Source: Candidatus Buchananbacteria bacterium
GTDB lineage: Bacteria; Patescibacteriota; Patescibacteriia; 2-01-FULL-39-33
Direction: 5' to 3'
Assembly (NCBI GenBank): GCA_041666505.1
Contig: JBAYGU010000002.1
Location: 1 to 59,411 of the forward strand
DNA length: 59,411 nt
In this document: piece after piece, positions 1-59,411 of the stretch
How positions within the stretch are numbered: position 1 is the first letter of the stretch
Layout of the letters: each line of letters opens with the position of its first letter
Made by a program: the position numbers and the translations under genes
Notes under the pieces: model-generated
Database searches by the model: none
The model's input: the letters and a program-made list of their open reading frames with translations, nothing else
Told to the model about the DNA's origin: nothing

Positions 1-128
1 ATTGAAAAGCTTGGTTTATGTCCATCGCGGAATGAATATTCAAAGAAGAAAGAGAATTATTATTGAGATTCTGAAGGGGAGAAAATTTCCAAATTAGCCC
101 CACCATAATTACTATTTAACCGTATTTT

Positions 129-165
129 CCCTCCCCTTTACGAAAGGGGAGGATAGGAGGGGTTT
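129..165 (+). repeat. CCTCCCC hairpin repeat, copy 1 of 3
   Basis: The sequence ccctcccctttacgaaaggggaggataggaggggtttta forms a CCTCCCC/GGGGAGG stem followed by a second GGAGGGG arm. Near-identical elements lie at 6753-6787 and 39235-39270. Confidence 0.7.
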
Positions 166-267
166 TATTTTAGTCAGCCCTTGATTTATACTCGCCTTTT
201 GTGTTATGATGTATTAAGTTATCAACAGGCATCTGACCTGTAAAAAATAATTCATGTTTAATCGCTA

Positions 268-864
268 ATGGATAATTTAATGGGTGGCGGCAGTTTATCG
301 CTTGATAAAAAGCCGAAGTGGCAGGCAATATCTGAGTTTTTTTGGGAAATGGTTCGAGTGGCCATCATTTCTTTGGCTATTATCTTGCCTGTCAGATATT
401 TTCTGATTCAGCCGTTTTACGTCAAGGGCGCGTCCATGGAGCCGAATTTCTATGATCATGAATATCTGATTATTGATGAGATCAGTTATCGCTTCAATGA
501 GCCGCAGCGCGGAGATATAGTCGTTTTCAAATATCCGAAGGATCCGAAGCAGTATTTCATCAAGCGCGTTGTCGGCAAGCCGGGCGAGAAAGTAAAGATT
601 CAAGACAATAGCGTTTATATCAATGGCACTAGATTGAATGAGACTTATCTGCCGGAAAATATAGAAACCGTGTTGCCTTTGCGCGGTTATGGCGAAGTGA
701 CACTTGGCAGCGATGAATATTTCTTGCTTGGTGACAATCGCGGCCAGAGTTTGGACTCGCGCATCTTCGGGCCGGTCAAAAGGGAATTTATTGTTGGCCG
801 AACATGGATCCGCGGTTGGCCTTTCAATCGCGTGACGGTGTTCAATGCGCCGGAGTATAAGTAG
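268..864 (+). CDS. lepB: signal peptidase I
   Basis: 198-aa ORF with an N-terminal TM helix. It has the catalytic Ser box GASMEPN, the Lys box FIKRVVG and the GDNRGQSLDSR box of type I signal peptidases. Confidence 0.9.
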   Translation: MDNLMGGGSLSLDKKPKWQAISEFFWEMVRVAIISLAIILPVRYFLIQPFYVKGASMEPNFYDHEYLIIDEISYRFNEPQRGDIVVFKYPKDPKQYFIKRVVGKPGEKVKIQDNSVYINGTRLNETYLPENIETVLPLRGYGEVTLGSDEYFLLGDNRGQSLDSRIFGPVKREFIVGRTWIRGWPFNRVTVFNAPEYK

Positions 865-987
865 AAATTTTTAATTTTATAATTTTATAATTTTTAAATA
901 ATGATCTAATTTTTAATGTTTAAAAATTAAGACATTAAGAAATTATTTATAAAATTAAAAATTGGAAATTAAAAATTAATTAAAGAC
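865..987. repeat. AT-only long palindrome, family copy a
   Basis: ~40-nt arms (aatttttaattttataatttt... / ...aaattatttataaaattaaaaatt) surround a core ttaagacattaag. It shares the exact 22-mer attatttataaaattaaaaatt with copy b. Confidence 0.7.
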
Positions 988-2505
988 ATGCCCAAACAGC
1001 AATTAAAAAAACACATGACTGAAAATATTGTTAAAAAAAGAGCTCCTCGCGGCAAAAAGGAGATTATTACCATTACTGGCATGAGAGACATATTGCCCCA
1101 GGATCAGAAGTATTGGAATACTGTCCGCGGCAATGTCGATAAAGTGGCTGTCGATTATGGCTATGGCTTGATCGAGACGCCGATTTTGGAGTATGCCGAA
1201 TTATTCGTCAAGAGTACGGGCAAAGGCACTGATGTCGTGGATAAAGAAATGTTCGCGTTTGTCGACCAGGGTGGCGATCATATCGCTGCGCGGCCAGAAG
1301 GCACGCCTAGCGTAGTCCGCGCATATATCCAGCATGGCATGGTCAATCAGCCTCAGCCGGTCAAGATGTATTATTCAGGCCAGATGTTCCGCCATGAGAA
1401 GCCTCAGAACGGGCGTTATCGCCAGTTCTATTCCGCCGGCTTCGAAGCTATCGGAGAAGACGGCCCGACTTTGGACGCGCAGATGATCCTGATGGGCTAC
1501 AATATTATAAATGACTCTGGAGTTGATTGCGTCATTCAAGTCAATTCCATCGGCTGTACTGTTTGCCGCGAGGAATACAAAAAAGCTTTGGTCAAATATT
1601 ACAAGCAGCACACTAAGGCTTTGTGTGATAATTGCCTTAATCGGATGATAAAGAATCCGATGCGACTCTTGGATTGCAAGGAGCCGAGCTGCGAAGCGAT
1701 CAAAGAAAATGCGCCGCAGATTTTGGATTTTCTCGATGACGACTGCAAGAAACATTTTATGAAGGTTCTGGAGTATCTTGATGAGCTTAATCTGCCTTAT
1801 ACATTGAACCCTCGGATAGTGCGAGGCTTGGACTATTACAATCGCACGGTATTCGAATACATATCAGCCGATGATTCCGAGAGTAAGTTAGCGCTGGGCG
1901 GCGGCGGCAGGTTCGACGGCTTGGTGGAAATGATGGGCGGCCGCGAAAAGACTCCGGCTTGCGGCTTCGGACTAGGTTTGGACAGAATAGTCGCCAAAAT
2001 TCGTGAGAGTGAAGTGTTAATGGAGGATGTTTATCAGCCTGATGTGTTCTTGGCTCAGCTCGGCGAGAATGCTAAGAAAAAAGCCTTAGTTTTATATGAG
2101 AAGTTGCGCAAGAATTTCAAGATGTCGCAGGCATTATATAAGGACAGTTTGAAGGCGCAATTGGAGCATGCCAATAAATTGAAGGTTAAATACACTTTGA
2201 TATTGGGACAGAAGGAAGTCAGCGATGGCACGATCATGTTGCGCGACATGAACGGCGCGGTGCAGGAAGTCATCGATTTCAATAAGATAGAAGGCGAGCT
2301 GGCCAAACGCTTGGAGAAGTATTCCGGCGACGAAGGCGTAGCCGTTATCGATACAGAGGAAACCAAAGCCGCCATGTCATCGAAGAAAAAGCATGATTAC
2401 GGCGATCGCGTGACCGAAGAAACCAATGATTTCCAGGATTTCGGCGGCGGAGCGAGTTTTGGCGGCGATGATGCCGCGGATACTACCGTTGCCGGCGACT
2501 ACTAA
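988..2505 (+). CDS. hisS: histidine--tRNA ligase
   Basis: Class II HisRS signatures are present: GMRDILP, RPEGTPSVVRAY, YYSGQMFRHEKPQNGRYRQF, GGGGRFDGL. There is a C-terminal anticodon-binding region and an acidic ~60-aa tail. The start could instead be M10 at 1015. Confidence 0.9.
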   Translation: MPKQQLKKHMTENIVKKRAPRGKKEIITITGMRDILPQDQKYWNTVRGNVDKVAVDYGYGLIETPILEYAELFVKSTGKGTDVVDKEMFAFVDQGGDHIAARPEGTPSVVRAYIQHGMVNQPQPVKMYYSGQMFRHEKPQNGRYRQFYSAGFEAIGEDGPTLDAQMILMGYNIINDSGVDCVIQVNSIGCTVCREEYKKALVKYYKQHTKALCDNCLNRMIKNPMRLLDCKEPSCEAIKENAPQILDFLDDDCKKHFMKVLEYLDELNLPYTLNPRIVRGLDYYNRTVFEYISADDSESKLALGGGGRFDGLVEMMGGREKTPACGFGLGLDRIVAKIRESEVLMEDVYQPDVFLAQLGENAKKKALVLYEKLRKNFKMSQALYKDSLKAQLEHANKLKVKYTLILGQKEVSDGTIMLRDMNGAVQEVIDFNKIEGELAKRLEKYSGDEGVAVIDTEETKAAMSSKKKHDYGDRVTEETNDFQDFGGGASFGGDDAADTTVAGDY

Positions 2506-2603
2506 ATCAATTTAATAATTAAAATTAATTATTTATATAGTAATTAATCGGGATGTCTGCAATATTCTTGCAGTCAGCTCATATAGAAAGAGAGGTGAAA
2601 ATT

Positions 2604-2846
2604 GTGGCAGAAGTAAAAAGAAAAAAAGGCGAGTCATTCGAGGCGCTAGTCAGGCGTTTTTCCAGAAAAGTCCAGCAGAGCGGCCGTCTATTGCAGTCAA
2701 GGAAGATCCGTTATCATACCAAAGATTTGAATAAGACTTCTTCACGGGCGAAAGCGGCCAGGCGATCAGAAATTACGTCTAAGCGCGAATACTTGAAGAA
2801 AATCGGCAAATTAATCGAAGAACCGACCAGGACATTCAAGAGATAA
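2604..2846 (+). CDS. rpsU: 30S ribosomal protein S21
   Basis: AEVKRKKGESFEALVRRFSRKVQQSG matches the S21 N-terminus. I prefer the GTG at 2604 (preceded by agagagg) over the tracked ATG at 2553. Confidence 0.85.
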   Translation: MAEVKRKKGESFEALVRRFSRKVQQSGRLLQSRKIRYHTKDLNKTSSRAKAARRSEITSKREYLKKIGKLIEEPTRTFKR

Positions 2847-2910
2847 TATAAGTCTTTATACTGCCTTGATTTGCTTTAAGCAAGTCAGGGGAGATGTGAA
2901 GAGTTAGAGA

Positions 2911-3031
2911 ATTAATTTTTAATTATCAATTTTATAATTTATAAATAATGTCTTAATGTTATAATTTTTAAAAATTTAGAAATTAGAAAATTATTTATAA
3001 AATTAAAAATTACAAAAATTAAAAATTTATT
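2911..3031. repeat. AT-only long palindrome, family copy b
   Basis: Same family as 865-987. The core aatgtcttaatgtt is the reverse complement of the core in copy c. The right arm is almost identical to copy a. Confidence 0.7.
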
Positions 3032-3487
3032 ATGTTAGAAGCTCAAATAAATTCCGCTTTTTTAGAAGCTTATAAAGCGAAGAATGAAGAAGAAGTCTCG
3101 ACGCTCAGGATGCTTAAATCGGCCATTTTGAATAAGAAAATAGAGAAAACGATGGCTAAGGATGATATCATGCCTGACGACGAGATTATTGCCTTATTGA
3201 AATCAGAAGTTAAGAAACGTACTGATTCCGCAGAGTCATATCGCGCCGGAGGCCGGGAAGAATCAGCAGTTAAGGAAGAATCTGAAATTGCCATAATCAA
3301 GAAGTTTCTGCCTGAGCAGATGGATGAGGATGCCGTTAGAAAACTAGTTCAGGAAGTTCTTGGTGAAATGGGTAATCCTGGGCAGTCCGGCTTCGGCAAG
3401 ATTATGGGCGCGGTTATTGCTAAGTCCAAGGGTGCAGCTGATGGATCAGTAGTATCAAAAATTGTGAAAGAAGAATTAGCCAAATAA
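3032..3487 (+). CDS. yqeY: GatB/YqeY domain protein
   Basis: 151-aa helical ORF with YqeY-like segments (LRMLKSAILNKKIE, SAESYRAGGREE, GFGKIMGAVIAKSKG). Confidence 0.8.
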   Translation: MLEAQINSAFLEAYKAKNEEEVSTLRMLKSAILNKKIEKTMAKDDIMPDDEIIALLKSEVKKRTDSAESYRAGGREESAVKEESEIAIIKKFLPEQMDEDAVRKLVQEVLGEMGNPGQSGFGKIMGAVIAKSKGAADGSVVSKIVKEELAK

Positions 3488-3534
3488 ACTTTACAAACTT
3501 TTAACTAAGTACGCACCCGGAAGGTGACAAACAT

Positions 3535-6500
3535 ATGATTGAGAGACAATACGTTTCTGATCAAAGGTCGTTTACAAAAAACGCTAAAACCGCAGCTGCG
3601 GGATTATTAGCGTTTTTATTTATCTTATTTTTCATGCCTTTGGCGGTCTCGGCTGCCGGCGATATTCCGACAGCGGCGGGAGTAGTCCAGGGAACAGGCA
3701 TACCGATGGTCAATTTGACCGTTTTCCTGTTGGCGATACTTCGCGTTTTCTTCGGCTTGCTCGGCGTGATCGCAGTCTTGTTGCTGATTTACGGCGGATT
3801 TATCTGGATGACAGCGGGCGGCGACCCGGGCAAAGTGGATAAGGCCAAACAAATCATTTATAACACCATAATCGGCTTGATCATCATATTTTCCGCTTTT
3901 GCGATCAGTTCCTTCTTGATGTCGTGGCTTTCCGGCTTCGGTGGCGGAGGCGGCGGAGGCGGAACCTCGAATATTCCCGGCGGCAATGGCGACTGGAGTC
4001 GTTCGGCCATCGGCGCAGGGCCGATCCAAAGCGTCTATCCGGCGCCTAATTCGGTTAATGTGCCGATCAATACGAGGATTGCCGTTACCTTTAAAGTCAA
4101 TATCAAGCCGGACAGCATCTGCAATCCTGCTGAATTGGGAGATCCGAATATCTGCGATGGCGATACTATGAAAAATGTCGAAGTCTGCGAGGTTTCTGCC
4201 ACGAGTTCAACTTGTTTGGCTGGGTCGTCTTTCAACAAGGGGGTTTATGCCAGTTCTACCGTCAATCAAGTTTCGGCTGCCGATCAAAAAACATTCGTTT
4301 TTAATTCAGCTGCTAATTTGGGCAATGAAGACCAGATAAATAGGACATTTATGGTAACTCTGCAGCAGGGAATTACTGCTGTCGCGACTAATAAATCAGT
4401 TTTCGACGGCTTGCGGGTCAATTATTATAACTGGGCTTTCAAGACTAACGGCGTTATGGATCTGACTCCGCCGGAAGTGGCGAAAATGGAAATATATCCT
4501 AATCCCGATAACGTGGCTGACGCTTACGCTGTCGGAACTCAAGCCACGACCGGATTCGGTTCTGTCACCGTTTCGGCTGTTCCCGCCCTCGAGACGCCGG
4601 CGAAGCTTAATGGCGCGATTTTTACCGGCACTGCCTTGACCGGCATTAGCGCGACAAAAGATCCTGCCAGCGATCCGGCTTTGCCTGCAAATTATCTGAA
4701 GTTAAGCACGGCTGGGTTCAGTGTTACTGGCGTTGCTTCGGCGGTGATGAAATTTACTGTCAGCGGCGCCGGCGATTATATCACTTTTGACGCTGCGCCT
4801 AGCGCCGCCGCGATTTTAGGCGTTAATTTCTCTAATGCCGGCGTTTGCGCCGGCCTGGCAAATTGCTTGTCAGTATCAAATAATAAGACTGTCGATTTGT
4901 CCGGTTCAGGAATAATCATCACTTCATCCGGAAATTTCTCTGATGCCAAGGGATCCAGATGGTCGTTCACTGTTTCTGCGGCAATTAATGGTGATACTGT
5001 GGCACTGTTGAAATCATCATCGACGGTCGCTAATTTCATTTTTGCCAGCACGGAAATTGCCGGCGATCAGATAACAAAAAGATCATTGGCCGATGACGGC
5101 AAGTCAATCGTAAATACTGATTATTTCACAATCAAGCCGCAGACCGGCAATGTTACTACATCTTTGATTAGCGTTTTGAACGCAAAATCCGGAATATTGA
5201 TTACGGCAGCAATTGATCCTGCAAATGGCAATAAAATAAATATCACGCCCAAGGTGGCGGGAGAAACCGGCCTAAGCCTGAAGATAAATTCCACGTCGCT
5301 ATCTCCGGCAAACCTGGATTTATCCGGAGCGGCGCGAGTCACGAATGTTACGGCTTTGCCTCCTGGATCAAAGCCGGACCCTTATAATAATTCGGTTTTC
5401 CGCGTATCCTTTACAGAAGCGATCAATCCTATCAATATCGACAGCTATATTAAAATCAGAATCAACGGCATTGATGTCCAGGCTTCAGTTTCCTCTACTA
5501 ATCAATACCGCACTGTGGAATTGACTGGCACTAAGCCTTGTGGCGTTAATTCCTGCGGCAAGACCATTTATTGCTGGTTAGATCCTAATACCGATTTGAC
5601 TGCTTCCGTGCCAGCGACCACGACAATAACCGCCGCCAGCCTGAAGACCTGCACTGGCAATGACGATTGGTGCAATAAATTCGGCGGCACCTGCCAGGCC
5701 GGCGGGACATGTAAATTGGCTAGCGGATTGAATTACCCTCAAGCGACTGCCTCAGTCGATGGCATTGTGGATATGGCCAATAATTCTTTTAATGGCAATT
5801 TTGACAAGTTAGCCAATACTAAGGGCGCGTTGTCTGGCAATGCTCAAGGCCAGTCTGGAACATATAATGCCAACGATATCAGGCACTTCTTCGCTGTGTC
5901 GCCGAATAATTTCCCGACATTCACTTATGCTAATGACAATGACACTAATGGTGATAACTTCTCTTGGTCATTCTTCATCTCCACGCAGATAGATTTGGCA
6001 GCTCCGCTCTTATCGAAAATTATTCCGATCGGCGATTACTCGCTCGGTTCTCAAGGCACAGAAAGCTTCCGCGATCCGGTCCGATTAGTCTTCAACGGCC
6101 TGATGCGCATGGCGACGCTCAAGCCCGGCTGGGGTTATGGCGAAGATAAAACAGGCAAAGAATGGAATACCAGATATCTGATCTTAAAAACCATAACGTC
6201 TGGAGCTAATCCGGTCGGCTATTGGGTCAGTTCACAGAATTTGGATGAGGGTGATATGGCGACAGGTGCGGGACGCGGCGACGGTTTGGCTGATTACACC
6301 GTGGCCGATGTCAATCATAATCCGTTCGATCAGGCGATTAATTATGGCCCATTAGGCGGCAATGGCATCGAATCGATTACTCAGAATTGCTTCTTGCCTG
6401 GCAGCGGCCCGATAAATGCTAATGCCGATAATCCTAATGGCAAGTGTGTATATAATGCCGACGGATCGACACAAGGCTGCGTTACAGATGCATCAATTCC

Positions 6501-6729
6501 TAGCATTAATCGTGTTACCACCACCAACCCGTCTTCTTATGGCTATATGAATAAATGTTCGGATATTGATGGAGCTGTAGCTTGTTCCAGCGGCAAGCAA
6601 TGTAAAGTCCATTACGCTACTTCTTCAGCTACTACTGCCCCTAACGGCAGTTGGATAGTCACAAAGACTAATTTCATAACTAATGTCAACACTGGTGAAA
6701 CTGGCTGCTGTTTTGGCAAATGCTTTTGA
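3535..6729 (+). CDS. giant surface protein with TrbC/VirB2-like pilin N-terminal module (1064 aa)
   Basis: The start has an SD ggaaggtga and an acatATG context. The N-terminus is TM helix - LIYGGFIWMTAGGDPGKVDKAKQIIYNTIIGLIIIFSAFAI - TM helix, followed by a Gly-rich linker. An Ig-like (SbsA-type) segment GPIQSVYPAPNSVNVPINTRIAVTF follows, and the C-terminus is Cys-rich. Confidence 0.85.
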   Translation: MIERQYVSDQRSFTKNAKTAAAGLLAFLFILFFMPLAVSAAGDIPTAAGVVQGTGIPMVNLTVFLLAILRVFFGLLGVIAVLLLIYGGFIWMTAGGDPGKVDKAKQIIYNTIIGLIIIFSAFAISSFLMSWLSGFGGGGGGGGTSNIPGGNGDWSRSAIGAGPIQSVYPAPNSVNVPINTRIAVTFKVNIKPDSICNPAELGDPNICDGDTMKNVEVCEVSATSSTCLAGSSFNKGVYASSTVNQVSAADQKTFVFNSAANLGNEDQINRTFMVTLQQGITAVATNKSVFDGLRVNYYNWAFKTNGVMDLTPPEVAKMEIYPNPDNVADAYAVGTQATTGFGSVTVSAVPALETPAKLNGAIFTGTALTGISATKDPASDPALPANYLKLSTAGFSVTGVASAVMKFTVSGAGDYITFDAAPSAAAILGVNFSNAGVCAGLANCLSVSNNKTVDLSGSGIIITSSGNFSDAKGSRWSFTVSAAINGDTVALLKSSSTVANFIFASTEIAGDQITKRSLADDGKSIVNTDYFTIKPQTGNVTTSLISVLNAKSGILITAAIDPANGNKINITPKVAGETGLSLKINSTSLSPANLDLSGAARVTNVTALPPGSKPDPYNNSVFRVSFTEAINPINIDSYIKIRINGIDVQASVSSTNQYRTVELTGTKPCGVNSCGKTIYCWLDPNTDLTASVPATTTITAASLKTCTGNDDWCNKFGGTCQAGGTCKLASGLNYPQATASVDGIVDMANNSFNGNFDKLANTKGALSGNAQGQSGTYNANDIRHFFAVSPNNFPTFTYANDNDTNGDNFSWSFFISTQIDLAAPLLSKIIPIGDYSLGSQGTESFRDPVRLVFNGLMRMATLKPGWGYGEDKTGKEWNTRYLILKTITSGANPVGYWVSSQNLDEGDMATGAGRGDGLADYTVADVNHNPFDQAINYGPLGGNGIESITQNCFLPGSGPINANADNPNGKCVYNADGSTQGCVTDASIPSINRVTTTNPSSYGYMNKCSDIDGAVACSSGKQCKVHYATSSATTAPNGSWIVTKTNFITNVNTGETGCCFGKCF

Positions 6730-6752
6730 TCAATTAATAATTAAGAATTTTT

Positions 6753-6787
6753 CTCCCCTTTAAGAAAGGGGAGATTAAGAGGGGTTT
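6753..6787 (+). repeat. CCTCCCC hairpin repeat, copy 2 of 3
   Basis: ctcccctttaagaaaggggagattaagaggggttt lies between the two giant genes. Confidence 0.7.
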
Positions 6788-6810
6788 AAGTTGATCCGAC
6801 AAACTTTTCC

Positions 6811-9800
6811 ATGCTTCAAAAAAATAAAAAATTAATTTTAACTTCACTTCTGCTTATTGCGGCATTTTTGTTTTTGCCGGCGATAGTCTTTGCTGCGGGC
6901 GAGGTTCCGAGCTTGGGATTGTTCGGCGGCATTTTCGGCGAAGCGACTTTGGCGCAGATTATCATCCGATTGATCCAATTCTTTTTGACAGTCTTGGGTT
7001 TTATCGCTTTAGTGATCATGCTGTATGCCGGTTTTACTTGGATGACGGCAGCCGGCGATCCGGCGAAAGTCGATAAGGCTAAGAAGATGATCCAACAGGT
7101 GGTAATCGGCTTGATTATCATATTCTCCGCTTTTGCGATTACTGCATTTATTTATGATAGGTTCGGCCCGCCGGTTGGTCCGCCAAATGGTTGCGTCGGT
7201 CCGGAATGTCCTCCGCCGCCATCCTGTGTTGGTCCGGGCTGTACGCCATATTGGACAAATTATCCGCCGGAGATCGCTTATATAAATCCCGCTCTTGATG
7301 TTTTGAGCAATACGGATCAAAGGACTTTGGCCGCTACATCGACTAGCGATGATATTTCTAATGGTGCGCCGGGCAATTACGTCAGTATTGTCGGACGTTA
7401 TTTCGGCAACGTTCCGGGTAAGATATTTTTTGTCTCAAGATCTGACGGCTCCAGAATCCAGGCGCAACTCGCGCCTTGCGCGCGCTCTTGGAGCAGTAAT
7501 CTGATAATTGCTCTTGTCCCTGCGGGATTGACTCTCTCCGGCGCCAGTCATGAAGCTGATGTCGCAACTCAGGATCCGCTCAGGAATTATGATGTTATTA
7601 TAGAAAAATTAGCCTCTGATTCTTCTACTCTGACTTCAAATATTTGGGGTTTCCAAGTGAATTCCATCGAACGCCCGGGAATCTGTTCCATGGTTCCAAA
7701 TCATGGAGTGTATCCTGCCACCACGACTTTGACCGGCTTTAAGTTTCCAATAGTTACACCAAGAAATATTGTCTGGTCTATTTCGCCGAATTTTACTTCT
7801 TCAACCGGCAGCAATTGGTCGTCTAGTACAGTTGTCGATGTCGTGCCGCAGGATTTGGCCGGCCGCTCGCTTGTTTCTATTTTTAACGGCGAGTCATACA
7901 GCAATTCATTCTTGTTCATGATTTCCAATGGCAGAGCAGGCAGTCCTTGCGGCTATGATACCCAGTCTTGCCGCGAAGATATAACGACTTGCGATGCTGA
8001 AACTGATTTGGCTTGCCAATTCTGTTCGACTGATCCGACAAAGCCGAATTATCAAGAGAATTGCAATATTTCAAGAAATTGCACTTGCCAGCCGATTGTT
8101 GACGAATCATGCGAGTATAATGCCAGTTCAACGCTCAATTCATACAGAAATTGCACAGTCGGCGGCTGTTTGGGGCAGGAAGCATGCTCGAATAAAAGCG
8201 TTTGGAGTAAATCCTGTGAATTGCCGGCAGGTTCAACTTGCGTGCCGTTCTTAGGCAATTCATCCAATATCGCCGCATTCTCTTGGGCATTTTCCGCTTT
8301 GAAAAATCCGGCGCCTGGCATGAGCTGCAAATCCGAAATCTGGAATGACGATACCTGCGACGTCAATGGCTGCATCGATACTAATCTAGCTTGCGATCCT
8401 TTGGCCACAGCTGATCATCCGGCTTGCACTTGCGTGCCCAAGGATCAATTATGTACGGTTGGTAAAATCGATACGACTACTTGTCCGGCGCTCGGCGCTT
8501 GCAAACAAGTCAAGGCTTGCCAGGATTCCGGCCACTGGGGAGAGTGCGCAGTAACTCCCGGCTGTATTCCATACCCGCTAGTTCCCGCATCGACTATCGC
8601 TTCCTATAGCTGGTCGTTCGGCGCCAATAACGGCAATGGCGATGTCGGGCCGATGGTAGAAACCTCCTGCGACGGCTCGATCGATTGCAGCAAGAATCGT
8701 TTGCCCAGCCCTTCTCCATGGTCTGATGAATGGAATGCGGCCAATCATCCTGAGTTAGGAATACAAAACGATAAAGCCTGCTTGAATGCTGAAATTTATG
8801 CCCGCTTCACTGCCGCGATGAGCAGCGCGACAATCAGCTCCAGCACTATCCGCTTATATGTCTCTAGTACTTCAGGCTGGATTGATCAGACGAATGCCAA
8901 AGTTGAAGAAGTCGAGCCTTTGCTGTCTGAAGGTGAGGGCGATAATGCTGATTCTTTCGCCATCAAATTGAAGCCGGGAATCGATCTTGATCCTAATTCT
9001 ATTTATCGCGTATTTTTGAGCAATCAAATCAGGGACGTAGTCGGCAGGAATCTGATTGATAATCCTAGTGGGGCAAGAAATAGCTTATGCGCCGTAGGCG
9101 GCAGCAGTCCGACTGCCGCAGCCGGCGTTTGCTGGAGTTTTATTACTCGCCCGAGCGGACCTGATGCAATTTGCCAGATCGGCTGTGTCAATTGCGGCCC
9201 GAACAAATATTTCAATCGTTATTACGGCCAAGAAAAAGAGCATAAAGTAACGCCGGTCAGTTTGGATAATGCCTGCATCTCGCTGAATAATCGCGACTAT
9301 GCCTGGGATTGGTCGCAGGAGCAGCAGAATCTTGGCGGGGCAGTAACCAATGGCTGGTTCTTGCAAAAGTTTTTCTCCGCCACTTACTCTTGGCTGACCA
9401 ATCCTTTCGCTGCCGATACCATTGGTATTGCCAGTCAGCCGGCTAATACTGTTACTACCGGTTATGGCACGACAACCGCATATCAGGAAAGCAGATGGAA
9501 AACTAATGCTGATTATAAGTCATGGTTCGGTGCAGATGATATCGATTATTTCAGAATCAAGGGACAGGTTAAGGCGACGGGAAATGTTGGCGTCTGCGCG
9601 GTTCATAATAATTTCACCGATCCGATCGTGATTGAGAATCAATATTGTTCTAAGACCAGCTCATCGACGAACCCGCAATTGAACAAGCAGATCCTGCAAA
9701 GCCCGAGCCCGTGGAAAGGTCAGACTGATGCCTGCACTAACGCGGCGATTTTTGCGCTGTTCTCGCGCAATATGTTCAATTCTAGTTTGCTGGAACTTAG

Positions 9801-12800
9801 TTCGCCTTTGATCGATGGCAGATATGCCGTCAAGATCGGCAATTTTGAGATCTATAAATGCTCGAATGGCGCGGCAGCCACATCTTCTAATTTTGCTAGT
9901 CGAGCCACTAATTGCACTTTGCTGAATAAGACTGTTTCAGATAAATGGACCGCCAATGTTTTCAATTATAATCATAAGGATATAACACTGGCAGAATTGA
10001 CTGCCATGTCTGCCAGCCAGCTCGGTTCTTCTACTCCTGAGGGCATTGCAATTTATCCGCCGACCGGCACTGCCCTCGACAAGGATTCCTGGTATAAGAT
10101 AGCCATCAAGGGCGGAGAAAGCGGAGTCAGGGGAGCTGATTCGACTTTGAACGAATCGCCGGAAGGCGTATTGCAAGTGCCAAGCAAGAACGCTCAATTG
10201 GATAGCGGCGCGGGATATTGGTACTACTGGTATTTCAAGACCGGCTTAGGCGAATGCCCGATTGATCAAGTGGCCGTCTTGCCTCAAATCAAATTCATGC
10301 CGAAGATCGGCGAGACTCAACAGTATCTGGCCGATCCTTACGCCGCCAATTGCAATCATTTGAATCCGTACAGGTACAAATGGAAATGGGATTCTTTGGT
10401 CAATCCTTTCAGCGATCGCTGTTCGGCTGCTAATCCGACATCGGGCGATTATATCGCGACTATCTGTGAAAGCGGCGCGAGTTGTAATCCAGCCAATGAA
10501 CCTGATCTTTCAGTTTTCGGCAAAGCGGCCGTCAAGGCATTCGGGCAGAATGAGGGCAATACGAAAATCACGGCAGCCGCCGTGCAAGGCGAATGCAAGG
10601 ATTACAAATGGGGAGCGGGCGAATTGCAGGTCGGCTTCGGCGGTTTCAAGGTGTCGGAACACAGCAATTCCAATTGCTTGAATACTGATTTGTTAATTAA
10701 TTTTACCCAAGATGCCAAGAGTACCAGCTTATACAGCAATGTAAAATTATATCAGTGCGATGATGCGGCTTGCCAGACTGTTTCCGAATCGAATTTAAAA
10801 TCAATAGATATAAATAGCCCTCAGGGATTGCCTGGCAACCCCAATCCTTTATTTACCAATCAGGTTTATTTTACGCCTAGATCAAGTGATTTGCTCGAAC
10901 CGGGCAAAACATATCGTGTCGTAATCAAGGGGGGGCAAAGCGGCGTGGTTTCTGCATATAATACGAATCTGCTGAATTTGAATTACAGCCTTGTTCCGAA
11001 TAGTGGCGGAGAAGCTTGCGATCCGTCATTGTATCCGTGGCGACCGGGCGATCATCAGGCTGGATTGTGTTCCGCCACTTGTACTTTGACTGGTAATCTT
11101 TGCGGCACGACATCAGCGCAGTGCAATCCTGCGACCGACCCGCTTTGCGATGCCACTTGCCATAAAGCCGGCAATAGTAATACAATTGCCAGCTGCGGCA
11201 ACAGCAAGATAGAAGCGACTGAGAATTGCGATGACGGCAATACGAAAAACGGCGACGGCTGCAGTTCTCATTGCCTGCTTGAAGGCAGTAATAGCGCTTA
11301 TGGCTCGCTTTGCGGCAATGGCAAAGTGGAAAGAGGAGAAGCCTGCGATGACGGCAATATTAGCAATGGCGACAGTTGCTCCTCTAAATGCTTATTGGAG
11401 GCTGTTGATAATAATGTTCTGACTAACGTAGATTTTGAAAACGGCACGGTCGGCAGTGCGCCGCTGAATTGGTCTGTCGCTTCTCAATCTCATTCTAGTG
11501 TGGCGATTTCCGATACCTATGCCCGATCTGGAACTAAGAGCGTTAAGATAACCCAGGATGCCAATCAGCCTTATCCCGGCATTTGCAATCAGGTGATCTG
11601 CGCTGATTTCCCTGCCTGGCTTAAATGCACTTGGCTGCCAGCCACTTCCCAATGCCAATTCGATCAGCCCGATAATGCCCATCCGATGACTCCTAAGCCG
11701 ATTTATAATTCCGGCCAGACCTTTATTTGGGGTAATACCCATCGCGTAATGTGGGGTTCGTTGTATTATGATGTTTCCAATCTCGGTTTCAGGATCGGCC
11801 AGAAGTATATAGTCAAATTCAACTATAAGGGGGAGATTGATCCTCAAAGCCGCGTTGACGCCCAATTCAGCTTTAATCCGGGTTGGATTGCGCAATGCAA
11901 TCAGAAGCAAGCGCCGAATATAAAGCCCGATGGCAGCTGTCTTTACGGCAGTGATTGTTCAGACCAGCCAGGGTATTGCTGCGTCCAAGCACCTGTGCAA
12001 ACAAAATGTTACACTGGAGTCAATTTGCCGACGTTAAGTTCTGGGAATTTCGGTGTCGGTTCTTGGAAGGAATATCGGACAGAATTCACTTATACTTCTG
12101 AATTAGCCCAGTTATTCAATAGTGCGGGCAAATTAACCAATACCATTTCTTTAAGCATCCCTTATGCCAATATAACAAATGGTACGACGCTTTATATCGA
12201 TGATTTTTCCGTCGAGCGGGTCGGCTCTGATCCGAATGCGCCGATTTGCGGCAACAGTAAAATTGAAGCGGGGGAAGAATGCGATTCCGGTTCAGCCAAC
12301 GGTCCGGCTAATCGCTGTGGCAGCAATTGCTTGCTTAATGGTGCGCCAGCAGCCGCCGCTGGCGGAACCTGCGGCAATAAGAAATTGGAAAACGGCCAGT
12401 TCGACAGTTATTCTTGGACATTTGTTTTAACAGACAAGGCTCAAGTCTGCCAGGCGGTCAATTTCGAATTGAATCCTTGCCCTAACGGCGTCTGGTCCAT
12501 TTCCGCCGATTCGAATGTCAGTGATCTGTCTTTGAAATTCTATAAAGGCAGCAAGAGTGATACGGGCAGCTGCATTTCCGATGCGCAGATGAATAATTTG
12601 AGCTTCTGGCGCAGAATCTTCAATCAATTCGTAAGAATCATTAAATCATTCTTGGGCTTTAGATCCGTAATTGCCGCAGATTGGTGGTGCCCGATCAATG
12701 ATTACGCTGACGGTGCTTTCGATGCTGCTGCTCTGAGTTCGATGCGATTAGGTAATTATAAGAGAGATATAACTATTGACGGGGCTGCCCAAAATACTGA

Positions 12801-15800
12801 AGTCATCGCTTATACGGATGATTCCGACAACTATAAGATCAATTTCATCCGCAGCAGTAATTGGGATACGAATACCGAGTATAAAGCAGTCGCAATCTTC
12901 GATCGCAAGGGTGTTGCGGGAACTTCCACTGCGTCCGTAACGACATTCAGCCAATCTTGCAAAATGAAAAGCGTCAAGTTCGATGTCTGGCCGCGCGGCT
13001 TGGCAAAATCCGCTGATGGCTTCTTCTGCGCCTCTGATCCTTTGACAGGCAAGCCGGATGATTGCGGCCGTTCTTCCGAGGATCTTTATGATGACGATAT
13101 GTCAGCGCCATGGACGATGAATAAGGCAGACAATGGCTATAATTTGGACAGTGATGGCATGGCGCAAGCGGCGATCGGCAATAATTATAAAGGCGGCAAT
13201 CAGCATCTGTATCGAGTCTGGCCGTTGGATAGCAATAGGTATGTGTTGCGCGGAAACAATTTCTTAGCTTCATTGTCAAATATCGGTGCTGCAAAAACCA
13301 CATTGTCAGAAATTGGCAGTACTGATTATAAGGGTGATTTTTGGACCACCCCTGGCTTCAATCCCGGCCGCTCGTTCTTTGACGTTGATATCAGCGATAG
13401 TGATCCTTCCGCAAATAATGCCTTCGGAACATTGCCCATCTTCACGTACTTTTGCAATAATCCTTGGCCGGATGCGAAGAATTTCCCCTTCATCGATAGT
13501 TCCGACAACTGCAAGGCTGGAAGCGGTTCCTGTATTAACACCAATTTCGGCACGTATTATTGCCGCGATGCCGGAAAGGCTGATTCTACCGCTGACGATC
13601 TGCCCTCTATCGCCAATTATGACGCTTCCACTAAGACATTCGGCGCCGGAACAGGTGTAGTCATGGGGCTTGCCGGCAATAATAAGCTCAAGGAATTCTT
13701 GTTTGCCGGCAGACAGGCGACTGGCAGAGATGGTGCGGCTGTGTTTATTGCCGGTTCGTCAACGAGCGATATTAGTCCGGCTATTACAAATGATACTGAA
13801 GGAAGCTTGACTAGTTCGTGGGGAGCCAACGATGGCCAAGTGAAAGATTTTGTCTATCATTTGAATGTCGCAACACTTGGAAAATTTAATATAACGCTGG
13901 AAACATCTAATGATGCCAATGCCGATATTTTTGATCTCGGTTTCAATTCCAATTACGGCACATGCGTCCAAGGCACTGACCTGATCGGCAATAAACTGTA
14001 TCAGAATTTGCTCATTTCAGTTGATGGCGTCGGGACAAGCACGATAAAAGCATTAGCCAGCGCGCCGGAAAATCATCAATTCAACCGGTTAGTTCAGCCG
14101 TTAATTTTATCGGTTGGACAGCATACTATTACAATTAGATTTTTGAATGATTGTATCTGCGATGCAGTTTATGGCCAGTCATGCGCTTCCGGCCGGCTTG
14201 ATTCTAATTTAAAAATTTACGGCATATTACTGAATAACGCTGATCCGACCGGGGCGACTGACGCCATCGGCTTGAGGATGTATAACAATAATAACCATTA
14301 TTCTCCGGAATTATGGTACAAGTCGCTGTTTAATCCCGGATTGCAGGGCAATTTGGAGAAGTTATCTGTCGATGGCTATAGCGCAGCGCAAGAAGGCAGG
14401 ACGGTTTATGTCAATGCGGCTGATTTCAACGGCGGACAATCCATTGTTTATTCCGATATATATCTGATGTCGTATAATCAGGGCGCAAGCAAAGCGACGG
14501 AAAATATCTATGGACAGATGATCAGCAATTGGTTCTTCAATGCCGGCTCCAAGGCCGATGGCGGATTGGAATATGGCGCAGCTTTGGGTTATTGCAGCCA
14601 GGGGACAGAGACCGAAGACAATAAATGCTTTACTGATTTGGACTGCGTGAAACGTAATGCCGGTTTCTGCAGATCCGAAAAAGCCAAAATTACCAGGGAT
14701 ACCCAGAGGTTGTCGGACGTGCAGGATATTTATAATTCAATGTCCGGCTATCATGATAAGCTGCGCTGTTCTAATGACTTCAGCCGCGCTTGCAGCAATA
14801 ATGCCGGCTGTTTCGGCGGTGGCACTTGCGGACATTTCTATCCGAATCTGCGCGCCGGCACATACATCACCGGCAAGACATACAGCGCCTGGCCGAGTTG
14901 GCAAGATAATCTGGCCAAGGAATTTGGAGTTAAATTGCCCGTCGATCCAATTAATAAATTCTGGGTTTGGGATGGAACTAAATCAATCAATTGCTCCAAT
15001 CCATATAATTCTGTTACTTGCTGGGATGAGACTAGCAGGAGGATGGAATGTAATCTTGATTATAATTCCGCTGTTTATGCTTATTACGGCACTAAGTCCG
15101 GCACATCTACAAGGGTTTATGCCAAGGGTGAATATAATTATGGCACTGGCGAACTCGATCCGTTTAAGGCGGTATGGTCGCCGGCCTGGCAGGATGTTGT
15201 TAATCTTAACTATGATATTTTTGGCGGATATAACAGCTTAATTAGGGGTGGCCAATTCTGCGTCGCTGCCAGTGATACTTGCGGCGACGGATCATGCAAT
15301 AATTCTGAAACTTGTTCGACTTGCCCGATAGATTGCGGCTGCAGCGGCAAAAAATCCTGCAATCAGAATGCCGGAACATGGATCTGCAGCATCAAGCAGG
15401 CGCCGGTCGCGGCAGCTAAGAACTGCGGCAATGGCACATTTAGCGATTCCGGAGAAGATTGCGATTTCATCAATGGCGTGCCACTTGTCGGTATGAACGG
15501 ATTAAATCCGATTTATGTAACATCTACGGTCAATGGCCAGCTGGCTTGTACAGATCAATGTAAATTTCCCCCATGGTTTAATGATGTCAAGGTATATTAC
15601 AGGGATAATGATTATAAGTCTTGCGGCGACGGCTTGAGGACAGACCAGGAAGAATGCGATTGCGGTACAATAGACGGAGTTTTCGGTATAGGAAATCAAA
15701 AATATAATCCGTTCATTTGTAATTCGCTCAATAGTTCATTTGATTCTTCTGCTTCGATTTATGTCTCAGACCCCTCCGAGTTAAGGGATTTTACTTTTTG

Positions 15801-17616
15801 CGACACTACTTGCCAGCGCCATGACAAGGGCAATTATTCTTATTGCGGTGACAGCCACTGGGCAGATCCCGCTGTTGTCACGGGATCGGGGGAACAATGC
15901 GATTTAGGTTTTAATAATGGCAAAGCCGGATCAGGCTGCTTGGCAGATTGTAAATGCGATTTAGCCGATGGATATGCTTGCAGCGGCGGCGTGCCGTCAA
16001 AATGCGGAAATGGGACTCCTGATTCGGGCGAAGCCTGCGATTTGGGCCTAGGAATTAATGGAACTAATGGCTGTACTACGAGTTGCGCTTGTGCGGCGAC
16101 CTACGTTTGTCCGGGCGGCGTGCCGACTAAGTGTGGCAATGCCGTTGTTGATGCCGGCGAAGCCTGCGATTTGGGTCTGGGAATTAATGGAACCAATGGC
16201 TGTACTACGAGTTGCGCTTGCAAAGCCGGTTATGATTGCACTGGAGGAATTCCCCAGCTCATGTGTGGCAATGGGCATTCTGATCCGGGTGAAAATTGCG
16301 ATTTAGGCAATCCGGCAGTTATTCCCGGCGGGCAAAACGGCGTAACCGGCAGCGGCTGCAGCAGTATTTGCGATTTTACTTGCACGGCGGCCGGACCGCT
16401 CAGCGAGCAGAATATTATCCTCTCCAAAACTAATTTCACTGTTACTGGGCAGACTGCGAATTTTTCGACTCCGAATTGCCGGCTCGCAAAGGACATTGAA
16501 TCAGATATAACGATCAGCGGTAACGTCGGTTCGACAGAGATAGTGTTCGTTACTGACGTATCCGCAAGTATGGACATCGCAAGCCTAAAAATTGCTATCA
16601 CAGCGGCCATTGCCAGGATATTCGATGAATTGCCGTCCGCAAAAATCGGCTTGGTTCATTTTTCCGATGTTGCCGCAAATGATGTCGAGGCAGCTGTTTG
16701 TCCCAGATCGCTGTGCGATGATAGCCAGGAAGCTTACTTGGATAGCAGGATAAATTTATATGCAGGCTCCGGCGGAACCAATCCGGCATCGGGATTGCAA
16801 GTTGCATCTAATCTGTTCAACGGATCAACGGCTCAGAATAAAATTATCATTTTTATGAGCGACGGTTCGCCAACTAGTAATAGTGATGACAGTATAGTTG
16901 AAAACGTGACTACCTGGGCTAATGCCAATAAGAGCGCAAGCATCGCGATTTATTCCGCTGCCCTGACAATAGATTCTAATCTGAAAGGGGCGATGAATTA
17001 CTGGTCATCCAATAACGGCGCAGGCAATAGTCCCAATTCGGCGCCTAGTACCAAATGCAGCGGATTCGTGGGACCGCTTGGAGGGTGCAATTTCGGATAT
17101 TGGATGTTAGACGATGTGTATTCAGCTGACGGCTGCAATGGAAATAATTATTGCTTCAGCAATACTGATTTAGGAAGCCTTTTCACTTCGATCATCAGCC
17201 GGGTTTTGACGAATTTGCCTCAGTCAGGAATCCAAATCAGAGTCGATGGCACTAATACTAGTTTTAATAATGTCCTGCCGAATCCTGACGGCAGCCCCAA
17301 GACTTATAATGCCAAATCAATTAATTTGCCCGCGGTGGTCTGTTCTGGCGGTTCGCACACGATGCAAATCGACTATGTGGGAGATGGAAGCGTTTCTTTG
17401 GCAAACACGAAAATTTATTATTGTCCTGATTTTACACATTTCTTAGCACAGAGTAATGCTGATAGTCAATTCGCTGGCCCAAAAAATAAAGCGAATTCTC
17501 GTGTTGCCGGTGCTTTTGAAAAAACAACTAATGCCGCAGGCAGTTTGTGGCAGGAAATTTTAAGTATTTTCTGGCAATTGCTGCCTGGCAATATAATTAA
17601 ATCATTCGTTAAATAA
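6811..17616 (+). CDS. giant surface protein (3601 aa): pilin-like N-terminus, Ig/IPT-like, Cys-rich repeats, CBM-like, C-terminal vWA
   Basis: The N-terminal module is the same as in the 3535 ORF (MLYAGFTWMTAAGDPAKVDKAKKMIQQVVIGLIIIFSAFAI). About ten CGNxKxExGExCDDGNxxxGDGCSxxC-type cysteine repeats are present. A CBM-like block begins NVDFENGTVGSAPLNW. A vWA/MIDAS signature EIVFVTDVSASMD ... GGTNPASGL ... IIIFMSDGSPT lies near nt 16530-17220. Confidence 0.85.
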   Translation: MLQKNKKLILTSLLLIAAFLFLPAIVFAAGEVPSLGLFGGIFGEATLAQIIIRLIQFFLTVLGFIALVIMLYAGFTWMTAAGDPAKVDKAKKMIQQVVIGLIIIFSAFAITAFIYDRFGPPVGPPNGCVGPECPPPPSCVGPGCTPYWTNYPPEIAYINPALDVLSNTDQRTLAATSTSDDISNGAPGNYVSIVGRYFGNVPGKIFFVSRSDGSRIQAQLAPCARSWSSNLIIALVPAGLTLSGASHEADVATQDPLRNYDVIIEKLASDSSTLTSNIWGFQVNSIERPGICSMVPNHGVYPATTTLTGFKFPIVTPRNIVWSISPNFTSSTGSNWSSSTVVDVVPQDLAGRSLVSIFNGESYSNSFLFMISNGRAGSPCGYDTQSCREDITTCDAETDLACQFCSTDPTKPNYQENCNISRNCTCQPIVDESCEYNASSTLNSYRNCTVGGCLGQEACSNKSVWSKSCELPAGSTCVPFLGNSSNIAAFSWAFSALKNPAPGMSCKSEIWNDDTCDVNGCIDTNLACDPLATADHPACTCVPKDQLCTVGKIDTTTCPALGACKQVKACQDSGHWGECAVTPGCIPYPLVPASTIASYSWSFGANNGNGDVGPMVETSCDGSIDCSKNRLPSPSPWSDEWNAANHPELGIQNDKACLNAEIYARFTAAMSSATISSSTIRLYVSSTSGWIDQTNAKVEEVEPLLSEGEGDNADSFAIKLKPGIDLDPNSIYRVFLSNQIRDVVGRNLIDNPSGARNSLCAVGGSSPTAAAGVCWSFITRPSGPDAICQIGCVNCGPNKYFNRYYGQEKEHKVTPVSLDNACISLNNRDYAWDWSQEQQNLGGAVTNGWFLQKFFSATYSWLTNPFAADTIGIASQPANTVTTGYGTTTAYQESRWKTNADYKSWFGADDIDYFRIKGQVKATGNVGVCAVHNNFTDPIVIENQYCSKTSSSTNPQLNKQILQSPSPWKGQTDACTNAAIFALFSRNMFNSSLLELSSPLIDGRYAVKIGNFEIYKCSNGAAATSSNFASRATNCTLLNKTVSDKWTANVFNYNHKDITLAELTAMSASQLGSSTPEGIAIYPPTGTALDKDSWYKIAIKGGESGVRGADSTLNESPEGVLQVPSKNAQLDSGAGYWYYWYFKTGLGECPIDQVAVLPQIKFMPKIGETQQYLADPYAANCNHLNPYRYKWKWDSLVNPFSDRCSAANPTSGDYIATICESGASCNPANEPDLSVFGKAAVKAFGQNEGNTKITAAAVQGECKDYKWGAGELQVGFGGFKVSEHSNSNCLNTDLLINFTQDAKSTSLYSNVKLYQCDDAACQTVSESNLKSIDINSPQGLPGNPNPLFTNQVYFTPRSSDLLEPGKTYRVVIKGGQSGVVSAYNTNLLNLNYSLVPNSGGEACDPSLYPWRPGDHQAGLCSATCTLTGNLCGTTSAQCNPATDPLCDATCHKAGNSNTIASCGNSKIEATENCDDGNTKNGDGCSSHCLLEGSNSAYGSLCGNGKVERGEACDDGNISNGDSCSSKCLLEAVDNNVLTNVDFENGTVGSAPLNWSVASQSHSSVAISDTYARSGTKSVKITQDANQPYPGICNQVICADFPAWLKCTWLPATSQCQFDQPDNAHPMTPKPIYNSGQTFIWGNTHRVMWGSLYYDVSNLGFRIGQKYIVKFNYKGEIDPQSRVDAQFSFNPGWIAQCNQKQAPNIKPDGSCLYGSDCSDQPGYCCVQAPVQTKCYTGVNLPTLSSGNFGVGSWKEYRTEFTYTSELAQLFNSAGKLTNTISLSIPYANITNGTTLYIDDFSVERVGSDPNAPICGNSKIEAGEECDSGSANGPANRCGSNCLLNGAPAAAAGGTCGNKKLENGQFDSYSWTFVLTDKAQVCQAVNFELNPCPNGVWSISADSNVSDLSLKFYKGSKSDTGSCISDAQMNNLSFWRRIFNQFVRIIKSFLGFRSVIAADWWCPINDYADGAFDAAALSSMRLGNYKRDITIDGAAQNTEVIAYTDDSDNYKINFIRSSNWDTNTEYKAVAIFDRKGVAGTSTASVTTFSQSCKMKSVKFDVWPRGLAKSADGFFCASDPLTGKPDDCGRSSEDLYDDDMSAPWTMNKADNGYNLDSDGMAQAAIGNNYKGGNQHLYRVWPLDSNRYVLRGNNFLASLSNIGAAKTTLSEIGSTDYKGDFWTTPGFNPGRSFFDVDISDSDPSANNAFGTLPIFTYFCNNPWPDAKNFPFIDSSDNCKAGSGSCINTNFGTYYCRDAGKADSTADDLPSIANYDASTKTFGAGTGVVMGLAGNNKLKEFLFAGRQATGRDGAAVFIAGSSTSDISPAITNDTEGSLTSSWGANDGQVKDFVYHLNVATLGKFNITLETSNDANADIFDLGFNSNYGTCVQGTDLIGNKLYQNLLISVDGVGTSTIKALASAPENHQFNRLVQPLILSVGQHTITIRFLNDCICDAVYGQSCASGRLDSNLKIYGILLNNADPTGATDAIGLRMYNNNNHYSPELWYKSLFNPGLQGNLEKLSVDGYSAAQEGRTVYVNAADFNGGQSIVYSDIYLMSYNQGASKATENIYGQMISNWFFNAGSKADGGLEYGAALGYCSQGTETEDNKCFTDLDCVKRNAGFCRSEKAKITRDTQRLSDVQDIYNSMSGYHDKLRCSNDFSRACSNNAGCFGGGTCGHFYPNLRAGTYITGKTYSAWPSWQDNLAKEFGVKLPVDPINKFWVWDGTKSINCSNPYNSVTCWDETSRRMECNLDYNSAVYAYYGTKSGTSTRVYAKGEYNYGTGELDPFKAVWSPAWQDVVNLNYDIFGGYNSLIRGGQFCVAASDTCGDGSCNNSETCSTCPIDCGCSGKKSCNQNAGTWICSIKQAPVAAAKNCGNGTFSDSGEDCDFINGVPLVGMNGLNPIYVTSTVNGQLACTDQCKFPPWFNDVKVYYRDNDYKSCGDGLRTDQEECDCGTIDGVFGIGNQKYNPFICNSLNSSFDSSASIYVSDPSELRDFTFCDTTCQRHDKGNYSYCGDSHWADPAVVTGSGEQCDLGFNNGKAGSGCLADCKCDLADGYACSGGVPSKCGNGTPDSGEACDLGLGINGTNGCTTSCACAATYVCPGGVPTKCGNAVVDAGEACDLGLGINGTNGCTTSCACKAGYDCTGGIPQLMCGNGHSDPGENCDLGNPAVIPGGQNGVTGSGCSSICDFTCTAAGPLSEQNIILSKTNFTVTGQTANFSTPNCRLAKDIESDITISGNVGSTEIVFVTDVSASMDIASLKIAITAAIARIFDELPSAKIGLVHFSDVAANDVEAAVCPRSLCDDSQEAYLDSRINLYAGSGGTNPASGLQVASNLFNGSTAQNKIIIFMSDGSPTSNSDDSIVENVTTWANANKSASIAIYSAALTIDSNLKGAMNYWSSNNGAGNSPNSAPSTKCSGFVGPLGGCNFGYWMLDDVYSADGCNGNNYCFSNTDLGSLFTSIISRVLTNLPQSGIQIRVDGTNTSFNNVLPNPDGSPKTYNAKSINLPAVVCSGGSHTMQIDYVGDGSVSLANTKIYYCPDFTHFLAQSNADSQFAGPKNKANSRVAGAFEKTTNAAGSLWQEILSIFWQLLPGNIIKSFVK
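16027..16229 (+). repeat. 129-nt (43-aa) tandem duplication inside the giant gene
   Basis: ggcgaagcctgcgatttgggcctaggaattaatggaactaatggctgtactacgagttgcgcttg at 16027 recurs at 16156 with only a few substitutions. It encodes GEACDLGLGINGTNGCTTSCAC twice. Confidence 0.85.
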
Positions 17617-17621
17617 AAACT

Positions 17622-18494
17622 ATGTTCGAAGACAATCCGAATACTCCGCAAGCGCCGAGCAATCTGCCGTTCGGCCAGCCGCAAAGCCCGTTCGTACCAG
17701 CGCCGCCTGTTTTTGCCCAGCCTCAGTCCGCTGCTAATTTCCAGCCGCCAGCAGCTTTTCCGGCTCAAGCTCGGCCAGAACCCGTACAACAGTCTCAGGC
17801 ACAACCAGTTCCGGCTCCGGTTTTTCAACCCGTGCCCCAGTCTTTTACGGCCGCTCCTTCGCCGACGATTAATGCGGCAGCGCCAGCCGGGCAAATTGAA
17901 GATATGTTTTCTTCTACTGATCAGCCCTCTGCTTCCAAGGGTTACGTTCCGCAAGGCATGCCTTATCAGCAGGGTCCGGCTATTACTGACGCGGATTTAT
18001 TCAGGGGAGCTGGATTGCCCTGGGCCAAGATCATTACGATTATAATTATTGTTTTGGTCGTTATTGGGGTAGTCATAGCAGCAGTGTGGGGCTTTAGCTA
18101 CATCTCTGGCGGGTTAAAGACGCAAACCGCCAATATTCCTGCCGTCCCGCAGACTCCGGTTGTCACTCCGGCAGCGGTAATTCCCGCGGCTACGACTACC
18201 GTTGCTACTCAACCCACATCTACAGTGATTACTGATGCAAATAGGGACAGTGATGGCGATGGCTTGACTGATGCTGAAGAAAAAACTTTGAATACTGATT
18301 CGAATAAAGCTGATACTGATGGCGATGGCTTGACTGATTGGGCGGAGGTGAAAATTTATAAAACAGATCCATTGAATCCCGATACTGACGGTGATGGCTA
18401 TAAGGATGGCGCAGAAGTGATCAATGGTTATGACCCGCTTAAGCCGGGCAGTGCTAGGCTTTACGAGGTGCCAAAAGCGACATCAACGAAATAA
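17622..18494 (+). CDS. membrane protein with Pro/Gln-rich N-terminus and TSP type-3-like Ca-binding repeats
   Basis: It starts 5 nt after the giant gene. It has one TM helix (IITIIIIVLVVIGVVIAAVWGF), then DSDGDGLTDAEE, DTDGDGLTDWAE and DTDGDGYKDGAEV repeats. Confidence 0.8.
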   Translation: MFEDNPNTPQAPSNLPFGQPQSPFVPAPPVFAQPQSAANFQPPAAFPAQARPEPVQQSQAQPVPAPVFQPVPQSFTAAPSPTINAAAPAGQIEDMFSSTDQPSASKGYVPQGMPYQQGPAITDADLFRGAGLPWAKIITIIIIVLVVIGVVIAAVWGFSYISGGLKTQTANIPAVPQTPVVTPAAVIPAATTTVATQPTSTVITDANRDSDGDGLTDAEEKTLNTDSNKADTDGDGLTDWAEVKIYKTDPLNPDTDGDGYKDGAEVINGYDPLKPGSARLYEVPKATSTK

Positions 18495-18534
18495 CCAATT
18501 TTTAATAATTAAAAATTTGAAATTATTATAATAT

Positions 18535-19716
18535 ATGTTCGGCAAATCAAAAAAACAAGATCTTCAGCCTTCTGAACAGCCTGCTATACCATCTACTGCC
18601 CAGGGCTATTCCGATGTTTATGTTATGCCTGAAAAATATATCGTTCAGACGGCTAAGGGAGGGGGCAAAGGGCTTTTGATCGCTTCGATTATCTTGATCG
18701 CAGTCATCCTGCTGACGGCCAGTTATTTGATTTATGATATGATGAGCAAGCAACCGGCGCCGGTCGTACCTGAAGTCATTCCGCCGCAGATAGAGATTGC
18801 TAATCCGGAGCCGCCGCTTGAGCCGGTTATCGCGACAACAACAATCGAAGTTGCTACTACTACAGAAGCGGCAACAACGACTGTGCCGGCAGCGCCTGCT
18901 GTTCTATTGCCCAGCAAGGATACGGATAACGACAGTCTGACTGATATTGAAGAGCCCGTTATGGGAACTATGCCGACTAATCCGGATACCGATGGCGATG
19001 GCTATAAAGATGGTATAGAAGTAGCAGCCGGCTATAATCCGACTAAGCCCGGTTCATCAAAATTGAATGAATCGCCGTTCATGGTTTCTTTGACGACGGC
19101 ATTTGATGTGGATAATTTAAAGTTCCTTTATCCTAAGGATTGGCAAGTCTCATTCATTAAGGCGAGCAAACAGGTGTTGATTACAACGGCGACCGGCGAA
19201 TTGATCAGGATTAGTATAAAAGATAATCAGCTGGCCCAATCGATTTTAGCCTGGTATTTGCAAGATCATCCTGAGGCGATAGTGAGCCAGATGAAGGTCG
19301 CTGAATCGGCGAAGTTGGCGGGAAATTTCGCGCCCAACGGCTTGGCGGCTTATTTGACCGATATTGCCAAATCAAAAATTTATATCATCGAGTATCTGGC
19401 CGGCCAGCAGACGGAATTAAGGTATCTGACGATTTTTAGCGCCATAATCAAGAGTATGGAGCCGATTGTCACGACTCCTGCGCCTACTGCCGCAGCCACG
19501 TCTACGCCGGGCAAGAGCTGTCTGGGTTATATGTGTGTCGAAGAGCCGTGCGGACCATTGCCGACGGGAGAAAATTCCTGTTTGAGTTCGACTCTTAAAT
19601 CAACTTGTTATGAGAAGGAATGTGTTGCCGATGCTGATTGCGGAGCCGGGCAAGTTTGTGCCGACATTTCCTGCTGGAGCGGCGATACTGCCGGACTAGC
19701 TAAGGTTTGCAAGTAG
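18535..19716 (+). CDS. membrane protein with TSP type-3-like repeats and Cys-rich C-terminus
   Basis: It has one TM helix (LLIASIILIAVILLTASYLIY), a Thr-rich linker, DTDNDSLTDIEE / DTDGDGYKDGIEV repeats and a C-terminal Cys cluster. Confidence 0.8.
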   Translation: MFGKSKKQDLQPSEQPAIPSTAQGYSDVYVMPEKYIVQTAKGGGKGLLIASIILIAVILLTASYLIYDMMSKQPAPVVPEVIPPQIEIANPEPPLEPVIATTTIEVATTTEAATTTVPAAPAVLLPSKDTDNDSLTDIEEPVMGTMPTNPDTDGDGYKDGIEVAAGYNPTKPGSSKLNESPFMVSLTTAFDVDNLKFLYPKDWQVSFIKASKQVLITTATGELIRISIKDNQLAQSILAWYLQDHPEAIVSQMKVAESAKLAGNFAPNGLAAYLTDIAKSKIYIIEYLAGQQTELRYLTIFSAIIKSMEPIVTTPAPTAAATSTPGKSCLGYMCVEEPCGPLPTGENSCLSSTLKSTCYEKECVADADCGAGQVCADISCWSGDTAGLAKVCK

Positions 19717-19719
19717 TCT

Positions 19720-20163
19720 ATGCTGCAATATGAAATATCCGGCGAGCCAAATAAATTAATTAATCGTGAGCTGATAAAAAAGAGCGTCGAAGCTTTTAAT
19801 TCGACTGTAAAAATCAGGGCAAAAAAAAATTTCTCCCTGGCTTTTGTTGACAGTCGAACAATTAGGAAATTCAATCGAGCCTATCGGGGTAAGGATAAAG
19901 TTACGGATGTTCTGAGTTTCGCTCAGCGTGACAGTGATTTTATCAGTCCCGGGGAAGAGAGGGAATTAGGAGAAATCCTGATCTGCTTATCCCGCGCTAA
20001 AAGCCAAGCCAAAGAATACGGCTGGACGCTGGATCATGAAGTCTGCCGCTTGCTCATACATGGCTTGGCCCATTTGATCGGCTATGAGCACGAAGGAGTC
20101 AGCAAGAAGGAAGAGGAAAAGATGGTGAAGTTTGAAGGGGGGGTAATGGAAAAATTATTCTAA
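19720..20163 (+). CDS. ybeY: rRNA maturation RNase YbeY
   Basis: 147 aa with the metal-binding motif HGLAHLIGYEH. Confidence 0.9.
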   Translation: MLQYEISGEPNKLINRELIKKSVEAFNSTVKIRAKKNFSLAFVDSRTIRKFNRAYRGKDKVTDVLSFAQRDSDFISPGEERELGEILICLSRAKSQAKEYGWTLDHEVCRLLIHGLAHLIGYEHEGVSKKEEEKMVKFEGGVMEKLF

Positions 20164-20214
20164 TATTGAATATTGAATATTTACAAATGAACACATTTTT
20201 TGTTCAGTCTGTAG

Positions 20215-20243
20215 TTGCCAGAGTTCATGCCCCATGCTATAAT
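20215..20243 (+). promoter_or_regulatory. sigma70-type promoter upstream of ftsA
   Basis: TTGCCA (20215-20220), a 17-nt spacer, then TATAAT (20238-20243) with an extended -10 TGc. Confidence 0.6.
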
Positions 20244-20269
20244 TTACTAGACTTTAAGATAATATCAAC

Positions 20270-21514
20270 ATGCTCAAAGACAATCTTATAACTGGACTCG
20301 ATATCGGTTCAACTGCCATCAGGATTGTTGTGGGCGAACGGCCGAAAAATGAATCCAAAATCAGAATTATTGGCGCTGTGGAAGGACCCTCAAAAGGCAT
20401 TTCCAAGGGTGTTGTTGTGGATCCGGATGATGCGATTTCTGCGATTTCTGCCGTTTTGGAAAAAGCGGAAAGAATGGTTGGCCAAGCTGTCGGCCATGCC
20501 TGGGTCGGGATAAACGGCAGCCACATTATCACTTCAGAAAGCCGAGGCGTTATTGCTGTTTCCAAAGTTAATGGAGAAATCCGCGAAGCCGATGTCGAGC
20601 GGGTTGTAGAAAATGCCAAGAGCGTATCCGCTCCGCCTAATTACGAAATACTCCATGTCATTCCGAAAAGCTTTACGGTTGACTCGCAAGTGGGCATCAA
20701 GGATCCCGTCGGCATGACTGGCATCCGCTTGGAAGTCGAAACGCAGATAATCCAAGGGCTTACGGCGCAGATAAAAAATCTGACTAATTGCGTCTATCGC
20801 ACCGGTTTAGAAATAGATGATTTAGTATTGTCCATTTTAGCGACGGCGGAAAGTGTTTTGACGAATCGCCAAAAGGATCTGGGCGTCGTGGTAATCAATG
20901 TTGGCGGCCGGACTACGTCATTGGCAGTATTCGAAGAGGGTGATCTGCTTCATACTGCAGTGATTCCGATCGGCTCGGATCATATTACTAATGATATCAA
21001 TTTGTTATTCAGGATTTCCATCGATACGGCTGATAAAATTAAGGTGCGTGAGGGCAGTTGCATGGCCAAGGAATTTAAGCGCCATGACGAGATGAAATTC
21101 GCGGCAGTCGGCGGCATCGAAGAAGGCTATTTCTCAAAGAAGCAAGTGGCCGAAGTCATCGAGGCGCGAGTCGAGGAGATATTCACTTATGTCGATAAGG
21201 AATTGAAGAAAATAAACAAGGCCGGACGCTTGCCTGCCGGAGCAGTCATTACCGGCGGCGGAGCCAAATTGGACGGCATTATAGAAGTCGCTAAAAGAGT
21301 TTTGCATTTGCCGGCTACCATCGGCTATCCTCATGATCTGGTTTCTTCATTGGATCGCGTGTCTGATCCGGCTTTTACGACTGCTGTCGGCTTGACGCTC
21401 TGGGGCAATCAGTTAATGAATAAATCTGGCTCGCGCGGCTCATCCGGCGGAGTCAATATAGTTGAATCAGCCCTTTCCGGAATCAAGAATATTTTCAAAT
21501 CATTATTGCCGTAG
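20270..21514 (+). CDS. ftsA: cell division protein FtsA
   Basis: Actin-fold ATPase: GLDIGSTAIRIVVGE, VVINVGGRTTSLAVFEEG, GAVITGGGAKLDGI. Confidence 0.9.
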   Translation: MLKDNLITGLDIGSTAIRIVVGERPKNESKIRIIGAVEGPSKGISKGVVVDPDDAISAISAVLEKAERMVGQAVGHAWVGINGSHIITSESRGVIAVSKVNGEIREADVERVVENAKSVSAPPNYEILHVIPKSFTVDSQVGIKDPVGMTGIRLEVETQIIQGLTAQIKNLTNCVYRTGLEIDDLVLSILATAESVLTNRQKDLGVVVINVGGRTTSLAVFEEGDLLHTAVIPIGSDHITNDINLLFRISIDTADKIKVREGSCMAKEFKRHDEMKFAAVGGIEEGYFSKKQVAEVIEARVEEIFTYVDKELKKINKAGRLPAGAVITGGGAKLDGIIEVAKRVLHLPATIGYPHDLVSSLDRVSDPAFTTAVGLTLWGNQLMNKSGSRGSSGGVNIVESALSGIKNIFKSLLP

Positions 21515-21563
21515 TTTATTAATTTTTTGCTTTTTTAATTTATTAATTTCTTAATTATTCTAT

Positions 21564-22355
21564 ATGCCAAGAAAATCACCCGCTACTGCAACCGGAATGT
21601 CAGCAGAAACTCCGGCTGTAAAAAAAGTTTCCCGTCGCAAGAATCCCAGCATGCCCTCGCCGAGCAATCAGCAATTTTCGCCTAGCCCGGAACCATTGAG
21701 ACGAATGAATAATCGATCATCTTCGCCTCTAGCCGCTGTCGTTCTGATTATTGTTCTTGTTCTTATCGCTGTCGGAGCATATTTCGCTTCGCAATATTTC
21801 AAGAACAAATCAGCTGAGGAAGCTATGCCTCAAGAATCAGTCGTTACTGAAGAACCTGCTGCCAGCGCTACTCCCGAAGCCCCAGTCGATCCGACTGCCA
21901 ATTGGCTGGTCTTTAATTTGCCGTCTGCTTCGACTTCCACTGCTTCATCATCTGCTATGTCATTTAAATATCCGAGCGAGCTGCAACTGACGCAAAATAC
22001 TAATAATTTGATTCTGAGTACTCCGAGCGTCAGCAGTACTCAAGTAAATATTAATTGGGTTAAAAGCAAGAAAACGTTGAAGGAATATTTGGCGGCGATG
22101 GATAGGATTAATCTGACAGCTTGGGAGGGCAAATCTTCAGTCGCAATAACGACTTCGACCGAAGCTGTTGTGATTTCCGGCTTTCCGGCTGTTTTTCGCC
22201 AGCAGAAGCTCTTGGCTGCTGATTTGAATCAGTATGTCACTTATGTCAAGACTGCCGATACGGTTTATGCCATCTCTTTGGCGGCGCCGGAATTGGATCA
22301 GAATCTCCTTTCATTTTTTGTTACCTTCTTGAATAATTTCAAACTCGGACAGTAA
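21564..22355 (+). CDS. hypothetical membrane-anchored protein between ftsA and ftsZ
   Basis: 263 aa. It has a basic/Pro-rich N-terminus, a single TM helix (LAAVVLIIVLVLIAVGAYFA) and an extracytoplasmic domain with no motif I recognise. Confidence 0.7.
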   Translation: MPRKSPATATGMSAETPAVKKVSRRKNPSMPSPSNQQFSPSPEPLRRMNNRSSSPLAAVVLIIVLVLIAVGAYFASQYFKNKSAEEAMPQESVVTEEPAASATPEAPVDPTANWLVFNLPSASTSTASSSAMSFKYPSELQLTQNTNNLILSTPSVSSTQVNINWVKSKKTLKEYLAAMDRINLTAWEGKSSVAITTSTEAVVISGFPAVFRQQKLLAADLNQYVTYVKTADTVYAISLAAPELDQNLLSFFVTFLNNFKLGQ

Positions 22356-22386
22356 ATAATAATTGTAAAATTGTAATTTTTCCATT

Positions 22387-23757
22387 ATGCCTGAAATAAA
22401 ACCGGATATTGAAACAATAGCTAAAATAAAAGTTGTCGGAGTGGGGGGATCGGGCGGATCAGCTGTGAATCGAATGATCGCAACGAAAATTCGCGGCGTG
22501 GATTTTATCGCTGTCAATACGGATGTCCAGGCTTTGCTCCATAGCACAGCCAAGACGAAATTCCATATCGGACAGAAAATCACCCGAGGCTTGGGAGCAG
22601 GCATGAATCCGGCTGTCGGCTTGGCCTCTGCGCAGGAGAATGCTGCAGAAATCAAGGATATTCTCAAAGGCTCGGATATGGTGTTTATTACTTGCGGACT
22701 CGGCGGCGGCACCGGTACCGGCGCTTCGCCGGTTATTGCGCAGATTGCCAAAGAGGCGGGAGCCTTGGTGGTAGCTGTCGTTACCAAGCCGTTCGCCTTC
22801 GAAGGCAAGCAGCGGTTGAAAATAGCTGATGAAGGCTTGGAATTCTTGCGTCCGAATGTCGATGCCATCATCACTATTCCTAATGAAAAAATCTGGCAGA
22901 TAATCGATCAGAAGACTTCGTTTATGGATGCCTTCAAGGAAGTCGATGACATCTTGCGCCAGGGCATTCAGGGCATTTCTGAAATTATTACTGTTCCCGC
23001 CATAATCAATGTTGATTTCGCCGATGTCAAGGCGATCATGAAGGATGCCGGCTCGGCTTTGATGTCTATCGGCGAAGCTTCGGGAGAGAATCGCGCCGTG
23101 ACTGCGGCCAAGATGGCTGTGGCCTCGCCGCTTTTGGACTTGTCCATCGACGGCGCCAAGGGCGTGTTGTTCGTCATCTCCGGCAGTTCCGATTTGACGA
23201 TGAATGAAGTCAATGAAATCGCTTCCATCATCACTGCGGGCGCTGATGAGAATGCCAAGATAATCTTCGGCGCCAATATCGATGAAACACTGAAGGATAA
23301 GATCAGGGTGACATTGGTGGCTACCGGTTTCGGCGAATCCCTGAAGAAACCGATGCGGCCGAGCGATCGCGGCGCCTGGGGCGATAAGATAAATAATATT
23401 TTTGTCGATAAGACTCCGGACAAGGAAGATTCCGGCCCGAGATTTGGCACCAAGGCCGTCGGCGGCGATAGCGAGCCGACCATAATCAGATCCCGCTCAA
23501 CCTCAGATGAGCATAAGAAATCATTTTTCGGTTTCGGCAATAGGGGTGGCAGCGAGGAGGATTTCGATGTGCCGCCGATTATCCGCCAAGGCGGGTCATT
23601 TAAGCCGATCGAAGTCGTTTCGCGCGATGAAGAATCGGTTATGCAGGATGATTTTGATGTCCCGCCCGTCCGCATGCGCCAGGATGAGCCCTTAATGAGC
23701 GATGAAGACGATGAGGATCTGGAATTGCCTAGCTTTATCAGGAAGAAAATGAAATAG
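22387..23757 (+). CDS. ftsZ: cell division protein FtsZ
   Basis: Contains the tubulin signature GGGTGTGASPVIA and NTDVQAL. The C-terminal peptide DLELPSFIRKKMK is preceded by two DFDVPP repeats. Confidence 0.95.
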   Translation: MPEIKPDIETIAKIKVVGVGGSGGSAVNRMIATKIRGVDFIAVNTDVQALLHSTAKTKFHIGQKITRGLGAGMNPAVGLASAQENAAEIKDILKGSDMVFITCGLGGGTGTGASPVIAQIAKEAGALVVAVVTKPFAFEGKQRLKIADEGLEFLRPNVDAIITIPNEKIWQIIDQKTSFMDAFKEVDDILRQGIQGISEIITVPAIINVDFADVKAIMKDAGSALMSIGEASGENRAVTAAKMAVASPLLDLSIDGAKGVLFVISGSSDLTMNEVNEIASIITAGADENAKIIFGANIDETLKDKIRVTLVATGFGESLKKPMRPSDRGAWGDKINNIFVDKTPDKEDSGPRFGTKAVGGDSEPTIIRSRSTSDEHKKSFFGFGNRGGSEEDFDVPPIIRQGGSFKPIEVVSRDEESVMQDDFDVPPVRMRQDEPLMSDEDDEDLELPSFIRKKMK

Positions 23758-23780
23758 TTTATATATTTAATATGTTAAAA

Positions 23781-23912
23781 CAATCCGCTTCGGGGGTTGT
23801 CCCATTACTCGATTTTTCAGGAATTTTTCAAAAAACAGAAGCTAAAATTAGCTAAAAATTTTTTGCAAAATCACCAAAAACGGAGTTTTGGGACAGCCCC
23901 TTCGGCGGATTG
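23781..23912. repeat. 24-nt inverted repeats enclosing 84 nt, ending in a T7 run (likely ftsZ terminator or tiny MITE)
   Basis: caatccgcttcgggggttgtccca (23781-23804) pairs with tgggacagccccttcggcggattg (23889-23912), followed by ttttttt. Each arm also contains a C-TTCG-G loop. Confidence 0.55.
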
Positions 23913-23978
23913 TTTTTTTGAAATTATATCTTATCCACACCAGGCGATTTAATTCAAAAACCCCTGTAAAAATCCAGC

Positions 23979-24007
23979 TTGTCAGAGGGCGTGAGTGCGG
24001 GTATAAT
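23979..24007 (+). promoter_or_regulatory. sigma70-type promoter upstream of nrdD
   Basis: TTGTCA (23979-23984), a 17-nt spacer, then TATAAT (24002-24007). Confidence 0.6.
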
Positions 24008-24077
24008 TATATAACTAAGGAGGGTGCTTCCGTACCCGGATCGGCCGGTTACAAATTAAAATTGATCATAAACCAAC

Positions 24078-27000
24078 ATGGAATCCCAGATTAAACAGAT
24101 TAGGAAACGCAACGGAGAAATAGCTGATTTCGACCAATCCAAGGTCACTTCGGCCGTTTACAAGTCACTTATGGCTGTCGGCCGCGATGATGAAGCCTTG
24201 GCTCTTAGGCTGTCTGATCAGGTGGTGCAGATCTTGAATAACAAATTCCATTTCCGTTCCATTCCTGCCATCGAAGAGGTGCAGGATATCGTGGAAGAGG
24301 TTCTGATCAAGGAGGATTTGGTCAAAGCGGCCAAAGCCTACATTATTTACCGCGAACAGCATGCCCGGCTGCGCGAATTGAAGCAACTATTAGACTCTAA
24401 TGACATTATTGAGGGCTATTTGAAGAAAATGGACTGGCGCGTCAAGGAGAATGCCAACATGGCGTATTCTTTGCAGGGCTTGAATAACCACGTCGCCTCG
24501 GCTGTTTCTGCCCACTATTGGCTCAATAAGATCTATCCGCCGGAAATCCGTAACGCCCATGTCGACGGCACGATGCATATCCATGATCTGCAGATTCTGG
24601 CCGTCTATTGCTGCGGTTGGGATTTGCAGACTCTGATCCGGGTCGGCTTTTGCGGCGTCGAAGGCAAAGTGCAATCCAAGCCGCCAAAGAGATTCCGTTC
24701 AGCTCTGGGCCAGGTGGTGAATTTCTTTTATACATTACAGGGCGAGGCTGCCGGCGCGCAGGCTTTTGCTAGTTTCGATACTCTCTTAGCTCCCTTCATC
24801 CGCTATGAAGGTCTGGATTACAAGCAAGTCAAGCAGGGCATCCAAGAATTCATCTTCAATATGAATGTGCCGACCCGGGTCGGCTTCCAATGCATGTCCC
24901 AGGATACGGAAATCCTGACTGCTCAAGGTTGGAAGGGTTACAAGGGTGTTAAGGAAAAAGATATTATCGCCACTTTTAATACTGATTCTGGCATTATGGA
25001 ATATCTGCCAGTCAAGCGCGTTTTTGCCCGCGAGTATAAGGGTAAAATGTATAATTTAAAGAATCGCATCAGCGATCAGCTGATTTCGCCGGAACATCGC
25101 GTTGTCAGGAGACAATTTAATGGTGGCGGGTATGTTTTGGAGCCGATTGAAAAGGTGTTGAATTTAAAATCGCCGTTTATTGTGCCGGTGGGGTCTTTGG
25201 GCAATGTTTCCGGAGATAATTCCTTAAGCGATGCTTGGGTTAAATTTTTGGCTTGGACGATTGCCGAAGGCACGCTGGATAAGGGAGAAAGAGGCGCCGG
25301 TAGAGTCAGTATTTATCAGTCTAAAGAGGTAAAGCCGAGCGAATATGAAGAAATCAAGGCCTTATGCGAGGAATTAGGCTTGGCTTATACGGAAAGGACA
25401 CAGACCGGCTTGGGGTCGGATTGTCAGGTTTTGCGTTTTGATTCGCCGTCAACTAAGAAAATTCTGAAGTTTTTCGGCGGCGATAAATCCGCCGGCATTA
25501 AATTTATTCCGAAAGAAATCTTATCGGCGGATACGGAAACTGCCAGATTATTTTTGGAAACATATATCAAGGGCGACGGACATGACGAGTGCAAAATCAC
25601 CACGACTTTGGAAGCGATTAAAGATGATTTATTGATGGTGGCGGCTAATGCCGGTTTTGGAGCGACAGTTTTAATCAGGAAACCGGATAATAATTTATCG
25701 AAAAAAGACAGATATATAATTCGCTTAATCAAACATGTCGATACCTATATTAATGAAGTCAAACAGGTTGATTATAATGGAATAATCTGGTGTCCGAATA
25801 CTGATAACGAAACAGTAATCGCTCGCAGGAATGGCAAGATTTTTATTACCGGTAATACGCCATTTACAAATTTAACCTTCGATTTGACTTGCCCTTCGAC
25901 CATGGCTAATGAGCCGGTTTTATTGGGCGGCATACCGCAGCGCGAGACTTACAAGGAATTCCAGATGGAGATGAATCTGATTAATCGCGCTTTTGCCGAA
26001 GTCATGATGGAAGGCGATGCCAAGGGCCGGGTTTTCACTTTCCCCATTCCGACGTATAATATAAGCAAGGACTTCGATTGGGACAATGAGGTCTTAGATC
26101 CGATTTGGGAGATGACGGCCAAGTACGGCATTCCTTATTTCGCTAATTTCGTCAATTCCGACATGAAGGCGGAGGATGCCCGTTCCATGTGCTGCCGCTT
26201 AAGGCTGGATAACCGCGTATTAAGGAAGCGTGGCGGCGGTCTTTTCGCCGCTAATCCATTGACCGGCTCAATCGGCGTCGTTACCATTAATTTGCCCCGT
26301 ATCGGTTATCTGTCCAAAGGCAATGAGCAGGCGTTCTTTTCCCGCTTATCGCAGATTATGGAGCTGTCCCGCCAATCGCTTAAATTAAAGCGCAACGTCT
26401 TGGAGAATTTCACCGACATGGGCCTGTATCCTTACGCTCGATTCTATTTGTCGGAAATTAAGGAGCGTTTCGGCCAGTATTGGAGGAATCATTTCAATAC
26501 CATCGGCATCAACGGCATGAACGAGACGATAATGAATTTCTTGGGCAAGCCCTTGAGTTCTAAGGAAGGCGGAGAATTTGCTGAGAAGATTATGGATTTC
26601 ATGCTGTCGCGCCTGGTGCAATATCAGGAAGAAGATGATCAGATGTATAATCTGGAAGCCACGCCGGCGGAAGGCGCTACTTATCGTTTTGCCAAGAAAG
26701 ACAAGGAGCTTTATCCCGATATCATCGTGGCCAATGAGGAGCAGTATCGCGACAACAGCGCGGCGCCGTATTACACCAATTCGTCGCATTTCCCTGTTAA
26801 TTATTCGACTGATATCTTCGATGTTTTGGAGAAGCAGGACGGCCTGCAGATAAAATATACCGGCGGGACAGTGGTGCATATATTCTTGGGTGAGAAGATG
26901 CCCGATATTGCTAGCACGAAGAATCTGGTCAAGAAAGTCGCCGAGAGTTTCCGCCTGCCTTATTACACCTTGACCCCGACTTTTTCCGTCTGTCCCAAGC

Positions 27001-27092
27001 ACGGCTATCTGGCGGGGGAGCATCGCTTCTGCCCGGTCTGCGATGATGAGATCGGCTACATCAGGGAGCAGAAAGAAAAATTACCACTTTAA
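24078..27092 (+). CDS. nrdD: anaerobic ribonucleoside-triphosphate reductase (class III), intein-containing, lacking the glycyl-radical tail
   Basis: It has an N-terminal ATP-cone (IRKRNGEIADFDQSKVTSAVYKS) and NrdD core blocks (TRVGFQ / TPFTNLTFD, MCCRLRLD). The C-terminal Zn ribbon is CPKH...CPVC. The ORF stops 17 codons after CPVC, without an RVxGY motif. Confidence 0.9.
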   Translation: MESQIKQIRKRNGEIADFDQSKVTSAVYKSLMAVGRDDEALALRLSDQVVQILNNKFHFRSIPAIEEVQDIVEEVLIKEDLVKAAKAYIIYREQHARLRELKQLLDSNDIIEGYLKKMDWRVKENANMAYSLQGLNNHVASAVSAHYWLNKIYPPEIRNAHVDGTMHIHDLQILAVYCCGWDLQTLIRVGFCGVEGKVQSKPPKRFRSALGQVVNFFYTLQGEAAGAQAFASFDTLLAPFIRYEGLDYKQVKQGIQEFIFNMNVPTRVGFQCMSQDTEILTAQGWKGYKGVKEKDIIATFNTDSGIMEYLPVKRVFAREYKGKMYNLKNRISDQLISPEHRVVRRQFNGGGYVLEPIEKVLNLKSPFIVPVGSLGNVSGDNSLSDAWVKFLAWTIAEGTLDKGERGAGRVSIYQSKEVKPSEYEEIKALCEELGLAYTERTQTGLGSDCQVLRFDSPSTKKILKFFGGDKSAGIKFIPKEILSADTETARLFLETYIKGDGHDECKITTTLEAIKDDLLMVAANAGFGATVLIRKPDNNLSKKDRYIIRLIKHVDTYINEVKQVDYNGIIWCPNTDNETVIARRNGKIFITGNTPFTNLTFDLTCPSTMANEPVLLGGIPQRETYKEFQMEMNLINRAFAEVMMEGDAKGRVFTFPIPTYNISKDFDWDNEVLDPIWEMTAKYGIPYFANFVNSDMKAEDARSMCCRLRLDNRVLRKRGGGLFAANPLTGSIGVVTINLPRIGYLSKGNEQAFFSRLSQIMELSRQSLKLKRNVLENFTDMGLYPYARFYLSEIKERFGQYWRNHFNTIGINGMNETIMNFLGKPLSSKEGGEFAEKIMDFMLSRLVQYQEEDDQMYNLEATPAEGATYRFAKKDKELYPDIIVANEEQYRDNSAAPYYTNSSHFPVNYSTDIFDVLEKQDGLQIKYTGGTVVHIFLGEKMPDIASTKNLVKKVAESFRLPYYTLTPTFSVCPKHGYLAGEHRFCPVCDDEIGYIREQKEKLPL
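24891..25856 (+). mobile_element. intein with LAGLIDADG homing-endonuclease domain (322 aa)
   Basis: It interrupts the conserved NrdD block VGFQ|TPFTNLTFD. It starts CMSQDTEILT and has a block B-like ISPEHRVV. LAGLIDADG-like motifs FLAWTIAEGTLDKG and FLETYIKGDGHDE are present. It ends FITGN, followed by the Thr +1 residue. Confidence 0.85.
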
Positions 27093-27100
27093 AAATACAT

Positions 27101-27403
27101 ATGTCTGGAATATTTGAATATAATCCCGGGTGTATCTCACAAGGAGAAATGAGGCCGGGAGGCCATTGTCTGAGTCCTGTTAATGATTATTATACAATTT
27201 TTGGAACTGAATTGGGCCATTTGTCGACCCATTTATTTATTTCATTGGCGATTGGATTGATATTGATCGCAGCATTGTTTCTTTTGAGAAAAAAAAGAGT
27301 AATCAAAAATTCATTTTATTGGATAATAATCATTCCAACCATAATAATAATTTTATTATTTTTCCTATTGGCTTATTATTTCCCGGTGTATGTTACTTAT
27401 TAA
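27101..27403 (+). CDS. small two-TM membrane protein inserted between the nrdD body and tail
   Basis: 100-aa ORF in a visibly AT-rich 346-nt segment. It uses the acatATG start context common in this window and has two hydrophobic helices. Confidence 0.5.
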   Translation: MSGIFEYNPGCISQGEMRPGGHCLSPVNDYYTIFGTELGHLSTHLFISLAIGLILIAALFLLRKKRVIKNSFYWIIIIPTIIIILLFFLLAYYFPVYVTY

Positions 27404-27438
27404 TTAATCTAAATATTTAATAAATAAATTGTAACCAT

Positions 27439-27609
27439 ATGGAAGGTGACAATAAAGAATCGTTGAGGCAGCCGTGCGAAGTTTATTCCCGCGTCGTGGG
27501 CTATATCCGCCCCGTCGATCAATGGAATCCGGGCAAACAATCTGAGTTCAGCGACCGCTCGACTTTCGAGTCGGCCTGCTCGTGCAGCAACGAAGAACCG
27601 ATGATGTGA
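27439..27609 (+). CDS. stand-alone NrdD glycyl-radical C-terminal peptide (56 aa)
   Basis: It is too short for the ORF track. MEGDNKESLRQPCEVYSRVVGYIRPVDQWNPGKQSEFSDRSTF carries the class III RNR glycyl-radical signature (SRVxGY...WNxGKxxEFxxR). It has a ccatATG start context and an in-frame stop at 27421 upstream. Confidence 0.75.
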   Translation: MEGDNKESLRQPCEVYSRVVGYIRPVDQWNPGKQSEFSDRSTFESACSCSNEEPMM

Positions 27610-27645
27610 TTCAGTAGATTTGTGTCGTAATATCATGATTCAGAT

Positions 27646-28335
27646 ATGAAAATCGGCGGCTTACAGCCCGTAACACTCTTGGATTATCCGCAAAAATTGG
27701 CAGCGATCGTATTCACCGCAGGGTGCAATATGCGCTGCCCTTTTTGCTATAATTCCAAGCTGGTTTTGCCAGAATTACTCAGTGATGCTAATCTGTATAA
27801 GGAAGACGAGGTGATCGAGTTCTTGAAAAAACGCAAGAAATACCTTGACGGCCTAGTGATTACCGGCGGCGAACCGCTGCTGCAGGAAGACTTGGCTGAT
27901 TTTTTAAGAAAAATGAAGGCTGTCGGCTATGAGATAAAATTGGACACCAATGGCTTACAATCTGAAAAATTAAAAGATCTTTTGGAAGAAAAACTTGTTG
28001 ATTATATCGCCATGGATATCAAAGGGCCGCTAGAGAGTTATGAGAAATTCTCCGGTGTATCAGCTGGACAGGTTGCGAATAGCATAAAAATAATCATGAA
28101 ATCCGGTCTGCCTTATGAATTCCGTTCGACTGTCGTCAAAGGGCTGCATTCAAAAGAAGATATAACTGCTATGGCCAAGACAATCAAGGGCGCTAAGCTG
28201 TATTATCTGCAGAATTACATGGCGAGCACTCCTCTGGCCGGAGATAAATTCAAAGGCAAGGAATTTTTTCTGAAGGACATGGAAGACATGCGGCAGATCG
28301 CCGGGCAATATGTTAAGAAGTGCTTAATCAGGTGA
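27646..28335 (+). CDS. nrdG: anaerobic RNR activating radical-SAM protein
   Basis: Contains the CNMRCPFCYN cluster motif and GLVITGGEPLLQ. Confidence 0.9.
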   Translation: MKIGGLQPVTLLDYPQKLAAIVFTAGCNMRCPFCYNSKLVLPELLSDANLYKEDEVIEFLKKRKKYLDGLVITGGEPLLQEDLADFLRKMKAVGYEIKLDTNGLQSEKLKDLLEEKLVDYIAMDIKGPLESYEKFSGVSAGQVANSIKIIMKSGLPYEFRSTVVKGLHSKEDITAMAKTIKGAKLYYLQNYMASTPLAGDKFKGKEFFLKDMEDMRQIAGQYVKKCLIR

Positions 28336-28385
28336 TTTGACTTAATATTCGCATTATTTTATAATAAAGCCATAAAGATAAATTT

Positions 28386-28604
28386 ATGCGGAAAATTGAC
28401 TTAAAATCAGTCGTTTGGAAAGAAGGCGATTATTATGTTTCTCAGTGTTTAGAGGTTGATGTCGCCAGCTATGGTAAAACCAAAAAAGAAGCTCTGGCAA
28501 TGCTGCAAGAAGCTCTGGAGTTGTATTTCGAAGATATTCCAATTCCCCAAAAATCGGAAGTGAAGAATCCTTTTCTCACTTCCGTTACCCTTCAACATGC
28601 CTAA
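28386..28604 (+). CDS. hicB: HicB-like antitoxin
   Basis: 72 aa with a YYVSQCLEVDVASYGKTKKEALAMLQEALELYFE fold signature. It overlaps the next ORF by 8 nt (ATGCCTAA). Confidence 0.75.
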   Translation: MRKIDLKSVVWKEGDYYVSQCLEVDVASYGKTKKEALAMLQEALELYFEDIPIPQKSEVKNPFLTSVTLQHA

Positions 28605-28815
28605 GCCATTTTCACTTCGACTCGTACTAAAAGTCCTGAAGGAAAAGGGCTTTATTTTTGTTTCACAGAATGGATCGCATGCGAAGTATAGGAAAGAAAC
28701 AGAATTGATATTGACAGTCATCATACCGATACATGGCAAGGAAATAAAATTCGGCACATTCAAGTCGATTTTGCGCCAAGCAAACTTGACGGAAGATGAT
28801 TTTAAACGAGATTAA
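28597..28815 (+). CDS. hicA: HicA-like mRNA interferase toxin
   Basis: 72 aa; LKEKGFIFVSQNGSHAKYRKE ... IPIHGKEIKFGTFKSILRQANLTEDDF is typical of HicA/YcfA. Confidence 0.8.
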   Translation: MPKPFSLRLVLKVLKEKGFIFVSQNGSHAKYRKETELILTVIIPIHGKEIKFGTFKSILRQANLTEDDFKRD

Positions 28816-28848
28816 TTTTTTAGAATGATAAATAAATAACAAAAAACT

Positions 28849-29421
28849 ATGAAAAAAACAAGACTGATTGTCCTTATTGCAGCTACCATTGTTATTATTG
28901 GCGCTGGAGTTTATTTATGGCAGTATCAAAAGATATCGACAGAAACTAGAAAAGATTTGTCAGAAGGACAAAATGTCAATTCGCCAATAATCAAAATGAT
29001 TATTCCTCAAGAAGTAAAAATTTATTCGCCCCAAGAAGTAAATGAATTAAAAAAAGAGCTAATTGGTAAGGAAATATTTGTTAAAGGGTCTCTTGTCCAA
29101 AATGAGGTTGTTTGCACTCAATCCATTCCCGGGTCCTGCTCCAGCGGACTGGCGCTTAAGGAGATTAAAAAGGATATTTTAAGCAAGGTCGCCTCTGAAG
29201 CGGTTATCCTTAGAGGCGATGAAGTTAATAATATGTATAAGGGGAAGAAAGTCGAGTGTAATAATTCTGGCAGTTGCTATCCAATGACAATTGATACGAC
29301 GGATAAGTTACAAATGGGTAATATTTATATCGTCAAAGGAGTATGGAAGGAGAAAATATATTCCGGTATTAATTATGTTGAATATTATTTGGAAATAGGC
29401 GACTTTGAAAAAGCTGAGTAA
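28849..29421 (+). CDS. hypothetical secreted/anchored protein
   Basis: 190 aa with an N-terminal hydrophobic helix LIVLIAATIVIIGAGVYLW and scattered Cys residues. I recognise no family. Confidence 0.65.
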   Translation: MKKTRLIVLIAATIVIIGAGVYLWQYQKISTETRKDLSEGQNVNSPIIKMIIPQEVKIYSPQEVNELKKELIGKEIFVKGSLVQNEVVCTQSIPGSCSSGLALKEIKKDILSKVASEAVILRGDEVNNMYKGKKVECNNSGSCYPMTIDTTDKLQMGNIYIVKGVWKEKIYSGINYVEYYLEIGDFEKAE

Positions 29422-29438
29422 AAATTTTTTTTAATTGT

Positions 29439-29477
29439 ATGCCCGAAAATAATCCGAACGAAGAATTGAAAAAATAA
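29439..29477 (+). pseudogene. truncated duplicate of the 5' end of the 30373 ORF
   Basis: atgcccgaaaataatccgaacgaagaattgaaaaaataa (MPENNPNEELKK*) parallels MPENNMDEELKN at 30373. Nucleotide similarity extends over 29434-29493 versus 30365-30428. Confidence 0.6.
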
Positions 29478-29530
29478 TAGTGGAAAATTTCTCATTAGAC
29501 AAAACCACATATTTATAATATAATTCAACT

Positions 29531-29713
29531 ATGTCCAAACAACAGATAACGACAATTTTAAAAGCTTTCCAAAGAGCTCCGGCAAAAGGCAAATTGCGTC
29601 GGGAGTATTTCAATATGTTTGAAAAAAGAATGGCTTATCGCACAACTAAGAGTGAAAATCCGGAAGTGACGGAAAGAATGGTGAATAGGGTATTTCTTAA
29701 AATTAAATCCTAA
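29531..29713 (+). CDS. small protein, candidate Fic inhibitory antitoxin
   Basis: 60 aa, immediately upstream of fic. It contains TTKSEN, which fits the [ST]xxxE[GN] inhibitory-helix motif. Confidence 0.55.
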   Translation: MSKQQITTILKAFQRAPAKGKLRREYFNMFEKRMAYRTTKSENPEVTERMVNRVFLKIKS

Positions 29714-29728
29714 GCGCCCCCGAATACT

Positions 29729-30358
29729 ATGGCTAAACGGAAAGGCGAAACAAGCTACAAAGAAACCGCCTTTGGCATTATCCCGCGCTCCAAACTTATT
29801 CCTCTGGAAATCGAGGGAATAAAAAAGGCGTGGGATTTTGTTTTGAAGAAACGCGCCAAAGAGAAACTTCCCCTTACCTTGAATTTTATCAAAAAAATAC
29901 ACCAAGTCGGCTTTGGCTGGATTTTTTCAGAACTGGGTGGAAAATTCAGAAATGTTGATGTTACGGTTTCCAGGCATATACCGCCTAAATTTTATCTTGT
30001 GCCGCAGGAAATGGATAATTTTATGAAGGATCTGCAAGTCAGAATCAAGCATTTGCCTAAAATAGAAAATGAAAAATTCCTTAACGAACTGATTTTTCTT
30101 TTGGCCTGGTCGCATCATAAATTTCTCTGGATTCATCCGTTTCAGGATTACAACGGCCGTATTGGCAGATTGCTAATTAATGTTATTTTGCTTAACCTGA
30201 ACCTTCCGCCGATTGAGCTGAAAGCGGAGACAATGGCGGGCAGGAAAAAATATATTAAGGCATTGCAATTAGCCGATAATCTTGATTACAGGGAGTTAGA
30301 AGATATCATCCAATTAGCTATAGATGAAATGGCAAAAGAATTGGATTCAAATAAATAA
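29729..30358 (+). CDS. fic: Fic/DOC family protein
   Basis: HPFQDYNGRIGR matches the Fic active-site motif HxFx[DE]GNGRxxR, with Y at the G position. Confidence 0.85.
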   Translation: MAKRKGETSYKETAFGIIPRSKLIPLEIEGIKKAWDFVLKKRAKEKLPLTLNFIKKIHQVGFGWIFSELGGKFRNVDVTVSRHIPPKFYLVPQEMDNFMKDLQVRIKHLPKIENEKFLNELIFLLAWSHHKFLWIHPFQDYNGRIGRLLINVILLNLNLPPIELKAETMAGRKKYIKALQLADNLDYRELEDIIQLAIDEMAKELDSNK

Positions 30359-30372
30359 TCTATCATTGTATT

Positions 30373-30612
30373 ATGCCTGAAAATAATATGGACGAAGAAT
30401 TAAAAAATTTAATAGTCGAAAATTTGGCTGACACCAAGATTTTGAAAGAGGAGATTATTAAGATTAAATCATACATGCGATGGAGGACGATTATTTCAAT
30501 CGTTTGGATCCTGCTTTTCGTATTACCGCTGATCGCCAGTTTTTTCATTCTGCCTGATCTGCTCAAAGGCGTTTCGACCAGCATCATCATGCTGCAGAAT
30601 CTGGGGTTGTGA
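30373..30612 (+). CDS. small membrane protein
   Basis: 79 aa with one or two hydrophobic helices (IISIVWILLFVLPLIASFFILP). Confidence 0.55.
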   Translation: MPENNMDEELKNLIVENLADTKILKEEIIKIKSYMRWRTIISIVWILLFVLPLIASFFILPDLLKGVSTSIIMLQNLGL

Positions 30613-30623
30613 TCCGTCACTCT

Positions 30624-30726
30624 CGTCATCCCGGAATTACAATGTAATCATTGGAATATCCGGGATCCATGCTAATTTTAATTAATTTAAATCTAACCTG
30701 GATCCCGGGTCAAGCCCGGGATGACG
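30624..30726. mobile_element. MITE-like palindromic element A (cgtcatcccgg ... ccgggatgacg)
   Basis: The left arm is cgtcatcccggaattacaatgtaatcattggaatatccgggatcca. The right arm aacctggatcccgggtcaagcccgggatgacg is shortened. Same family as 41991-42040 and 48073-48201. Confidence 0.75.
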
Positions 30727-30802
30727 ATTTGTGGGGTGAGTAATGTGTTGCACTAAATTTTGTTTTCATGTTTTCTTGTTCTAGTGTTTTAATGACAACT
30801 AT

Positions 30803-31925
30803 ATGGATGAAATAATAACGCAAATCAAGGTCTTGGCCGACAGAATCAACGGCGCTTGGAGGTTACTTTGACCTCGATAAAAAGGGTTTAGAATTGAAGG
30901 TCTGGGAAGAGGAGATCAATGCTCCTGGTTTTTGGGATGATCAAGATCGTGCCAAAAGTTTGAGCCAAGCCTATCAAGGTCTGCAAGATGAGATAAACAC
31001 TTGGCAGAAAATCAAAATGGAAACGGGCGAGCTATTGGAGCTGGTGCGAATTTTTACGACGCCGGAAGAAAAAATGGATCATGAGCCCGAGATCAAGACA
31101 AAACTAGCTGAATTGGAAGGGCGTTTCGAAAAATTAGAATTTACAATATTATTTTCCGGCGGCTACGATGCTGGCAATGCGATCATATCCATCCACGCCG
31201 GCACGGGCGGAGTGGATGCGATGGATTGGGCGGGCATGCTGCCCCGCTCATACTTGCGATTTTGCGAGCGGCATAATTTCAGCGCCAAGATCGTCGATGA
31301 GACGGCGGGAACGGAAGCAGGAATAAAAAGCGTGACGATAGAAGTCAGCGGCGCTTACGCCTACGGCTGGCTCAAGAGCGAAAACGGCGTGCATCGCCTA
31401 GTGCGTATCTCGCCGTTTGATGCGGAGAAGATGCGCCATACCTCTTTCGCCTTAGTGGAAGTCCTGCCGGAAATCGAGGACGTAAAGAATATCGAGCTTA
31501 AAGATGAGGATTTAAAGATTGATGTCTTTCGTGCCGGCGGCCATGGCGGCCAGTCGGTCAATACTACTGATTCGGCGGTCCGCATCACCCATATCCCTAG
31601 CGGCATTCAAGTCAAATGCCAGAATGAACGCTCGCAGGTGCAGAATAAGGCGATGGCGATGAAGATCCTGAAAGCCAAACTGGCCAAATTCTACGAGGAG
31701 CAGGCCTCGGCTGATCTGCAGAAATTCAAAGGCGAGCATCGCAAAGCCGAGTGGGGCAACCAGGCGCGCTCTTACGTCCTCCAGCCATATCGCTTGGTCA
31801 AGGATCATCGCACCGAACACGAAACTAATGATACCGATCGCGTTCTGGATGGCGAGATCGATGATTTCGTCGAGGCTTACCTGAAGTGGAAAGCCATGCC
31901 TACCGGCAGGCAGGCGCAGCAGTAG
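30803..31925 (+). CDS. prfB: peptide chain release factor 2, requires +1 frameshift
   Basis: Frame 0 reads MDEIITQIKVLADRINGAWRLL then TGA (30869-30871). The +1 frame continues DLDKKGLELKVWEE... and contains the SPF and GGQ motifs. Confidence 0.9.
30858..30872 (+). promoter_or_regulatory. prfB programmed +1 frameshift site
   Basis: ggaggttaCTTTGAc: an SD-like GGAGG lies 3 nt upstream of the slippery CTT followed by TGA C, as in the classical RF2 site. Confidence 0.85.
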
Positions 31926-31932
31926 TGTTGTT

Positions 31933-33498
31933 ATGTCCAAATCTTCTGTATTTTTTTATTGCCTCGTGTGGTTCATAGCCGGAATTTTTTCCGGCCCGTC
32001 CGCAACGCTTCGCGTAGCGATGCGGGCGGGTTATTTTTTTGCCGTGCCGCACTTTTATATTTTCTGCATCATGTTATTTCTGATATTGATCATTATAATG
32101 CTGAAATTTTCAAAATTAGAATGTTCCTTGCCGTATGTCGCATGTTCATTATTTGTTATTTCCTTCATATTTGGCTTCTGGCGCTATAACCTGGCTCTGT
32201 CCGATTATTCAGATACAGCGAAGATTTATCATTACAGCAGTTCGTCAGTCGAATTTATCGGCAGGGTTAAGAATATTGATAGCCGCTTGGCCGGGCAGAA
32301 ATTGACAGTGCAGTCGGAATTATTACAGAAAGAATCCGGCTTAAAAAATATCAGCGGCCGAGTCCTTATATCTGCTCCGCTTTATCCGGAGTATCAGATA
32401 AATGAAAAAATAAGAGTCAAATGTTATTTAGAAAAGCCGGGTATGATCGAGGATTTTGATTACGGTAAATACCTGGCTAAGGAAAATATTTTTGCTACTT
32501 GCAGTTTTGCCGACTTGTCTTCGATTAGTTTGCCGAGCAGCTATTCATTCGCCGCGCAATTTTACCGCTTCAAGCGCTATCTGGCCTTGCGATTGAATGC
32601 GTCCGTCAGCGAGCCGGAAGTTTCTTTGCTGCGCGGCATACTTCTGGGTGACGGGCGCGGACTGCCGGAAGACAAAGCGAAGATGTTTTCCGATCTCGGC
32701 TTGACGCACATCATCGCCATTTCCGGCGATCACATCGCGATAGTGGCGGCGGCGTTATTGCAGCTTCTCATGTTATTCGGCTTGTCACGCATCAAGGCCT
32801 TTTGGCCTCTCGCTGCCATTATCGGCTTATATGTGTTGCTGGTCGGAGCGCCGGCTTCGGCGGTGCGCGCAGCGATTATGGCACTAAGCGTTATGTACGC
32901 GCAGAAAATCGGCCGAGCCAGCCAGATTAAGAATGTTCTCGTCTTGACGGCGGCCGTGATGATTTTATTTAATCCGCGCATCCTTTTGGGCGATGTCGGC
33001 TTCCAATTGTCGTTTATGGCCGTCTGGGGGCTTAGTTACATTTCCCCACTTTGGGCCACTTTTTTACAAAAAATGCCTAGCTTATTCAAAACTAAGGAGA
33101 TTCTCACCGCTACTTTAAGCGCGCAGATCGCTACCTTGCCTTTGCTGTTATTTTATTTCGGTAAGCTATCGATTATTTCCATCGCGGCTAATATTTTGAT
33201 CCTGCCGGTCATTCCGTTATTGACCATTTGGGGCTTGGCCAATTTATCTGTTTCCGCGATTTATCTGCCTCTGGGCAGGATTATGGGTTACGTCAGTTGG
33301 CTGCTGTGCGCTTATTGGATCAAGATTTCCGAGTTGCTGCATCAAGTACCATTCGGTTTTTTCAATCTTGGTAATTTCGGCCTGGTTGAATTAGTTTTAC
33401 TGTATGTATTGATTTTTGGCTTGTATTATTTGATGATCAAGCGTAATAAAAATATTAATTTTGCATCCAGGCCGGTCTTGACAGTATTCGATAAATAG
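31933..33498 (+). CDS. comEC: ComEC/Rec2 DNA uptake channel (OB + competence domains, no MBL domain)
   Basis: 521 aa and polytopic. An OB-like segment (VEFIGRVKNIDSRLAGQKLTV) is followed by a competence domain (LGLTHIIAISGDHI, GFQLSF). Confidence 0.85.
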   Translation: MSKSSVFFYCLVWFIAGIFSGPSATLRVAMRAGYFFAVPHFYIFCIMLFLILIIIMLKFSKLECSLPYVACSLFVISFIFGFWRYNLALSDYSDTAKIYHYSSSSVEFIGRVKNIDSRLAGQKLTVQSELLQKESGLKNISGRVLISAPLYPEYQINEKIRVKCYLEKPGMIEDFDYGKYLAKENIFATCSFADLSSISLPSSYSFAAQFYRFKRYLALRLNASVSEPEVSLLRGILLGDGRGLPEDKAKMFSDLGLTHIIAISGDHIAIVAAALLQLLMLFGLSRIKAFWPLAAIIGLYVLLVGAPASAVRAAIMALSVMYAQKIGRASQIKNVLVLTAAVMILFNPRILLGDVGFQLSFMAVWGLSYISPLWATFLQKMPSLFKTKEILTATLSAQIATLPLLLFYFGKLSIISIAANILILPVIPLLTIWGLANLSVSAIYLPLGRIMGYVSWLLCAYWIKISELLHQVPFGFFNLGNFGLVELVLLYVLIFGLYYLMIKRNKNINFASRPVLTVFDK

Positions 33499-33515
33499 CT
33501 GTCAAAATAATTGTG

Positions 33516-33524
33516 TGGTATAAT
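33516..33524 (+). promoter_or_regulatory. extended -10 promoter element
   Basis: TGgTATAAT lies 22 nt upstream of the ATG at 33546. It argues against the tracked GTG start at 33513. Confidence 0.45.
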
Positions 33525-33545
33525 ATAATAACTAACATACTCTAT

Positions 33546-34610
33546 ATGAACAAATCAATTTATCTTTTAATTTTCGCTTCGGCATTATTTTTTGCCGGTT
33601 CAGCCAAGGCGGCTGTGTATTCGCCGATGGCCGGCGACTTGGTAAAAATCGCAGCCAATACGGCGGTTTATATTATTGATGATAATCTTAAGCGGCATCT
33701 TTTCTCTAACGCGGTGACTTTCTGGTCATGGCATACCGGCACCTGGGCCGATCAAAAGATAAAAACAATCACGCAGACGGAATTCGATTCGTTCGATGCC
33801 GATACTAATGTCAAGGTGAGAGCCGGCTCAAATCTGATCCAATTTGATAATAGCAATAAGATTTATGCGGTTACCCCTGGCGGCGTTTTATGCGAGACGC
33901 GCGCTCTTTACGGCGCGGACTTCATGACGCGGGTGGTGAAGATTCAAAGCGCTTTCGAGACTGATTATATCAAAGACAATGCTTGCATCGTCGCTTCCGA
34001 TGGCAAATATCCCGATGGCTCTTTGATCCAATATGCCAAGTCAATCGATATCTGGCTGATCGATGGTGGAAAAAAGCGCCGAGTCTCCGCCGAGGGCTTC
34101 AAGGCTAACGGCTACAAGGACAGCTCATTATTGAAGAATGTGCCGGTATCGATGGTTTATGTAGCTGATAATAGAAGCATCAGCGCTATCGATTATAATC
34201 TCGGCATATTATACAGCCTGAATTATTCCCGCGCGGTCGATATCACTTCGCGGCCCGATTTCATCATTTCCGACATCATATTCCCCACAGCGCGGATAAT
34301 CGTCAATACGACGGCAGACATCAAATTGATCATAAAGAATACTGGCGGCAATCTGACGTCCGACCTGGGCTTGAAGAACATAATTTTTACCGGCCAGGAT
34401 TGGACCACAGCAAGCGTCGCTCATGCCAGCTATCCGACGACTATTAATCCGCTTAAGACCGGCCAGACTTTCGAAGTCACTTATACGGGAAAGTTTGTCG
34501 CTTCGGGAGAAAAGAATTTCACCGCCAAAGTCAATGAGCCGAGCGAGATCACGGAAATCAACAGCATCAACAATAGTTACGCGGAAAAAATCACCGTTTA
34601 CGCGCAGTAA
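33546..34610 (+). CDS. secreted protein with C-terminal CARDB-like domain
   Basis: It has a signal peptide (MNKSIYLLIFASALFFAGSAKA). The C-terminal segment DFIISDIIFP...IKLIIKNTGGN...NNSYAEKITV resembles CARDB/Ig-like adhesion domains. Confidence 0.75.
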   Translation: MNKSIYLLIFASALFFAGSAKAAVYSPMAGDLVKIAANTAVYIIDDNLKRHLFSNAVTFWSWHTGTWADQKIKTITQTEFDSFDADTNVKVRAGSNLIQFDNSNKIYAVTPGGVLCETRALYGADFMTRVVKIQSAFETDYIKDNACIVASDGKYPDGSLIQYAKSIDIWLIDGGKKRRVSAEGFKANGYKDSSLLKNVPVSMVYVADNRSISAIDYNLGILYSLNYSRAVDITSRPDFIISDIIFPTARIIVNTTADIKLIIKNTGGNLTSDLGLKNIIFTGQDWTTASVAHASYPTTINPLKTGQTFEVTYTGKFVASGEKNFTAKVNEPSEITEINSINNSYAEKITVYAQ

Positions 34611-34620
34611 TTAATATTCT

Positions 34621-35520
34621 GTGTTCACCAAAAATTATAAAAAACTTCTTGCCGCAGCCTTGATCATTGTTGCGCTGGCTGTCATCAGATTTTATCAAGC
34701 GCCGGGTAATTCCGGCGCTGTTTTGAATGCCTTCGATATTAATGCGACTTCGACCTCGAACAATCTAAAGTTGGTATTTTTCGATGTCGGACAAGGCGAT
34801 TCGTCTTTGATCATTACGCCGGATGGCGAGGATATTTTGGTCGATGGCGGGCCCGATAATAAAGTAGTACAGAAACTGGGTGAATATCTGCCATATAGCG
34901 ACAGAAAAATCGAATACATAATCTTGACGCATCCGCATGCCGATCACCTGACGGGACTTTTAGAGGTTTTGAAAAGATACGAAGTCGGCAAGATAATTAT
35001 GACCAGGGTCGTTCATACGACGAATGATTACCAGGAATTTTTGCGATTGATTAAAGAAAAAAATATTCCTGTTTTGATTATTGATAAGCAACAAGGCTTA
35101 GCAATCGGCGGCATCAATCTTGATTTTCTGGAGCCGGAAAAATCTTTCTTTGAAGCGAGGCCCGATAATCTCAATAATAGTTCGATTGTCTTTAAACTGG
35201 ATTTCGTTTCGACGACGGCGCTTTATACGGGAGATTTTGAAAATGAGGAAGATTTATTACTTTATTCTTTGACAACTTTGGCAGCTAATGTTTTGAAGGT
35301 CGGACATCACGGATCGACAAATGCCAATGATGAAGACTTCATTAAAGCTGTCGATCCTGAGTTTGCAATCATTTCTGTCGGCAAAGACAATAAGTTCGGC
35401 CATCCGCATTACCGCACGTTGCACTACCTGCAGGAAACTGGTGCGGAGATTTTCCGCACTGATGAATCGGGAGATGTCGTTATTATAAGTGATGGTCAAA
35501 AGTATCGGCTAGACAGGTAA
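34621..35520 (+). CDS. metallo-beta-lactamase fold nuclease (ComEC C-terminal domain homologue), membrane anchored
   Basis: GTG start. It has an N-terminal TM helix, FFDVGQGDSSLI and the HPHADH motif, plus KVGHHGS, as in the ComEC MBL domain. Confidence 0.8.
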   Translation: MFTKNYKKLLAAALIIVALAVIRFYQAPGNSGAVLNAFDINATSTSNNLKLVFFDVGQGDSSLIITPDGEDILVDGGPDNKVVQKLGEYLPYSDRKIEYIILTHPHADHLTGLLEVLKRYEVGKIIMTRVVHTTNDYQEFLRLIKEKNIPVLIIDKQQGLAIGGINLDFLEPEKSFFEARPDNLNNSSIVFKLDFVSTTALYTGDFENEEDLLLYSLTTLAANVLKVGHHGSTNANDEDFIKAVDPEFAIISVGKDNKFGHPHYRTLHYLQETGAEIFRTDESGDVVIISDGQKYRLDR

Positions 35521-35576
35521 TTTTTGACTTATTCTGCCAATTTTGCTAATCTTAGCTTAGAAAAAATAATTAATTT

Positions 35577-35963
35577 ATGGATATTATGAGCGATAAAAAA
35601 CTGAAGGTATTATTGGTCGAAGACGATCAGATGATCGTGGAGATGTATAAGTTAAAGCTGGAGACGGACGGTTTCGAAGTTTTTGTTACAGATAAAGGCA
35701 GCGAAGCGATAGAACTGGCCGGAAAGGAAAAGCCCGATATAATCTTGCTGGATATCATACTGCCGGAGATCGATGGCTTCTCGATTCTGCAGGAAATAAA
35801 ATCAGACAGTGCGACTAAGAAGATCCCAGTCATGATGCTTACTAATTTAAGTCAGGAGAGTGATCAGGAAAAGGGTACGCAGATGGGCGCCGCCGGATAT
35901 TTTGTTAAGGCTCAACATACCCCAGCTGATATAATGACAGAAATTAAGAAAATCCTGGCATAG
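35577..35963 (+). CDS. single-domain response regulator (receiver only)
   Basis: KVLLVEDD, DIILLDIILPEIDGF and PVMMLTNLS...GAAGYFVKA form a CheY-like receiver. There is no output domain. Confidence 0.85.
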   Translation: MDIMSDKKLKVLLVEDDQMIVEMYKLKLETDGFEVFVTDKGSEAIELAGKEKPDIILLDIILPEIDGFSILQEIKSDSATKKIPVMMLTNLSQESDQEKGTQMGAAGYFVKAQHTPADIMTEIKKILA

Positions 35964-35997
35964 GAATCGCTTAAAACTTAAAACTAAAAACTATTAT

Positions 35998-36489
35998 ATG
36001 ATTGAAAGAACACTAGTGCTATTGAAGCCTGATGCGGTAAAAAGGGGAGTTATGGGAGAGATTATCGCCCGTTTTGAGAAAGTCGGCATGAAAATCGTCG
36101 CTTGCAGGCTTGCTTGGGTTGATGCGGAAAAAGCCAAAGAGCATTACACCGAGGATATTACTGTCCGCCGCGGTGAGCATGTCAGGAATCAACTTGTTGA
36201 TTTCATCACTTCCGGTCCGGTTTTGGCGATGGTGATCGAGGGCGTCGATGCGATTGAGAATGTCCGCATAATGGTCGGCGTTACAGAGCCGAAGGCCAAT
36301 ATACCGGGAACGATCCGCGGCGATTATTCCCATGTCTCATTCAGCCATGCAGATTCCGAAAAGAAAGTCGTGGCAAATTTGGTCCATGCTTCTTCCGACA
36401 AGGCTGATGCTGAACGGGAAATCTTAGTTTGGTTCCGCGCCGATGAAATATTCGATTACGAAACGATTTATCAAGCGCATACGATGTAG
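35998..36489 (+). CDS. ndk: nucleoside diphosphate kinase
   Basis: ERTLVLLKPDAVKRG, GPVLAMVIEG, NLVHASSD (catalytic His). Confidence 0.9.
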   Translation: MIERTLVLLKPDAVKRGVMGEIIARFEKVGMKIVACRLAWVDAEKAKEHYTEDITVRRGEHVRNQLVDFITSGPVLAMVIEGVDAIENVRIMVGVTEPKANIPGTIRGDYSHVSFSHADSEKKVVANLVHASSDKADAEREILVWFRADEIFDYETIYQAHTM

Positions 36490-36559
36490 GGTTCCATATT
36501 TTGCTAAGTTGTTTTTGAGTACATTACATTATAGGCCACAACCGAAAAGGAGAAGGCAG

Positions 36560-37036
36560 ATGCCTAAGAAATCGCTCAAGTGTTTGAGGTGCGGCAAGAT
36601 GACTCGGACTCAAGATGTGACTTTTACATTCCGAGGCATGAAAATCAAGACTTTCAAACCCGGCTTGCATTGTTCTTCGTGCTATAAGAAGGAAGCAGTG
36701 AAGAAAATCAAAGATTTGATGACTCAAGGTTATTTTAGTATTTGTAGCGGTAAAATTTCCATTGATTGGAAAAAATGCCTCGATGCTTATTCGTATCAAG
36801 GCCGTTGGAATAATGATTTCGATGACTTGCTTTCCTTATTTATTAAATTGGAAGTGCTGTCGCTTGAAATGTCAAGAAATTTTGTGATCCATCGCTTCAG
36901 TTCTGATTTCACTTTGCGTACAAATGGTTTCGAAGTCTACTTTGCCGACAAGGCTAATGCCCAAGGCTTCATTGATGCATATGTGGCTCGTTATGGCGGC
37001 ACAGGAGGCGATATGGTCGCTGCGCAATTCGTGTAG
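36560..37036 (+). CDS. hypothetical zinc-ribbon protein
   Basis: I take the ATG at 36560, preceded by aaaaggagaagg, rather than the tracked 36443 start that overlaps ndk. CLRCGK...CSSC is a CxxC pair. Confidence 0.6.
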   Translation: MPKKSLKCLRCGKMTRTQDVTFTFRGMKIKTFKPGLHCSSCYKKEAVKKIKDLMTQGYFSICSGKISIDWKKCLDAYSYQGRWNNDFDDLLSLFIKLEVLSLEMSRNFVIHRFSSDFTLRTNGFEVYFADKANAQGFIDAYVARYGGTGGDMVAAQFV

Positions 37037-37057
37037 GAATATGATTGTACAAAAAAA

Positions 37058-37085
37058 GCGTCAGCACTGGTCTGACGCTTTTTTA
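37058..37085. terminator. bidirectional rho-independent terminator
   Basis: aaaaaaa-GCGTCAG-cactggt-CTGACGC-tttttt lies between convergent genes (the 36560 ORF and rpmB). Confidence 0.75.
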
Positions 37086-37095
37086 GTAATTGAAT

Positions 37096-37269
37096 TTATT
37101 TGCTTTTGGCGCGGGTCTTGATGCAGCCGGCGCAAATCCTGGTTTTTTTGCCGGCGATAACCTTGCTATGCAGATTGATGTTCTGAGTAGTTTTTGTTTT
37201 GACGTTGGAATGTGAGACGTTATTGGCGCTTCTGGTGCCGCGACCGCAAACGGAACAGATTTTGGACAT
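37096..37269 (-). CDS. rpmB: 50S ribosomal protein L28
   Basis: It is not in the ORF track (57 aa). The minus-strand translation is MSKICSVCGRGTRSANNVSHSNVKTKTTQNINLHSKVIAGKKTRICAGCIKTRAKSK. Confidence 0.9.
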   Translation of the reverse strand: MSKICSVCGRGTRSANNVSHSNVKTKTTQNINLHSKVIAGKKTRICAGCIKTRAKSK

Positions 37270-37400
37270 ATATACGAATTTTTAATTATTAATTTTTAAT
37301 TTTCAAATAATTTTTTAATTATTAATTTTTAAACATTAAGACATTTAGTCATTATTTAAAAATTGAAAATTAGAAATTGAAAATTATTGATTGGTCTAAG
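37270..37400. repeat. AT-only long palindrome, family copy c
   Basis: It lies between divergent rpmB and the M50 protease gene. The core aacattaagacatt is the reverse complement of the copy b core. Confidence 0.65.
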
Positions 37401-37464
37401 CTTAACATAATTGCTCTATAAAGTCAAATGTGATAAAATATACGAAGAAATTAATATATATTTT

Positions 37465-38097
37465 ATGCCCATACAATGGCTGGCAAGCGAACCGTTATTT
37501 TTCTTGGCCTGGGTCGTGGCGATTATCGTCACTTTGACGATCCATGAGTTCAGCCATGCTTTGGTTGCTCTGTATTTCGGCGATCATACCGCCAAAGATG
37601 CGGGCCGTTTGACCCTGAATCCCTTGGTCCATATCGATTCCTTGGGGTTTATTATGCTGCTTTTCGCCGGTTTTGGCTGGGCTAAGCCAGTTCCCGTCAA
37701 TCCATATAATTTCAAGGATCATCGCTTGGCTATGGCAGTCGTGTCTTTAGCCGGCCCATTGGCTAATTTGGCCGGAGTTATCGTATTCGGCTTAGTTTTT
37801 AAGTTTATTGCGCCATATTTGGGAACGGGCAATTTATTGCTTAATTTCCTTTATCTTCTGATTTTGGTCAATGTTTCCCTTTTTATCTTCAATTTATTCC
37901 CAATCCCGCCTCTGGATGGATCCAAGGTGCTATTTGCAGTATTGCCCGATAAATTTAATGATTTTAAAGACAAATTTTCTGAATACGGTCCTTATATTTT
38001 GCTAATTTTAGTCCTTATTGATAGTTTTTCTCCAGTCAGTGTCTTCGGCGGCATCTTCAACTGGATGCAGAATATCACATCTTGGCTATTCTTCTAG
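37465..38097 (+). CDS. site-2 protease family (M50) membrane metalloprotease
   Basis: Contains HEFSHAL (HExxH) and the downstream [12 protein letters not shown] motif. I prefer the ATG at 37465 over the tracked TTG at 37411. Confidence 0.85.
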
Positions 38098-38317
38098 CAG
38101 TGTTGCCTTGACTTTTTACCTGTTTTCGTCTAATATAATAACCATATTTAGCGGATCAAGCCGAATGGCCCCTTTCCGGAAATCGGGGCTTTTTAATTCC
38201 TTCAGGCACTTGTTCGAGAACGCGAGCACTGCCAGAAGCGTGTTTATTCGTATTCATCTGTTAAAATATGCCAGACTTTATAAACTTTAAAGACTTTTAA
38301 CTTTCAACTAATTTACT

Positions 38318-38746
38318 ATGCCTACAATCAACCAATTGTTAAAAAAACCGAGACGGGCCAAGGCTTCCAAGTCCAAGACTCCGGATATGCAGACGACTTT
38401 AGACAGTTTGCATCGCCGCAAGCACACCGTCGCTAAGGGCAATGCCTTCAAGCGCGGCGTTTGCACGGTCGTTAGGACTACAACTCCGAAAAAACCTAAC
38501 TCAGCGCTTCGCAAGATCGCTCGTGTCAGATTAAGTAATGGCCAAGAAGTTACCGCGTACATTCCGGGCATCGGCCATAATTTGCAGGAACACTCCATCG
38601 TTATGATCAGAGGCGGCAGGGTCAAGGATTTGCCTGGTGTCCGCTATCACATTGTTCGCGGCGTTTATGATGCCGCCGGTGTTGCCAATCGCAAGCGCAG
38701 TCGAAGCTTGTACGGAGTGAAGAAAGATAAAAAAGCAGCTAAATAA
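38318..38746 (+). CDS. rpsL: 30S ribosomal protein S12
   Basis: [12 protein letters not shown]..., [10 protein letters not shown]. Confidence 0.97.
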
Positions 38747-38757
38747 TACACACATAT

Positions 38758-39225
38758 ATGCGAGGTAAACCAGCTACAAGAAGAGTAATCGCTCCGGACG
38801 AGAGATTTAATCGCGAAGATATCGCCAAGTTCACTAATTATATTATGGAACGCGGCAAGAAGACTATCGCCAAGGGAATCGTTTATGAAGCGATGGACAT
38901 CATTTCAGAAAAAACCAAAGGCGACGCCGTTGAGATTTTTGCCGGCGCTATTAAAAACGCATCTCCGTCAGTCGAAATCAAGAGCAAGCGTGTCGGCGGC
39001 GCCAACTACCAGGTGCCTATGGCCGTTCGGCCCGAACGCAGTTACGCGCTCGGTTGCCGCTGGCTGATCGATGCCGCCAATGCCAAGAAAGGCAAGCGCA
39101 TGGCAGTCAAACTAGCCGAGGAACTTATCGCCGCTTTCAATAATGAAGGCAACGCCATCAAGAAGAAGCAGGATGTCTACAGGATGGCCGAAGCCAATCG
39201 CGCCTTTGCGCATTTTTCTAGATAA
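38758..39225 (+). CDS. rpsG: 30S ribosomal protein S7
   Basis: Typical S7 sequence (KRVGGANYQVPMAVRPER, AFAHFS). Confidence 0.97.
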   Translation: MRGKPATRRVIAPDERFNREDIAKFTNYIMERGKKTIAKGIVYEAMDIISEKTKGDAVEIFAGAIKNASPSVEIKSKRVGGANYQVPMAVRPERSYALGCRWLIDAANAKKGKRMAVKLAEELIAAFNNEGNAIKKKQDVYRMAEANRAFAHFSR

Positions 39226-39234
39226 GGTGTTTTT

Positions 39235-39270
39235 CCTCCCCTTTATGAAAGGGAGGATTAAGGAGGGTTT
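39235..39270 (+). repeat. CCTCCCC hairpin repeat, copy 3 of 3
   Basis: cctcccctttatgaaagggaggattaaggagggttt lies directly after the rpsG stop. Confidence 0.7.
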
Positions 39271-39343
39271 AAATCAGTGATAAGTAATTTAATTTCCGTT
39301 CCTTGAGAATTGAAAAATCAACCAACCAAAGAGGAGAAGAGTC

Positions 39344-39625
39344 ATGGAGAAGATGGAAGGCAGTAGCGTCAAGGAAATGATTGAGGTAAGGAGAGAAGAT
39401 TCTGAGCAGCTTGAGCAACAAATATCCAAATTGCAAAGGCGCATTGATGAGAATAATGATGATATTAAGACGCTTCAAAGCCGTTGTCCGCATGAGTGGG
39501 GTATATGGAGGTTTGTTAATCAAGAATACGATATGAATCTGGAAGCCATTGTTGACATTCATATAAGAACCTGCAGTTATTGCGGCAAAAAGAAGCTTAG
39601 AAAACAAAAAGCAGTGCGTAGCTAA
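39344..39625 (+). CDS. hypothetical coiled-coil / CxxC protein inserted between rpsG and fusA
   Basis: 93 aa with a strong SD (agaggagaagagtcATG). It has a coiled-coil N-terminus and then CPHEW...CSYCGKKK. Confidence 0.65.
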   Translation: MEKMEGSSVKEMIEVRREDSEQLEQQISKLQRRIDENNDDIKTLQSRCPHEWGIWRFVNQEYDMNLEAIVDIHIRTCSYCGKKKLRKQKAVRS

Positions 39626-39646
39626 TTGTAATCGATTGATTTTTCC

Positions 39647-39672
39647 GAGGCGGAAGCACTCGTTTCCGCCTC
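39647..39672 (+). terminator. stem-loop after the inserted ORF
   Basis: GAGGCGGAA-gcactcg-TTCCGCCTC; a T-run follows about 12 nt later. Confidence 0.55.
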
Positions 39673-39783
39673 ATCCAATTATTTTTTTAAATTTTATATA
39701 ATTAGTTGTCGGGATGACAGCAATGCGAAATTATAATTTGACTTTATAAACCTTACAAACTTTTAACTTTATAACTAACACGT

Positions 39784-41916
39784 ATGCCCCGTAAAATTCC
39801 TATCGAAAAGATCAGAAACATCGGCATCATCGCCCATATCGACGCCGGCAAGACCACCGTTTCCGAACGCGTCTTGTTCTATACCGGAAAAAAGCATAAG
39901 ATTGGCGAAGTGCACGAAGGCGAAGCGACCATGGACTGGATGGAGCAGGAACAGGAACGCGGTATCACTATCACTTCCGCTGCGACGACTTGCTATTGGC
40001 CGAACGCCGAATGGCTGGGCGGAGGAGATATCCAGATCAACTTGATCGATACTCCCGGCCACGTCGACTTTACCGCTGAGGTAGAGCGTTCTTTGCGCGT
40101 GCTTGACGGCGGCGTCATCGTCTTTGACGGCGTTGCCGGCGTAGAGCCGCAATCCGAGACTGTCTGGCGCCAGAGCGAAAAGTATCACGTGCCGAAATTA
40201 GGATTCATCAACAAGATGGATCGCATGGGCGCGAACTTCTATAACGATTTGAAATCGATCCATGACCGCTTGACTATCCATGCCCATCCGATTCAGCTGC
40301 CAATCGGCGCCGCTGAGACTTTTTCCGGCATCATCGATCTGTTCGAAATGAAAGCGGAAATCTATCAGGATGATCTTGGCACGAAATTCGATGAAAGCGA
40401 AGTTCCAGCCGATGAAGTCGAGCGCGCCAAGAAATTCCGCGCAGAGCTTGTAGAAGCTATCGTTGAGACTGATGAAACATTGCTGGAAAGATTTTTGGCC
40501 GGAGAAGAAATTTCCGTTCCTGATCTGAAGAAAGCATTGCGCAAAGCAGTCATCGCTAACAAGATCGTGCCGATCCTTTGCGGCTCTGCTTTAAAGAACA
40601 AGGGCGTACAATTCATGCTTAACGCTGTTGCTGAATATTTGCCGTCGCCTTTGGATATTCCAGCGCCTATCGGCAAGGATGTCGATGACGAGACCAAGGA
40701 GATTACTCTCAAGGTTACCGATGAAGCGCCTTTGGCCGGCTTGGCTTTCAAGATCGCCACTGATCCGTTCGTCGGCAAATTGGTTTTTTTCCGCGTTTAT
40801 TCCGGTGTGCTTAAATCCGGTTCATATATTATCAATAATAAGAACGGCAATAAGGAGCGCGTCGGCCGCATCTTGCGCATGCATGCCAATTCCCGCGAAG
40901 AAGTTGATGAGGTTTACGCCGGAGAAATCGCCGCTTTGGTCGGCATCCGCGACGTGACCACCGGTATCACATTATCCGATCCGTCATTTCCGATCCTGTT
41001 GGAAAACATTGTGTTCCCTGATCCGGTCATCGATATCGCTATCGAGCCTAAGACTAAAGCCGATCAAGAAAAAATGGGCTTGGCTTTATCGAAATTGGCA
41101 GAAGAAGATCCGACTTTCCGCGTGCATACTGACGAGGAAACCGGTCAGACCATCATTTCCGGCATGGGCGAATTGCATTTGGATATCATCGTTGATCGCA
41201 TGAAGCGCGAATTCAAAGTGGAAGCCAATATCGGACAGCCGCAAGTCGCTTATCGCGAAACCATCAAGACCAAGGCCGAAGCCGAAGGCAAGTACATCCG
41301 CCAATCAGGCGGCCGCGGCCAATACGGTCATTGCTGGCTCCGCGTCGAGCCTTCCGAGCCGAATGCCGGCTTCGTCTTTACTGATGAAACCAAGGGCGGT
41401 TCTATTCCGAAGGAATTCATCAAGCCGATCGAAAAAGGCTCAAGAGAAGCGATGGACCGAGGCGTTCTGGCCGGCTATCATATGATCGATGTCAAAGTTA
41501 CTGTTTTCGACGGTTCCTATCATGATGTCGATTCATCCGAAGCCGCTTTCAAAATCGCCGCTTCCATGGCTTTCCAAGAAGCTTCTAGAAAAGCCGGAGC
41601 CTGCATTCTTGAACCTATCATGAAAATCGAAGTCGTCACCCCGGAGCAATTCATGGGCGATGTCATCGGTGACCTTAACTCTCGTCGCGCCATTATCGGC
41701 TCGATGGAAGACAGGGGATCGGGAGCCGCAGCTGTCAAGGTTATCAGCGCCCAAGTGCCTTTGGCCGAAATGTTTGGCTATACCACGATCATGCGTTCCA
41801 TGACTCAAGGCCGCGCCTCGAGCTCGATGGAATTCTCCAGATATATGGAAGTCCCGAAGAACGTCGAAATCAAGATTGTTGAAGCCAGAGCCGGCAAGAT
41901 GGAAAGAATCAAATAA
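39784..41916 (+). CDS. fusA: elongation factor G
   Basis: [21 protein letters not shown]; full-length at 710 aa. Confidence 0.97.
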
Positions 41917-41934
41917 TCTCTTTCAATATAAAAA

Positions 41935-41968
41935 ACATCCTCGCCTTGATCGGTGAGGATGTTTTTTT
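41935..41968 (+). terminator. fusA rho-independent terminator
   Basis: 11-bp stem acatcctcgcc / ggtgaggatgt with one G-U pair and loop ttgatc, followed by a T7 run. Confidence 0.8.
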
Positions 41969-41990
41969 ATCTCATATTCATTTGTTTTTT

Positions 41991-42040
41991 CGTCATCCTG
42001 GAATTTTTATGTAATCATAAAAATATCCGGGATCCAGGTT
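41991..42040 (+). mobile_element. solo MITE-family arm B
   Basis: cgtcatcctggaatttttatgtaatcataaaaatatccgggatccaggtt is one 50-nt arm of the family seen at 30624 and 48073. Confidence 0.7.
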
Positions 42041-42060
42041 TAATTTTAGTTTATTTTCTC

Positions 42061-42119
42061 TAATACTTTTCTTTAGAAGAAAAGTATTGCAAAAGAATCG
42101 CGCCGAAATAAATCATGGC
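42061..42119 (+). repeat. hairpin + GCAAnAGAATCGCG module, copy 1
   Basis: The hairpin aatacttttc-tttagaa-gaaaagtatt is followed by gcaaaagaatcgcgccgaaataaatcatggc. A related module lies at 59263-59342. Confidence 0.6.
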
Positions 42120-42182
42120 TAGATTTTTTATGTGATTTATTAATGGCGCAACTTCGATACAATACAAATATAAATTAAAAAC

Positions 42183-42272
42183 AAAAAAACACGGATGATG
42201 CCGTGTTGGGATTTGATTGAAAAATGATGAAAAAAATTGAGGGTCAAGCGGCTACTGCGTCGCTTGACCCTC
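42183..42272 (-). terminator. two tandem minus-strand rho-independent terminators
   Basis: The first is a 12-bp perfect stem gagggtcaagcg/cgcttgaccctc (42239-42272) followed, on the minus strand, by aattttttt. The second is the hairpin aacacgg-atgatg-ccgtgtt (42188-42207), followed on the minus strand by a T-run. Confidence 0.75.
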
Positions 42273-42982
42273 GGAACAAACAGGTGCTGCTTTCCTGACG
42301 GGCTGGCATACTATACCAGCTCCGTCTTTGCTACTTTCGCGCCCGGTGCCTCATATGGCTCCGAACGATCCTCGCGCACCCGACTGATCGGGTCGCATTT
42401 CTTCTCGTTGGTGTTTCCAGCGAGATCGCGGGAAGCCGGCCCGGAGCAGTCACGAATGACCTGCATAGCCGGCTCCCCGCACAACTTCGTTTACCAGTAC
42501 CCGTTTCCGACCAGCTTCTTCCTGCGAACACTAATCGTCGCGGTCCACCGAATCGGATAGTACTGGCTTGTTTCGCGCCGGTTCGTCTTTGGGCTAAGCC
42601 CTCGCCCGCTGAGGTAATAATTCTGCCTCAGCGGGCTACCATGAAAGAAGTCTGCTACGACCGCACATGAAGTGGGTCATGGAGGTTTTCTCCTGGTTGC
42701 GATGCGCGGGTTTTAAAGCCGCACACCTCGCCGCAGTCTCAATTTTGCCCTCTCACACGGGGCGATGTGCTACGAAAATACCGTAGCTACACAAACGCAC
42801 AACGATTGCGAATGTTATATCGCTTTCGAAGCATGCGTCTTCCTCTCCTTTCGGCATTAGTTTAGCGGCGATCAATCGGCCGTTCAACTATAGTCAGGTC
42901 GGCGAACGGCCCAAAGGCGTTCGTCCCAACTATTTACGCAGACCGCGCTATTTGTGTTACCGCGCGGTTGATGCCGTTGGAA
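42273..42982 (-). ncRNA. candidate large structured RNA or long structured 3' UTR, family unknown
   Basis: This is a GC-rich, ~700-nt stretch with no convincing ORF. It has many helices. Two contain G-U pairs only when read on the minus strand: a 13-bp helix 42428-42440/42468-42480 and a 7-bp helix at 42301-42317. A perfect 10-bp hairpin lies at 42606-42636. The stretch is bounded by the ORF stop and the terminators. Confidence 0.45.
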
Positions 42983-43333
42983 CTACACCGCAACCTGGCG
43001 TGCCACAAAAACCTTGCGGCTGAACGGGCTGCGGGTCTGCGGGTGATTCATGCGGGCGAAGTTCGCCAGCATTTCATCACGCGCGCGGTCGATCGAGTCG
43101 GGATGTTCCTCCTCGACTTCGACAGCGCTCTTCACCCGCTTTGCTGTCGACTTCTGGAATTTCACCGAGAAGCTGTGCAGCTTTTTCAGGAAATCGAGAC
43201 CGCCCAGCAGGTGGATGCCCAAATGGGCGCCGCCGCTGACGGTGATCTCGCCTTTCCCCAAGTCGATCTTGACGCCCTTCTTCTTACGGAGGGCATCAAC
43301 GACACCGCTGAGCGAATACTTCGAAATCAACAT
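42983..43333 (-). CDS. hypothetical protein with foreign (high GC3) codon usage
   Basis: 116 aa counted from the second ATG, which is preceded by agaaggaaaaagaaa. By hand count the codon positions show the coding pattern GC3 >> GC1 > GC2. Composition is K-rich and balanced. I recognise no family. Confidence 0.6.
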   Translation of the reverse strand: MLISKYSLSGVVDALRKKKGVKIDLGKGEITVSGGAHLGIHLLGGLDFLKKLHSFSVKFQKSTAKRVKSAVEVEEEHPDSIDRARDEMLANFARMNHPQTRSPFSRKVFVARQVAV

Positions 43334-43430
43334 TTTCTTTTTCCTTCTCATTTTTCAACCCGCGCCATGCGGATTGTTGTCAACGTTCTACGCTTCCCAT
43401 CGGACTTTCCGACTTTCAGCGTAATATAAC

Positions 43431-43459
43431 AGTATAGCACATGGGCAAAATTTTGTCAA
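43431..43459 (-). promoter_or_regulatory. strong sigma70-type promoter for the GC-rich minus-strand unit
   Basis: The minus strand reads TTGACA (43459-43454), a 17-nt spacer, then TATACT (43436-43431). Confidence 0.65.
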
Positions 43460-43601
43460 GTGATTTATCCCACTTAATTCCGATTAATTATCGTTATTTA
43501 TCTAAATTTAAACAAAATAAATTATTAAAAAATAGCTATTTTAATCAAAAAGTAGTTATTTTTGTATTAGTGAGGTGTAAGATATCAGTATTTATCCACA
43601 A

Positions 43602-44759
43602 CTATTCTAGCTTTAACGCCCCGGCAGTATAGTTATTACCAGAATTCCACAGCAGCCAGCCGTTGACATTATTGTCCTCGGCCGCCTTGATTTGGGCTTT
43701 TACCCGGTCTGCCGTATAAACAGCGCCTAAATTGAAGTCCTGCAGCCAGGGTCGGGATGAGCCGATGACGGGATTGCTCGAGGAAGCCATGATTGCCGCC
43801 CCTTCTTTCATTGCTTTATCTACTACGGCATAGGGGCAAAGCACCGGATTGGCGCAGCCGGCGTAGGGCGAGCGGTAATGCGACGGGTAGACCATGGGCG
43901 AGATATAGTCGAAATATCGGGCCGCATCAGGCAGAAATTGCCCGATTCCCATGTCATAACTCGGGTTTTCCGGGTGCCTCTGATATGTCAGGCCGAATAA
44001 ATCGATAGACAGGGGAATATCCAAATCAGCCAGGTCTTGGCGCAAATAGCTGTAAAAATCAGCCAATACCGCCGTTCTTTTGCTGCCGGCCGGGAAATCG
44101 TAATAGGCGATTGATTTCAGGTTGCCATCGGAGGGAAAACGGATATAATCCAGTTGCACCTCGTCAAAACCGATATCTGCCGCTTCTTTTATCTGTGCCG
44201 CCACTAATTTCCATGTTTCAGGATTAGTCATATCCAGCCAGGTTACGCCTTTATAATCCTGCCAAATGCCTCCGCCGGTATTCTTTAGCGCTACTTTAGG
44301 ATAAGTTTTGGCCGCTGTGCTGTCTTGGAAAGTGGTAATTCTGGCGATTGAATAGATATCTTTTGTTTGCAGATCAACTAAAATAGCCTGATAATCCTCG
44401 TATTTGAGCGAAACGGAGGAAAGCGGCCACTTGGCCAGCCGTTCATCGAGAGGTTTGACCATTAATTTGCCGCCCGGATCCTTAAAGTCAATAACGACGG
44501 AATTAAGTTCTGTTTTGGCGATTAGGTCGAAAAGTTTGTCTCGGCGGGCTTTTTGGCTGAAGGTATAGCCAGTCATATATATGCCTTTGACTAGAGCGGG
44601 GGTTGGAAGAGCTTTTTTGACAAAAAAAATAGTGCTGGAAGCATTCTCTGCCAGCACTTGCGGTGAAATATTGCCGTATTCAGGCCAATAATAAACAATT
44701 CCGCCGATTATTGCGGCCGATACTGCTAAAACTGCGGTTATCAGCCAAATCTTGTTCAT
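43602..44759 (-). CDS. putative glycoside hydrolase-like TIM-barrel protein (DUF4015/GHL type)
   Basis: 385 aa with an N-terminal TM/signal segment. The blocks VKGIYMTGY, NSVVIDFKD and GFDEVQLDYIRFP are as I remember for this family. Confidence 0.7.
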   Translation of the reverse strand: MNKIWLITAVLAVSAAIIGGIVYYWPEYGNISPQVLAENASSTIFFVKKALPTPALVKGIYMTGYTFSQKARRDKLFDLIAKTELNSVVIDFKDPGGKLMVKPLDERLAKWPLSSVSLKYEDYQAILVDLQTKDIYSIARITTFQDSTAAKTYPKVALKNTGGGIWQDYKGVTWLDMTNPETWKLVAAQIKEAADIGFDEVQLDYIRFPSDGNLKSIAYYDFPAGSKRTAVLADFYSYLRQDLADLDIPLSIDLFGLTYQRHPENPSYDMGIGQFLPDAARYFDYISPMVYPSHYRSPYAGCANPVLCPYAVVDKAMKEGAAIMASSSNPVIGSSRPWLQDFNLGAVYTADRVKAQIKAAEDNNVNGWLLWNSGNNYTAGALKLE

Positions 44760-44910
44760 ATTCTATTATTATGGTAATTATACCACACTTTATCCACAAC
44801 CAGCCACAATCCTTTACATTTAGCTATAATTCAATTATTATTACTAAATCAGTACAAATATTGAAATTATAAATAATTTCTTATTTTCTTAATTTCTTAA
44901 TAAACTTGAT

Positions 44911-45279
44911 ATGCCAAACTTTCAAAAATTGGTAAATTTACTCAAAAAAACAGGAGATAAGGCAGTAATTCTTGACGAAAGCGGCGAGCCGGGCTATGTC
45001 ATTATGACCGTCGCCGACTACGAAGATTTAATTTTGGGCAAATCTGGCGTCTCGGGCTTGACAGAAGTCGAACTTTTAGATAAAATAAATCGTGATATTG
45101 CAATTTGGAAAGACAACCAGGAATTAAGGGAACTCTCTGTGGATCAGTATAATTTCGCCAAGGATTTGGGAGATTATCTGCCGGAGGGAAACTTATCCAA
45201 TTTTAGCGATAATGATGGTAATAATCTGCCTAATATTATCGATGAGGATCGCTATTATTTCGAACCAGTTGAAGGCTAA
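44911..45279 (+). CDS. hypothetical protein, N-terminus Phd/YefM-like
   Basis: 122 aa. KAVILDESGEPGYVIMTVADYEDL resembles antitoxin-type N-termini, but no partner toxin gene is adjacent. Confidence 0.5.
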   Translation: MPNFQKLVNLLKKTGDKAVILDESGEPGYVIMTVADYEDLILGKSGVSGLTEVELLDKINRDIAIWKDNQELRELSVDQYNFAKDLGDYLPEGNLSNFSDNDGNNLPNIIDEDRYYFEPVEG

Positions 45280-45302
45280 TGGCTGATAATAATTGGCGGC
45301 AC

Positions 45303-45330
45303 TTGCTTTTTGTCTGTTTTGTGCTATAAT
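45303..45330 (+). promoter_or_regulatory. promoter upstream of tuf
   Basis: TTGCTT (45303-45308), a 16-nt spacer, then TGcTATAAT (-10 at 45325-45330). A leader hairpin lies at 45387-45424 (tgagttc...ccagcc-tag-ggctgg...gaactca). Confidence 0.55.
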
Positions 45331-45442
45331 GGGATAACTGTAAATGTAGTTTAATAAACAAATAATAATAAATAATAATTTAATTTTGAGTTCTGGGTAA
45401 AACCAGCCTAGGGCTGGGAACTCAATCAAAAGGAATAATACC

Positions 45443-46627
45443 ATGGCAGAACAATTCCAACGCACTAAGCCGCATGTAAACGTCGGCACAATCGGTCACG
45501 TTGACCACGGCAAAACCACTTTGACTGCGGCTATTTTGGCTACTTTGACTGCTCGCGGCTTTACAGCTCAGAGCAAATCAGTCGATCAGATCGACGCAGC
45601 TCCTTAAGAAAAAGCTCGCGGTATCACTATCGCTACAGCTCATGTAGAATATGAGACAGAAAAGAGGCACTATGCTCACGTTGACTGCCCAGGCCATGCT
45701 GATTATATCAAGAACATGATCACTGGCGCCGCTCAGATGGATGGTTCCATCTTGGTTGTTGCCGCTACTGACGGCCCGATGCCTCAGACTCGCGAACATA
45801 TCTTGCTCGCCAGACAGGTTGGCGTTCCTTACATCATCGTTTTCATCAACAAAGTTGATCAGGCTGATCCGGAAATGCTTGAATTAGTCGAAGGAGAAAT
45901 CCGCGACTTATTGACCAAGTATGAATATCCTGGCGACACTACTCCGATCATCAAGGGCTCCGCTTTGAAAGCCTTGCAGAATCCTGCAGGTCCGGACGGC
46001 GATTGCATTATGGAATTGATGAATGCCTTGGATACTTATATCCCGGAACCTCAGCGCGCTACCGATCAGCCTTTCATGATGCCTATTGAAGATGTCTTCT
46101 CAATCGAAGGACGCGGCACTGTTGTCACTGGCAGAATCGAACGCGGTATCATCAAATTGAACGAAGAAGTCGAACTTGTCGGTTTAAGGCCGACTGCTAA
46201 GACTGTAGTTACTGGTATCGAAATGTTTAACAAGAATTTGGATGAAGGCAGAGCAGGTGATAACGCAGGTTTACTCTTGCGCGGCATCAAGAAGGAAGAT
46301 GTCGAACGCGGCCAGGTTTTGGCTAAAGTCGGCTCTATCACTCCTCATGCTGAATTCGAAGCTGAAGTCTATATCTTGAGCAAGGAAGAAGGCGGACGCC
46401 ACAAACCTTTCTTCAAGGGTTACAAGCCTCAATTCTACGTCCGCACTACTGACGTAACAGGCGAGATCGAATTGCCGGAAGGATCAGAAATGGTCATGCC
46501 TGGCGATACCGTCAACCTGAAGATCAAATTGGGCAAGACTGTCGCTATCGAAGATAAGATGAAATTCACTATTCGTGAAGGCGGCCATACTGTCGGCGCC
46601 GGTGTCGTAACGAAGATCATTAAGTAA
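45443..46627 (+). CDS. tuf: elongation factor Tu, interrupted by an in-frame TAA at 45605-45607
   Basis: [27 protein letters not shown]...[13 protein letters not shown]...DCPGHADY continues in the same frame into the tracked ORF 45716..46627. The stop replaces the first Glu of the conserved [11 protein letters not shown] block (GAA to TAA). Confidence 0.85.
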
Positions 46628-46750
46628 GTTTTCATTATACTCAGCGGGGATAAGCGCGAACTTGTCTCCGCGACAGTGAAATGAAAAAACAGTCATTGCG
46701 TCTATCAAATCATAATTCTTAATCGTTAGACGGTAAGACACAAAGAATCT

Positions 46751-47086
46751 ATGGCAACTAAAACAGCAGCAGAAGGCAAATCCCATCAGCGAATCAGGAT
46801 TAAGCTTAAGGCCTACGACCACAAAATCATCGACAACTCAGCTCGCAAGATCATTGATTCTTGCCATCGCTTTGGCGTGAATGTCATCGGACCGGTGCCT
46901 TTGCCGACGGAAAAGCGCAAGTATACCGTCAACAAATCCACTTTCGTCCATAAGAATGCCAGAGATCAGTTCGAGATGAGAACGCACAAAAGATTGATAG
47001 ATATTATCGATCCGACAGCGCAGGTCGTCGACGCATTAATGGGCTTGTCTTTGCCAGCCGGTGTCAACATTGAAATAAAAATGTAA
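46751..47086 (+). CDS. rpsJ: 30S ribosomal protein S10
   Basis: [16 protein letters not shown]..., [11 protein letters not shown]. Confidence 0.97.
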
Positions 47087-47262
47087 ATTTAATAATAAAG
47101 ATTTTTTAAGAAAATAGAGAAAGATCCCGCGCCATAAAGAAGCTGATTGGGGAAAACCTCTATGAGTAGAAACGAATCTTTGAGGAATCGTATTCATTTG
47201 AACTACAACTTGATCACATAGAAGCAACGCCATATTTTTGGCGCTGCTAAATGTTATCCAAG

Positions 47263-47294
47263 CTCGGGTCATGAATGCGGACCGGAGTTTTTTT
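47263..47294 (+). terminator. terminator-like hairpin inside the rpsJ-rplC spacer
   Basis: ctcgggtc-atgaatgc-ggaccggag forms a GC-rich stem with two bulges, followed by a T7 run. Confidence 0.4.
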
Positions 47295-47323
47295 AATAGT
47301 AAATAGTAATTGTCTATATAGAT

Positions 47324-48049
47324 ATGAAGCTTATCCTAGGTAAAAAGTTAGAAATGACTCAAATCTTTCGTGAAGACGGCGCCGTTATCCCGGTTACCGC
47401 TGTTTTGGCTACTCCTAATGTCATTACGCAGATCAAATCGACTTCTGGCAAGGACGGCTATGATGCGGTGCAGATCGGCTATGGCGTAACAAAGAAGAAT
47501 GGCAAATCTAAAGCCGGGCATCTTAAGGACTTGGCCGCTGTCAGGACGATCAAAGAATTCCGAGTCGAAAAGGAAGATACTGCCAGCTTGAAACGCGGCG
47601 ACGAAGTTACTGTGTCTGTTTTTGTTCCTGGCGACGAAGTCAAAGTTACCGGAACATCGAAAGGCAAGGGTTTCCAAGGCGTCGTCAAGCGCCATAAATT
47701 CCACGGCGCGCCTAAGTCTCACGGCCATAAGGATCAGGAAAGAATGCCTGGTTCCATCGGTGCGGGCGGCGTGCAAAGGGTTTTCAAAGGCAAGAGAATG
47801 GCCGGCCATATGGGTGATGAGCAGGTTACTGTCTCCGGCCTGTCAGTCGTGGCCATTGATCCGGAAAAGAACATTCTCTATATCAAGGGCGCGATTCCCG
47901 GAGCGAGAAACGGCATGATCATGATTTACGGCAAAGGCGTAATGGAGATCAAAAAGCCGGAAGTCGTTGAGGAGGTTAAGGAAGAGGCAGTTGAGACTCC
48001 AGTTGAGGAAGTTAAAGAAGAGATAGCTGATATCGAAAATAAATTATAA
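47324..48049 (+). CDS. rplC: 50S ribosomal protein L3
   Basis: GKKLEMTQIF, KGKGFQGVVKRH; acidic C-terminal extension. Confidence 0.95.
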   Translation: MKLILGKKLEMTQIFREDGAVIPVTAVLATPNVITQIKSTSGKDGYDAVQIGYGVTKKNGKSKAGHLKDLAAVRTIKEFRVEKEDTASLKRGDEVTVSVFVPGDEVKVTGTSKGKGFQGVVKRHKFHGAPKSHGHKDQERMPGSIGAGGVQRVFKGKRMAGHMGDEQVTVSGLSVVAIDPEKNILYIKGAIPGARNGMIMIYGKGVMEIKKPEVVEEVKEEAVETPVEEVKEEIADIENKL

Positions 48050-48072
48050 TAATTATTAAATTATATCTCTCT

Positions 48073-48201
48073 CGTCATTCCAGAATTTTGATGTAATCGT
48101 CAAAATATCTGGAATCCAGGTTCGATTAGGATTAAGATTAGGATTAGGATTAACCTGGATCCCGGATATCCCAATGATTACATTGTGATTCCGGGATGAC
48201 G
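48073..48201. mobile_element. MITE-like palindromic element C (complete, two 50-nt arms)
   Basis: The left arm is cgtcattccagaattttgatgtaatcgtcaaaatatctggaatccaggtt. The centre is attagg-type hexamer repeats. The right arm aacctggatcccggatatcccaatgattacattgtgattccgggatgacg is the reverse complement of the family arm. Confidence 0.8.
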
Positions 48202-48244
48202 ATTAGAGGGTATTGAAGCATGAGTGAAAAAAAATAAAAAAGTT

Positions 48245-48973
48245 ATGAAATATCCAGTTTACAATAATAGCGGCGAACAGGTAAAAGACATTGAATTATC
48301 TAATAGATTATTTGCTGTCACGCCGAAAGCTGAAGTCGTCCATCAGGTCGTCTTGGCGCAGGAAGCGAATTCCCGCCAGGTTTTGGCTCATACCAAGACT
48401 CGCTCGGAAGTTTCCGGCGGCGGCAAGAAGCCATGGAAACAGAAAGGCACTGGCCGAGCTCGCCATGGTTCTACCCGTTCTCCTATCTGGGTCGGCGGCG
48501 GCATCACCTTCGGTCCTCGAAGCGATCGCAACTTCACGCAGAAGGTCAATAAGAAACAGAAGCAGTTGGCTTTGGCCATGTGTTTGTCAGACAAAGCAAA
48601 CGGCAAGACTCTGGTTCTCTTGGATAACTTATCCAATATGACCGGCAAAACCAAGGACTTGGGACTGTGGCTGGCTAATTTGAAGAGCAAGGTTTCTGGC
48701 ATGAAGGATAGCAAGAAAGTCTTATTGGTCATGGATGCTTCGGATGCCAAGCTGACAAAATCAGCCGCCAACCTCGGCAGCATTAAGACTATTTCCGCCA
48801 AAAGCTTGAATTGCGTCGACCTGTTGAAGGCCACTACGGTCATTGCCAGCGTCAAATCGATTGAAGAAATTGAAAAGCACTTCAAGAAGGTCAATGAAAA
48901 AAAAGCTGAAACCGGAGAAACTGCGAAGAAGGTCAAGAAGGTTGCAAAAAAAATAGTAAAAAAAGTTAAATAA
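48245..48973 (+). CDS. rplD: 50S ribosomal protein L4
   Basis: [16 protein letters not shown] prefer the ATG at 48245 because the tracked GTG at 48224 lies only 23 nt past the MITE. The protein has a Lys-rich C-terminal extension. Confidence 0.93.
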
Positions 48974-48978
48974 TTAGT

Positions 48979-49383
48979 ATGGGATTATTTGATAAAAAAA
49001 CTGCGGCAGCAGAAGAAAAGAAAGCTAAGACTCCGATCAAGAAGGCGGAAAAAGTTGTTGTTGATAAAATCGACGCAGATGTGCCGGCCGGAAAGCAGGG
49101 AGTTTACGGCGTGCTTATTTCTCCGCTGATCACAGAAAAGTCCACTAAAGACGAGCAGCATGGCAAGTATGCTTTTGCCGTGACTATTGATGCGACAAAG
49201 AGCGAGATTATCAAAGCTGTGATGACTCGTTATGGAATTAAGCCGGTCAAAGTCAATGTTCTTAATCGCATGGGCAAGGTCAAGAGATTCGGCAAGAGCT
49301 GGGGCAAACGCAAGGATTGGCGCAAAGCCGTCATTACTTTGCCAAAGGGCAAATCGATTAATGTTTACGAAGCAGGAAAATAA
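48979..49383 (+). CDS. rplW: 50S ribosomal protein L23
   Basis: [28 protein letters not shown]-like core, with a ~45-aa N-terminal extension. Confidence 0.93.
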
Positions 49384-49410
49384 TATTTAGATCATACAGA
49401 ACCAGAATAT

Positions 49411-50259
49411 ATGTCTATAAAGATATACAAACCAACGACTCCGGGCCGGCGCCAAACATCTGTTTTGGAAAGCCGCGACGTAACCGCTAAAGCTTCTCAG
49501 AAAAGCTTGATTAAGAGCGGCAAAAATATGGCCGGCCGCAACGCGCAAGGAAAAATTTCTGTCCGACACCAAGGCGGCGGCGCCAGAAAGAAAGTCCGTG
49601 TGATTGATTTCCGCCGCGATAAATTCGATATTCCAGCTACTGTCGCCGCTATCGAGTACGATCCGGGAAGGAACGGCCGCATCGCCTTGGTAAATTATGC
49701 CGATGGCGAAAAGAAATATATTCTGGCTCCGATTGATCTTAAGGTCGGCGACAAGATCATGAGCTCGAAATCAAAGATAGAATTCAAAACCGGCAATGCC
49801 ATGCCTTTGGTTCATATTCCTGCCGGCATGACCGTTTACAATATCGAAATGAATCCGGGACGCGGCGGCCAATTGGCCAGAGGCGCCGGCAATACCGTAG
49901 CCCTTATGGGTTTTGATCGCGGCTATGCCCAATTGAAGCTGCCTTCCGGCGAAGTCCGCCAGGTAGATGAGAATTGCTTAGCTACTATCGGCACTGTTTC
50001 CAATCCTGATTTCAAGAATATCCGTTGGGGCAAGGCAGGAAGAATGCGCCATCGCGGCATCCGTCCGACCGTTCGAGGCAAAGTTATGAACCCGGTTGAT
50101 CATCCGCATGGCGGTGGTGAGGGCCATAACCCGATCGGTATGAAGCATCCGAAGACCAAATGGGGCAAGAACGCTTATGGCGTCAAGACCAGAAAGAAAG
50201 GCCAAGCCAGTGATAAATTCATCATCAATAGAAGGCCGAAGAAGAAGAAAAGAAAATAA
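49411..50259 (+). CDS. rplB: 50S ribosomal protein L2
   Basis: MNPVDHPHGGGEG, GRRQTS. Confidence 0.97.
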   Translation: MSIKIYKPTTPGRRQTSVLESRDVTAKASQKSLIKSGKNMAGRNAQGKISVRHQGGGARKKVRVIDFRRDKFDIPATVAAIEYDPGRNGRIALVNYADGEKKYILAPIDLKVGDKIMSSKSKIEFKTGNAMPLVHIPAGMTVYNIEMNPGRGGQLARGAGNTVALMGFDRGYAQLKLPSGEVRQVDENCLATIGTVSNPDFKNIRWGKAGRMRHRGIRPTVRGKVMNPVDHPHGGGEGHNPIGMKHPKTKWGKNAYGVKTRKKGQASDKFIINRRPKKKKRK

Positions 50260-50264
50260 CAAAT

Positions 50265-50370
50265 AAAGATACGAATATACTAATTTACTAATGATACGAA
50301 TAGGTACGAATAATTTCAGAAAAAATTCGCAGCCATTAGTATCATTCGTACAATTCGTAGATTAGTATCA
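50265..50370 (+). repeat. ribosomal-operon intergenic repeat (R1), copy 1, rplB|rpsS
   Basis: aaagatacgaatatactaat...gaat...cattagtatcattcgtacaattcgtagattagtatca. The two halves are imperfectly complementary. Confidence 0.9.
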
Positions 50371-50382
50371 TATAACTAATTT

Positions 50383-50670
50383 ATGTCTAGAAGTTTAAAA
50401 AAGGGTCCTTACGTTGATGCCAGACTGCTCCAAAAGATACAGAAGCAGCCGAAGGGATCCAAAGCCGTTATCAAAACTTGGTCCAGAAACAGCGCGATTA
50501 CTCCTGAAATGGTCGGACTTACTTTCGGCGTGCACAACGGCAAGGAGCATATTCCGGTTTTTGTCGTCGAAAACATGGTCGGCCATAAGCTAGGCGAATT
50601 CTCACCGACACGTAAATTCTACAGGCATGGCGGCAAGATGCAGAAGACTATTGAGGCAACTAAAAAATAA
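50383..50670 (+). CDS. rpsS: 30S ribosomal protein S19
   Basis: [18 protein letters not shown]. Confidence 0.97.
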
Positions 50671-50674
50671 TTTT

Positions 50675-51193
50675 ATGCAAGTTATCGCAAGAGCAAAATA
50701 TGTCAGAATGTCCCCGCGCAAGGTTCGCTTAGTCGCCAACCTGATCAAGGGCATGGAAGTGGAAAAGGCCAAATGGCAATTGTCTTTCAATAAGAAGATC
50801 GCCTCTTTGCCTCTTCTCAAAATATTGGAATCGGCCATTGCCAATGCCGTGGAAAATTTTGATTTGGACAAAAATAACCTGATGATTAAAACCGTTACGG
50901 TCAATGAAGGTCCCGCCCTGAAGCGCTGGATGCCTCGCGCTCAAGGCCGAGCCACCCCGCTGCGCAAGATGACTTGCCATGTTGAATTGACTTTGGCGGA
51001 AATAGTCGCCTCCGGCAAGACGAAAAAAATCAAGAAAACTGATGATAGCGATATAATCAAAGTCGGCAGCGCCGAATTCGATGAGTTGAAGGAGATAAAT
51101 CAGAAAGCTGATGACAAGGGAGGCAAAAAAGTCGCCGCCAGCACTAAGGGCTTTGCTAGCAGAGTCTTAAATAGAAAAACCGGAAGCAAATAA
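50675..51193 (+). CDS. rplV: 50S ribosomal protein L22
   Basis: MQVIARAKYVRMSPRKVRLV. I take the start at 50675 rather than the tracked 50627, which overlaps rpsS. The protein has a C-terminal extension. Confidence 0.93.
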   Translation: MQVIARAKYVRMSPRKVRLVANLIKGMEVEKAKWQLSFNKKIASLPLLKILESAIANAVENFDLDKNNLMIKTVTVNEGPALKRWMPRAQGRATPLRKMTCHVELTLAEIVASGKTKKIKKTDDSDIIKVGSAEFDELKEINQKADDKGGKKVAASTKGFASRVLNRKTGSK

Positions 51194-51202
51194 CATACTC
51201 AT

Positions 51203-51886
51203 ATGGGTCAAAAAGTTAACGCCAAAGCATTCAGATTGAAAATCAATAAAACCTGGGACGCCAAATGGTTTACCGAGCTTGATTTTGCCGAATATTTGAT
51301 GCAGGACATGAAAATCAAGAAATATATCCGCACAAAATTCCGCAACTTGGGCATTTCCTCCGTGGAAATAGAGCGTTCAGCTGGCAGCGTCATCGTCAAT
51401 CTTTACGCCGCCAGACCGGGCTTGATTATCGGCCGCGGCGGATCAGGAGCAGAAGATCTGAAGAAAGAGCTGAAGGATAAATTCCTTAAGGATGCCTTTT
51501 CCCGCAAGCGCGCCATCAAAAACATCAATATCAATATTATCGAAGTGGCTAATCCGAATGTGGATTCCGCCGTCTTGATACAATCCATGGCGACCGATAT
51601 CGAGAAGCGCATTCCTTTCCGCCGCGTCGTCAAACAGACGATGGGACGGGCTGAGAAGGCCGGCGCCAAAGGCGTCAAGGTTATTATTTCCGGGCGCTTG
51701 GATGGCGCAGAAATCGCCAGACGCGAATTATTCCTTTATGGCAAAGTGCCGTTGCATACCTTGCGCGCCGATATTGATTATGCTCGCGGCGTCGCTCAGA
51801 CCATTTATGGCACGATCGGCATAAAAGTCTGGATTTATAAGGGAGATATTTTTGAAGATAAGAGGAAAGAGAATATAAAAGATTAA
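51203..51886 (+). CDS. rpsC: 30S ribosomal protein S3
   Basis: MGQKVNAKAFRL, GRLDGAEIAR. Confidence 0.97.
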   Translation: MGQKVNAKAFRLKINKTWDAKWFTELDFAEYLMQDMKIKKYIRTKFRNLGISSVEIERSAGSVIVNLYAARPGLIIGRGGSGAEDLKKELKDKFLKDAFSRKRAIKNININIIEVANPNVDSAVLIQSMATDIEKRIPFRRVVKQTMGRAEKAGAKGVKVIISGRLDGAEIARRELFLYGKVPLHTLRADIDYARGVAQTIYGTIGIKVWIYKGDIFEDKRKENIKD

Positions 51887-51990
51887 TTTAAAATTTTCAA
51901 TTTAGAATTTAAAATGAATTTAAAATTTTAAATGAACAATAATGACATTTTAAACTTTAAATTTTAAATTAAAAATTGATACTACATATA
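51887..51990. repeat. AT-only palindrome-like spacer, family copy d (rpsC|rplP)
   Basis: tttaaaattttcaatttagaatttaaaatg ... cattttaaactttaaattttaaattaaaaattg. The sequence is low-complexity, so family membership is less certain. Confidence 0.5.
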
Positions 51991-51992
51991 AT

Positions 51993-52403
51993 ATGTTAAT
52001 GCCTAAAAAGTTAAAACACAGAAAACAGCATCGCCCCGATGTTCGCCACAAAGGCGCCGCAACCAAGGGTAATTACTTAAGTTTCGGCAGTTACGGCTTG
52101 AAGGCCGTAACCGGCGGCTGGGTCAAGGCCCAACAGCTTGAGTCTGCGAGGCGCGTTATCGCTAAATATATCAAACGCGGCGGCAAGACCTGGATCCGTA
52201 TTTTCCCGCATGCTGCCATTACCAACAAGGGATCGCAGAGCACTATGGGCGGCGGAAAAGGCGCTCCGGAATATTATGTGGCAGTTGTCCGGCCGGGCAC
52301 GATCATTTTTGAGATCGACGGCGTGCCGGAAGATCAGGCTAGGGAAGCCATGGAGTTGGCAGCATACAAATTGCCGGTCCAAGCTAAATTCGTAAAGAAT
52401 TAA
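51993..52403 (+). CDS. rplP: 50S ribosomal protein L16
   Basis: MLMPKKLKHRKQHR..., MGGGKGAPEYYV. Confidence 0.97.
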   Translation: MLMPKKLKHRKQHRPDVRHKGAATKGNYLSFGSYGLKAVTGGWVKAQQLESARRVIAKYIKRGGKTWIRIFPHAAITNKGSQSTMGGGKGAPEYYVAVVRPGTIIFEIDGVPEDQAREAMELAAYKLPVQAKFVKN

Positions 52404-52537
52404 AGATACAAATATACTAATGGTACGAATGATACGAATAAATACTAATAATTTCAGAAAGAATTCGTAGTCATTAGTATCATTCGTACAATTAAGTCAT
52501 TAGTATCATTCGTACAATTATTAGTAGATTAGTATCA
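52402..52537 (+). repeat. R1 repeat, copy 2, rplP|rpmC (with internal duplication)
   Basis: It starts inside the rplP stop codon (tAAAGATAC). The block cattagtatcattcgtacaatt occurs twice. Confidence 0.9.
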
Positions 52538-52548
52538 AATTATATTAT

Positions 52549-52737
52549 ATGAATATCAAGGAATTACAATTAAAGGAAATCCCGGAGCTCAATCAATTGC
52601 TTAGCGCTGCCAAGAAGCAGCTGGGTGATTTAGGTTTCAAGGTCCATCAGGGCCAGCTTAAGAGCGTCAGGGAAATTCGCGTCATCAAAAAAGATGTTAC
52701 CCGCTTAATGACGGTAATCAACAGTAAAAAGAAATAA
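52549..52737 (+). CDS. rpmC: 50S ribosomal protein L29
   Basis: 62 aa with an L29-like helical hairpin (ELQLKEIPELNQLL..., IRVIKKDVTRL). Confidence 0.9.
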   Translation: MNIKELQLKEIPELNQLLSAAKKQLGDLGFKVHQGQLKSVREIRVIKKDVTRLMTVINSKKK

Positions 52738-52744
52738 TTATCAT

Positions 52745-52978
52745 ATGGAAAAGAAATTCAGAAAATTCAAGGGCACGGTCGTTTCCGATAAAATGGATAA
52801 GACTATCGTCGTCAAAGTCGAATCATTCAAGACGCACCCGAAATTGAAGAAGCGTTATCGCGTCGACAAGAAATACAAAGTCCATGATGAAAAGGGCCAG
52901 TATAAGATCGATGATGTCGTTGATTTCGTAGAGTGCCGGCCATTATCCAAAGATAAAAAATGGAGAGTTATTTACTAA
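52745..52978 (+). CDS. rpsQ: 30S ribosomal protein S17
   Basis: [31 protein letters not shown]. Confidence 0.95.
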
Positions 52979-52982
52979 ACAT

Positions 52983-53351
52983 ATGCTTCAACTAAGATCA
53001 ATCGTAAAATCAGCAGATAATACCGGAGCCAAGAGGCTTGCAGTCTTTAATGTGTCCGGCGGCTTTAAGAAACGCTATGGCCGCATCGGCGATATCGTTA
53101 CTTTGTCCGTCAAGGAAGCTGCGCCTCATTCCCAGGTCAAAAAAGGCGATGTAGTCAAGGGCGTAGTCGTTCGCACCCGGAAAGAAACCAGGCGCGCCGA
53201 CGGTTCTTACATCCGCTTTGATGATAATGCCGTCGTTCTGATCGACGCTAAAAAAGAAATGCGCGGCACCCGTATCTTCGGGCCTGTCGCCAGGGAATTA
53301 AGGAATCTGGGCTATCAAAAAATTATTTCTTTGGCGCCGGAAGTACTATAA
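52983..53351 (+). CDS. rplN: 50S ribosomal protein L14
   Basis: [27 protein letters not shown]. Confidence 0.97.
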
Positions 53352-53352
53352 T

Positions 53353-53458
53353 AAAGATACGAATATACTAATTTACTAATGATACGAATAAATACTAATA
53401 ATTTCAGAAAGAATTCGCAGCCATTAGTATCATTCGTACAATTCGTAGATTAGTATCA
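53353..53458 (+). repeat. R1 repeat, copy 3, rplN|rplX
   Basis: Nearly identical to copy 1. Confidence 0.9.
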
Positions 53459-53469
53459 ATAATAATTAT

Positions 53470-53772
53470 ATGAAAATCAAAACAGGAGACAAAGTAATAA
53501 TGCTTGCCGGCAAGAATAAAGGTAAAACCGGCAAAGTGCTGCAGGTGATGACGCCAGACAAGGTGGTCATTGAGGGTTTGAATTTGCTGATCAAGCATCA
53601 GAAAGCCAGAAAAGGCGGCGAGAAGGGCCAGCGGATCCAGTTTCCGGCAGCCGTGCCTGTTTCTAAGGTTGCCTTAGTCTGCCCGAAGTGCGGCAAGGCC
53701 GCTCGTGTCGGCTTCAAGATCGAGGGTGATGCCAAATCAAGGATGTGCAAGAAGTGTTCAGAAACAATCTAA
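53470..53772 (+). CDS. rplX: 50S ribosomal protein L24
   Basis: MKIKTGDKVIMLAGKNKGKTGKVL; a CxxC...CxxC zinc-ribbon-like tail. Confidence 0.95.
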   Translation: MKIKTGDKVIMLAGKNKGKTGKVLQVMTPDKVVIEGLNLLIKHQKARKGGEKGQRIQFPAAVPVSKVALVCPKCGKAARVGFKIEGDAKSRMCKKCSETI

Positions 53773-53779
53773 TTATAAT

Positions 53780-54328
53780 ATGGAATCAAGATTACATAAA
53801 AAATACCAGAAAGAGGTCGTACCGGCTTTAAAAGAAAAATTCGGCTATAAGAACATCATGTCTGTGCCGAAAATTCTTAAGGTCACTATTAACGTCGGCA
53901 TAAATTCCAGAAATACCGATAGCGGTCTTCTCGATAATGTCGAAAACAACTTGCGCCGCATTACCGGCCAGAAACCAGTCCGCACCAAATCGCGAGCGGC
54001 TATCTCGGCCTTCAAGGTGAAGGAGAATATGGTAGTAGGTGTTGTTGTTACCTTAAGAGGCCAGAAGATGTACGACTTTTTGGACAAGCTGATAAATATT
54101 TCGTTGCCTCGTATCCGCGATTTTCGCGGCGTCTCGGCTGGAAATATCGATCAGCAAGGCAATATGTCGATCGGTTTCAAAGAGCATGTGGTGTTTCCTG
54201 AAATCCGCTCCGACGAAGTCGAACGGATACATGGCATGCAAGTGAATATCACGACCAATTCGAAAAGCCATGAAGAAGGAGAAGAATTGTTCCGCTTGCT
54301 GGGATTCCCGATGCAGAAAAAATCATAA
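53780..54328 (+). CDS. rplE: 50S ribosomal protein L5
   Basis: MESRLHKKYQKEVVPALKEKFGYKN. The ATG at 53780 is preferred over the tracked 53705, which overlaps rplX. Confidence 0.95.
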   Translation: MESRLHKKYQKEVVPALKEKFGYKNIMSVPKILKVTINVGINSRNTDSGLLDNVENNLRRITGQKPVRTKSRAAISAFKVKENMVVGVVVTLRGQKMYDFLDKLINISLPRIRDFRGVSAGNIDQQGNMSIGFKEHVVFPEIRSDEVERIHGMQVNITTNSKSHEEGEELFRLLGFPMQKKS

Positions 54329-54346
54329 TTGGATAACAATCAATAT

Positions 54347-54532
54347 ATGGCTACCGAAGCTCAAATCGCTAAATCAAAAAGAAAACCGAAATTTTCTACC
54401 CGAAAGGTCAATCGCTGCTGGCGCTGCGGACGCAGGCACGGCTACATGCGGGATTTTAAGTTGTGCCGCATTTGTTTCCGTGAACTTGCCACTGGCGGCC
54501 AGATTCCGGGCATCACTAAATCATCTTGGTAA
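54347..54532 (+). CDS. rpsN: 30S ribosomal protein S14 type Z
   Basis: 61 aa, [23 protein letters not shown]. The ATG at 54347 is preferred over the tracked TTG at 54329. Confidence 0.93.
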
Positions 54533-54543
54533 ATAAATAAAAT

Positions 54544-54945
54544 ATGACAGATCCTATAGCAGACATGCTGACAAGAATCAGAAATGGCGCCAAAGCCAAA
54601 AAAGAAAAGGTATATTTGCCTTTCTCTAAATTGAAATTGGAATTGGCGAAAATCCTCAAACGCGAGGGGTACATTTCTGACATCATCGAAATCCAACCGG
54701 GCACCGAAGGATTCAAATTCGGCGGGCTTGAGATTGTCTTGAAATACGACGGCAAGACGCCTGTCATTTCCGGCATCAACAGGATTTCCAAATCAGGCCA
54801 GCGCCAGTATGTGAAGAAGGATGAGCTGCCAGTCGTTTTGAATAACTACGGCATTTCCATCTTATCCACCTCTCAAGGCTTAATGAGCAATAAGCAAGCG
54901 AAGAAGCTGGGTCTCGGCGGCGAAGTCTTGTGCGAAGTCTACTAA
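54544..54945 (+). CDS. rpsH: 30S ribosomal protein S8
   Basis: MTDPIADMLTRIRN, GGEVLCEVY. Confidence 0.97.
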   Translation: MTDPIADMLTRIRNGAKAKKEKVYLPFSKLKLELAKILKREGYISDIIEIQPGTEGFKFGGLEIVLKYDGKTPVISGINRISKSGQRQYVKKDELPVVLNNYGISILSTSQGLMSNKQAKKLGLGGEVLCEVY

Positions 54946-54955
54946 TACCACACAT

Positions 54956-55501
54956 ATGTCTAGAATCGGAAAAAATCCCATCACTATACCGAGCGGCGTC
55001 GAAGTCACATTGACTGGCGATGTCGTCGAGGTTAAAGGTCCTAAAGGAAGCTTGAAGGAAAAGCTGCATCCTTTGGTTAGCGCTGAGTTGAAAGACGGCA
55101 CGCTCCAAGTCAAGATCAAAGACGAGGAAAACAAATCGCAGCGCGCTTTGTGGGGTCTTTTCGGCAGCTTGATCAGGAATATGATCACTGGCGTGACAAT
55201 CGGTTTTTCCAAGCAATTGGAGATCAACGGCGTCGGCATGAAGTATGCGGTCAGCGGCAACAAAGTCAATTTGAATGTCGGTTTTTCCCATCCGGTTGAA
55301 TTCGCCATACCCGCAGGCATCACAATTGCCGTAGAAGCCAACATCATGACTATTTCCGGCATCGATAAACAGCTCGTCGGCGAAACAGCCGCGCAGATCC
55401 GCCGCATCAAGAAGGTTGAGCCGTATAAAGGCAAGGGCATCAGATATGTCGGTGAGAAATTCATTAAGAAGGCCGGCAAGGCCGCAGGCAAAGGCAAATA
55501 A
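54956..55501 (+). CDS. rplF: 50S ribosomal protein L6
   Basis: MSRIGKNPITIPSGVEV, EPYKGKGIRY. Confidence 0.97.
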   Translation: MSRIGKNPITIPSGVEVTLTGDVVEVKGPKGSLKEKLHPLVSAELKDGTLQVKIKDEENKSQRALWGLFGSLIRNMITGVTIGFSKQLEINGVGMKYAVSGNKVNLNVGFSHPVEFAIPAGITIAVEANIMTISGIDKQLVGETAAQIRRIKKVEPYKGKGIRYVGEKFIKKAGKAAGKGK

Positions 55502-55504
55502 CCA

Positions 55505-55611
55505 AAAGATACGAATATACTAATAATACTAATGATACGAATGAATACTAATAAATTAAGAAAGAATTCGTACCTATTAGTATCATTCGTACAATTCGTA
55601 GATTAGTATCA
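55505..55611 (+). repeat. R1 repeat, copy 4, rplF|rplR
   Basis: Same ends as the other copies. The central variant is aaattaagaaagaattcgtacc. Confidence 0.9.
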
Positions 55612-55620
55612 TTAAACTAT

Positions 55621-55974
55621 ATGAATAGAATACAATCAAAAATCCAAAGAGTCGAAAGGCGCGCCAAGCGCGTCAGAGTGAAGATTTCCGGCACAGCCTC
55701 CAAGCCTCGCCTGTCTGTTTATCGCAGTTTGAGCCATATTTACGCTCAATTGATCAATGATGAGAAGGGCTTGACTCTTGCCAGCGCTAAAGATACTGAA
55801 GTTAAAGCCGGCAAGACGAAGACGGAAAAAGCGTTCGAGGTCGGCAAGCTTTTAGCCGAAAGATCCAAGGCTGCCAAGATCAGCGAGGCAGTCTTTGACC
55901 GCGGATCATTCAAGTATCATGGCCGCGTCAAGGCCGTTGCTGAAGGCGCTCGCGAAGGCGGAATAAAGATTTAA
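55621..55974 (+). CDS. rplR: 50S ribosomal protein L18
   Basis: [36 protein letters not shown]. Confidence 0.97.
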
Positions 55975-55982
55975 TTACACAT

Positions 55983-56549
55983 ATGCCAAAAGATTTTAAA
56001 GAACGTGATAAAAAAGATTCAAAGAGGCGCGGTCCAAGGCCGCAGCGCGAAAAGCCTGAATTCGATCAGAGCATAGTTGAAATTGCCCGCGTTACCCGTG
56101 TCATGGCTGGCGGTAAAAGAATGAGCTCCCGCGCTTGCGTCGTAATCGGCGACAGGAAAGGCCGTGTCGGCATGGGTCTGGCCAAAGCCAAGGATGTGCC
56201 GATGGCAGTGCAGAAAGCCGTCCATCAGGCAGAAAAGGCTCTCATCAAGATCAATATGCGCGAGGGTACGATCACTCACTCGGTCCATGTAAAATACGGC
56301 GCAGCTAAGATCATGTTAAAACCGGCTCCTGTCGGTACTGGTATTATTTCCGGCGGCGCTGTCCGGACGGTCTTGGAATTGGCCGGCATCGAGAATATCG
56401 TTTCTAAGATCCTTGGCACCAATAACAAAATCAATAATGTGCGCGCCGCTTTGATGGCCTTGTCTCAATTGAAGAAAAACAAGTACGGCGATAAGAAAAA
56501 GGCTAAAGATGAGGCGAAAGAGGTTATTGCTCATATTAGCGAAGAATAA
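55983..56549 (+). CDS. rpsE: 30S ribosomal protein S5
   Basis: RVTRVMAGGKRMSSRACVVIGD, GTGIISGGAVR. Confidence 0.97.
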   Translation: MPKDFKERDKKDSKRRGPRPQREKPEFDQSIVEIARVTRVMAGGKRMSSRACVVIGDRKGRVGMGLAKAKDVPMAVQKAVHQAEKALIKINMREGTITHSVHVKYGAAKIMLKPAPVGTGIISGGAVRTVLELAGIENIVSKILGTNNKINNVRAALMALSQLKKNKYGDKKKAKDEAKEVIAHISEE

Positions 56550-56551
56550 TA

Positions 56552-56658
56552 AAAGATACGAATATACTAATAATACTAATGATACGAATGGATACTAATA
56601 AATTAAGAAAGAATTCGTATTCATTCGTATCATTCGTACAATTCGTAGATTAGTATCA
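56552..56658 (+). repeat. R1 repeat, copy 5, rpsE|rplO (position where rpmD normally sits)
   Basis: Closest to copy 4. It ends 13 nt before the rplO ATG. Confidence 0.9.
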
Positions 56659-56671
56659 ATATAATATTTAT

Positions 56672-57106
56672 ATGTCACTCAATTTATCAAATTTACATCC
56701 TGCCAAGGGCGCGACGAAGAAACGCAAAGTCATCGGCCGTGGCGGCAAGCGCGGAACTTATTCCGGCAAGGGCATGAAAGGCCAGAGAGCCAGAAGCGGC
56801 GTCTCCGGTTTGAAGGCTTTGGGCATGAAGCAGATGATGCTTTCCACTCCTAAGTTGCGAGGCTTTAAATCCCTTAATGTTAAGACTCCTGTCGTCAACG
56901 TTAGCGAACTTAACGCATTCGAGGATGGCGTGATCGTCGATATCAGAAAAATGATCCAGATGGGTTTTATCGATAAGAGAGAAAAACGCGTCAAGGTCTT
57001 GGGTGACGGCAAATTGTCCAAGAAGCTGACTGTTATCGCCAATGGCTATAGTGCCACGGCTAAAGCTGCTATCGAAGCGGCTGGCGGCAAAGCGGAAATC
57101 AAGTAA
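56672..57106 (+). CDS. rplO: 50S ribosomal protein L15
   Basis: GRGGKRGTYSGKGMKGQRARSG. Confidence 0.95.
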   Translation: MSLNLSNLHPAKGATKKRKVIGRGGKRGTYSGKGMKGQRARSGVSGLKALGMKQMMLSTPKLRGFKSLNVKTPVVNVSELNAFEDGVIVDIRKMIQMGFIDKREKRVKVLGDGKLSKKLTVIANGYSATAKAAIEAAGGKAEIK

Positions 57107-57116
57107 CATCTGATAA

Positions 57117-57200
57117 AAGTTTTTAGTTTTAAGTTTGCAGTTTTAAGATTATAATTCAGGTTCGTCATTAACTACAAACTAAAAACTACAAACTAAAAAC
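57117..57200. repeat. palindromic spacer rplO|secY
   Basis: The left arm agtttttagttttaagtttgcagtt is complementary to the right arm aactacaaactaaaaactacaaactaaaaact. The loop contains caggttcgtcatt. Confidence 0.6.
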
Positions 57201-57206
57201 TATTTT

Positions 57207-58487
57207 ATGTTTGAACAAATATCTAAAATTTGGAAGTTGAAAGACTTGCGCAATAGCATCTTGTTCGTATTATTCATTCTGATCATCTCTCGCATAGCCG
57301 CCCATATCGCCATTCCCGGCGTTGATGCTGTCGGCCTCAAGAGATTGTTTGCGTCAAATCAGATTTTGGGCATGATGAATATATTTTCCGGCGGCGCCAT
57401 GGATAATTTTTCCGTGGTGATGCTTGGCGTCGGCCCTTATATCACTTCATCGATCATTTTCCAGCTTTTGACCATGGTGGTGCCGTCTTTGGAAGAGTTA
57501 TCCAAGGAAGGCGAGTACGGGCGCAATAAGATCAATATGTGGACTCGCTGGCTGACTGTGCCTTTGGCGGTCTTGCAGGGTTTCGGTATGATCCAGATTC
57601 TGCGCAGCTCATCAGGCGGCGGCCAGATATTCGCTAATTTCCATCAGATCGATTTGGTTATGGCGCTTGTCGCCACGACAGCCGGCACGATATTCATGAT
57701 GTGGTTGGGCGAGCTTATTTCAGAAAAGAAAATCGGTAACGGCATATCGCTGTTGATTTTCGCTGGCATCGTTTCCGGTCTGCCATCAAGCTTCACTCAG
57801 ACCATTTCCAATTTCAATCAAGCGGAAATAATCAACATGGCGGTCTTCGCCATCATTGCCTTGATTACTATCATCGCAGTGGTCATCATGTCCGAGGGCC
57901 AGCGCAATATCCCTGTGCAGTATGCCAGGCAGATTCGCGGCGGCCAGACAACTGGCGGCGCTTCGACTCATTTGCCGCTGCGCGTCAACATGGCCGGCGT
58001 CATCCCGATAATTTTCGCTATTTCCATCATTCTGATCCCTCAGACGGTCGGCCAGCTTTTTGTCGGCGTTAAGACCGCTTGGGTCGCCGGAGCGGCGCAG
58101 TGGGTCATCAGATTATTCCAGAATCAATTATTTTACGGCGTCGCATATTTTTCCATGGTCGTCGTCTTCACTTATTTCTATACCGCGGTCATTTTCCATC
58201 CCGACCAAGTGGCGGAAAATCTGCAGAAGCAAGGCGGTTTTGTACCCGGCATCCGTCCGGGAAAATCGACTGCTGAATATCTTCAGCATATCATCACTAG
58301 GATCGTTCTGACCGGCGCCTTATTCTTGGGTCTGGTCGCTGTCCTGCCTTTAATTACTGCCCAACTGACTGGCACTCGGTCGCTCGTCATCGGCGGCACA
58401 TCATTGCTCATCGTCGTCTCGGTCGTTATTGAGATGGTAACTCAGATCAATGCGCAGTTGGCGATGCGCGATTACGAGGAGATATAG
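57207..58487 (+). CDS. secY: preprotein translocase subunit SecY
   Basis: 426 aa with about 10 TM helices. GVGPYITSSIIFQLL, GNGISLLIF. Confidence 0.97.
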   Translation: MFEQISKIWKLKDLRNSILFVLFILIISRIAAHIAIPGVDAVGLKRLFASNQILGMMNIFSGGAMDNFSVVMLGVGPYITSSIIFQLLTMVVPSLEELSKEGEYGRNKINMWTRWLTVPLAVLQGFGMIQILRSSSGGGQIFANFHQIDLVMALVATTAGTIFMMWLGELISEKKIGNGISLLIFAGIVSGLPSSFTQTISNFNQAEIINMAVFAIIALITIIAVVIMSEGQRNIPVQYARQIRGGQTTGGASTHLPLRVNMAGVIPIIFAISIILIPQTVGQLFVGVKTAWVAGAAQWVIRLFQNQLFYGVAYFSMVVVFTYFYTAVIFHPDQVAENLQKQGGFVPGIRPGKSTAEYLQHIITRIVLTGALFLGLVAVLPLITAQLTGTRSLVIGGTSLLIVVSVVIEMVTQINAQLAMRDYEEI

Positions 58488-58529
58488 TTCTTTAATTGGG
58501 AAACAACAAAAAAGGAGAGTCAAAAACAT

Positions 58530-59195
58530 ATGAACAAAAACGATAAGCCGCTGAGAGTCGCATTTTTCGGTCCTCCGGGATCGGGCAAGGGTACGCAGGC
58601 GAAAAAGTTCGCTGAGTCTTTGGGGTTGCCGCATATTTCCACCGGAGATATTCTGCGCAATATCCAAGCAGACACAGCCAATCCGTTGTCGCAAGAAGTC
58701 GCCGCTGTCATGAGCCGCGGAGAATTCGTTTCGGCTGAATTAGTCAATCGCTTGGTGGCTGACAGGCTTAAGCAGGATGACTGCCATAGCGGTTTTATTC
58801 TTGACGGCTATCCGCGGACATTGGGACAGGCAGAATTTTTGGACGGCATTACTGAGCTCGGCCTCGCCGTTTTGATCGATGTTTCTGATTCAGCGATCGT
58901 CGATCGCATGAGCGGCCGGCGCGTTTGCAAGAACGGCCACACTTATCATATCAAATACAATCCGCCGAAGGATCTATCTGTCTGCGATGCCTGCGGCGAG
59001 CCGCTGTATCTGCGAGAAGATGATAATCCGGAAACCGTTTTGAAGCGGCTCGAAAAGTATCATCTGGAAACTGATGCGATTCTTAATCGTTATGAAGAAG
59101 AAGGGATCCTGGCTAAAGTCGATGGCGAAAAGAATATCGATGAAGTCTATAACCAGATCATCGAGAAAATCAAGGTAGCCGGTTTTTCTGCATAA
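58530..59195 (+). CDS. adk: adenylate kinase (zinc-lid type)
   Basis: P-loop GPPGSGKGTQ, FILDGYPRT, lid CKNGHTYH...CDACG. Confidence 0.95.
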   Translation: MNKNDKPLRVAFFGPPGSGKGTQAKKFAESLGLPHISTGDILRNIQADTANPLSQEVAAVMSRGEFVSAELVNRLVADRLKQDDCHSGFILDGYPRTLGQAEFLDGITELGLAVLIDVSDSAIVDRMSGRRVCKNGHTYHIKYNPPKDLSVCDACGEPLYLREDDNPETVLKRLEKYHLETDAILNRYEEEGILAKVDGEKNIDEVYNQIIEKIKVAGFSA

Positions 59196-59216
59196 AATAT
59201 TGAGTATAATAATACC

Positions 59217-59249
59217 CCGAGGCGCCGTATTGGCCGCCTCGGTTTTTTT
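59217..59249 (+). terminator. adk rho-independent terminator
   Basis: CCGAGGCG-ccgtattggc-CGCCTCGG followed by a T7 run. Confidence 0.8.
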
Positions 59250-59262
59250 AATAATATTTCTT

Positions 59263-59342
59263 TAATACTTTTCTTTAGATTATTTTATTTCCACTTCTTT
59301 AGAAGAAGTGGAGCAAGAATCGCGACCGGTCGAAATCATGGC
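59263..59342 (+). repeat. hairpin + GCAAGAATCGCG module, copy 2
   Basis: taatacttttctttaga..., then the hairpin ccacttc-tttagaa-gaagtgg, then gcaagaatcgcgaccggtcgaaatcatggcc. It parallels 42061-42119. Confidence 0.6.
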
Positions 59343-59411
59343 CAAATTTATTTATCCGTCTCGCCAAATTTTCTGACGTCGGATTACCTCCTTGCGAAAA
59401 TTTGTTGCTCG

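What the first reader, a model, noticed from the sequence alone, without database searches (positions are those of the whole stretch)
27093..27609. Class III RNR split: the glycyl-radical tail of NrdD is a stand-alone 56-aa ORF, separated from the body by an AT-rich insert with a 100-aa membrane ORF
The nrdD ORF (24078-27092) ends ...VCPKHGYLAGEHRFCPVCDDEIGYIREQKEKLPL*. That is just after the C-terminal Zn ribbon, and it lacks the glycyl-radical motif that normally follows within about 10-20 residues.

The motif appears 346 nt downstream in a different frame: MEGDNKESLRQPCEVYSRVVGYIRPVDQWNPGKQSEFSDRSTF... (27439-27609). This ORF is too short for the ORF track and is followed directly by nrdG.

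The intervening 27093-27438 is markedly AT-rich. It encodes a plausible two-TM 100-aa protein in the third frame. Both small ORFs use the (a/c)catATG start context seen on many bona fide genes here.

The enzyme body and its radical-bearing loop would therefore be separate polypeptides. This recalls the stand-alone glycyl-radical spare-part protein GrcA/YfiD of pyruvate formate-lyase, which I do not know to be described for NrdD. Alternatives are a self-splicing intron (phage T4 nrdD has a group I intron), a recent inactivating insertion, or an assembly artefact.
Basis: partly seen in the sequence, partly recalled or inferred. Interest (0 to 1): 0.72.

Follow-up and report, generated by a model that had tools for sequence, protein, structure and literature searches.

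The report
Two-piece anaerobic ribonucleotide reductase
In this bacterium, and in many other Patescibacteria, the anaerobic enzyme that makes DNA building blocks is encoded in two pieces, with its radical-carrying tip as a separate 56-residue protein, an arrangement I could not find described in the literature.

Summary
The nrdD body (24078-27092) stops just after the Zn ribbon. The glycyl-radical motif sits in a separate 56-aa ORF (27439-27609) in another frame, followed by nrdG. Profile matches of body and tail abut exactly, so nothing is missing or duplicated.

It is not an intron, a pseudogene or an artefact.
- 57 of 80 related species-representative loci have the same split.
- Their gaps are only about 4-144 nt, in all three relative frames.
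- Clear GGAGG ribosome-binding sites precede the tail ATG in lineages that use them.
- dN/dS of the tail is about 0.02-0.04.
- The position of the body's stop codon is conserved.
- Rfam finds no intron.
- Of the 150 best representative clusters matching the tail, 138 are tail-only small proteins.

The AT-rich insert is secondary. A 96%-identical relative has the split with a 129-nt spacer, no 100-aa ORF and no intein. The 100-aa two-TM ORF is a strain-specific orphan.

The best reading is a functional two-subunit class III RNR with a separately translated, possibly exchangeable, glycyl-radical peptide. No paper describing this was found; a 2026 review says spare-part proteins are known only for formate lyases. 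Some relatives with full-length NrdD also carry a stand-alone Zn-ribbon plus glycyl-radical ORF.

The parts
24078..27092 (+). nrdD body: ATP-cone, catalytic barrel and Zn ribbon, without the glycyl-radical loop. 1004 aa including an intein; 682 aa after splicing.
   Evidence: Pfam NRDD 588 bits plus ATP-cone. NF006126 995.7 bits, matching profile positions up to 653 of 684. The extein length of 682 aa equals that of the intein-free relatives.
24096..24365 (+). ATP-cone domain of the body (aa 7-96)
   Evidence: PF03477, E 9.7e-18
24891..25856 (+). Intein, 322 aa (Cys1...Asn322, +1 Thr), with LAGLIDADG-like motifs. It is inserted in VGFQ|TPFTN.
   Evidence: Removing it restores VGFQTPFTNLT, as in intein-free relatives. 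Only a weak LAGLIDADG_3 hit, E 0.13. It is absent from the 96%-identical P0270/L088.
26991..27041 (+). Zn ribbon CPKH-x9-CPVC, the last conserved element of the body
   Evidence: Read from the sequence. T. maritima NrdD binds Zn through CxxxHx6CxxC (PMC4493059).
27042..27092 (+). Conserved C-terminal extension of the body, DDEIGYIREQKEKLPL, plus the stop codon
   Evidence: The last 13 codons (IGYIREQKEKLPL) show 0 nonsynonymous and 4 synonymous differences against L005. Relatives have TAA, TAG or TGA at the same position. The motif CPxCDxExGY is shared by nearly all split bodies.
27093..27438 (+). Intergenic spacer, 29% GC, enlarged in this strain
   Evidence: Relatives have spacers of 105 nt (L005), 129 nt (L088), 126 nt (L008) and 67 nt (L009). 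The right end aaattgtaaccatATG is shared with L005. Rfam finds no intron.
27101..27403 (+). Orphan 100-aa ORF with two predicted TM helices and an RKKR loop. It is a strain-specific passenger, not part of the enzyme.
   Evidence: No homologue other than itself among 5.8 billion proteins. The chance of such an ORF in shuffles is 1.5e-4 to 7.5e-4. No Pfam or NCBIfam family match.
27439..27609 (+). Stand-alone glycyl-radical subunit (56 aa). It carries the motif RQPCEVYSRVVGYIRPVDQWNPGKQSEFSDR, and the presumed radical glycine is Gly21.
   Evidence: NRDD profile positions 532-562, E 8.6e-10. 314 homologues, of which the best 120 are all 44-64 aa. dN/dS 0.02-0.04.
27499..27501 (+). Codon of Gly21 in RVVGY, the inferred radical site
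   Evidence: Invariant in the alignment of 34 tails. It corresponds to the glycyl radical site of NrdD (Gly621 in T. maritima, PMC4493059). The assignment is by homology, not by experiment.
27646..28335 (+). nrdG, radical-SAM activase (CNMRCPFC cluster motif)
   Evidence: TIGR02495 NrdG2, 216.8 bits against a cut-off of 131. Radical_SAM and Fer4_12.

Best explanation
This is a functional class III ribonucleotide reductase encoded in two pieces.

- The large subunit is the body: ATP-cone, catalytic barrel and Zn ribbon, matured by excision of a 322-aa intein.
- The small subunit is a separately initiated 56-aa peptide. It supplies the glycyl-radical loop that in ordinary NrdD is the covalent C-terminus.
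- The fission lies inside an extended linker between the Zn ribbon and the Gly loop. It is old and is shared by many Patescibacteria.

Inferred mechanism:
1. The peptide docks its RVVGY loop into the barrel.
2. NrdG, encoded immediately downstream, abstracts the Gly21 hydrogen, either on the free peptide or on the complex.
3. The radical is passed to the active-site cysteine, as in one-piece NrdD.
4. Oxygen cleaves glycyl-radical proteins at the radical glycine. In this arrangement only a 6-kDa peptide would be lost, and it could be replaced without remaking the 682-1333-aa, intein-containing body.

The 346-nt AT-rich region is the normal intergenic spacer, enlarged in this strain by an orphan 100-aa membrane-protein ORF that is not needed for the split.

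Shown: the gene structure, its conservation, purifying selection and independent start signals. Inferred: assembly in trans, activation by NrdG, and any repair advantage.
For: - Body and tail abut exactly on the NrdD profiles.
- The order body, then short tail ORF, then nrdG recurs in independent assemblies: Dojkabacteria with an 18-19-nt gap, and other Patescibacteria with gaps of 59, 39 and 105 nt.
- Among 80 species-representative loci, 57 are split. Gaps are about 4-144 nt and the relative frames are 0, 1 and 2.
- GGAGG lies 5-9 nt before the tail ATG in lineages that use Shine-Dalgarno sites, for example L039, L051, L067, L074, L081 and L084.
- The tail N-termini are conserved (MEGDNK.. 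or MTKKEK..), and 16 columns are invariant.
- dN/dS of the tail is 0.02-0.04, with synonymous sites near saturation. The last 13 residues of the body's extension are conserved with only synonymous changes against L005, and different stop codons sit at the same position.
- Of the best 150 representative clusters, 138 are tail-only small proteins and 130 of those start with Met.
- Most of the 120 closest bodies cover 91-92% of a body+tail query, which means they end at the same place.
- Fused relatives with the same long linker show where the fission happened.
- The glycine is buried in NrdD and the C-terminal domain must move for activation (PMC4493059), so a detachable loop is mechanistically plausible.
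Against: - There is no experimental evidence that the two polypeptides assemble or that the enzyme is active.
- The structure prediction of a fused construct was too poor to say anything: mean pLDDT 33 and 60, with the tail below 50.
- In the window's own lineage there is no recognisable Shine-Dalgarno site before the tail ATG, although most genes of this window also lack one.
- The 100-aa ORF between body and tail could reduce expression of the tail in this strain.
- The repair or exchange advantage is speculation.
- I could not check whether these genomes hold another RNR elsewhere.
Confidence: 0.85

Rival explanations
1. A self-splicing group I or group II intron occupies 27093-27438, or a slightly different interval, and its excision restores a one-piece nrdD mRNA.
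For: The insert is AT-rich and sits exactly at the junction.
Against: A permissive Rfam scan (E up to 10) of 23800-28500 finds no intron family. Relatives without the insert remain split, with gaps as short as 4-19 nt that cannot hold an intron, and in all three frames. A 96%-identical relative has a 129-nt spacer and is still split. The body's stop-codon position and the tail's Met are conserved.
Confidence: 0.02
2. nrdD is a pseudogene, recently inactivated by insertion of foreign DNA carrying the 100-aa ORF, or the split is an assembly artefact.
For: The insert and the 100-aa ORF are unique to this strain. The composition of the insert differs from its flanks.
Against: The split predates the insert and is present in dozens of species from unrelated studies. 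Both pieces are under strong purifying selection. The identical body is recorded on three contigs, and the two not shown were collapsed as having mostly the same neighbouring proteins.
Confidence: 0.02
3. The two ORFs are rejoined into one polypeptide during or after translation. Possible routes are a programmed frameshift, stop-codon readthrough, ribosomal bypassing as in T4 gene 60, or protein trans-splicing by a split intein.
For: Gaps are very short in some lineages (4-20 nt). The locus does carry a classical intein elsewhere.
Against: Gap length varies from about 4 to 346 nt and its sequence is not conserved. The relative frame takes all three values. GGAGG sites and conserved Met starts point to independent initiation. 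The flanking extensions, 16 aa on the body and about 10-12 aa on the tail, are far too short and lack the Hint blocks needed for split-intein halves (sequence; general knowledge of inteins).
Confidence: 0.04
4. The tail is only an accessory spare part, strictly like GrcA. In this view the body is either inactive or uses another radical source.
For: Relatives with full-length NrdD carry an extra stand-alone Zn-ribbon plus Gly-motif ORF.
Against: The split bodies have no RVxGY loop at all, so there is nothing to 'spare'. The tail is the only source of the radical glycine in the locus, and its presence correlates one-to-one with truncated bodies.
Confidence: 0.05

Closest known systems
Canonical one-piece class III RNR (NrdD with NrdG; for example T4, E. 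coli, and T. maritima NrdD with the SCCR motif)
   Same: ATP-cone, NRDD barrel, Zn ribbon, RVVGY glycyl-radical loop, SMCCRLRL motif, and an adjacent NrdG2-type activase.
   Different: The glycyl-radical loop is a separate, independently translated 44-64-aa protein. The body ends 16 residues after the Zn ribbon.
GrcA/YfiD (and T4 Y06I), the autonomous glycyl-radical 'spare part' of pyruvate formate-lyase
   Same: A small stand-alone protein that carries a glycyl-radical loop, is presumably activated by the cognate activase, and inserts into a large barrel protein (PMC8683613).
   Different: GrcA is PFL-type, about 127 aa, and rescues a full-length enzyme after oxygen cleavage. Here the peptide is NrdD-type, about 50 aa, and obligatory. 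A 2026 review states that spare-part proteins are known only for formate lyases (PMC13450708).
Split class II RNR NrdJa/NrdJb (Pseudomonas aeruginosa) and the 'genes-in-pieces' class I NrdA of phage Aeh1
   Same: A ribonucleotide reductase catalytic chain encoded as two adjacent genes that must assemble (for NrdJa/b; Aeh1 from my own knowledge, not checked here).
   Different: Those splits separate a C-terminal redox/Zn-finger domain (NrdJb) or cut the barrel next to a homing-endonuclease gene. Neither separates the radical-harbouring element, and neither is class III.
Class I RNR alpha/beta architecture
   Same: Conceptually, the stable radical is stored on a separate small subunit and delivered to the catalytic subunit.
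   Different: The subunits are not homologous. Class I beta is a ferritin-like metalloprotein with long-range radical transfer, whereas here the small subunit is a fragment of the catalytic chain itself.

Membership tests
Class III RNR catalytic subunit NrdD (PF13597 / TIGR02487 / NF006126) | NRDD catalytic barrel domain above the curated cut-off | tested here: met
   Pfam NRDD 588 bits against a cut-off of 26.2. NF006126 995.7 bits against 548.
Class III RNR catalytic subunit NrdD (PF13597 / TIGR02487 / NF006126) | C-terminal Zn-binding motif ahead of the radical loop | tested here: met
   CPKH-x9-CPVC at 26991-27041. It is comparable to CxxxHx6CxxC in T. maritima NrdD. Metal binding was not tested.
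Class III RNR catalytic subunit NrdD (PF13597 / TIGR02487 / NF006126) | Glycyl-radical loop RVxGY on the same polypeptide | tested here: not met
   The body stops at profile position 533 of 562 (Pfam) and 549 of 581 (TIGR02487). The loop is on the 56-aa ORF.
Class III RNR catalytic subunit NrdD (PF13597 / TIGR02487 / NF006126) | Cognate radical-SAM activase NrdG encoded nearby | tested here: met
   TIGR02495 NrdG2, 216.8 bits against 131. The gene is at 27646-28335.
GrcA/YfiD autonomous glycyl-radical cofactor | Small stand-alone protein with a glycyl-radical motif | tested here: met
   56-aa ORF with RVVGY. 138 of the best 150 representative clusters are tail-only small proteins.
GrcA/YfiD autonomous glycyl-radical cofactor | Homology to the PFL C-terminal Gly_radical domain | tested here: not met
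   The only Pfam and NCBIfam hits are to NrdD C-termini.
GrcA/YfiD autonomous glycyl-radical cofactor | Coexists with a full-length enzyme that has its own radical domain (a spare, not the sole copy) | tested here: not met
   The adjacent body lacks the loop. The full-length-plus-spare arrangement does occur in relatives: L048, L040, L043, L047, L066 and L090.
GrcA/YfiD autonomous glycyl-radical cofactor | Activated by the cognate activase and able to restore activity | not testable with these tools
   Needs anaerobic biochemistry and EPR.
Group I / group II self-splicing intron | Match to intron covariance models | tested here: not met
   No intron family at E up to 10 in 23800-28500.
Group I / group II self-splicing intron | Relatives without the insertion have an uninterrupted gene | tested here: not met
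   Relatives without the insert (L088, L005, L004, L007, L001...) are still split.
Split intein (protein trans-splicing) | Hint-domain halves at the C-terminus of piece 1 and the N-terminus of piece 2 | tested here: not met
   The extensions are 16 aa on the body and about 10-12 aa on the tail, with no intein blocks. Pfam finds no intein domain there.

The most novel reading that the evidence does not exclude
Patescibacteria, and some DPANN-labelled MAGs, run class III RNR as a true two-component enzyme with an exchangeable 5-7-kDa glycyl-radical subunit. NrdG would activate the subunit off the enzyme, and it would be swapped after oxygen damage. The stand-alone Zn-ribbon plus glycyl-radical ORFs next to full-length nrdD in relatives (including the cultured Minisyncoccus archaeiphilus) would belong to the same picture. 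Together they would be the first spare-part or radical-carrier system for a glycyl-radical enzyme outside the formate lyases.
Probability: 0.35. Interest if true: 0.8.

Novelty: new variant of a known kind. Interest (0 to 1): 0.66.

Why it matters
All characterised glycyl-radical enzymes carry the radical glycine on the catalytic chain. The only known detachable radical domains are the PFL spare parts GrcA and Y06I.

A natural, widespread NrdD whose radical loop is a separate 50-aa peptide would matter in several ways:
- It would give a minimal substrate for studying how the activase recognises the loop and installs the radical.
- It would show that the radical loop can dock and work in trans in an RNR.
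- It would offer a built-in cheap repair route after oxygen exposure, in organisms with tiny genomes that live at oxic/anoxic boundaries.

There are also practical consequences.
- Annotation pipelines give the fragments the same name as the full-length enzyme, so metabolic reconstructions may miscount them.
- RNR phylogenies may treat them as truncated sequences.
- The related spare-part ORF occurs in a cultured species, which makes the idea directly testable.

Tried and rejected
- Rfam scan for introns: nothing.
- Search for homologues of the 100-aa ORF: only itself. blastn and tblastn of the insert against the window and all loci found no source. Repeat search found no convincing terminal repeats or target-site duplication.
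- PDB sequence search with the tail alone: no meaningful hit.
- AlphaFold2 of a fused, intein-free body+tail:
  - The single-sequence run was useless, with pLDDT 33.
  - MAFFT aligned the tails to the body's linker GY whenever split bodies were included.
  - The only correctly aligned set (6 fused relatives plus 33 tails) gave a mean pLDDT of 60 with the tail below 50. No docking statement is made.
- Hypothesis that the body's IGYIRE is a decayed duplicate of the radical motif: rejected, because fused relatives contain both elements in one chain.
- NJ tree to test for a single origin of the split: the split forms fall in several clades with the unsplit forms nested among them. The tree is short and unsupported by any resampling, so the number of fission or fusion events is left open.
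- Promoter and terminator scan: only weak consensus matches inside the spacer. Nothing is claimed from it.
- Literature searches for a described split NrdD or an NrdD spare part found none. The library holds only open-access papers.

Full report
**What is in the window**

The ORF 24078-27092 encodes a 1004-aa NrdD that ends ...CPKHGYLAGEHRFCPVCDDEIGYIREQKEKLPL*.
- Pfam NRDD covers profile positions 156-533 of 562 on body residues 593-992. An ATP-cone lies at residues 7-96.
- The 56-aa ORF 27439-27609 (MEGDNKESLRQPCEVYSRVVGYIRPVDQWNPGKQSEFSDRSTFESACSCSNEEPMM) matches profile positions 532-562.
- On TIGR02487 the body ends at position 549 and the tail starts at position 550 of 581.
- So the two ORFs are exactly complementary, with nothing missing or duplicated.
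- nrdG follows at 27646-28335 (TIGR02495, 216.8 bits against a cut-off of 131).
- The 346-nt spacer has 29% GC. It holds a 100-aa ORF (27101-27403) with two hydrophobic segments.
- The body also contains a 322-aa intein (24891-25856; Cys1...Asn, +1 Thr). Removing it gives a 682-aa extein with the junction VGFQ|TPFTN, which matches intein-free relatives.

**The split is real, old and widespread**

- The tail peptide has 314 homologues at E<=1e-3 in the 5.8-billion-protein collection. The best 120 are all 44-64 aa. Where named, they come from Patescibacteria, Parcubacteria or Dojkabacteria MAGs.
- In the unindexed search of 50%-identity representatives there are 3178 hits. Of the best 150 clusters, 138 are tail-only small proteins (130 start with Met), 7 are a longer Zn-ribbon plus Gly type, and only 1 is a full-length NrdD.
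- Genomic contexts show the same order, body then tail then nrdG:
  - Dojkabacteria: a 1333-aa body with inteins, an 18-19-nt gap and a 46-aa tail.
  - Other Patescibacteria: gaps of 59 nt, 39 nt and 105 nt.
- A scan of GTDB species representatives returned 80 loci. My ORF analysis classed 57 as split and 23 as unsplit.
  - Gaps are roughly 4-144 nt. Two apparent overlaps depend on the choice of start codon.
  - The tail is in relative frame 0, 1 or 2 in different species.
- Record titles include Buchananbacteria, Dojkabacteria/WS6, CPR2, Veblenbacteria and Paceibacterota. A few bins are labelled Woesearchaeota, Micrarchaeota or 'archaeon'. The labels were not verified.

**Independent translation and selection**

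- In lineages that use Shine-Dalgarno sites, a GGAGG lies 5-9 nt upstream of the tail ATG. Examples are L039 gggaggagcctaagATG, L051 ataggaggctataATG, L067, L074, L081 and L084.
- The window's lineage has AT-rich leaders without a Shine-Dalgarno site, as do most genes of the window.
- Tail N-termini are conserved (MEG[DA]NK... or MTKKEK...), and 16 columns of the tail are invariant in 34 diverse sequences.
- Against close relatives the tail has dN/dS of 0.02-0.04, with synonymous sites close to saturation.
- The last 13 residues of the body's extension (IGYIREQKEKLPL) show 0 nonsynonymous and 4 synonymous differences against L005.
- The stop codon is TAA, TAG or TGA at the same position in different relatives.
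- Most of the 120 closest bodies cover 91-92% of a body+tail query, which means they end at the same point.

**What this excludes**

- An intron. No Rfam hit appears at E up to 10. Gaps of 4-19 nt cannot hold an intron. Relatives without the insert are still split.
- A pseudogene or recent inactivation. Both pieces are under purifying selection.
- An assembly artefact. The split is seen in dozens of independent assemblies. The identical body is on record on three contigs, two of them collapsed as having mostly the same neighbouring proteins.
- Frameshifting, readthrough or bypassing. Gap length, gap sequence and frame all vary, and the tail has its own start signals.
- Trans-splicing. The extensions of 16 aa and about 10-12 aa are too short and lack intein blocks.

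**What the AT-rich insert is**

- The closest relative is L088. Its body, P0270, is 96% identical, 682 aa long and has no intein. It carries the split with a 129-nt spacer and no 100-aa ORF.
- L005 and L006 (tail 89% identical) have a 105-nt AT-rich spacer. Its right end, aaattgtaaccatATGgaaggtgac, matches the window.
- The 100-aa ORF has no homologue other than itself, no family match and no similar DNA elsewhere in the window or the loci. No clear terminal repeats flank it.
- An ATG ORF of at least 100 aa nonetheless arises in only 0.015-0.075% of shuffles of the spacer. It is therefore probably a real, or recently real, small two-TM membrane-protein gene.
- It is a strain-specific passenger in an existing spacer, not the cause of the split. 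Its function is unknown.

**Where the fission happened**

- Unsplit close relatives have a short linker, for example CPKCAIEQPCEVYSRVVGY.
- Nearly all split bodies end CPxCDxExGY plus 6-20 residues.
- A few fused proteins contain that same long linker followed by the radical loop in one chain. P0368 reads CPKCDEEMGYVKGLVPDESRRRCEVFSRIVGY, and P0357, P0362 and P0386 are similar.
- So the 'echo' IGYIRE is a conserved linker element of this NrdD subfamily, and the break lies within the extended linker.
- Whether the fused long-linker forms are ancestral or are re-fusions is open. A neighbour-joining tree of the last 230 body residues puts the split forms in several clades with the unsplit forms nested among them, but it has no support values.

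**How it most likely works (inferred)**

- In NrdD the radical glycine is buried at the tip of a C-terminal loop inside the barrel. The C-terminal domain must move for the activase to reach it, and the Zn domain was proposed to contact NrdG (PMC4493059).
- Here the Zn domain stays on the body and the loop is a free peptide. I infer that NrdG activates Gly21 of the peptide, free or bound, and that the peptide occupies the barrel as in the one-piece enzyme.
- Oxygen cleaves glycyl-radical proteins at the radical glycine (PMC13450708 and PMC8683613). A separate loop would then confine the damage to a 6-kDa peptide.
- That is the logic of GrcA/YfiD, but here the peptide is obligatory and NrdD-type. 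The repair advantage is speculation.
- Structure prediction could not test docking.

**Novelty**

- I found no paper describing a split NrdD or an NrdD-type spare part.
- A June 2026 review states that formate lyases are the only GRE class with identified spare-part proteins.
- The 2021 YfiD paper only speculates that others may exist.
- Split class II RNR (NrdJa/b) is known.
- NCBIfam has no model for the small protein. It hits only the last ~30 positions of full-length NrdD models, far below their cut-offs. Public annotations nevertheless name these 44-64-aa ORFs 'anaerobic ribonucleoside-triphosphate reductase'.
- The literature library covers open-access papers only, so an earlier mention cannot be ruled out.

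**Side finding**

- Five unsplit loci, including the complete genome of the cultured Minisyncoccus archaeiphilus PMX.108, encode a ~90-aa ORF between a full-length nrdD and nrdG. The ORF has its own CxxC...CxxC ribbon followed by ...EVYSRVVGYIRPVSQWNEGKQ.
- The same arrangement is seen on another contig (L090).
- Seven such clusters are among the best 150 representatives.
- This is the closer analogue of GrcA for class III RNR.

**Verdict**

- The insert and its 100-aa ORF are a secondary, strain-specific feature.
- It is a new variant of a known kind: a two-piece class III RNR.
- Interest is moderately high.

Noticed in passing
L048:5155-5433 (Minisyncoccus archaeiphilus PMX.108, NZ_AP038758.1); also L040, L043, L047, L066 and L090:229-534: Genomes with a full-length, unsplit nrdD carry an extra ~90-100-aa ORF between nrdD and nrdG. 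It has its own CxxC...CxxC Zn ribbon followed by the NrdD glycyl-radical motif. This looks like a GrcA-type spare part for class III RNR. Seven such clusters are among the best 150 representatives (P0126, P0140, P0169, P0185, P0213, P0227, P0231).
   Followed up: partly
window 24891-25856: A 322-aa intein (Cys1...Asn322, +1 Thr, LAGLIDADG-like motifs) interrupts nrdD at VGFQ|TPFTN. It is absent from a 96%-identical relative (P0270/L088, 682 aa). Several other relatives have bodies of the same length (1003-1006 aa). Dojkabacteria bodies reach 1333 aa with intein-family hits.
   Followed up: partly
window 27574-27606 (tail residues 46-56) and the tails of relatives: Many tails end with a CxC motif a few residues after the conserved DRxTF: CSCS, CNCS, CGCS, CGCG, CSCNC. 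Some unsplit Gastranaerophilales NrdDs have it too (DCGCK, ECSCK). It recalls the C-terminal redox cysteine pairs of class I and II RNRs. Dojkabacteria tails lack it.
   Followed up: no
P0357, P0362, P0368, P0386 (proteins): These are one-piece NrdDs that contain the long linker typical of split bodies (CPKCDEEMGYVKG...) fused to the radical loop. They are either the pre-fission state or re-fusions.
   Followed up: partly
L027, L062, L083: Split nrdD loci occur on contigs of bins labelled Woesearchaeota, Micrarchaeota or 'archaeon'. If the binning is right, this could mean transfer between CPR bacteria and DPANN archaea. The labels were not checked.
   Followed up: no
L068:2393-4660 and L068:4660-6930 (approximately): Two tandem, near-identical copies of the body+tail unit lie on one contig. 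This is either a tandem duplication or an assembly repeat.
   Followed up: no
window 28386-28604 and 28597-28815: Two overlapping 72-aa ORFs lie just downstream of nrdG. By eye they look like a HicB-like antitoxin and a HicA-like toxin. The equivalent gene in L005 had only a weak DUF7387 hit.
   Followed up: no
window 6811-17616 (+): A 3601-aa ORF, the largest in the window. It was not examined.
   Followed up: no
window 27439-27450 and the tails of relatives: The tail ORF of the window's clade almost always begins ATGGAAGG(N)GA (Met-Glu-Gly). The third position of the Gly codon varies, so the conservation is at the protein level. The role of the conserved MEG N-terminus is unknown.
   Followed up: no

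Follow-up and report, generated by a model that had tools for sequence, protein, structure and literature searches.

Why would a clade of Patescibacteria, whose genomes are tiny, keep next to its translation-factor genes a 0.8–1.3-kb unit that matches no described RNA or protein family? In the 59,411-nt stretch of a Candidatus Buchananbacteria contig that was analysed here (the window), the genes run in the order tuf, orf122, DUF4015, GC-rich unit and fusA, with the unit (~1.2 kb) lying on the minus strand and convergent with fusA. The first-pass annotation had described a complete minus-strand transcription unit with a promoter, a structured leader, a compositionally deviant 116-aa ORF and two hairpin-plus-U-run terminators, and each of these predicted parts was recovered (Table 1). 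It had also proposed that the unit breaks the adjacency of fusA and tuf, which proved incorrect, as orf122 already separates the two genes in this lineage.

Table 1 Predicted features of the unit and their positions in the window
Feature	Position	Strand	Details and basis
AT-rich region upstream of promoter	43460-43600		
Promoter TTGACA-17-TATACT, TG at extended -10	43431..43459	-	11/12 consensus matches; predicted
5'-terminal two-tier stem-loop	43390..43422	-	Begins at or beside predicted +1
Single-stranded motif GUUGACAAC, 3' of the stem-loop	43376..43384	-	Leader alignment
Second leader hairpin CAAUCCGC-AUGGC-GCGGGUUG	43356..43376	-	Fold
ORF1 with Shine-Dalgarno (SD) site	42983..43347	-	SD GAAGGA 43347-43342; ATG 43333; stop 42985-42983
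Motif CCAACGGCAUCAACC after ORF1	42966..42980	-	Common to L094 and L087
Hairpin after this motif	42968-42942	-	Present in MFE fold
Micro-ORF module	42787..42850	-	SD AAGGAGAGG 42850-42842; 15-codon ORF MLRKRYNIRNRCAFV plus stop 42834-42787
Hairpin GCUACGG-UAUUU-UCGUAGC, begins within micro-ORF stop codon	42769..42787	-	Fold
Hairpin GGAG-AAAAC-CUCC	42693-42681	-	L087 counterpart GGGG-GAA-CCCC
14-codon ORF MTHFMCGRSRLLSW plus stop	42680-42636	-	L087 has a 6-codon ORF there
Helix GCCCGCUGAGG/CCUCAGCGGGC (perfect hairpin of first-pass annotation), with GGGC-UUA-GCCC	42591..42636	-	Fold; 11-bp hairpin 42636-42604, GGGC-UUA-GCCC 42601-42591
3' hairpin array	42273..42567	-	Fold; variable across orthologues
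Three-tier domain of array	42567-42493	-	Fold
15-bp helix, UUCG-capped tip, three G-U pairs	42481-42467/42441-42427	-	Fold
Further array hairpins	42425-42403, 42393-42378, 42367-42340, 42326-42297, 42295-42273	-	Fold; 8-bp hairpin at 42320-42302
Intrinsic terminator 1	42230..42272	-	12-bp perfect stem 42272-42239, then CAAUUUUUUU; predicted
Intrinsic terminator 2	42178..42207	-	Hairpin 42207-42188, then U-run; predicted

The segment had stood out as much richer in GC than everything around it. Its GC content is indeed high (55.5%, with 45.4% for the whole window), but the excess over the neighbouring genes (48–51%) is modest, and the contrast looks sharp because the directly adjoining flanks have only 27–33% GC. 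The concern that the junctions might betray a chimeric assembly can be dismissed, since a Logan contig, which is an independent assembly, is 100% identical over 42134-45066 and crosses both GC/AT junctions. Counterpart units occupy the same locus in five related Patescibacteria species (L083, L084/L119, L085/L086, L087/L120 and L094), all of them GC-rich, 3' of DUF4015 and convergent with fusA; they share the promoter as well as a 5' stem-loop that covaries, and the locus has remained stable in at least six species. The GC richness of the unit is old and maintained and, for that reason, does not point to a recent transfer; more generally, a compositional island need not mean a recent horizontal acquisition. 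Elsewhere, no homologue was detected in 80 GTDB fusA loci (nhmmer and blastn), and DUF4015 relatives at a greater distance (60% identity) lack the unit. The unit has small dispersed repeats on its flanks, and the site between fusA and orf122 carries other insertions in other Patescibacteria.

These observations bear directly on the earlier suggestions that the segment is a recent horizontal acquisition with a decayed neighbour gene, or the remnant of an integrated element. Recently acquired foreign DNA carrying a pseudogene, or a chimera, would explain why the third-position GC (GC3) of ORF1 lies 3.5 SD over the window mean and why searches retrieved no relative of ORF1. Against this stand the GC-rich orthologues in five other species, the independent assembly, the lack of Pfam similarity in any frame (the ten longest six-frame open segments of the RNA tail gave no match at E ≤ 1, and a pseudogene was rejected) and a folding z of about -10, which is unexpected for a decayed gene; this explanation is largely refuted and barely credible. 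A phage, plasmid or viral source fared no better, as blastn against phage and plasmid collections gave no match to the unit and three pattern scans of viral contigs came back empty.

The 38-nt promoter pattern occurs once in the 59-kb window (chance expectation 0), and the promoter is kept better than the surrounding intergenic DNA, being 76–100% identical across the orthologues compared with 49–71% for the intergenic DNA upstream. The stem-loop that follows consists, in the window, of an ACGCU/AGCGU outer stem and a GUCGGA-AAG-UCCGAU inner hairpin (-14.6 kcal/mol), separated by a purine-rich, conserved internal loop, and its shape was recovered in 11 of 11 related leaders, each folded singly (-12 to -17 kcal/mol). 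Pairing extends to 89% of the cells of the inner helix, where both sides have changed in three of the five pairs. The outer stem varies as ACGCU/AGCGU, ACGAUC/GAUCGU and ACGUU/AACGU among the related leaders; here we relied on the single-sequence folds, because a covariance-model realignment misplaced the 3' strand of this stem (45% of cells paired). The motif GUUGACAAC is intact in five leaders, carries one change in L083, is degenerate in L085 and L087 and is missing from L092, L111 and L113; its reading as a second promoter was rejected, as it comes without a -10 element. Counterparts of the second leader hairpin, with other stem sequences, are found in L083 and L094. In related genomes this promoter and 5' stem-loop also stand, at a different locus, in front of unrelated GC3-rich ORFans of 314–337 aa, and the module may offer a handle on further strongly expressed orphan genes of uncultured bacteria.

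ORF1, at which the public contig annotation also calls a gene, would encode a 116-aa protein with a pI of 10.1. Its GC content by codon position is 0.59/0.37/0.78, the last value far from that of the window genes (0.52 ± 0.07, maximum 0.64), in keeping with the deviant composition first noticed, and this codon periodicity speaks for a genuine ORF. The orthologous loci carry basic ORFs of 95–127 aa at the same position, each preceded by an SD, and the products of all loci are hydrophilic with a pI of 9.8–11.3. When the window ORF1 was compared with a profile of the C-terminal motif of the other ORF1s, it ranked best of 1025 six-frame segments, but with E = 0.27; its relationship to them is weak, and this counts against the reading favoured below. 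Searches with ORF1 retrieved only itself among 5.8 billion proteins, in 1.84 billion representatives (full HMMER) and in metagenomes (tblastn), and a profile of the family returned just the four loci already known. ORF1, its relatives and the open frames of the tail had nothing significant in Pfam, PHROGs (best match E = 0.12), NCBIfam, PADLOC or PDB sequences. An AlphaFold model of the single ORF1 sequence was weak (pLDDT 57.6), and Foldseek found no match to it in the PDB below E = 0.3. The plus-strand ORFs at 42237-42560 and 42968-43429, the latter mostly antisense to ORF1, had no Pfam match.

Between species ORF1 is nearly unalignable, whereas the neighbouring proteins are 73–98% identical. 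Such a pattern could be expected of a moron-like expression cassette, that is, an old insertion in a variable intergenic site whose cargo is under diversifying selection, for example in host/phage interaction. The unit's own promoter and terminators, its deviant GC3, the small repeats beside it, the different insertions at the fusA–orf122 site and the reuse of the promoter and 5' stem-loop in front of the longer ORFans all fit such a cassette. However, at the divergence of the compared species intergenic DNA is near saturation too, so the divergence of ORF1 needs no replacement of the gene; the locus is stable across species, PADLOC and the mobile-element collections are silent, and domain searches together with the annotation of the neighbours (DUF4015, orf122, tuf and fusA) revealed no recombinase, integrase or phage gene near the unit. 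We consider a moron-like cassette distinctly improbable; it concerns origin more than mechanism and is compatible with a structured bicistronic transcript. Integrons were considered separately: candidate core sites around ORF1 were rejected, as the motifs misfit GTTRRRY/RYYYAAC, and so was an integron gene cassette, with no recombinase domain nearby and no repeated attC-like element flanking the ORF.

Downstream of ORF1, ~745 nt (42240-42982) had been taken for some 700 nt of non-coding sequence. This region indeed has no long ORF, stops breaking all six frames, but it contains a conserved 15-codon ORF led by an SD. In the orthologues this micro-ORF spans 14–15 codons, has an SD in every copy and, across four sequences, follows the consensus M-L-R-x-R-x-x-I-R-N/G-R-x-S/A-F-x-stop. 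The same amino acid is written with differing codons in 7 of the 15 codon columns, compared with 0 of 13 in any of the other frames (Leu2, for example, is CUU, CUA, CUG or CUC, and Arg3 is CGA or AGG), and the alignment contains one single-codon indel. Judged by these substitutions, the micro-ORF is under constraint at the amino-acid level and coding-like, and its translation is predicted. The same nucleotides fold as a three-tier hairpin that pairs the U and G of the micro-ORF's own AUG; 90% of its cells are paired, compared with 27–45% when the structure is slid along the alignment, and both sides have changed in three pairs, although with four micro-ORF sequences among six loci in all the covariation statistics are thin. 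Coding constraint and RNA structure overlap here, and the hairpin could be the source of part of the sequence conservation. The hairpin at the micro-ORF stop codon has an L087 counterpart of different sequence in the same place, and one in L119 spans its stop codon; none was predicted in L094. The peptides would have 14–15 residues, 4–5 of them Arg/Lys, with a pI of about 12, and represent a candidate conserved bacterial micro-protein of a size that standard gene callers overlook. Identity with the N-terminus of ribosomal protein L34 was rejected, only the basic flavour being in common.

A start codon sequestered in a hairpin, within an RNA that is highly structured and apparently very stable, also recalls a type I-like toxin–antitoxin or addiction module, in which hok-like mRNA folding, including a 3'-to-5' fold-back, would keep a toxic product untranslated. 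The window contains a 20-nt stretch between the two terminators (42236-42217) that is complementary to the ribosome-binding region of ORF1 (43358-43339), with 11 contiguous pairs. This complementarity is A/U-rich and may have arisen by chance, and comparison by eye did not find it in L087 or L119; the hok-like fold-back was dropped as a feature of the window alone. Moreover, the peptides are hydrophilic and arginine-rich (GRAVY -0.4 to -1.25) rather than of membrane type, and a consensus scan of 41800-43800, itself insensitive, found no plus-strand sigma-70-like promoter that could drive an antisense RNA. We regard such a module as very unlikely.

The tail as a whole (42240-42985, minus strand) folds with a minimum free energy of -326 kcal/mol (z = -8.8; -10.5 with our own shuffles), compared with z of about 0 for the flanking genes. 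Across the orthologous tails z is -10.5, -10.3, -5.3 and -3.8, the window and L087 both reaching about -10. The helices noted at the outset are present, and the G-U pairs that had favoured a minus-strand RNA are reflected in the folds, that of the minus strand being better by 10–12 kcal/mol over 42280-42680. The GCCCGCUGAGG/CCUCAGCGGGC helix has a homologue in L087 and L094, UAGCC(C/U)G(C/U)U / AGCGGGCUA, that closes a domain of several hairpins there; both sides have changed in one pair. Upstream of this helix, 42636..42693 is conserved as RNA only, the MTHFMCGRSRLLSW peptide not being conserved. A motif ahead of the terminator, AAAGCAGYACCU, is common to the window and L087. The 3' array ranges from ~110 to ~550 nt across species, being long in L087 and almost missing in L119. 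A third conserved ORF in this 3' region was rejected, as the 93-aa frame of L087 passes through its own terminator and is unshared.

Does this tail make the unit chiefly a functional large RNA, as the first-pass proposal of a large uncharacterised ncRNA implied? The RNA could be an RNAIII-like trans-acting regulator or the scaffold of an RNA-protein particle, with the 3' domain doing the work and the small ORFs being secondary, or the source of the RNA's binding partners. The excess folding energy and the many unique long helices, with their minus-strand G-U pairs, speak for this, as do one helix and several blocks conserved across three species and the strongly basic character of both encoded products. 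In addition, long GC-rich stretches between genes are an accepted sign of structured ncRNAs (PMC6429828, PMC8723152). The strong structure of the tail therefore stands, but the remainder of the proposal is weakened by the micro-ORF inside it: the best-conserved piece is coding-like, and beyond that module sequence conservation is low. Furthermore, shrinkage of the 3' part from ~550 to ~110 nt in a close relative (L119) argues against a size-constrained ornate RNA, and neither the window nor its orthologues matched an Rfam family. A chiefly functional large RNA is thus unlikely in our estimation.

Known RNA classes were set aside, upholding the earlier failure to find RNase P, tmRNA or intron signatures. 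Rfam produced no gathering-level match over the whole window (GOLLD, ROOL, OLE, raiA, HEARO, RNase P, group I/II introns, 6S and SRP), nothing meaningful in 41800-43700 at E ≤ 10 and no match in four orthologous loci at E ≤ 1, and an ARAGORN scan of the window detected neither a tRNA nor a tmRNA. Three resemblances were rejected individually. The RNase P-like leader string GGAAAGUCCG is not conserved in the orthologues; the helix at 42481-42427 has the AGC/G-U base of a group II intron domain V, but is 55 nt long, where about 34 nt would be expected, with no Rfam match; and a leader-peptide transcription attenuator does not fit, since beyond the terminators, in the window as in L119, lies fusA, which runs convergently, rather than a gene in the same orientation that could be regulated. 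By comparison, two of the features that characterise dual-function (coding) sRNAs, namely a predicted promoter and terminators of the RNA's own and a short constrained ORF, are present.

Taken together, the reading that we favour, with about an even chance of being right, is that of an autonomous structured bicistronic small-gene transcript, strongly transcribed, very stable and kept at a single locus by a genus-level clade of Patescibacteria; it is best read as in effect a dual-function RNA and as a lineage-restricted, undescribed element. In such a transcript, the near-consensus extended -10 promoter would fire, and the stem-loop at the extreme 5' end would shield the RNA from 5'-dependent decay, by analogy with ompA- and aprE-type leaders. 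ORF1 would yield a small, basic, fast-evolving protein, and the GC-rich RNA downstream would carry the 15-codon ORF, led by its SD, that encodes an arginine-rich peptide. Because a conserved hairpin holds its start codon, translation of the micro-ORF may be gated, either by the folding of the RNA or by the arrival of ribosomes from upstream. The variable hairpin array and the two terminators would then seal the 3' end, and since ~550 nt of 3' hairpins exceed what a stabiliser needs, there is room for a function at the RNA level. The two basic products may bind nucleic acid, possibly their own RNA. A bolder extension, to which we assign a small probability, is a new small ribonucleoprotein, in which a hairpin-rich RNA of 0.4–0.75 kb is bound by its self-encoded 15-residue peptide and basic protein and has a cellular role of its own (e.g. 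in regulation or host/phage interaction), the promoter-leader module marking a wider GC-rich orphan regulon.

Several known systems share parts of the bicistronic arrangement that we favour. Staphylococcus aureus RNAIII/hld and Bacillus subtilis SR1/SR1P are dual-function, peptide-coding regulatory RNAs, and like them the unit is predicted to be transcribed independently, into an RNA of several hundred nucleotides with many hairpins and a short, SD-led ORF for a conserved peptide. Unlike them, it contains two ORFs, of which one encodes 116 aa, and a hairpin array that varies in length between close relatives, and it shows no sequence or Rfam relationship to either. The 5' UTR of Escherichia coli ompA, the B. 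subtilis aprE leader and the cryIIIA STAB-SD are 5'-terminal mRNA stabilisers; the stem-loop of the unit, which may act likewise, starts at or within 1–2 nt of the predicted 5' end of what would be a strongly expressed mRNA and carries compensatory changes. In contrast to those stabilisers, it is two-tier, with a conserved internal loop rich in purines and with GUUGACAAC after it, and these elements could equally form a protein-binding site. With hok/sok-type mRNAs the unit shares a compact, very structured and presumably long-lived RNA, a sequestered start codon and, in the window, a possible 3'-5' fold-back; it differs in the hydrophilic, basic nature of its peptides, those of the hok/sok type being hydrophobic, as well as in the antisense promoter and the conserved fold-back that our comparisons did not find. 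Phage morons and integron cassettes are likewise small units with their own expression signals and deviant composition, here placed between housekeeping genes and with a common promoter and leader before different ORFs, but the unit has no prophage, integrase or attC-type repeats and is syntenic across species. Finally, lambda N with boxB, HIV Tat and HIV Rev exemplify arginine-rich motifs that bind RNA hairpins, and the micro-peptide resembles these in length, Arg/Lys content and pI and in being encoded within a hairpin-rich RNA; this resemblance is compositional only, and whereas those motifs are parts of proteins, the micro-peptide would be free-standing.

Orthologous copies of the GC-rich minus-strand unit (43459-42178) were reached through the DUF4015 protein encoded next to it, whose nearest relatives have 93, 82, 76 and 73% identity, and additional loci came from a promoter-pattern scan of JGI metagenomes. 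Five further species-level loci of related Patescibacteria have the unit (L083, L084/L119, L085/L086, L087/L120 and L094), all in one layout: tuf, orf122, DUF4015, the unit and a convergent fusA. In 5/5 of these, a promoter, a 5' stem-loop and a Shine-Dalgarno-led ORF (ORF1) lie at the matching place; GC content 3' of the promoter is 50-61% and ORF1 GC3 is 0.55-0.85 (four of five loci computable). The deviant composition is therefore of long standing and has been maintained, which contradicts a recent foreign acquisition. The first-pass annotation had called the unit much more GC-rich than its surroundings; at 55.5% GC this holds against the immediate flanks (27-33%), which mainly account for the sharp appearance of the contrast, but the excess over neighbouring genes (48-51%) is modest. 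A Logan contig assembled independently from another run, SRR6484324, matches 42134-45066 at 100% identity and therefore spans both GC/AT junctions, which excludes a chimeric assembly, and ENA contig k141_854330 matches the window with four single-base differences, all outside the unit. As for a pseudogene, no six-frame open segment of the tail (~745 nt 3' of ORF1) resembles any Pfam family. That the unit is foreign DNA, a pseudogene or a chimera is thus highly improbable.

A single genus-level clade, represented by four to six sequences, holds the unit. No GTDB species representative exceeds 71% identity to the EF-G of the window organism, a Patescibacterium; the best relatives that bear a label are Falkowbacteria and Moraniibacteriota, in which the gene order is fusA, orf122, tuf. 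DUF4015 homologues at 60% identity occupy another genomic site, without the unit. The fusA-orf122 gap carries differing insertions in different relatives.

Several features of the neighbourhood were recorded alongside. Window tuf has an in-frame TAA (45605-45607) replacing the conserved Glu of D-x-A-P-E-E, where the otherwise identical public contig L001 reads GAA in an intact 394-aa gene; three further single-base differences from L001 lie at 46966, 51076 and 51998. The conserved small acidic protein orf122 (44911-45279) directly precedes tuf in many Patescibacteria, is 31-98% identical to the window protein across loci where found, and has only a sub-threshold PhdYeFM match (E = 0.044). In another Patescibacteria MAG (L012, CAZECR010000022.1, 2990-3960), two further small GC-rich units occupy the fusA-orf122 site, with no sequence relation to that of the window, the first with an 82-aa ORF and the second with a 33-aa ORF (GC3 0.94) followed by ~260 nt (67% GC, z -4 to -5) and a terminator. 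The AT-rich 270-nt spacer from terminator 2 to fusA (41917-42190) is hairpin-rich (z -4 to -10), with a bidirectional fusA terminator (41930-41967), a perfect 12-bp inverted repeat (42062-42088) and one copy of a REP- or MITE-like dispersed repeat of ~50-67 nt that recurs in related metagenome contigs (L084 11-66, L111, L092, L108). Within the S10/spc cluster, five copies of an AT-rich repeat of ~123 nt occupy spaces between ribosomal-protein genes, with 89-94% identity to the reference copy; some also align to themselves in the reverse orientation (74-77% identity) and are thus partial palindromes. Two very large ORFs lie upstream in the window (3535-6729, 1064 aa; 6811-17616, 3601 aa).

Features of the unit, related leader-driven units and repeats
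Feature	Coordinates	Strand	Details
Promoter TTGACA-17-TATACT, TG extended -10	43459-43431	minus	11/12 consensus matches
Leader two-tier stem-loop ACGCU-GAAA-GUCGGA-AAG-UCCGAU-GGGA-AGCGU	43422-43390	minus	-14.6 kcal/mol; predicted transcript start
ORF1, 116 aa	43333-42983	minus	GAAGGA Shine-Dalgarno site upstream
Micro-ORF, 15 codons, ATG start	42834-42787	minus	Shine-Dalgarno AAGGAGAGG at 42850-42842
Second mini-ORF	42680-42636	minus	peptide without conservation
Terminator hairpins and U-runs	42272-42230; 42207-42178	minus	end of unit
Leader-driven orphan units	L099 1-1253; L108 2880-4000; L111 392-1580		also L092, L113
~123-nt repeat	50262-50385; 52401-52508; 53350-53472; 55505-55623; 56552-56674
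~50-67-nt repeat in window	41990-42056; 30623-30688; 48072-48122; 48152-48202
Micro-ORF peptide, window			MLRKRYNIRNRCAFV
Micro-ORF peptide, L087			MLRNRYQIRNRSSFG
Micro-ORF peptide, L119			MLRKR-LIRNRGSFL
Micro-ORF peptide, L094			MLRPRRSIRGRCSFG

The promoter and structured leader described at first pass are both present. A loose promoter scan found no enrichment (2 sites vs 2.8 expected in shuffles), but the 38-nt promoter-plus-discriminator pattern occurs once in the 59-kb window, with a chance expectation of 0. Promoter identity across the five orthologous loci is 76-100%, against 49-71% for the intergenic DNA upstream. Eleven leaders were folded singly, from the six unit loci and from five related contigs with the same promoter and leader (L092, L099, L108, L111 and L113); 11/11 form an inner hairpin and an outer stem that starts at nt 1-3, with energies of -12 to -17 kcal/mol. 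The sequence of the outer stem varies in a compensatory way (ACGCU/AGCGU, ACGAUC/GAUCGU, ACGUU/AACGU), its 3' strand being misplaced in the covariance-model realignment. In that realignment the inner helix has 89% of cells paired, both sides changed in 3/5 pairs and a covariation score of 0.285 vs 0.03-0.12 in slid controls.

In the five related contigs the leader precedes unrelated GC3-rich orphan ORFs (GC3 0.75-0.86 where measured), full-length (314-337 aa) in L099, L108 and L111, with truncated copies in L092 and L113; this orphan family has no match in Pfam, NCBIfam, PADLOC or PDB. In L108 and L111 the ORF and a PGA_cap gene are convergent, and in L108 the ORF lies downstream of ychF and a 23S-rRNA-IVP/bAvd-like gene; the L092, L108 and L111 genomes carry the window's small dispersed repeats. 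Promoter and leader therefore look like a reusable expression module within this Patescibacteria group. A moron-like cassette, inserted anciently and with diversifying cargo, is an origin we consider doubtful.

The small high-GC3 ORF was correctly recognized: codon-position GC is 0.59/0.37/0.78 in ORF1, and GC3 of window genes averages 0.52 +/- 0.07 (maximum 0.64). No relative was found among 5.8 G proteins, 1.84 G representatives or JGI contigs, and family, PADLOC and PDB searches and a predicted structure gave no family or structural assignment. Orthologous-locus ORF1s measure 95-127 aa; their only relationship lies in a basic N-terminal stretch, common to L083, L094 and L119, and in the C-terminal motif E-x-x-R-x-x-R-E-E-M-L-N-A-I-A-G, common to L087, L094 and L119, where window ORF1 carries DRARDEMLANFAR...RKVFVARQ. 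Against a profile of the others, window ORF1 ranks top of 1025 six-frame segments but at E = 0.27, so homology is probable, not proven. Intergenic DNA is near saturation at this divergence; the unalignable ORF1s therefore show very weak sequence constraint and not necessarily cassette replacement. Every ORF1 product is basic (pI 9.8-11.3).

The tail had been called non-coding. Stop codons do close all six frames and no long ORF exists, but a conserved 15-codon micro-ORF lies inside it, comparable in the four loci extending far enough (window, L087, L119, L094). The amino acid is kept by differing codons in 7/15 columns (other frames 0/13 each), with Leu2 using all four CUN codons across loci and Arg3 CGA or AGG; variable positions are third 14/16, first 8 and second 6, and the single indel is exactly one codon long. 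The same 48 nt form a three-tier hairpin in which two bases of the AUG, U and G, are paired; 90% of its cells are paired vs 27-45% when slid, and 3/10 pairs changed on both sides. Peptide and RNA structure are thus both constrained, and from these comparisons we infer that the micro-ORF is translated, its initiation probably gated by folding. Peptide pI is about 12, and the peptide pattern has no further occurrence across 1.6 Mb of loci compared.

The window tail folds at -326 kcal/mol (z = -8.8, or -10.5 in a second shuffle set), with z about 0 for the flanking fusA and DUF4015 genes; the other tails are likewise strongly folded, with z of -10.3 in L087, -5.3 in L119 and -3.8 in the truncated L094. 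The helices and tandem terminators reported earlier are all present, the helices with slightly adjusted coordinates, and the minus-strand RNA structure argued from G-U pairs stands: the 15-bp helix 42481-42467/42441-42427 includes three, and over 42280-42680 the minus-strand fold beats the plus strand by 10-12 kcal/mol. Homologous pieces comprise a CCAACGGCAUCAACC-like motif 3' of ORF1, a hairpin that begins within the stop codon of the micro-ORF or extends across it (window, L087, L119), a hairpin reading GGAG/CUCC vs GGGG/CCCC between loci, and an AAAGCAGYACCU motif ahead of the terminator. In L087 and L094 the counterpart of the 'perfect hairpin' (42636-42604) is the helix that closes a multi-hairpin domain; both sides of one pair have changed. 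Beyond the micro-ORF the window unit continues for about 550 nt and that of L087 for about 500 nt, compared with only about 110 nt for L119. The Rfam comparison proposed at first pass gave no family for the window or orthologous loci. A chiefly RNA-level function carried by this 3' domain seems unlikely, though less so than the cassette origin.

The ORF1 ribosome-binding region (43358-43339) is complementary to the inter-terminator segment 42236-42217 over 20 nt, with 11 contiguous pairs, a possible 3'-5' fold-back. Such pairing would suit a type I-like toxin module, but it was not seen in L087 or L119 (compared by eye), the micro-peptides are hydrophilic and no antisense promoter was found, making this reading improbable.

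The reading with the most support, to which we give about an even chance, is that the unit is a structured bicistronic small-gene transcript, predicted to be very strongly transcribed and very stable, a dual-function peptide-coding RNA in kind; the moron-like origin is compatible with this, because it concerns origin. The 5'-terminal stem-loop would protect the predicted transcript, the first ORF would yield a weakly constrained basic protein, folding of the hairpin would gate production of the arginine-rich micro-peptide, and the variable hairpin array and double terminators would close the 3' end. The products' charge suggests that they may bind nucleic acid, possibly the unit's RNA itself. 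Three features are unusual: coding and structural constraint overlap in an ORF of only 15 codons, the first ORF is hypervariable although the leader ahead of it is conserved, and other orphan genes use that leader. No part of the unit can be placed in a described family, but structured RNAs bearing a small ORF are already known as a kind of element.

Follow-up and report, generated by a model that had tools for sequence, protein, structure and literature searches.

UGA is read as glycine in the Gracilibacteria and Absconditabacteria (NCBI table 25), and the tuf gene described here shares with that reassignment an in-frame stop codon in a conserved gene of a small-genome CPR bacterium. It differs in that the codon is UAA, occurs once, and is the commonest true stop, with both RF1 and RF2 present and no genome-wide signal of reassignment. 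In the Proteobacteria, EF-Tu is encoded by the duplicate genes tufA and tufB, one copy of which can be lost; a disabling mutation in tuf is likewise seen in our record, but neither this genome nor, as a rule, its relatives have a second copy. Compared with canonical bacterial EF-Tu (TIGR00485; 6gfu_A and 1efc_A), the product is alike in its full length and in the completeness of its G1–G5 motifs and domains 2 and 3, and unlike in that the canonical protein has a glutamate where our record has TAA.

A different kind of precedent comes from the curation of metagenome-assembled genomes (MAGs). In part of their account, Chen, Anantharaman, Shaiber, Eren and Banfield (2020, Genome Res; PMC7111523) describe 13 local assembly errors in one 1.13 Mb CPR genome, and point out that, when local MAG errors go uncorrected, public databases inherit protein-coding genes that are incomplete or incorrect. 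The cases in that part of the paper (PMC7111523) resemble ours in that a CPR draft MAG carries a gene sequence unsupported by assemblies of the same population; they are regions without read support, and not specifically single substitutions, whereas the DNA described here was compared at the contig level.

The window, by which we mean the whole 59,411-base stretch of DNA analysed, contains a tuf gene that is complete except for one codon, and its parts are as follows.

45443..46627, forward strand: tuf (EF-Tu), 394 codons plus a terminal TAA, intact except at codon 55.
45443..45604, forward strand: N-terminal piece of tuf, 54 codons, with the P-loop GHVDHGKT (residues 18–25); matches EF-Tu profile positions 4–54 only.
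45605..45607, forward strand: in-frame TAA at codon 55 of tuf, with T at 45605 versus G in same-strain and related DNA.
45716..46627, forward strand: 303-aa open reading frame from M92, the form that gene callers give for this record; matches TIGR00485 positions 92–394.

The sequence around the stop reads GCT CCT TAA GAA AAA GCT CGC GGT ATC ACT ATC, and codon 55 is the sole internal stop between the ATG at 45443 and the terminal TAA at 46625–46627. The first-pass annotation had placed a TAA at this position within tuf, with no frame change into the open reading frame at 45716–46627, and reading the frame from the ATG confirms it. Although the window record does not hold EF-Tu as a single uninterrupted frame, the translation with X at the stop matches the TIGR00485 equivalog at full length (positions 4–394), with 687.9 bits against a cut-off of 522.4, and all three Pfam EF-Tu domains (PF00009, PF03144 and PF03143) are matched end to end. 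The GTP_EFTU domain covers residues 9–201 and thus runs across the stop, so that the match cannot be put down to two open reading frames aligned by chance. The GTPase motifs are complete: GHVDHGKT at residues 18–25, T62, DCPGH at 81–85, NKVD at 136–139 and SAL at 173–175, which are G1, G2 (the Thr of RGITI), G3, G4 and G5, respectively. With all domains complete and no further internal stop, the gene bears out the earlier remark that it is otherwise without decay.

The best solved relative of the tuf product is 6gfu_A (E = 1.5e-190), in which the residue aligned to X55 is a Glu, the first E of the ten-residue switch-I motif. The 303-aa open reading frame lacks G1 (the P-loop), G2 (T62 of GITI) and G3 (DCPGH, residues 81–85), and at 512.6 bits it falls below the TIGR00485 cut-off; the proposal that a restart at M92 would lose the P-loop therefore holds.

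The assembly containing the window has 1,043,280 bases in 66 contigs, with a GC content of 0.439, and is 98.7% complete and 1.56% contaminated; the public runs that contain window DNA are mostly groundwater metagenomes, and no RNA run was listed among the 18. The names of protein clusters point to the Patescibacteria (CPR). The local gene order is prfB, two ComEC pieces, ndk, rpsL, rpsG, fusA, four open reading frames, tuf, rpsJ, rplC, rplD, rplW, rplB, rpsS, rplV, rpsC and rplP, so that tuf lies in the usual rpsL–rpsG–fusA...tuf–rpsJ cluster, and we regard the window gene as the canonical tuf. Searched in all six frames, the complete set of contigs has no second tuf; the four other matches are paralogous GTPases, 28–39% identical, in frames of 605–713 aa.

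We found tuf in all 40 relatives searched, in 43 matches with no internal stops, and 37 of the 40 have a single match. The other three have two matches each, which are split fragments in G027, a partial second piece in G030, and a second copy with 79% identity in G003, a genome that is about 5% contaminated. The EF-Tu of the window is 94% identical to that of the closest relative. At the codon orthologous to codon 55, all 29 of the relatives' loci that were read have GAA, and a single substitution, T for G at 45605, sets the window apart; the earlier description of a conserved Glu codon one substitution away from TAA is thus correct.

Comparison with DNA of the same strain places the difference at a single letter. 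Two public runs match the window strongly, X1 and X2, which contain 0.94 and 0.92 of the sampled words, respectively, and come from different studies. Logan contigs of these and of two further runs, X3 and X4, were compared over positions 44800–46800; such contigs drop rare variants. The X1 contigs, at a depth of 21–27, tile the 2 kb, and records 1, 2, 4, 5 and 8 have no differences from the window. Record 3 (45496–45744; 249 nt, depth 26.7) has exactly one, a T to G change at 45605, which is the only X1 difference listed in its span at the fitting distance (110 letters) from the contig end. All of the contig depth at 45605 reads G in each of the four runs (105.3 of 105.3 in X1, from three contigs; 34.2 of 34.2 in X2; 7.23 of 7.23 in X3; 10.9 of 10.9 in X4), and no T-bearing contig was found in any of them at this contig level, at which rare variants are dropped. 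The X3 and X4 contigs are those of relatives, roughly 97% and 95% identical to the window, with 27 and 46 differences, respectively, over about 900 nt.

In X2, the same-strain contigs (depth about 7) end at 45514 and restart at 45701, with zero depth at 45640–45643; X1 bridges this stretch. The gap at 45515–45700 could have come about because depth is low or because the assembly graph branches there. The X2 contig that does cover 45605 probably belongs to a relative, since its depth is 34.2 and it ends 25 nt away, and with no same-strain contig over the site, X2 is uninformative on the allele of the window strain.

Gene calls on record point the same way as the X1 contigs. In a 15-billion-protein collection (JGI/IMG and ENA), the 394-aa read-through EF-Tu with Glu55 has an entry, identical in every residue, from a 59,447-base contig, and the truncated 303-aa product is recorded solely from a 59,411-base contig, which is the window. 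An exact look-up of 20 other window proteins found 18 on record. For 17 of these (10,491 aa, including one of 3,601 aa) the longest contig with the exact sequence is the 59,447-base contig, and since they show no amino-acid difference, we conclude that this contig is from the same strain. The eighteenth, the N-terminal part of ComEC, has records of 521, 492 and 466 aa that differ solely in where the start was called, and the two that are absent both have GTG starts and are uninformative. Among the proteins looked up, codon 55 of tuf is the only protein-level difference seen between the window and the 59,447-base contig. The two contigs differ in size by 36 bases, so they are not plain copies of one file and may be separate assemblies or samples. 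EF-Tu is therefore uninterrupted in DNA of the same strain elsewhere, both in X1 record 3 and in the Glu55 protein. An exact scan with the 50-base site, with N at 45605, gave no matches in metagenome_contigs or genome_contigs, from which near-own records were possibly left out. We note that the 90%-identity cluster of the window EF-Tu (P0001) is represented by a 51-aa sequence unrelated to it (P0002), which looks like a clustering oddity of the database.

None of the signs of recoding that we looked for was found: a stop conserved in orthologues, a decoding agent, or the same stop in other genes with depletion of TAA as a terminator. Among 627 open reading frames of at least 200 aa, 400 end in TAA, 125 in TAG and 102 in TGA, and tuf itself ends in TAA; the earlier statement that TAA is the normal stop of many genes is well founded. 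No tRNA with anticodon tta is among the 40 found by ARAGORN in the whole assembly. RF1 and RF2 both read UAA; prfA (RF1) is present, above its cut-off, and prfB (RF2) is in the window itself.

30803..31925, forward strand: prfB (RF2) with a programmed +1 frameshift site; TIGR00020, 458.2 bits.

The prfB gene starts with the ATG at 30803 and has 22 codons and an SD-like GGAGG before CTT TGA C at 30866–30872, after which the +1 frame matches TIGR00020 profile positions 27–353. The reported RF2 autoregulation at TGA is thus borne out, and this classical frameshift site shows that TGA is read as a stop, with standard UGA termination in a CPR genome.

A genome-wide scan for similarly interrupted genes considered same-frame pairs with at least 40 codons on either side of the stop (shorter pieces are invisible to it), and required the frame to score highest of the six on either side, with no start codon within 12 codons. 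Earlier settings gave 347 pairs, which was too noisy, and a 90-nt score window missed tuf (downstream score 0.18). The final scan returned 13 candidates, with tuf second by rank, and only tuf has an above-threshold Pfam domain across the stop (with X at the stop). Six of the others have no Pfam match, and the rest are ordinary neighbours, such as SecY and Adk, S20 and RlmN, RuvB and a membrane protein, and GT1 and DAGK. An ABC2_membrane_3 match across the stop of one candidate has E = 0.0049, below the cut-off, and is regarded as spurious.

We consider it highly probable that the window record has a single-base fault at 45605, where the T would be an error of assembly, consensus or polishing, or else a read variant, rare and non-viable, that entered the consensus. 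We infer that sequencing or assembly gave rise to the T; the assembler would have taken a wrong base, or such a variant, into the consensus at 45605. The organism, a groundwater member of the Patescibacteria (CPR) with a genome of about 1 Mb, would then carry an ordinary, intact, single-copy tuf with GAA (Glu55), and the genome is without anything able to decode UAA. EF-Tu is essential, and as this is the only EF-Tu, an allele with a stop at residue 55 could not predominate in a living population; it would lack G2–G5, with switch I and switch II and the guanine-binding motifs, as well as domains 2 and 3. Change of G to T is a typical oxidative-damage artefact of library preparation, but this carries no weight in our verdict. 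A consensus error was among the explanations first listed, to be recognised by sequencing reads with G at 45605, and a G is what is seen at the level of contigs (X1) and of gene calls (the Glu55 protein). If the source sample of the record is not X1, T could be the local consensus in that sample.

A minority allele was listed too, and it keeps its place beside a consensus error. It would be a real GAA to TAA nonsense allele in some cells or in relic DNA, lethal or very recent and non-functional, along whose branch the assembler went. We think this unlikely. T is present in the deposited record, which is 36 bases shorter than the contig with the intact gene and may come from another assembly or sample, and X2 has no same-strain contig over 45605. 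Against these stand the G of the same strain in X1 and the Glu55 protein on record, the zero of four runs with a T-bearing contig, and the absence of a second tuf to cover the loss; a lethal allele, moreover, cannot become the majority base that calling a consensus requires. The further proposal of an ordinary pseudogene with an intact paralogue elsewhere in the genome is not supported. In principle a copy could be missing from an assembly of 66 contigs that is 98.7% complete, but the six-frame search of all of it yields the window tuf alone, in its canonical position before rpsJ, and 37 of 40 relatives show one match, with fragments, a partial piece or a contaminated genome accounting for the other three. 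We regard such a paralogue as extremely improbable.

Programmed readthrough or suppression, in which UAA at codon 55 would be decoded often enough to make full-length EF-Tu, had likewise been suggested, and tuf is indeed otherwise flawless and the sole copy. The stop is found in none of 29 relatives, however, and other DNA of this strain reads GAA. The anticodon tta is missing from the 40 tRNAs found, RF1 and RF2 are both encoded, and most of the long open reading frames, like tuf, end in TAA; tuf also stands alone among the 13 scan candidates in having a domain across the stop. Natural readthrough in tuf was not found as a subject among the literature titles seen. Taken together, we find readthrough scarcely credible. 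A related reading, in which a sub-lineage has a genuine T as its fixed base and the essential, single tuf is expressed by efficient decoding of one switch-I UAA, we hold to be very unlikely; a near-cognate tRNA in a special context, for example, would then decode UAA without a dedicated suppressor tRNA.

With a single-base fault of the record as the preferred explanation, the organism has a normal EF-Tu and the stop is without biological weight; it matters for data quality. This is a species-representative genome, in which one wrong letter leaves the most conserved marker gene as a 303-aa fragment or a pseudogene. Marker-gene phylogenies can be distorted by such a fault in tuf, as can estimates of completeness and counts of pseudogenes, and candidates for recoding in MAGs should first be compared with other assemblies of the same population.

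The region upstream of tuf had been described as having a good promoter and a structured leader, and two elements can be recognised there.

45303..45330, forward strand: possible extended -10 promoter (TTGCTT, 16 nt, TGcTATAAT), read by eye.
45386..45425, forward strand: tuf leader hairpin, part of the minimum-free-energy fold (-17.8 kcal/mol).

The description is weakly borne out, in that the -10 element and the hairpin exist, but a strong site listed by the scan and an unusual fold do not. The consensus promoter scan lists no strong site directly upstream of tuf, and the possible promoter at 45303–45330 is not listed because its first hexamer matches at only three of six positions. The nearest forward-strand scan site to tuf is at 45351–45379 (9 of 12 matching), and the strongest in the region (11 of 12) is at 45058–45086, inside the upstream open reading frame. 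The hairpin is not statistically unusual (z = -1.34), as 20 of 200 shuffles fold as well. No Rfam family reaches its gathering score anywhere in the window, and the tuf leader therefore belongs to no known leader family.

The open reading frame directly upstream of tuf (44911–45279, forward strand) encodes 122 aa and has no Pfam or NCBIfam matches. It has a tblastn match in the 1.5-kb tuf-upstream flank of 24 of the 29 relatives, with 39–85% identity. In the Atlas its neighbours come from Candidatus Falkowiibacteriota and are hypothetical proteins; one of their clusters is auto-named a Phd/YefM-type antitoxin (score 0.93), which we take as a lead only. Contig depth spikes at 45068–45134, with 267 versus about 25 in X1, and blastn-short finds no other copy of this segment longer than 17 nt in the genome. 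Between fusA and the 122-aa open reading frame are three more (42237–44759), which are found in the tuf-upstream flanks of none of the 29 relatives; in many relatives no more than 1.5 kb separates the C-terminus of fusA from tuf. Of these three open reading frames, the one at 43602–44759 (reverse strand) encodes a DUF4015 putative glycosyl hydrolase (E = 4.1e-85).

Elsewhere in the window, ComEC is split into two open reading frames within 31933–35520 (forward strand), with the N-terminal competence domain at 31933–33498 and the C-terminal metallo-beta-lactamase part at 34621–35520 (TIGR00361 positions 421–663); between the two pieces is a 365-aa open reading frame with a CARDB domain (33513–34610). 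A giant open reading frame at 6811–17616 (forward strand) encodes 3,601 aa, and its exact sequence is on record from two contigs. The predicted protein has a T4SS-pilin-like N-terminus (residues 46–113), a Big_5 Ig-like domain, and a C-terminal von Willebrand A domain (residues 3244–3385).

Follow-up and report, generated by a model that had tools for sequence, protein, structure and literature searches.

A heptamer-built foldback repeat, probably mobile, in five spacers of an S10/spc operon of Candidatus Buchananbacteria

What are the five closely similar palindromes that lie between the genes of an S10/spc ribosomal-protein operon in Candidatus Buchananbacteria, and how did they come to be there? 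In the window, which is the whole 59,411-nucleotide stretch of DNA analyzed, an imperfect palindrome of about 106 nt (the TACGAAT element) occurs in five copies on one strand, in five spacers of this operon (Table 1). These copies had been proposed by a sequence-only reading, whose description is confirmed by a repeat search, which groups all five as a single five-member family, by an HMM built from them (scoring its own copies at E = 1e-29 to 1e-31 in a search of the window) and by a covariance model. Neither model finds a further copy in the window, none occurs in the 4 kb beyond it, and the confinement to 6.4 kb claimed earlier holds over this range. The interpretation that accompanied the description, which extended from a functional RNA to an operon-specific MITE with a strong target preference, is as a whole partly supported. 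The sequence-only guess of a patescibacterial source is correct, the organism belonging to Buchananbacteria.

Each copy starts no more than 2 nt ahead of, or 5 nt past, the point where the upstream stop codon ends and finishes with GTATCA 9–13 nt 5′ of the next ATG, in agreement with the earlier account, including the overlap of copy 2 with a TAA. The left arm consists of TAC[GT]AAT units (4–5 per copy) and the right arm of their complement ATT[CA]GTA (4–7 per copy), as had also been noticed, with a spacing of 8–10 nt; the rest of the window holds only 10 and 6 scattered matches to these motifs, which is the chance level. Matches to the invariant 17-mers number 9 and 12, every one within the five elements, with 0.19 and 0.12 expected from shuffles. 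The copies are 89–96% identical and their flanks unrelated; the near identity reported for copies 1 and 3 and for copies 4 and 5 amounts to 102/106 and 102/107 positions, and for all 10 copy pairs the same-orientation alignment is the better one. The extra length of copy 2 comes from a 26-nt tandem duplication in its right arm (the 22-mer at 52472–52493 recurs at 52498–52519). DNA copying has placed the element in five short, mutually unrelated spacers within a single operon of this species. Where two other assemblies of the species cover the copies, they are identical there, and near-identical strains showed no insertion polymorphism.

Table 1. Hairpin elements in spacers of the S10/spc operon (window coordinates)
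Element	Position	Strand	Spacer	Placement	Fold
Copy 1, TAC(G/T)AAT foldback repeat	50265..50370	+	rplB–rpsS	5 nt past TAA, 12 nt short of ATG	-25.8 kcal/mol, z = -4.9
Copy 2	52402..52537	+	rplP–rpmC	2-nt overlap with rplP TAA, 11 nt short of ATG	-37.5 kcal/mol, z = -6.8
Copy 3	53353..53458	+	rplN–rplX	1 nt past TAA, 11 nt short of ATG	-26.2 kcal/mol, z = -5.6
Copy 4	55505..55611	+	rplF–rplR	3 nt past TAA, 9 nt short of ATG	-27.7 kcal/mol, z = -6.1
Copy 5	56552..56658	+	rpsE–rplO	2 nt past TAA, 13 nt short of ATG	-33.4 kcal/mol, z = -7.2
Different family, same architecture, TTTAAAAT units	51887..51992	+	rpsC–rplP
Different family, same architecture, AAACTA units	57107..57206	+	rplO–secY
GC-containing nested palindrome TCGTCATTCCAGAAT...ATTCCGGGATGACGA with GATTAG repeats	48050..48244	+	rplC–rplD		-64.5 kcal/mol

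The nearest relatives lack the element at these junctions. None of nine related Buchananbacteria-type operons (ribosomal protein L5 or L6 71–91% identical) carries the family at the orthologous positions, and no copy was found in operons L017, L018, L097, L099, L100, L117, L118 and L119 by the HMM (L017 to L100) or the covariance model. Comparison with empty sites in close relatives, which the sequence-only reading had suggested, finds these junctions either compact (2–39 nt) or filled by unrelated hairpin families. The five junctions measure 2–21 nt in L018 and, where no other element is present, 2–10 nt in L017 and 9–28 nt in L100; the same gene order is kept with 2–39-nt spacers throughout L018 and nearly throughout L100. 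Between the window and its closest relative, L097, the compact S17–L14 and S14–S8 spacers are identical, no TACGAAT copy is held in common and, at each of the five junctions, similarity between the window spacer and the L097 occupant is at most marginal (z ≤ 2.0).

Ribosomal-protein operons of Buchananbacteria carry many hairpin families that are unrelated in sequence, share one architecture and turn over quickly, the TACGAAT element being one of them. In L097 a CCAAGATACAA-type family fills eight spacers (six of the copies being full-length and two shorter), in L099 a GCTTGTAGC family has six copies, and L017, L117, L118 and L119 have yet other families, with one dominant family, its own, in each genome; those of L097 and L099 are also uniform in orientation. 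Junction occupancy ranges from 0/19 to 11/12, and which junctions are filled differs by genome. In the window, the rplC–rplD palindrome represents a third hairpin family inside the operon, with related copies beginning at 30623 and 41990 (repeat family D11), and the rpsC–rplP spacer is the only expanded one to resemble the L097 occupant (S3–L16; z = 4.8), a junction that holds an element of 104–142 nt in four genomes. Right-arm-only versions of other families lie just 5′ of rpsL and fusA, each first in its operon. The compact L5–S14 spacer of the window resembles units of the L097 family, by eye only. The window also encodes ComEC.

Each copy of the TACGAAT element folds into an imperfect hairpin of about 40 bp, with energies of -26 to -37.5 kcal/mol (z = -4.9 to -7.2), and the reverse strand folds about equally well, the antisense fold being slightly better in four of the five. 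Across 46 expanded spacers, antisense folds better in 30 and sense in 16 (Wilcoxon p = 0.003); neither the five copies nor these spacers show any sign of selection for folding on the mRNA strand. The arm mismatches, once described as G/T swaps, are really G·A and U·C in the full-length register, which leaves most unit pairs mismatched at their centre. The consensus fold, like copies 1, 3 and 4 at minimum energy, adopts a register shifted by one unit that pairs most units perfectly. With regard to covariation, the arms remain complementary in four genomes (pairing in 94% of cells, with 5 pairs changed on both sides, a level that 5/500 shuffles reach), but a DNA inverted repeat predicts the same. 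No terminator-like site lies within the five elements, and promoter-like matches are not enriched (29 observed versus 21 ± 4 expected). The lack of an SD is not peculiar to the five genes: even a loose SD-like motif accompanies just ~7/53 starts in the window.

Close homologues occupy unrelated intergenic sites in distant classes of Patescibacteria. Full-length examples are found in L006 (Buchananbacteria), L010 and L016 (Saccharibacteria) and L002 (Nomurabacteria, two copies), and the L002 arm equals copies 1 and 3 over 37/37 nt, only 20 nt of which served as query. The sites are pilC–pilin, atpD–atpC and S8–L6–L18, positions 5′ of serS, nusG and pyrG, and one after dnaB; relative to the neighbouring gene, the conserved arm runs sense at some loci and antisense at others (about half). 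The canonical ends in these other genomes, AAAGATAC...GTATCTTT, place an A-tract and a T-tract around the hairpin. A conserved functional RNA specific to this operon, as envisaged earlier, is unsupported, since the recommended HMM and covariance-model searches of relatives found the family at none of the orthologous junctions and, farther away, at unrelated sites with the arm in mixed orientation, and since the mRNA strand folds no better than its complement.

On balance, with somewhat better than even confidence, the five elements are taken to be a non-coding, non-autonomous foldback repeat of MITE or REPIN type, each arm comprising 4–5 TAC(G/T)AAT heptamers. The MITE suggested earlier is thus the best fit, but the operon preference attached to it is true in this genome only. 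Prokaryotic MITEs are AT-rich, intergenic and stem-loop-forming (PMC10969869), properties that the TACGAAT element shares. A trans-acting transposase or recombinase would do the copying by binding the iterated heptamers, an arrangement that would be akin to the multiple subterminal binding sites found at some transposon ends, and spread would be local, inside the operon, which would preserve orientation. The fixed phasing to stop and start codons needs no explanation beyond insertion into spacers that measure 4–30 nt when empty. Copies would be co-transcribed with the operon and fold into the ~40-bp hairpin, with the stop codon and the following start codon left at its base, ~10–20 nt apart along unpaired flanks, and sequential translation could carry on in a largely SD-less organism. 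Insertions in an essential operon would be tolerated because the hairpin folds in the polycistronic mRNA and translation can continue, and effects on mRNA processing, mRNA stability or translational coupling, if any, would be secondary. The Pfam-scanned ORFs upstream of the operon include no transposase, RAYT (REP-associated tyrosine transposase) or other mobilizing gene, the loci examined hold no autonomous element with the same ends, and target-site duplication is not consistent, with AT-rich coincidences at copies 2, 3 and 5 and nothing at copy 4, L006 or L010. The presence of all five copies within 6.4 kb in one orientation is not obvious behaviour for a classical cut-or-copy transposon, and purely selfish DNA would not be expected to fill as much as 90% of the junctions of streamlined genomes.

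It is unlikely that the hairpins are selected intercistronic RNA structures in a looser sense, whereby any stable hairpin between a stop and the next start serves (as an RNase III-type processing site, a 3′-end stabilizer or a device for upstream-ribosome-dependent initiation without an SD) and the sequence is free to drift and is homogenized per genome. The many junctions filled in related genomes (up to 15/19 and 11/12), the single orientation per operon in three different families, the hairpin end always ~9–17 nt before the ATG, the S3–L16 element with its detectable window–L097 similarity, the retained arm complementarity, the right-arm-only versions at rpsL and fusA and the rarity of SD-like motifs all point this way, as does the frequent lack of anti-SD motifs in Parcubacteria (PMC9297842). 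Nevertheless, L018 and most of L100 manage with compact spacers, different genomes fill different junctions, folding is poorer on the sense than on the antisense strand, roughly half of the other loci have the conserved arm antisense to their adjacent gene, and a DNA inverted repeat would give the covariation equally. Origin in place without a dedicated enzyme, through replication slippage that multiplies a spacer motif, fold-back (template-switch) copying that makes the inverted arm, and spread and homogenization among nearby AT-rich spacers via gene conversion or environmental-DNA recombination, appears quite improbable. It would draw on the fresh duplication of a multi-unit block in copy 2, the construction of every family from 7–10-nt units that can pair in several registers, the genome-specific unit sequences, the locally clustered copies of single orientation, the likeness of the L5–S14 spacer and the ComEC gene. 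Five near-identical copies with unrelated flanks, however, call for a precise-ended copy-and-paste step, the identical Nomurabacteria arm is hard to square with independent origin, and the five junctions of relatives revealed no partial intermediates.

There is a slim chance that a host protein, such as a nucleoid-associated protein or regulator, binds the heptamer arrays on DNA, in which case the palindrome would be a by-product of symmetric arrays. The heptamer core is conserved regardless of its pairing partner, with most unit-pair centres mismatched in the full-length register, conservation of the arm extends across classes whichever way it faces the genes, and the 8–10 bp spacing is regular; against this, close relatives have wholly different unit sequences at the same places, heptamers stay at chance level outside the elements and promoter-like matches are not enriched. 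Moreover, no candidate for such a protein is known. Intrinsic terminators or attenuators, or a TIGR- or CRISPR-type guide-RNA array, are barely conceivable and already contradicted by anatomy: the A-tract and T-tract ends in other genomes and the TIGR arrays reported in Buchananbacteria (PMC12045711) might suggest them, but the stems are AU-rich and mismatched, the elements contain no terminator-like site, the window copies finish in GTATCA without a T-run, the 8–10-nt period comes with near-identical copies and no variable spacers, and no Nop-domain gene occurs among the Pfam-scanned ORFs.

Among known systems, REPINs are non-coding, extragenic imperfect palindromes of ~100 nt, often within operons, in species-specific families that differ between relatives (PMC3116915, PMC3686654), and the preferred reading, a mobile foldback repeat, matches them in size, palindromic form, extragenic operon sites and family variation between relatives. 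REPs are, however, tied to a RAYT gene and have a GTAG or CGTC head (PMC3733652), whereas the TACGAAT family lacks this head, its arms are tandem heptamer arrays and the Pfam-scanned part of the window contains no Y1/RAYT gene. Correia elements (CREE/NEMIS) of Neisseria are AT-rich inverted repeats of ~100–150 bp that form mRNA hairpins and affect expression via RNase III and promoters (PMC2649163, PMC10969869). Their core is bounded by ~26-bp terminal inverted repeats, they have an IHF (integration host factor) site and a TA target duplication, and they occur in hundreds of dispersed copies in both orientations within one genus. Size, frequent location between co-transcribed genes, the mRNA hairpin and presence/absence variation (between strains in Correia) are shared; the TACGAAT arm, in contrast, is wholly a heptamer array, with no consistent duplication, five clustered same-orientation copies and no sequence similarity. 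[quoted passage not shown]

TIGR arrays are also short-repeat arrays found in Patescibacteria, including Buchananbacteria, with a 36-nt period, two alternating 8–12-nt repeats, variable 9-nt spacers and an adjacent Tas gene (PMC12045711). The 36-nt unit, alternating repeats, variable spacers and Tas gene are all missing here. Integron attC sites (e.g., Vibrio VCRs) are imperfect palindromes of ~60–140 bp after each co-oriented gene, more conserved in structure than in sequence and forming species-specific families. The likeness lies in imperfect palindromes that follow successive co-oriented genes and in families that differ by species, but the genes here are core ribosomal-protein genes in conserved order rather than cassettes, the element ends show no GTTRRRY core sites by eye, and no integrase is encoded nearby among the Pfam-scanned ORFs. 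The closest architectural match, with no homology implied, is provided by the eukaryotic foldback (FB) transposons, kilobase-scale elements, some with internal genes, whose long inverted arms are arrays of short tandem subrepeats.

The plus-strand S10/spc ribosomal-protein operon spans 49.4-58.5 kb of the window in the order rplB, rpsS, rplV, rpsC, rplP, rpmC, rpsQ, rplN, rplX, rplE, rpsN, rpsH, rplF, rplR, rpsE, rplO, secY and adk; rpmD is missing from it. Few bacterial gene clusters are as compact and conserved as this operon, and the genomes of Patescibacteria are small and streamlined, so that junctions filled with hairpins are unexpected there. Five of its spacers each hold one copy of a single repeat family, designated TACGAAT, which is a real feature of this DNA (see table). 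The copies are 106-136 nt long with 24-28% G+C, free of ORFs and wholly contained in the spacers; they share one orientation and 89-96% pairwise identity, the closest pairs being 1/3 and 4/5, and copy 2 owes its extra length to 26 nt duplicated in tandem within the right arm. Family members begin with AAAGATAC and end with GTATC followed by A or TTT (GTATCA in the window). Each arm is built from a conserved 7-nt core with 1-3-nt linkers, yielding 4-7 heptamers (TAC[GT]AAT and ATT[CA]GTA) spaced 8-10 nt apart that occur at background level in the rest of the window. Invariant 17-mers give 9 and 12 matches, all within the five elements, against 0.19 and 0.12 expected. An HMM and a covariance model of the five copies find no further match in the window, nor in the 4 kb by which a second assembly from this species extends past it, which places all copies within 6.4 kb of approximately 63.5 kb of source-genome sequence. 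The sequence-only reading had described these five same-orientation copies, their near-identical pairs, their distances to stop and start codons and their restriction to this stretch, and each of these observations is borne out.

The window represents nearly all of contig k141_854330 (59,447 bp) of ENA ERZ27249449 as its reverse complement, and JGI 3300037810 is the second assembly. Element copies covered by these records are identical in all three sequences, and no strain-level insertion polymorphism is seen among the near-identical contigs compared. Named homologues of ribosomal protein L6 place the organism in Candidatus Buchananbacteria, Patescibacteria. Both public records depart from the window at a few positions in coding sequence, and scattered coding substitutions relative to the source contig lie at 46966, 51076, 51998, 53833, 53857 and 56128. 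Given these substitutions, an in-frame TAA in tuf (EF-Tu), at a position where a conserved Glu is expected, is more likely a point change than recoding or a pseudogene.

Every copy is predicted to fold into an imperfect hairpin of about 40 bp (z = -4.9 to -7.2), and the reverse strand of each folds as well as the forward strand. The regular spacing of mismatches noted earlier holds in the full-length register; their description as G/T swaps does not, the mismatches being G·A and U·C. The best consensus fold is shifted by one unit and pairs most units perfectly, and a central G/T mismatch as a designed feature was dropped as largely a register effect. The five downstream genes do lack a Shine-Dalgarno (SD) motif, as had been pointed out, yet this is not special to them: only about 7 of 53 starts in the window have even a loose match, a rarity consistent with the frequent loss of the anti-SD motif reported for Parcubacteria (PMC9297842). 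Nor does the fixed phasing of the copies with the flanking stop and start codons call for a particular cause, since empty spacers measure only 4-30 nt.

Table. Positions and settings of the repeats and accompanying features, in window coordinates unless another locus is named
Feature	Locus	Position	Strand	Setting
TACGAAT copy 1	window	50265-50370	+	rplB/rpsS
TACGAAT copy 2	window	52402-52537	+	rplP/rpmC
TACGAAT copy 3	window	53353-53458	+	rplN/rplX
TACGAAT copy 4	window	55505-55611	+	rplF/rplR
TACGAAT copy 5	window	56552-56658	+	rpsE/rplO
Full-length homologue	L006, Buchananbacteria			pilC/pilin spacer
Full-length homologue	L010, Saccharibacteria			immediately upstream of serS
Full-length homologue	L016, Saccharibacteria			between unrelated genes
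Full-length homologues, two copies	L002, Nomurabacteria			S8/L6 and L6/L18 spacers
One-arm remnant	L014			adjoins nusG start codon
One-arm remnant	L004			adjoins atpC start codon; arm is the entire 21-nt spacer
One-arm remnant	L015			near start of an unknown gene
One-arm remnant	L001			after dnaB
One-arm remnant	L013			upstream of pyrG
AT-rich TTTTAAT unit-hairpins	window	865-987, 2908-3031, 37270-37400, 51887-51992 (last in operon)		sites include lepB/hisS, rpsU/yqeY, upstream of M50 peptidase gene
Right-arm-only AAACTA/ACTTTTA arrays	window	35970-36006, 38274-38304, 39740-39770; also 57107-57206 (AAACTA-unit hairpin, rplO/secY, in operon)		directly 5' of start codons of rpsL, fusA and another gene
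GC-containing nested palindromes	window	30623-30730, 41990-42045, 48070-48215		last within operon hairpin family 48050-48244
Conserved element, ~190 nt	window	42044-42236, 59246-59411		intergenic
G+C-rich spacer, 407 nt	window	42561-42967		downstream of fusA
Long gap, 558 nt	window	39226-39783		rpsG-fusA
tuf; in-frame TAA	window	45443-46627; 45605-45607		
ORF, 3601 aa	window	6811-17616		
ORF, 1064 aa	window	3535-6729		
Hairpin, ATTACGG units	L119	4974-5110		S3/L16 spacer

The orthologous operon was taken from nine related genomes, with L5 identities of 76% (L017) and 71% (L018) and L6 identities of 91% (L097, the closest relative), 87% (L099), 79% (L100), 80% (L117) and 78% (L118 and L119). 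As proposed earlier, close relatives were compared for empty sites, and the orthologous junctions are either empty (2-39 nt) or occupied by other families. TACGAAT is absent from all nine operons, including that of L118, a genome recovered from the window's own sample. Junctions are all compact in L018 (5-39 nt) and almost all compact in L100 and L117, and hairpin-expanded in 15 of 19 cases in L097 and 11 of 12 in L099. The inserts share the same architecture, with 3-5 tandem units of 7-10 nt per arm, a loop and the inverted units, and their sequences are unrelated to TACGAAT. A CCAAGATACAA-type family occupies eight spacers of L097 (six full-length, two shorter), a GCTTGTAGC family has six copies in L099, and L017, L118 and L119 carry yet other families, GC-containing TCATCCCG...CGGGATGA types among them. 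At the single L6/L18 junction, the window carries TACGAAT, L097 and L099 both have the GCTGGTAGC family, L100 has a GC-type element, and L017 and L018 have just 10 nt. The compact S17/L14 and S14/S8 spacers are identical in the window and L097, which marks the two as close relatives. The five copies show at most marginal similarity to the L097 occupants of the same junctions (z ≤ 2.0), and orthology with them was rejected on this ground; only the S3/L16 element is clearly similar between the two genomes (z = 4.8). In L119, the left arm of the S3/L16 hairpin consists of four exact tandem ATTACGG units, an especially clear example of unit amplification within an arm.

More distant members were sought by an exact search with the first 20 nt of the element, one genome per species, which returned 16 matches; 10 belong to Patescibacteria or to metagenome-assembled genomes resembling them. 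Genomes other than that of the window were covered as 8-kb pieces. The six in other phyla (L003, L007, L008, L009, L011 and L012) lie in coding DNA with no adjoining heptamer array and are attributed to chance, and one in Dojkabacteria (L005), also lacking an array, looks like chance as well. The others are full-length homologues or one-arm remnants, so that one hairpin family is common to the window, Saccharibacteria and Nomurabacteria. The Nomurabacteria arm is identical to copies 1 and 3 along all 37 nt compared; only 20 of these had served in the search. Relative to the neighboring gene, the conserved arm is sense in about half of the other Patescibacteria loci and antisense in the rest; a hint from the HMM that the two Nomurabacteria copies are oppositely oriented was dropped, the covariance-model strand scores being almost equal. 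No copy of the element was found in viral contigs, where the matches to two patterns all lay in coding DNA and were put down to chance.

On balance, the five copies are probably a small non-autonomous foldback repeat resembling MITEs or REPINs, copied as DNA, quickly gained and lost, and moving between lineages. They are small, non-coding, AT-rich and intergenic, they have terminal inverted repeats with arms complementary over about 40 positions, and they are present in the window and absent at the orthologous sites of all nine related operons. Mobilization might involve a trans-acting enzyme that recognizes the iterated heptamers, and local spread would preserve orientation. Insertions could be tolerated because the folded transcript would keep the stop codon and the next start at the stem base, each presumably a few nucleotides from a stem end. 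An ordinary MITE would not readily account for several features: the copies cluster locally, three separate families each keep one orientation within an operon, occupancy is very high in certain streamlined genomes, the arms consist of nothing but short units, and neither a parent element nor a duplication is detectable. Flanking AT-rich matches of 4-7 nt occur at copies 2, 3 and 5 and of only 3 nt at copy 1 and L016, with nothing at copy 4, L006 or L010, and these target-site duplication candidates show no common length, sequence or consistent pattern. The Pfam-scanned ORFs upstream of the operon comprise housekeeping genes, large surface proteins and ORFs without a Pfam match; they include no transposase, RAYT, integrase or Nop-domain gene and no insertion sequence with the same ends and a transposase, and reading parts of 16 genome loci and 10 viral loci revealed no parent element.

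Because of these awkward features, three other explanations stay alive. The likeliest of them, though still unlikely, is selection for intercistronic hairpins that are not tied to a particular sequence. Among 46 expanded spacers in six operons, a set whose members are not mutually independent, 30 have an mRNA strand that folds less well than its antisense (Wilcoxon p = 0.003). Across four genomes, 94% of arm cells pair and five pairs have changed on both sides, a level reached in 5 of 500 shuffles; the same result is expected of any DNA inverted repeat. A conserved S10/spc cis-regulatory RNA was rejected, as the element is absent in relatives, of mixed orientation elsewhere and not better folded on the sense strand. 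Rfam, ribosomal-protein leaders included, yields no hit anywhere in the window at gathering score and none at E ≤ 0.1 in 41800-47400. Intrinsic terminators, with a short G+C-rich stem and a T-run behind it, were likewise rejected: the elements have AU-rich stems, those of the window finish in GTATCA, and no terminator-like site falls inside any of the five. By most of the refuting signs named in the sequence-only reading, a conserved operon RNA fails, with no orthologous conservation, copies at unrelated sites and both orientations across genomes. That the hairpins arose in place by slippage and fold-back, with gene conversion, is improbable, and that the heptamers serve as DNA-level protein-binding arrays is more improbable still; promoter-like sites are not enriched, and a weak TTCGCA-N17-TACAAT match occurs in copies 1 and 3 and is missing from the others.

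A combined view, possible though doubtful, would see here an undescribed class of foldback elements of the Parcubacteria group, with arms of 7-10-nt units, exchanged between distant classes and co-opted or shaped by selection as intercistronic hairpins. If true, the elements would be moved by an unrecognized mechanism, the hairpins would organize translation or processing of polycistronic mRNA in largely SD-less hosts, and junction occupancies of up to 90%, always in a single orientation, would be explained. Among related genomes, occupancy ranges from 0 to about 90%, each genome having its own family. Either an unrecognized mobile-element system among these uncultured bacteria or an unusual form of SD-less polycistronic expression would thus be involved, and the observation would gain weight if the hairpins prove to be co-opted for the latter. 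In practical terms, such repeats interrupt assemblies, displace gene calls and supply strain markers, and the ribosomal-protein block is the standard phylogenetic marker region for these organisms.

Three more hairpin families lie inside the window operon and others elsewhere in the window. Right-arm-only arrays at start codons hint that right arms resemble native 5' leaders. The nested palindromes (TCGTCATCCCGGAAT...ATTCCGGGATGACGA) are of a type common to ribosomal-protein spacers of several relatives (L017, L100 and L118). The conserved element of about 190 nt consists of a perfect hairpin (AATACTTTTCTTTAGAAGAAAAGTATT) followed by GCGCGCC...AAATCATGGC...GGCGCAAC and recurs in relatives at 76-91% protein identity, including the secY/adk spacers of L097, L017, L117 and L118; its first copy has no Rfam match, and candidate identities are a small RNA gene and a promoter module. 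The spacer downstream of fusA has a very stable fold (-157 kcal/mol); Rfam yields nothing for it at E ≤ 0.1, and Pfam annotates no ORF in it. A structured RNA not yet described, or a gene that was overlooked, may lie here. The unusually long rpsG-fusA gap contains a strong GC hairpin, GAGGCGGAAGC...GTTTCCGCCTC, and a minus-strand ORF of 112 aa whose reality is doubtful. Two very large ORFs carry cysteine-rich repeats (CGNG...EACD) and a T4SS-pilin-like N-terminus, features typical of large surface proteins.

Membership in described repeat systems was considered as well. REP sequences are defined as 20-40 nt units with a GTAG or CGTC head (PMC3733652), and REP/REPIN-RAYT membership was rejected because the ends AAAGATAC and GTATCA lack such a head and the 29 scanned window ORFs include no RAYT and no Y1_Tnp match. 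TIGR arrays alternate edge and loop repeats with variable spacers of about 9 nt at a 36-nt period beside a Tas (Nop-domain) gene (PMC12045711); the present elements were excluded on anatomy, given their 8-10 nt period, near-identical copies and the lack of a Nop-domain gene in the scanned ORFs. Compared by eye only, the elements do not appear to belong to the integron attC class. No description of such repeats in Patescibacteria was found in the searchable literature. In architecture, the eukaryotic foldback transposons come closest to the TACGAAT repeats. In function, the closest systems are the Correia/NEMIS elements of Neisseria (PMC2649163), REPINs (PMC3116915) and the operon-inserted Chunjie MITE (PMC10969869).
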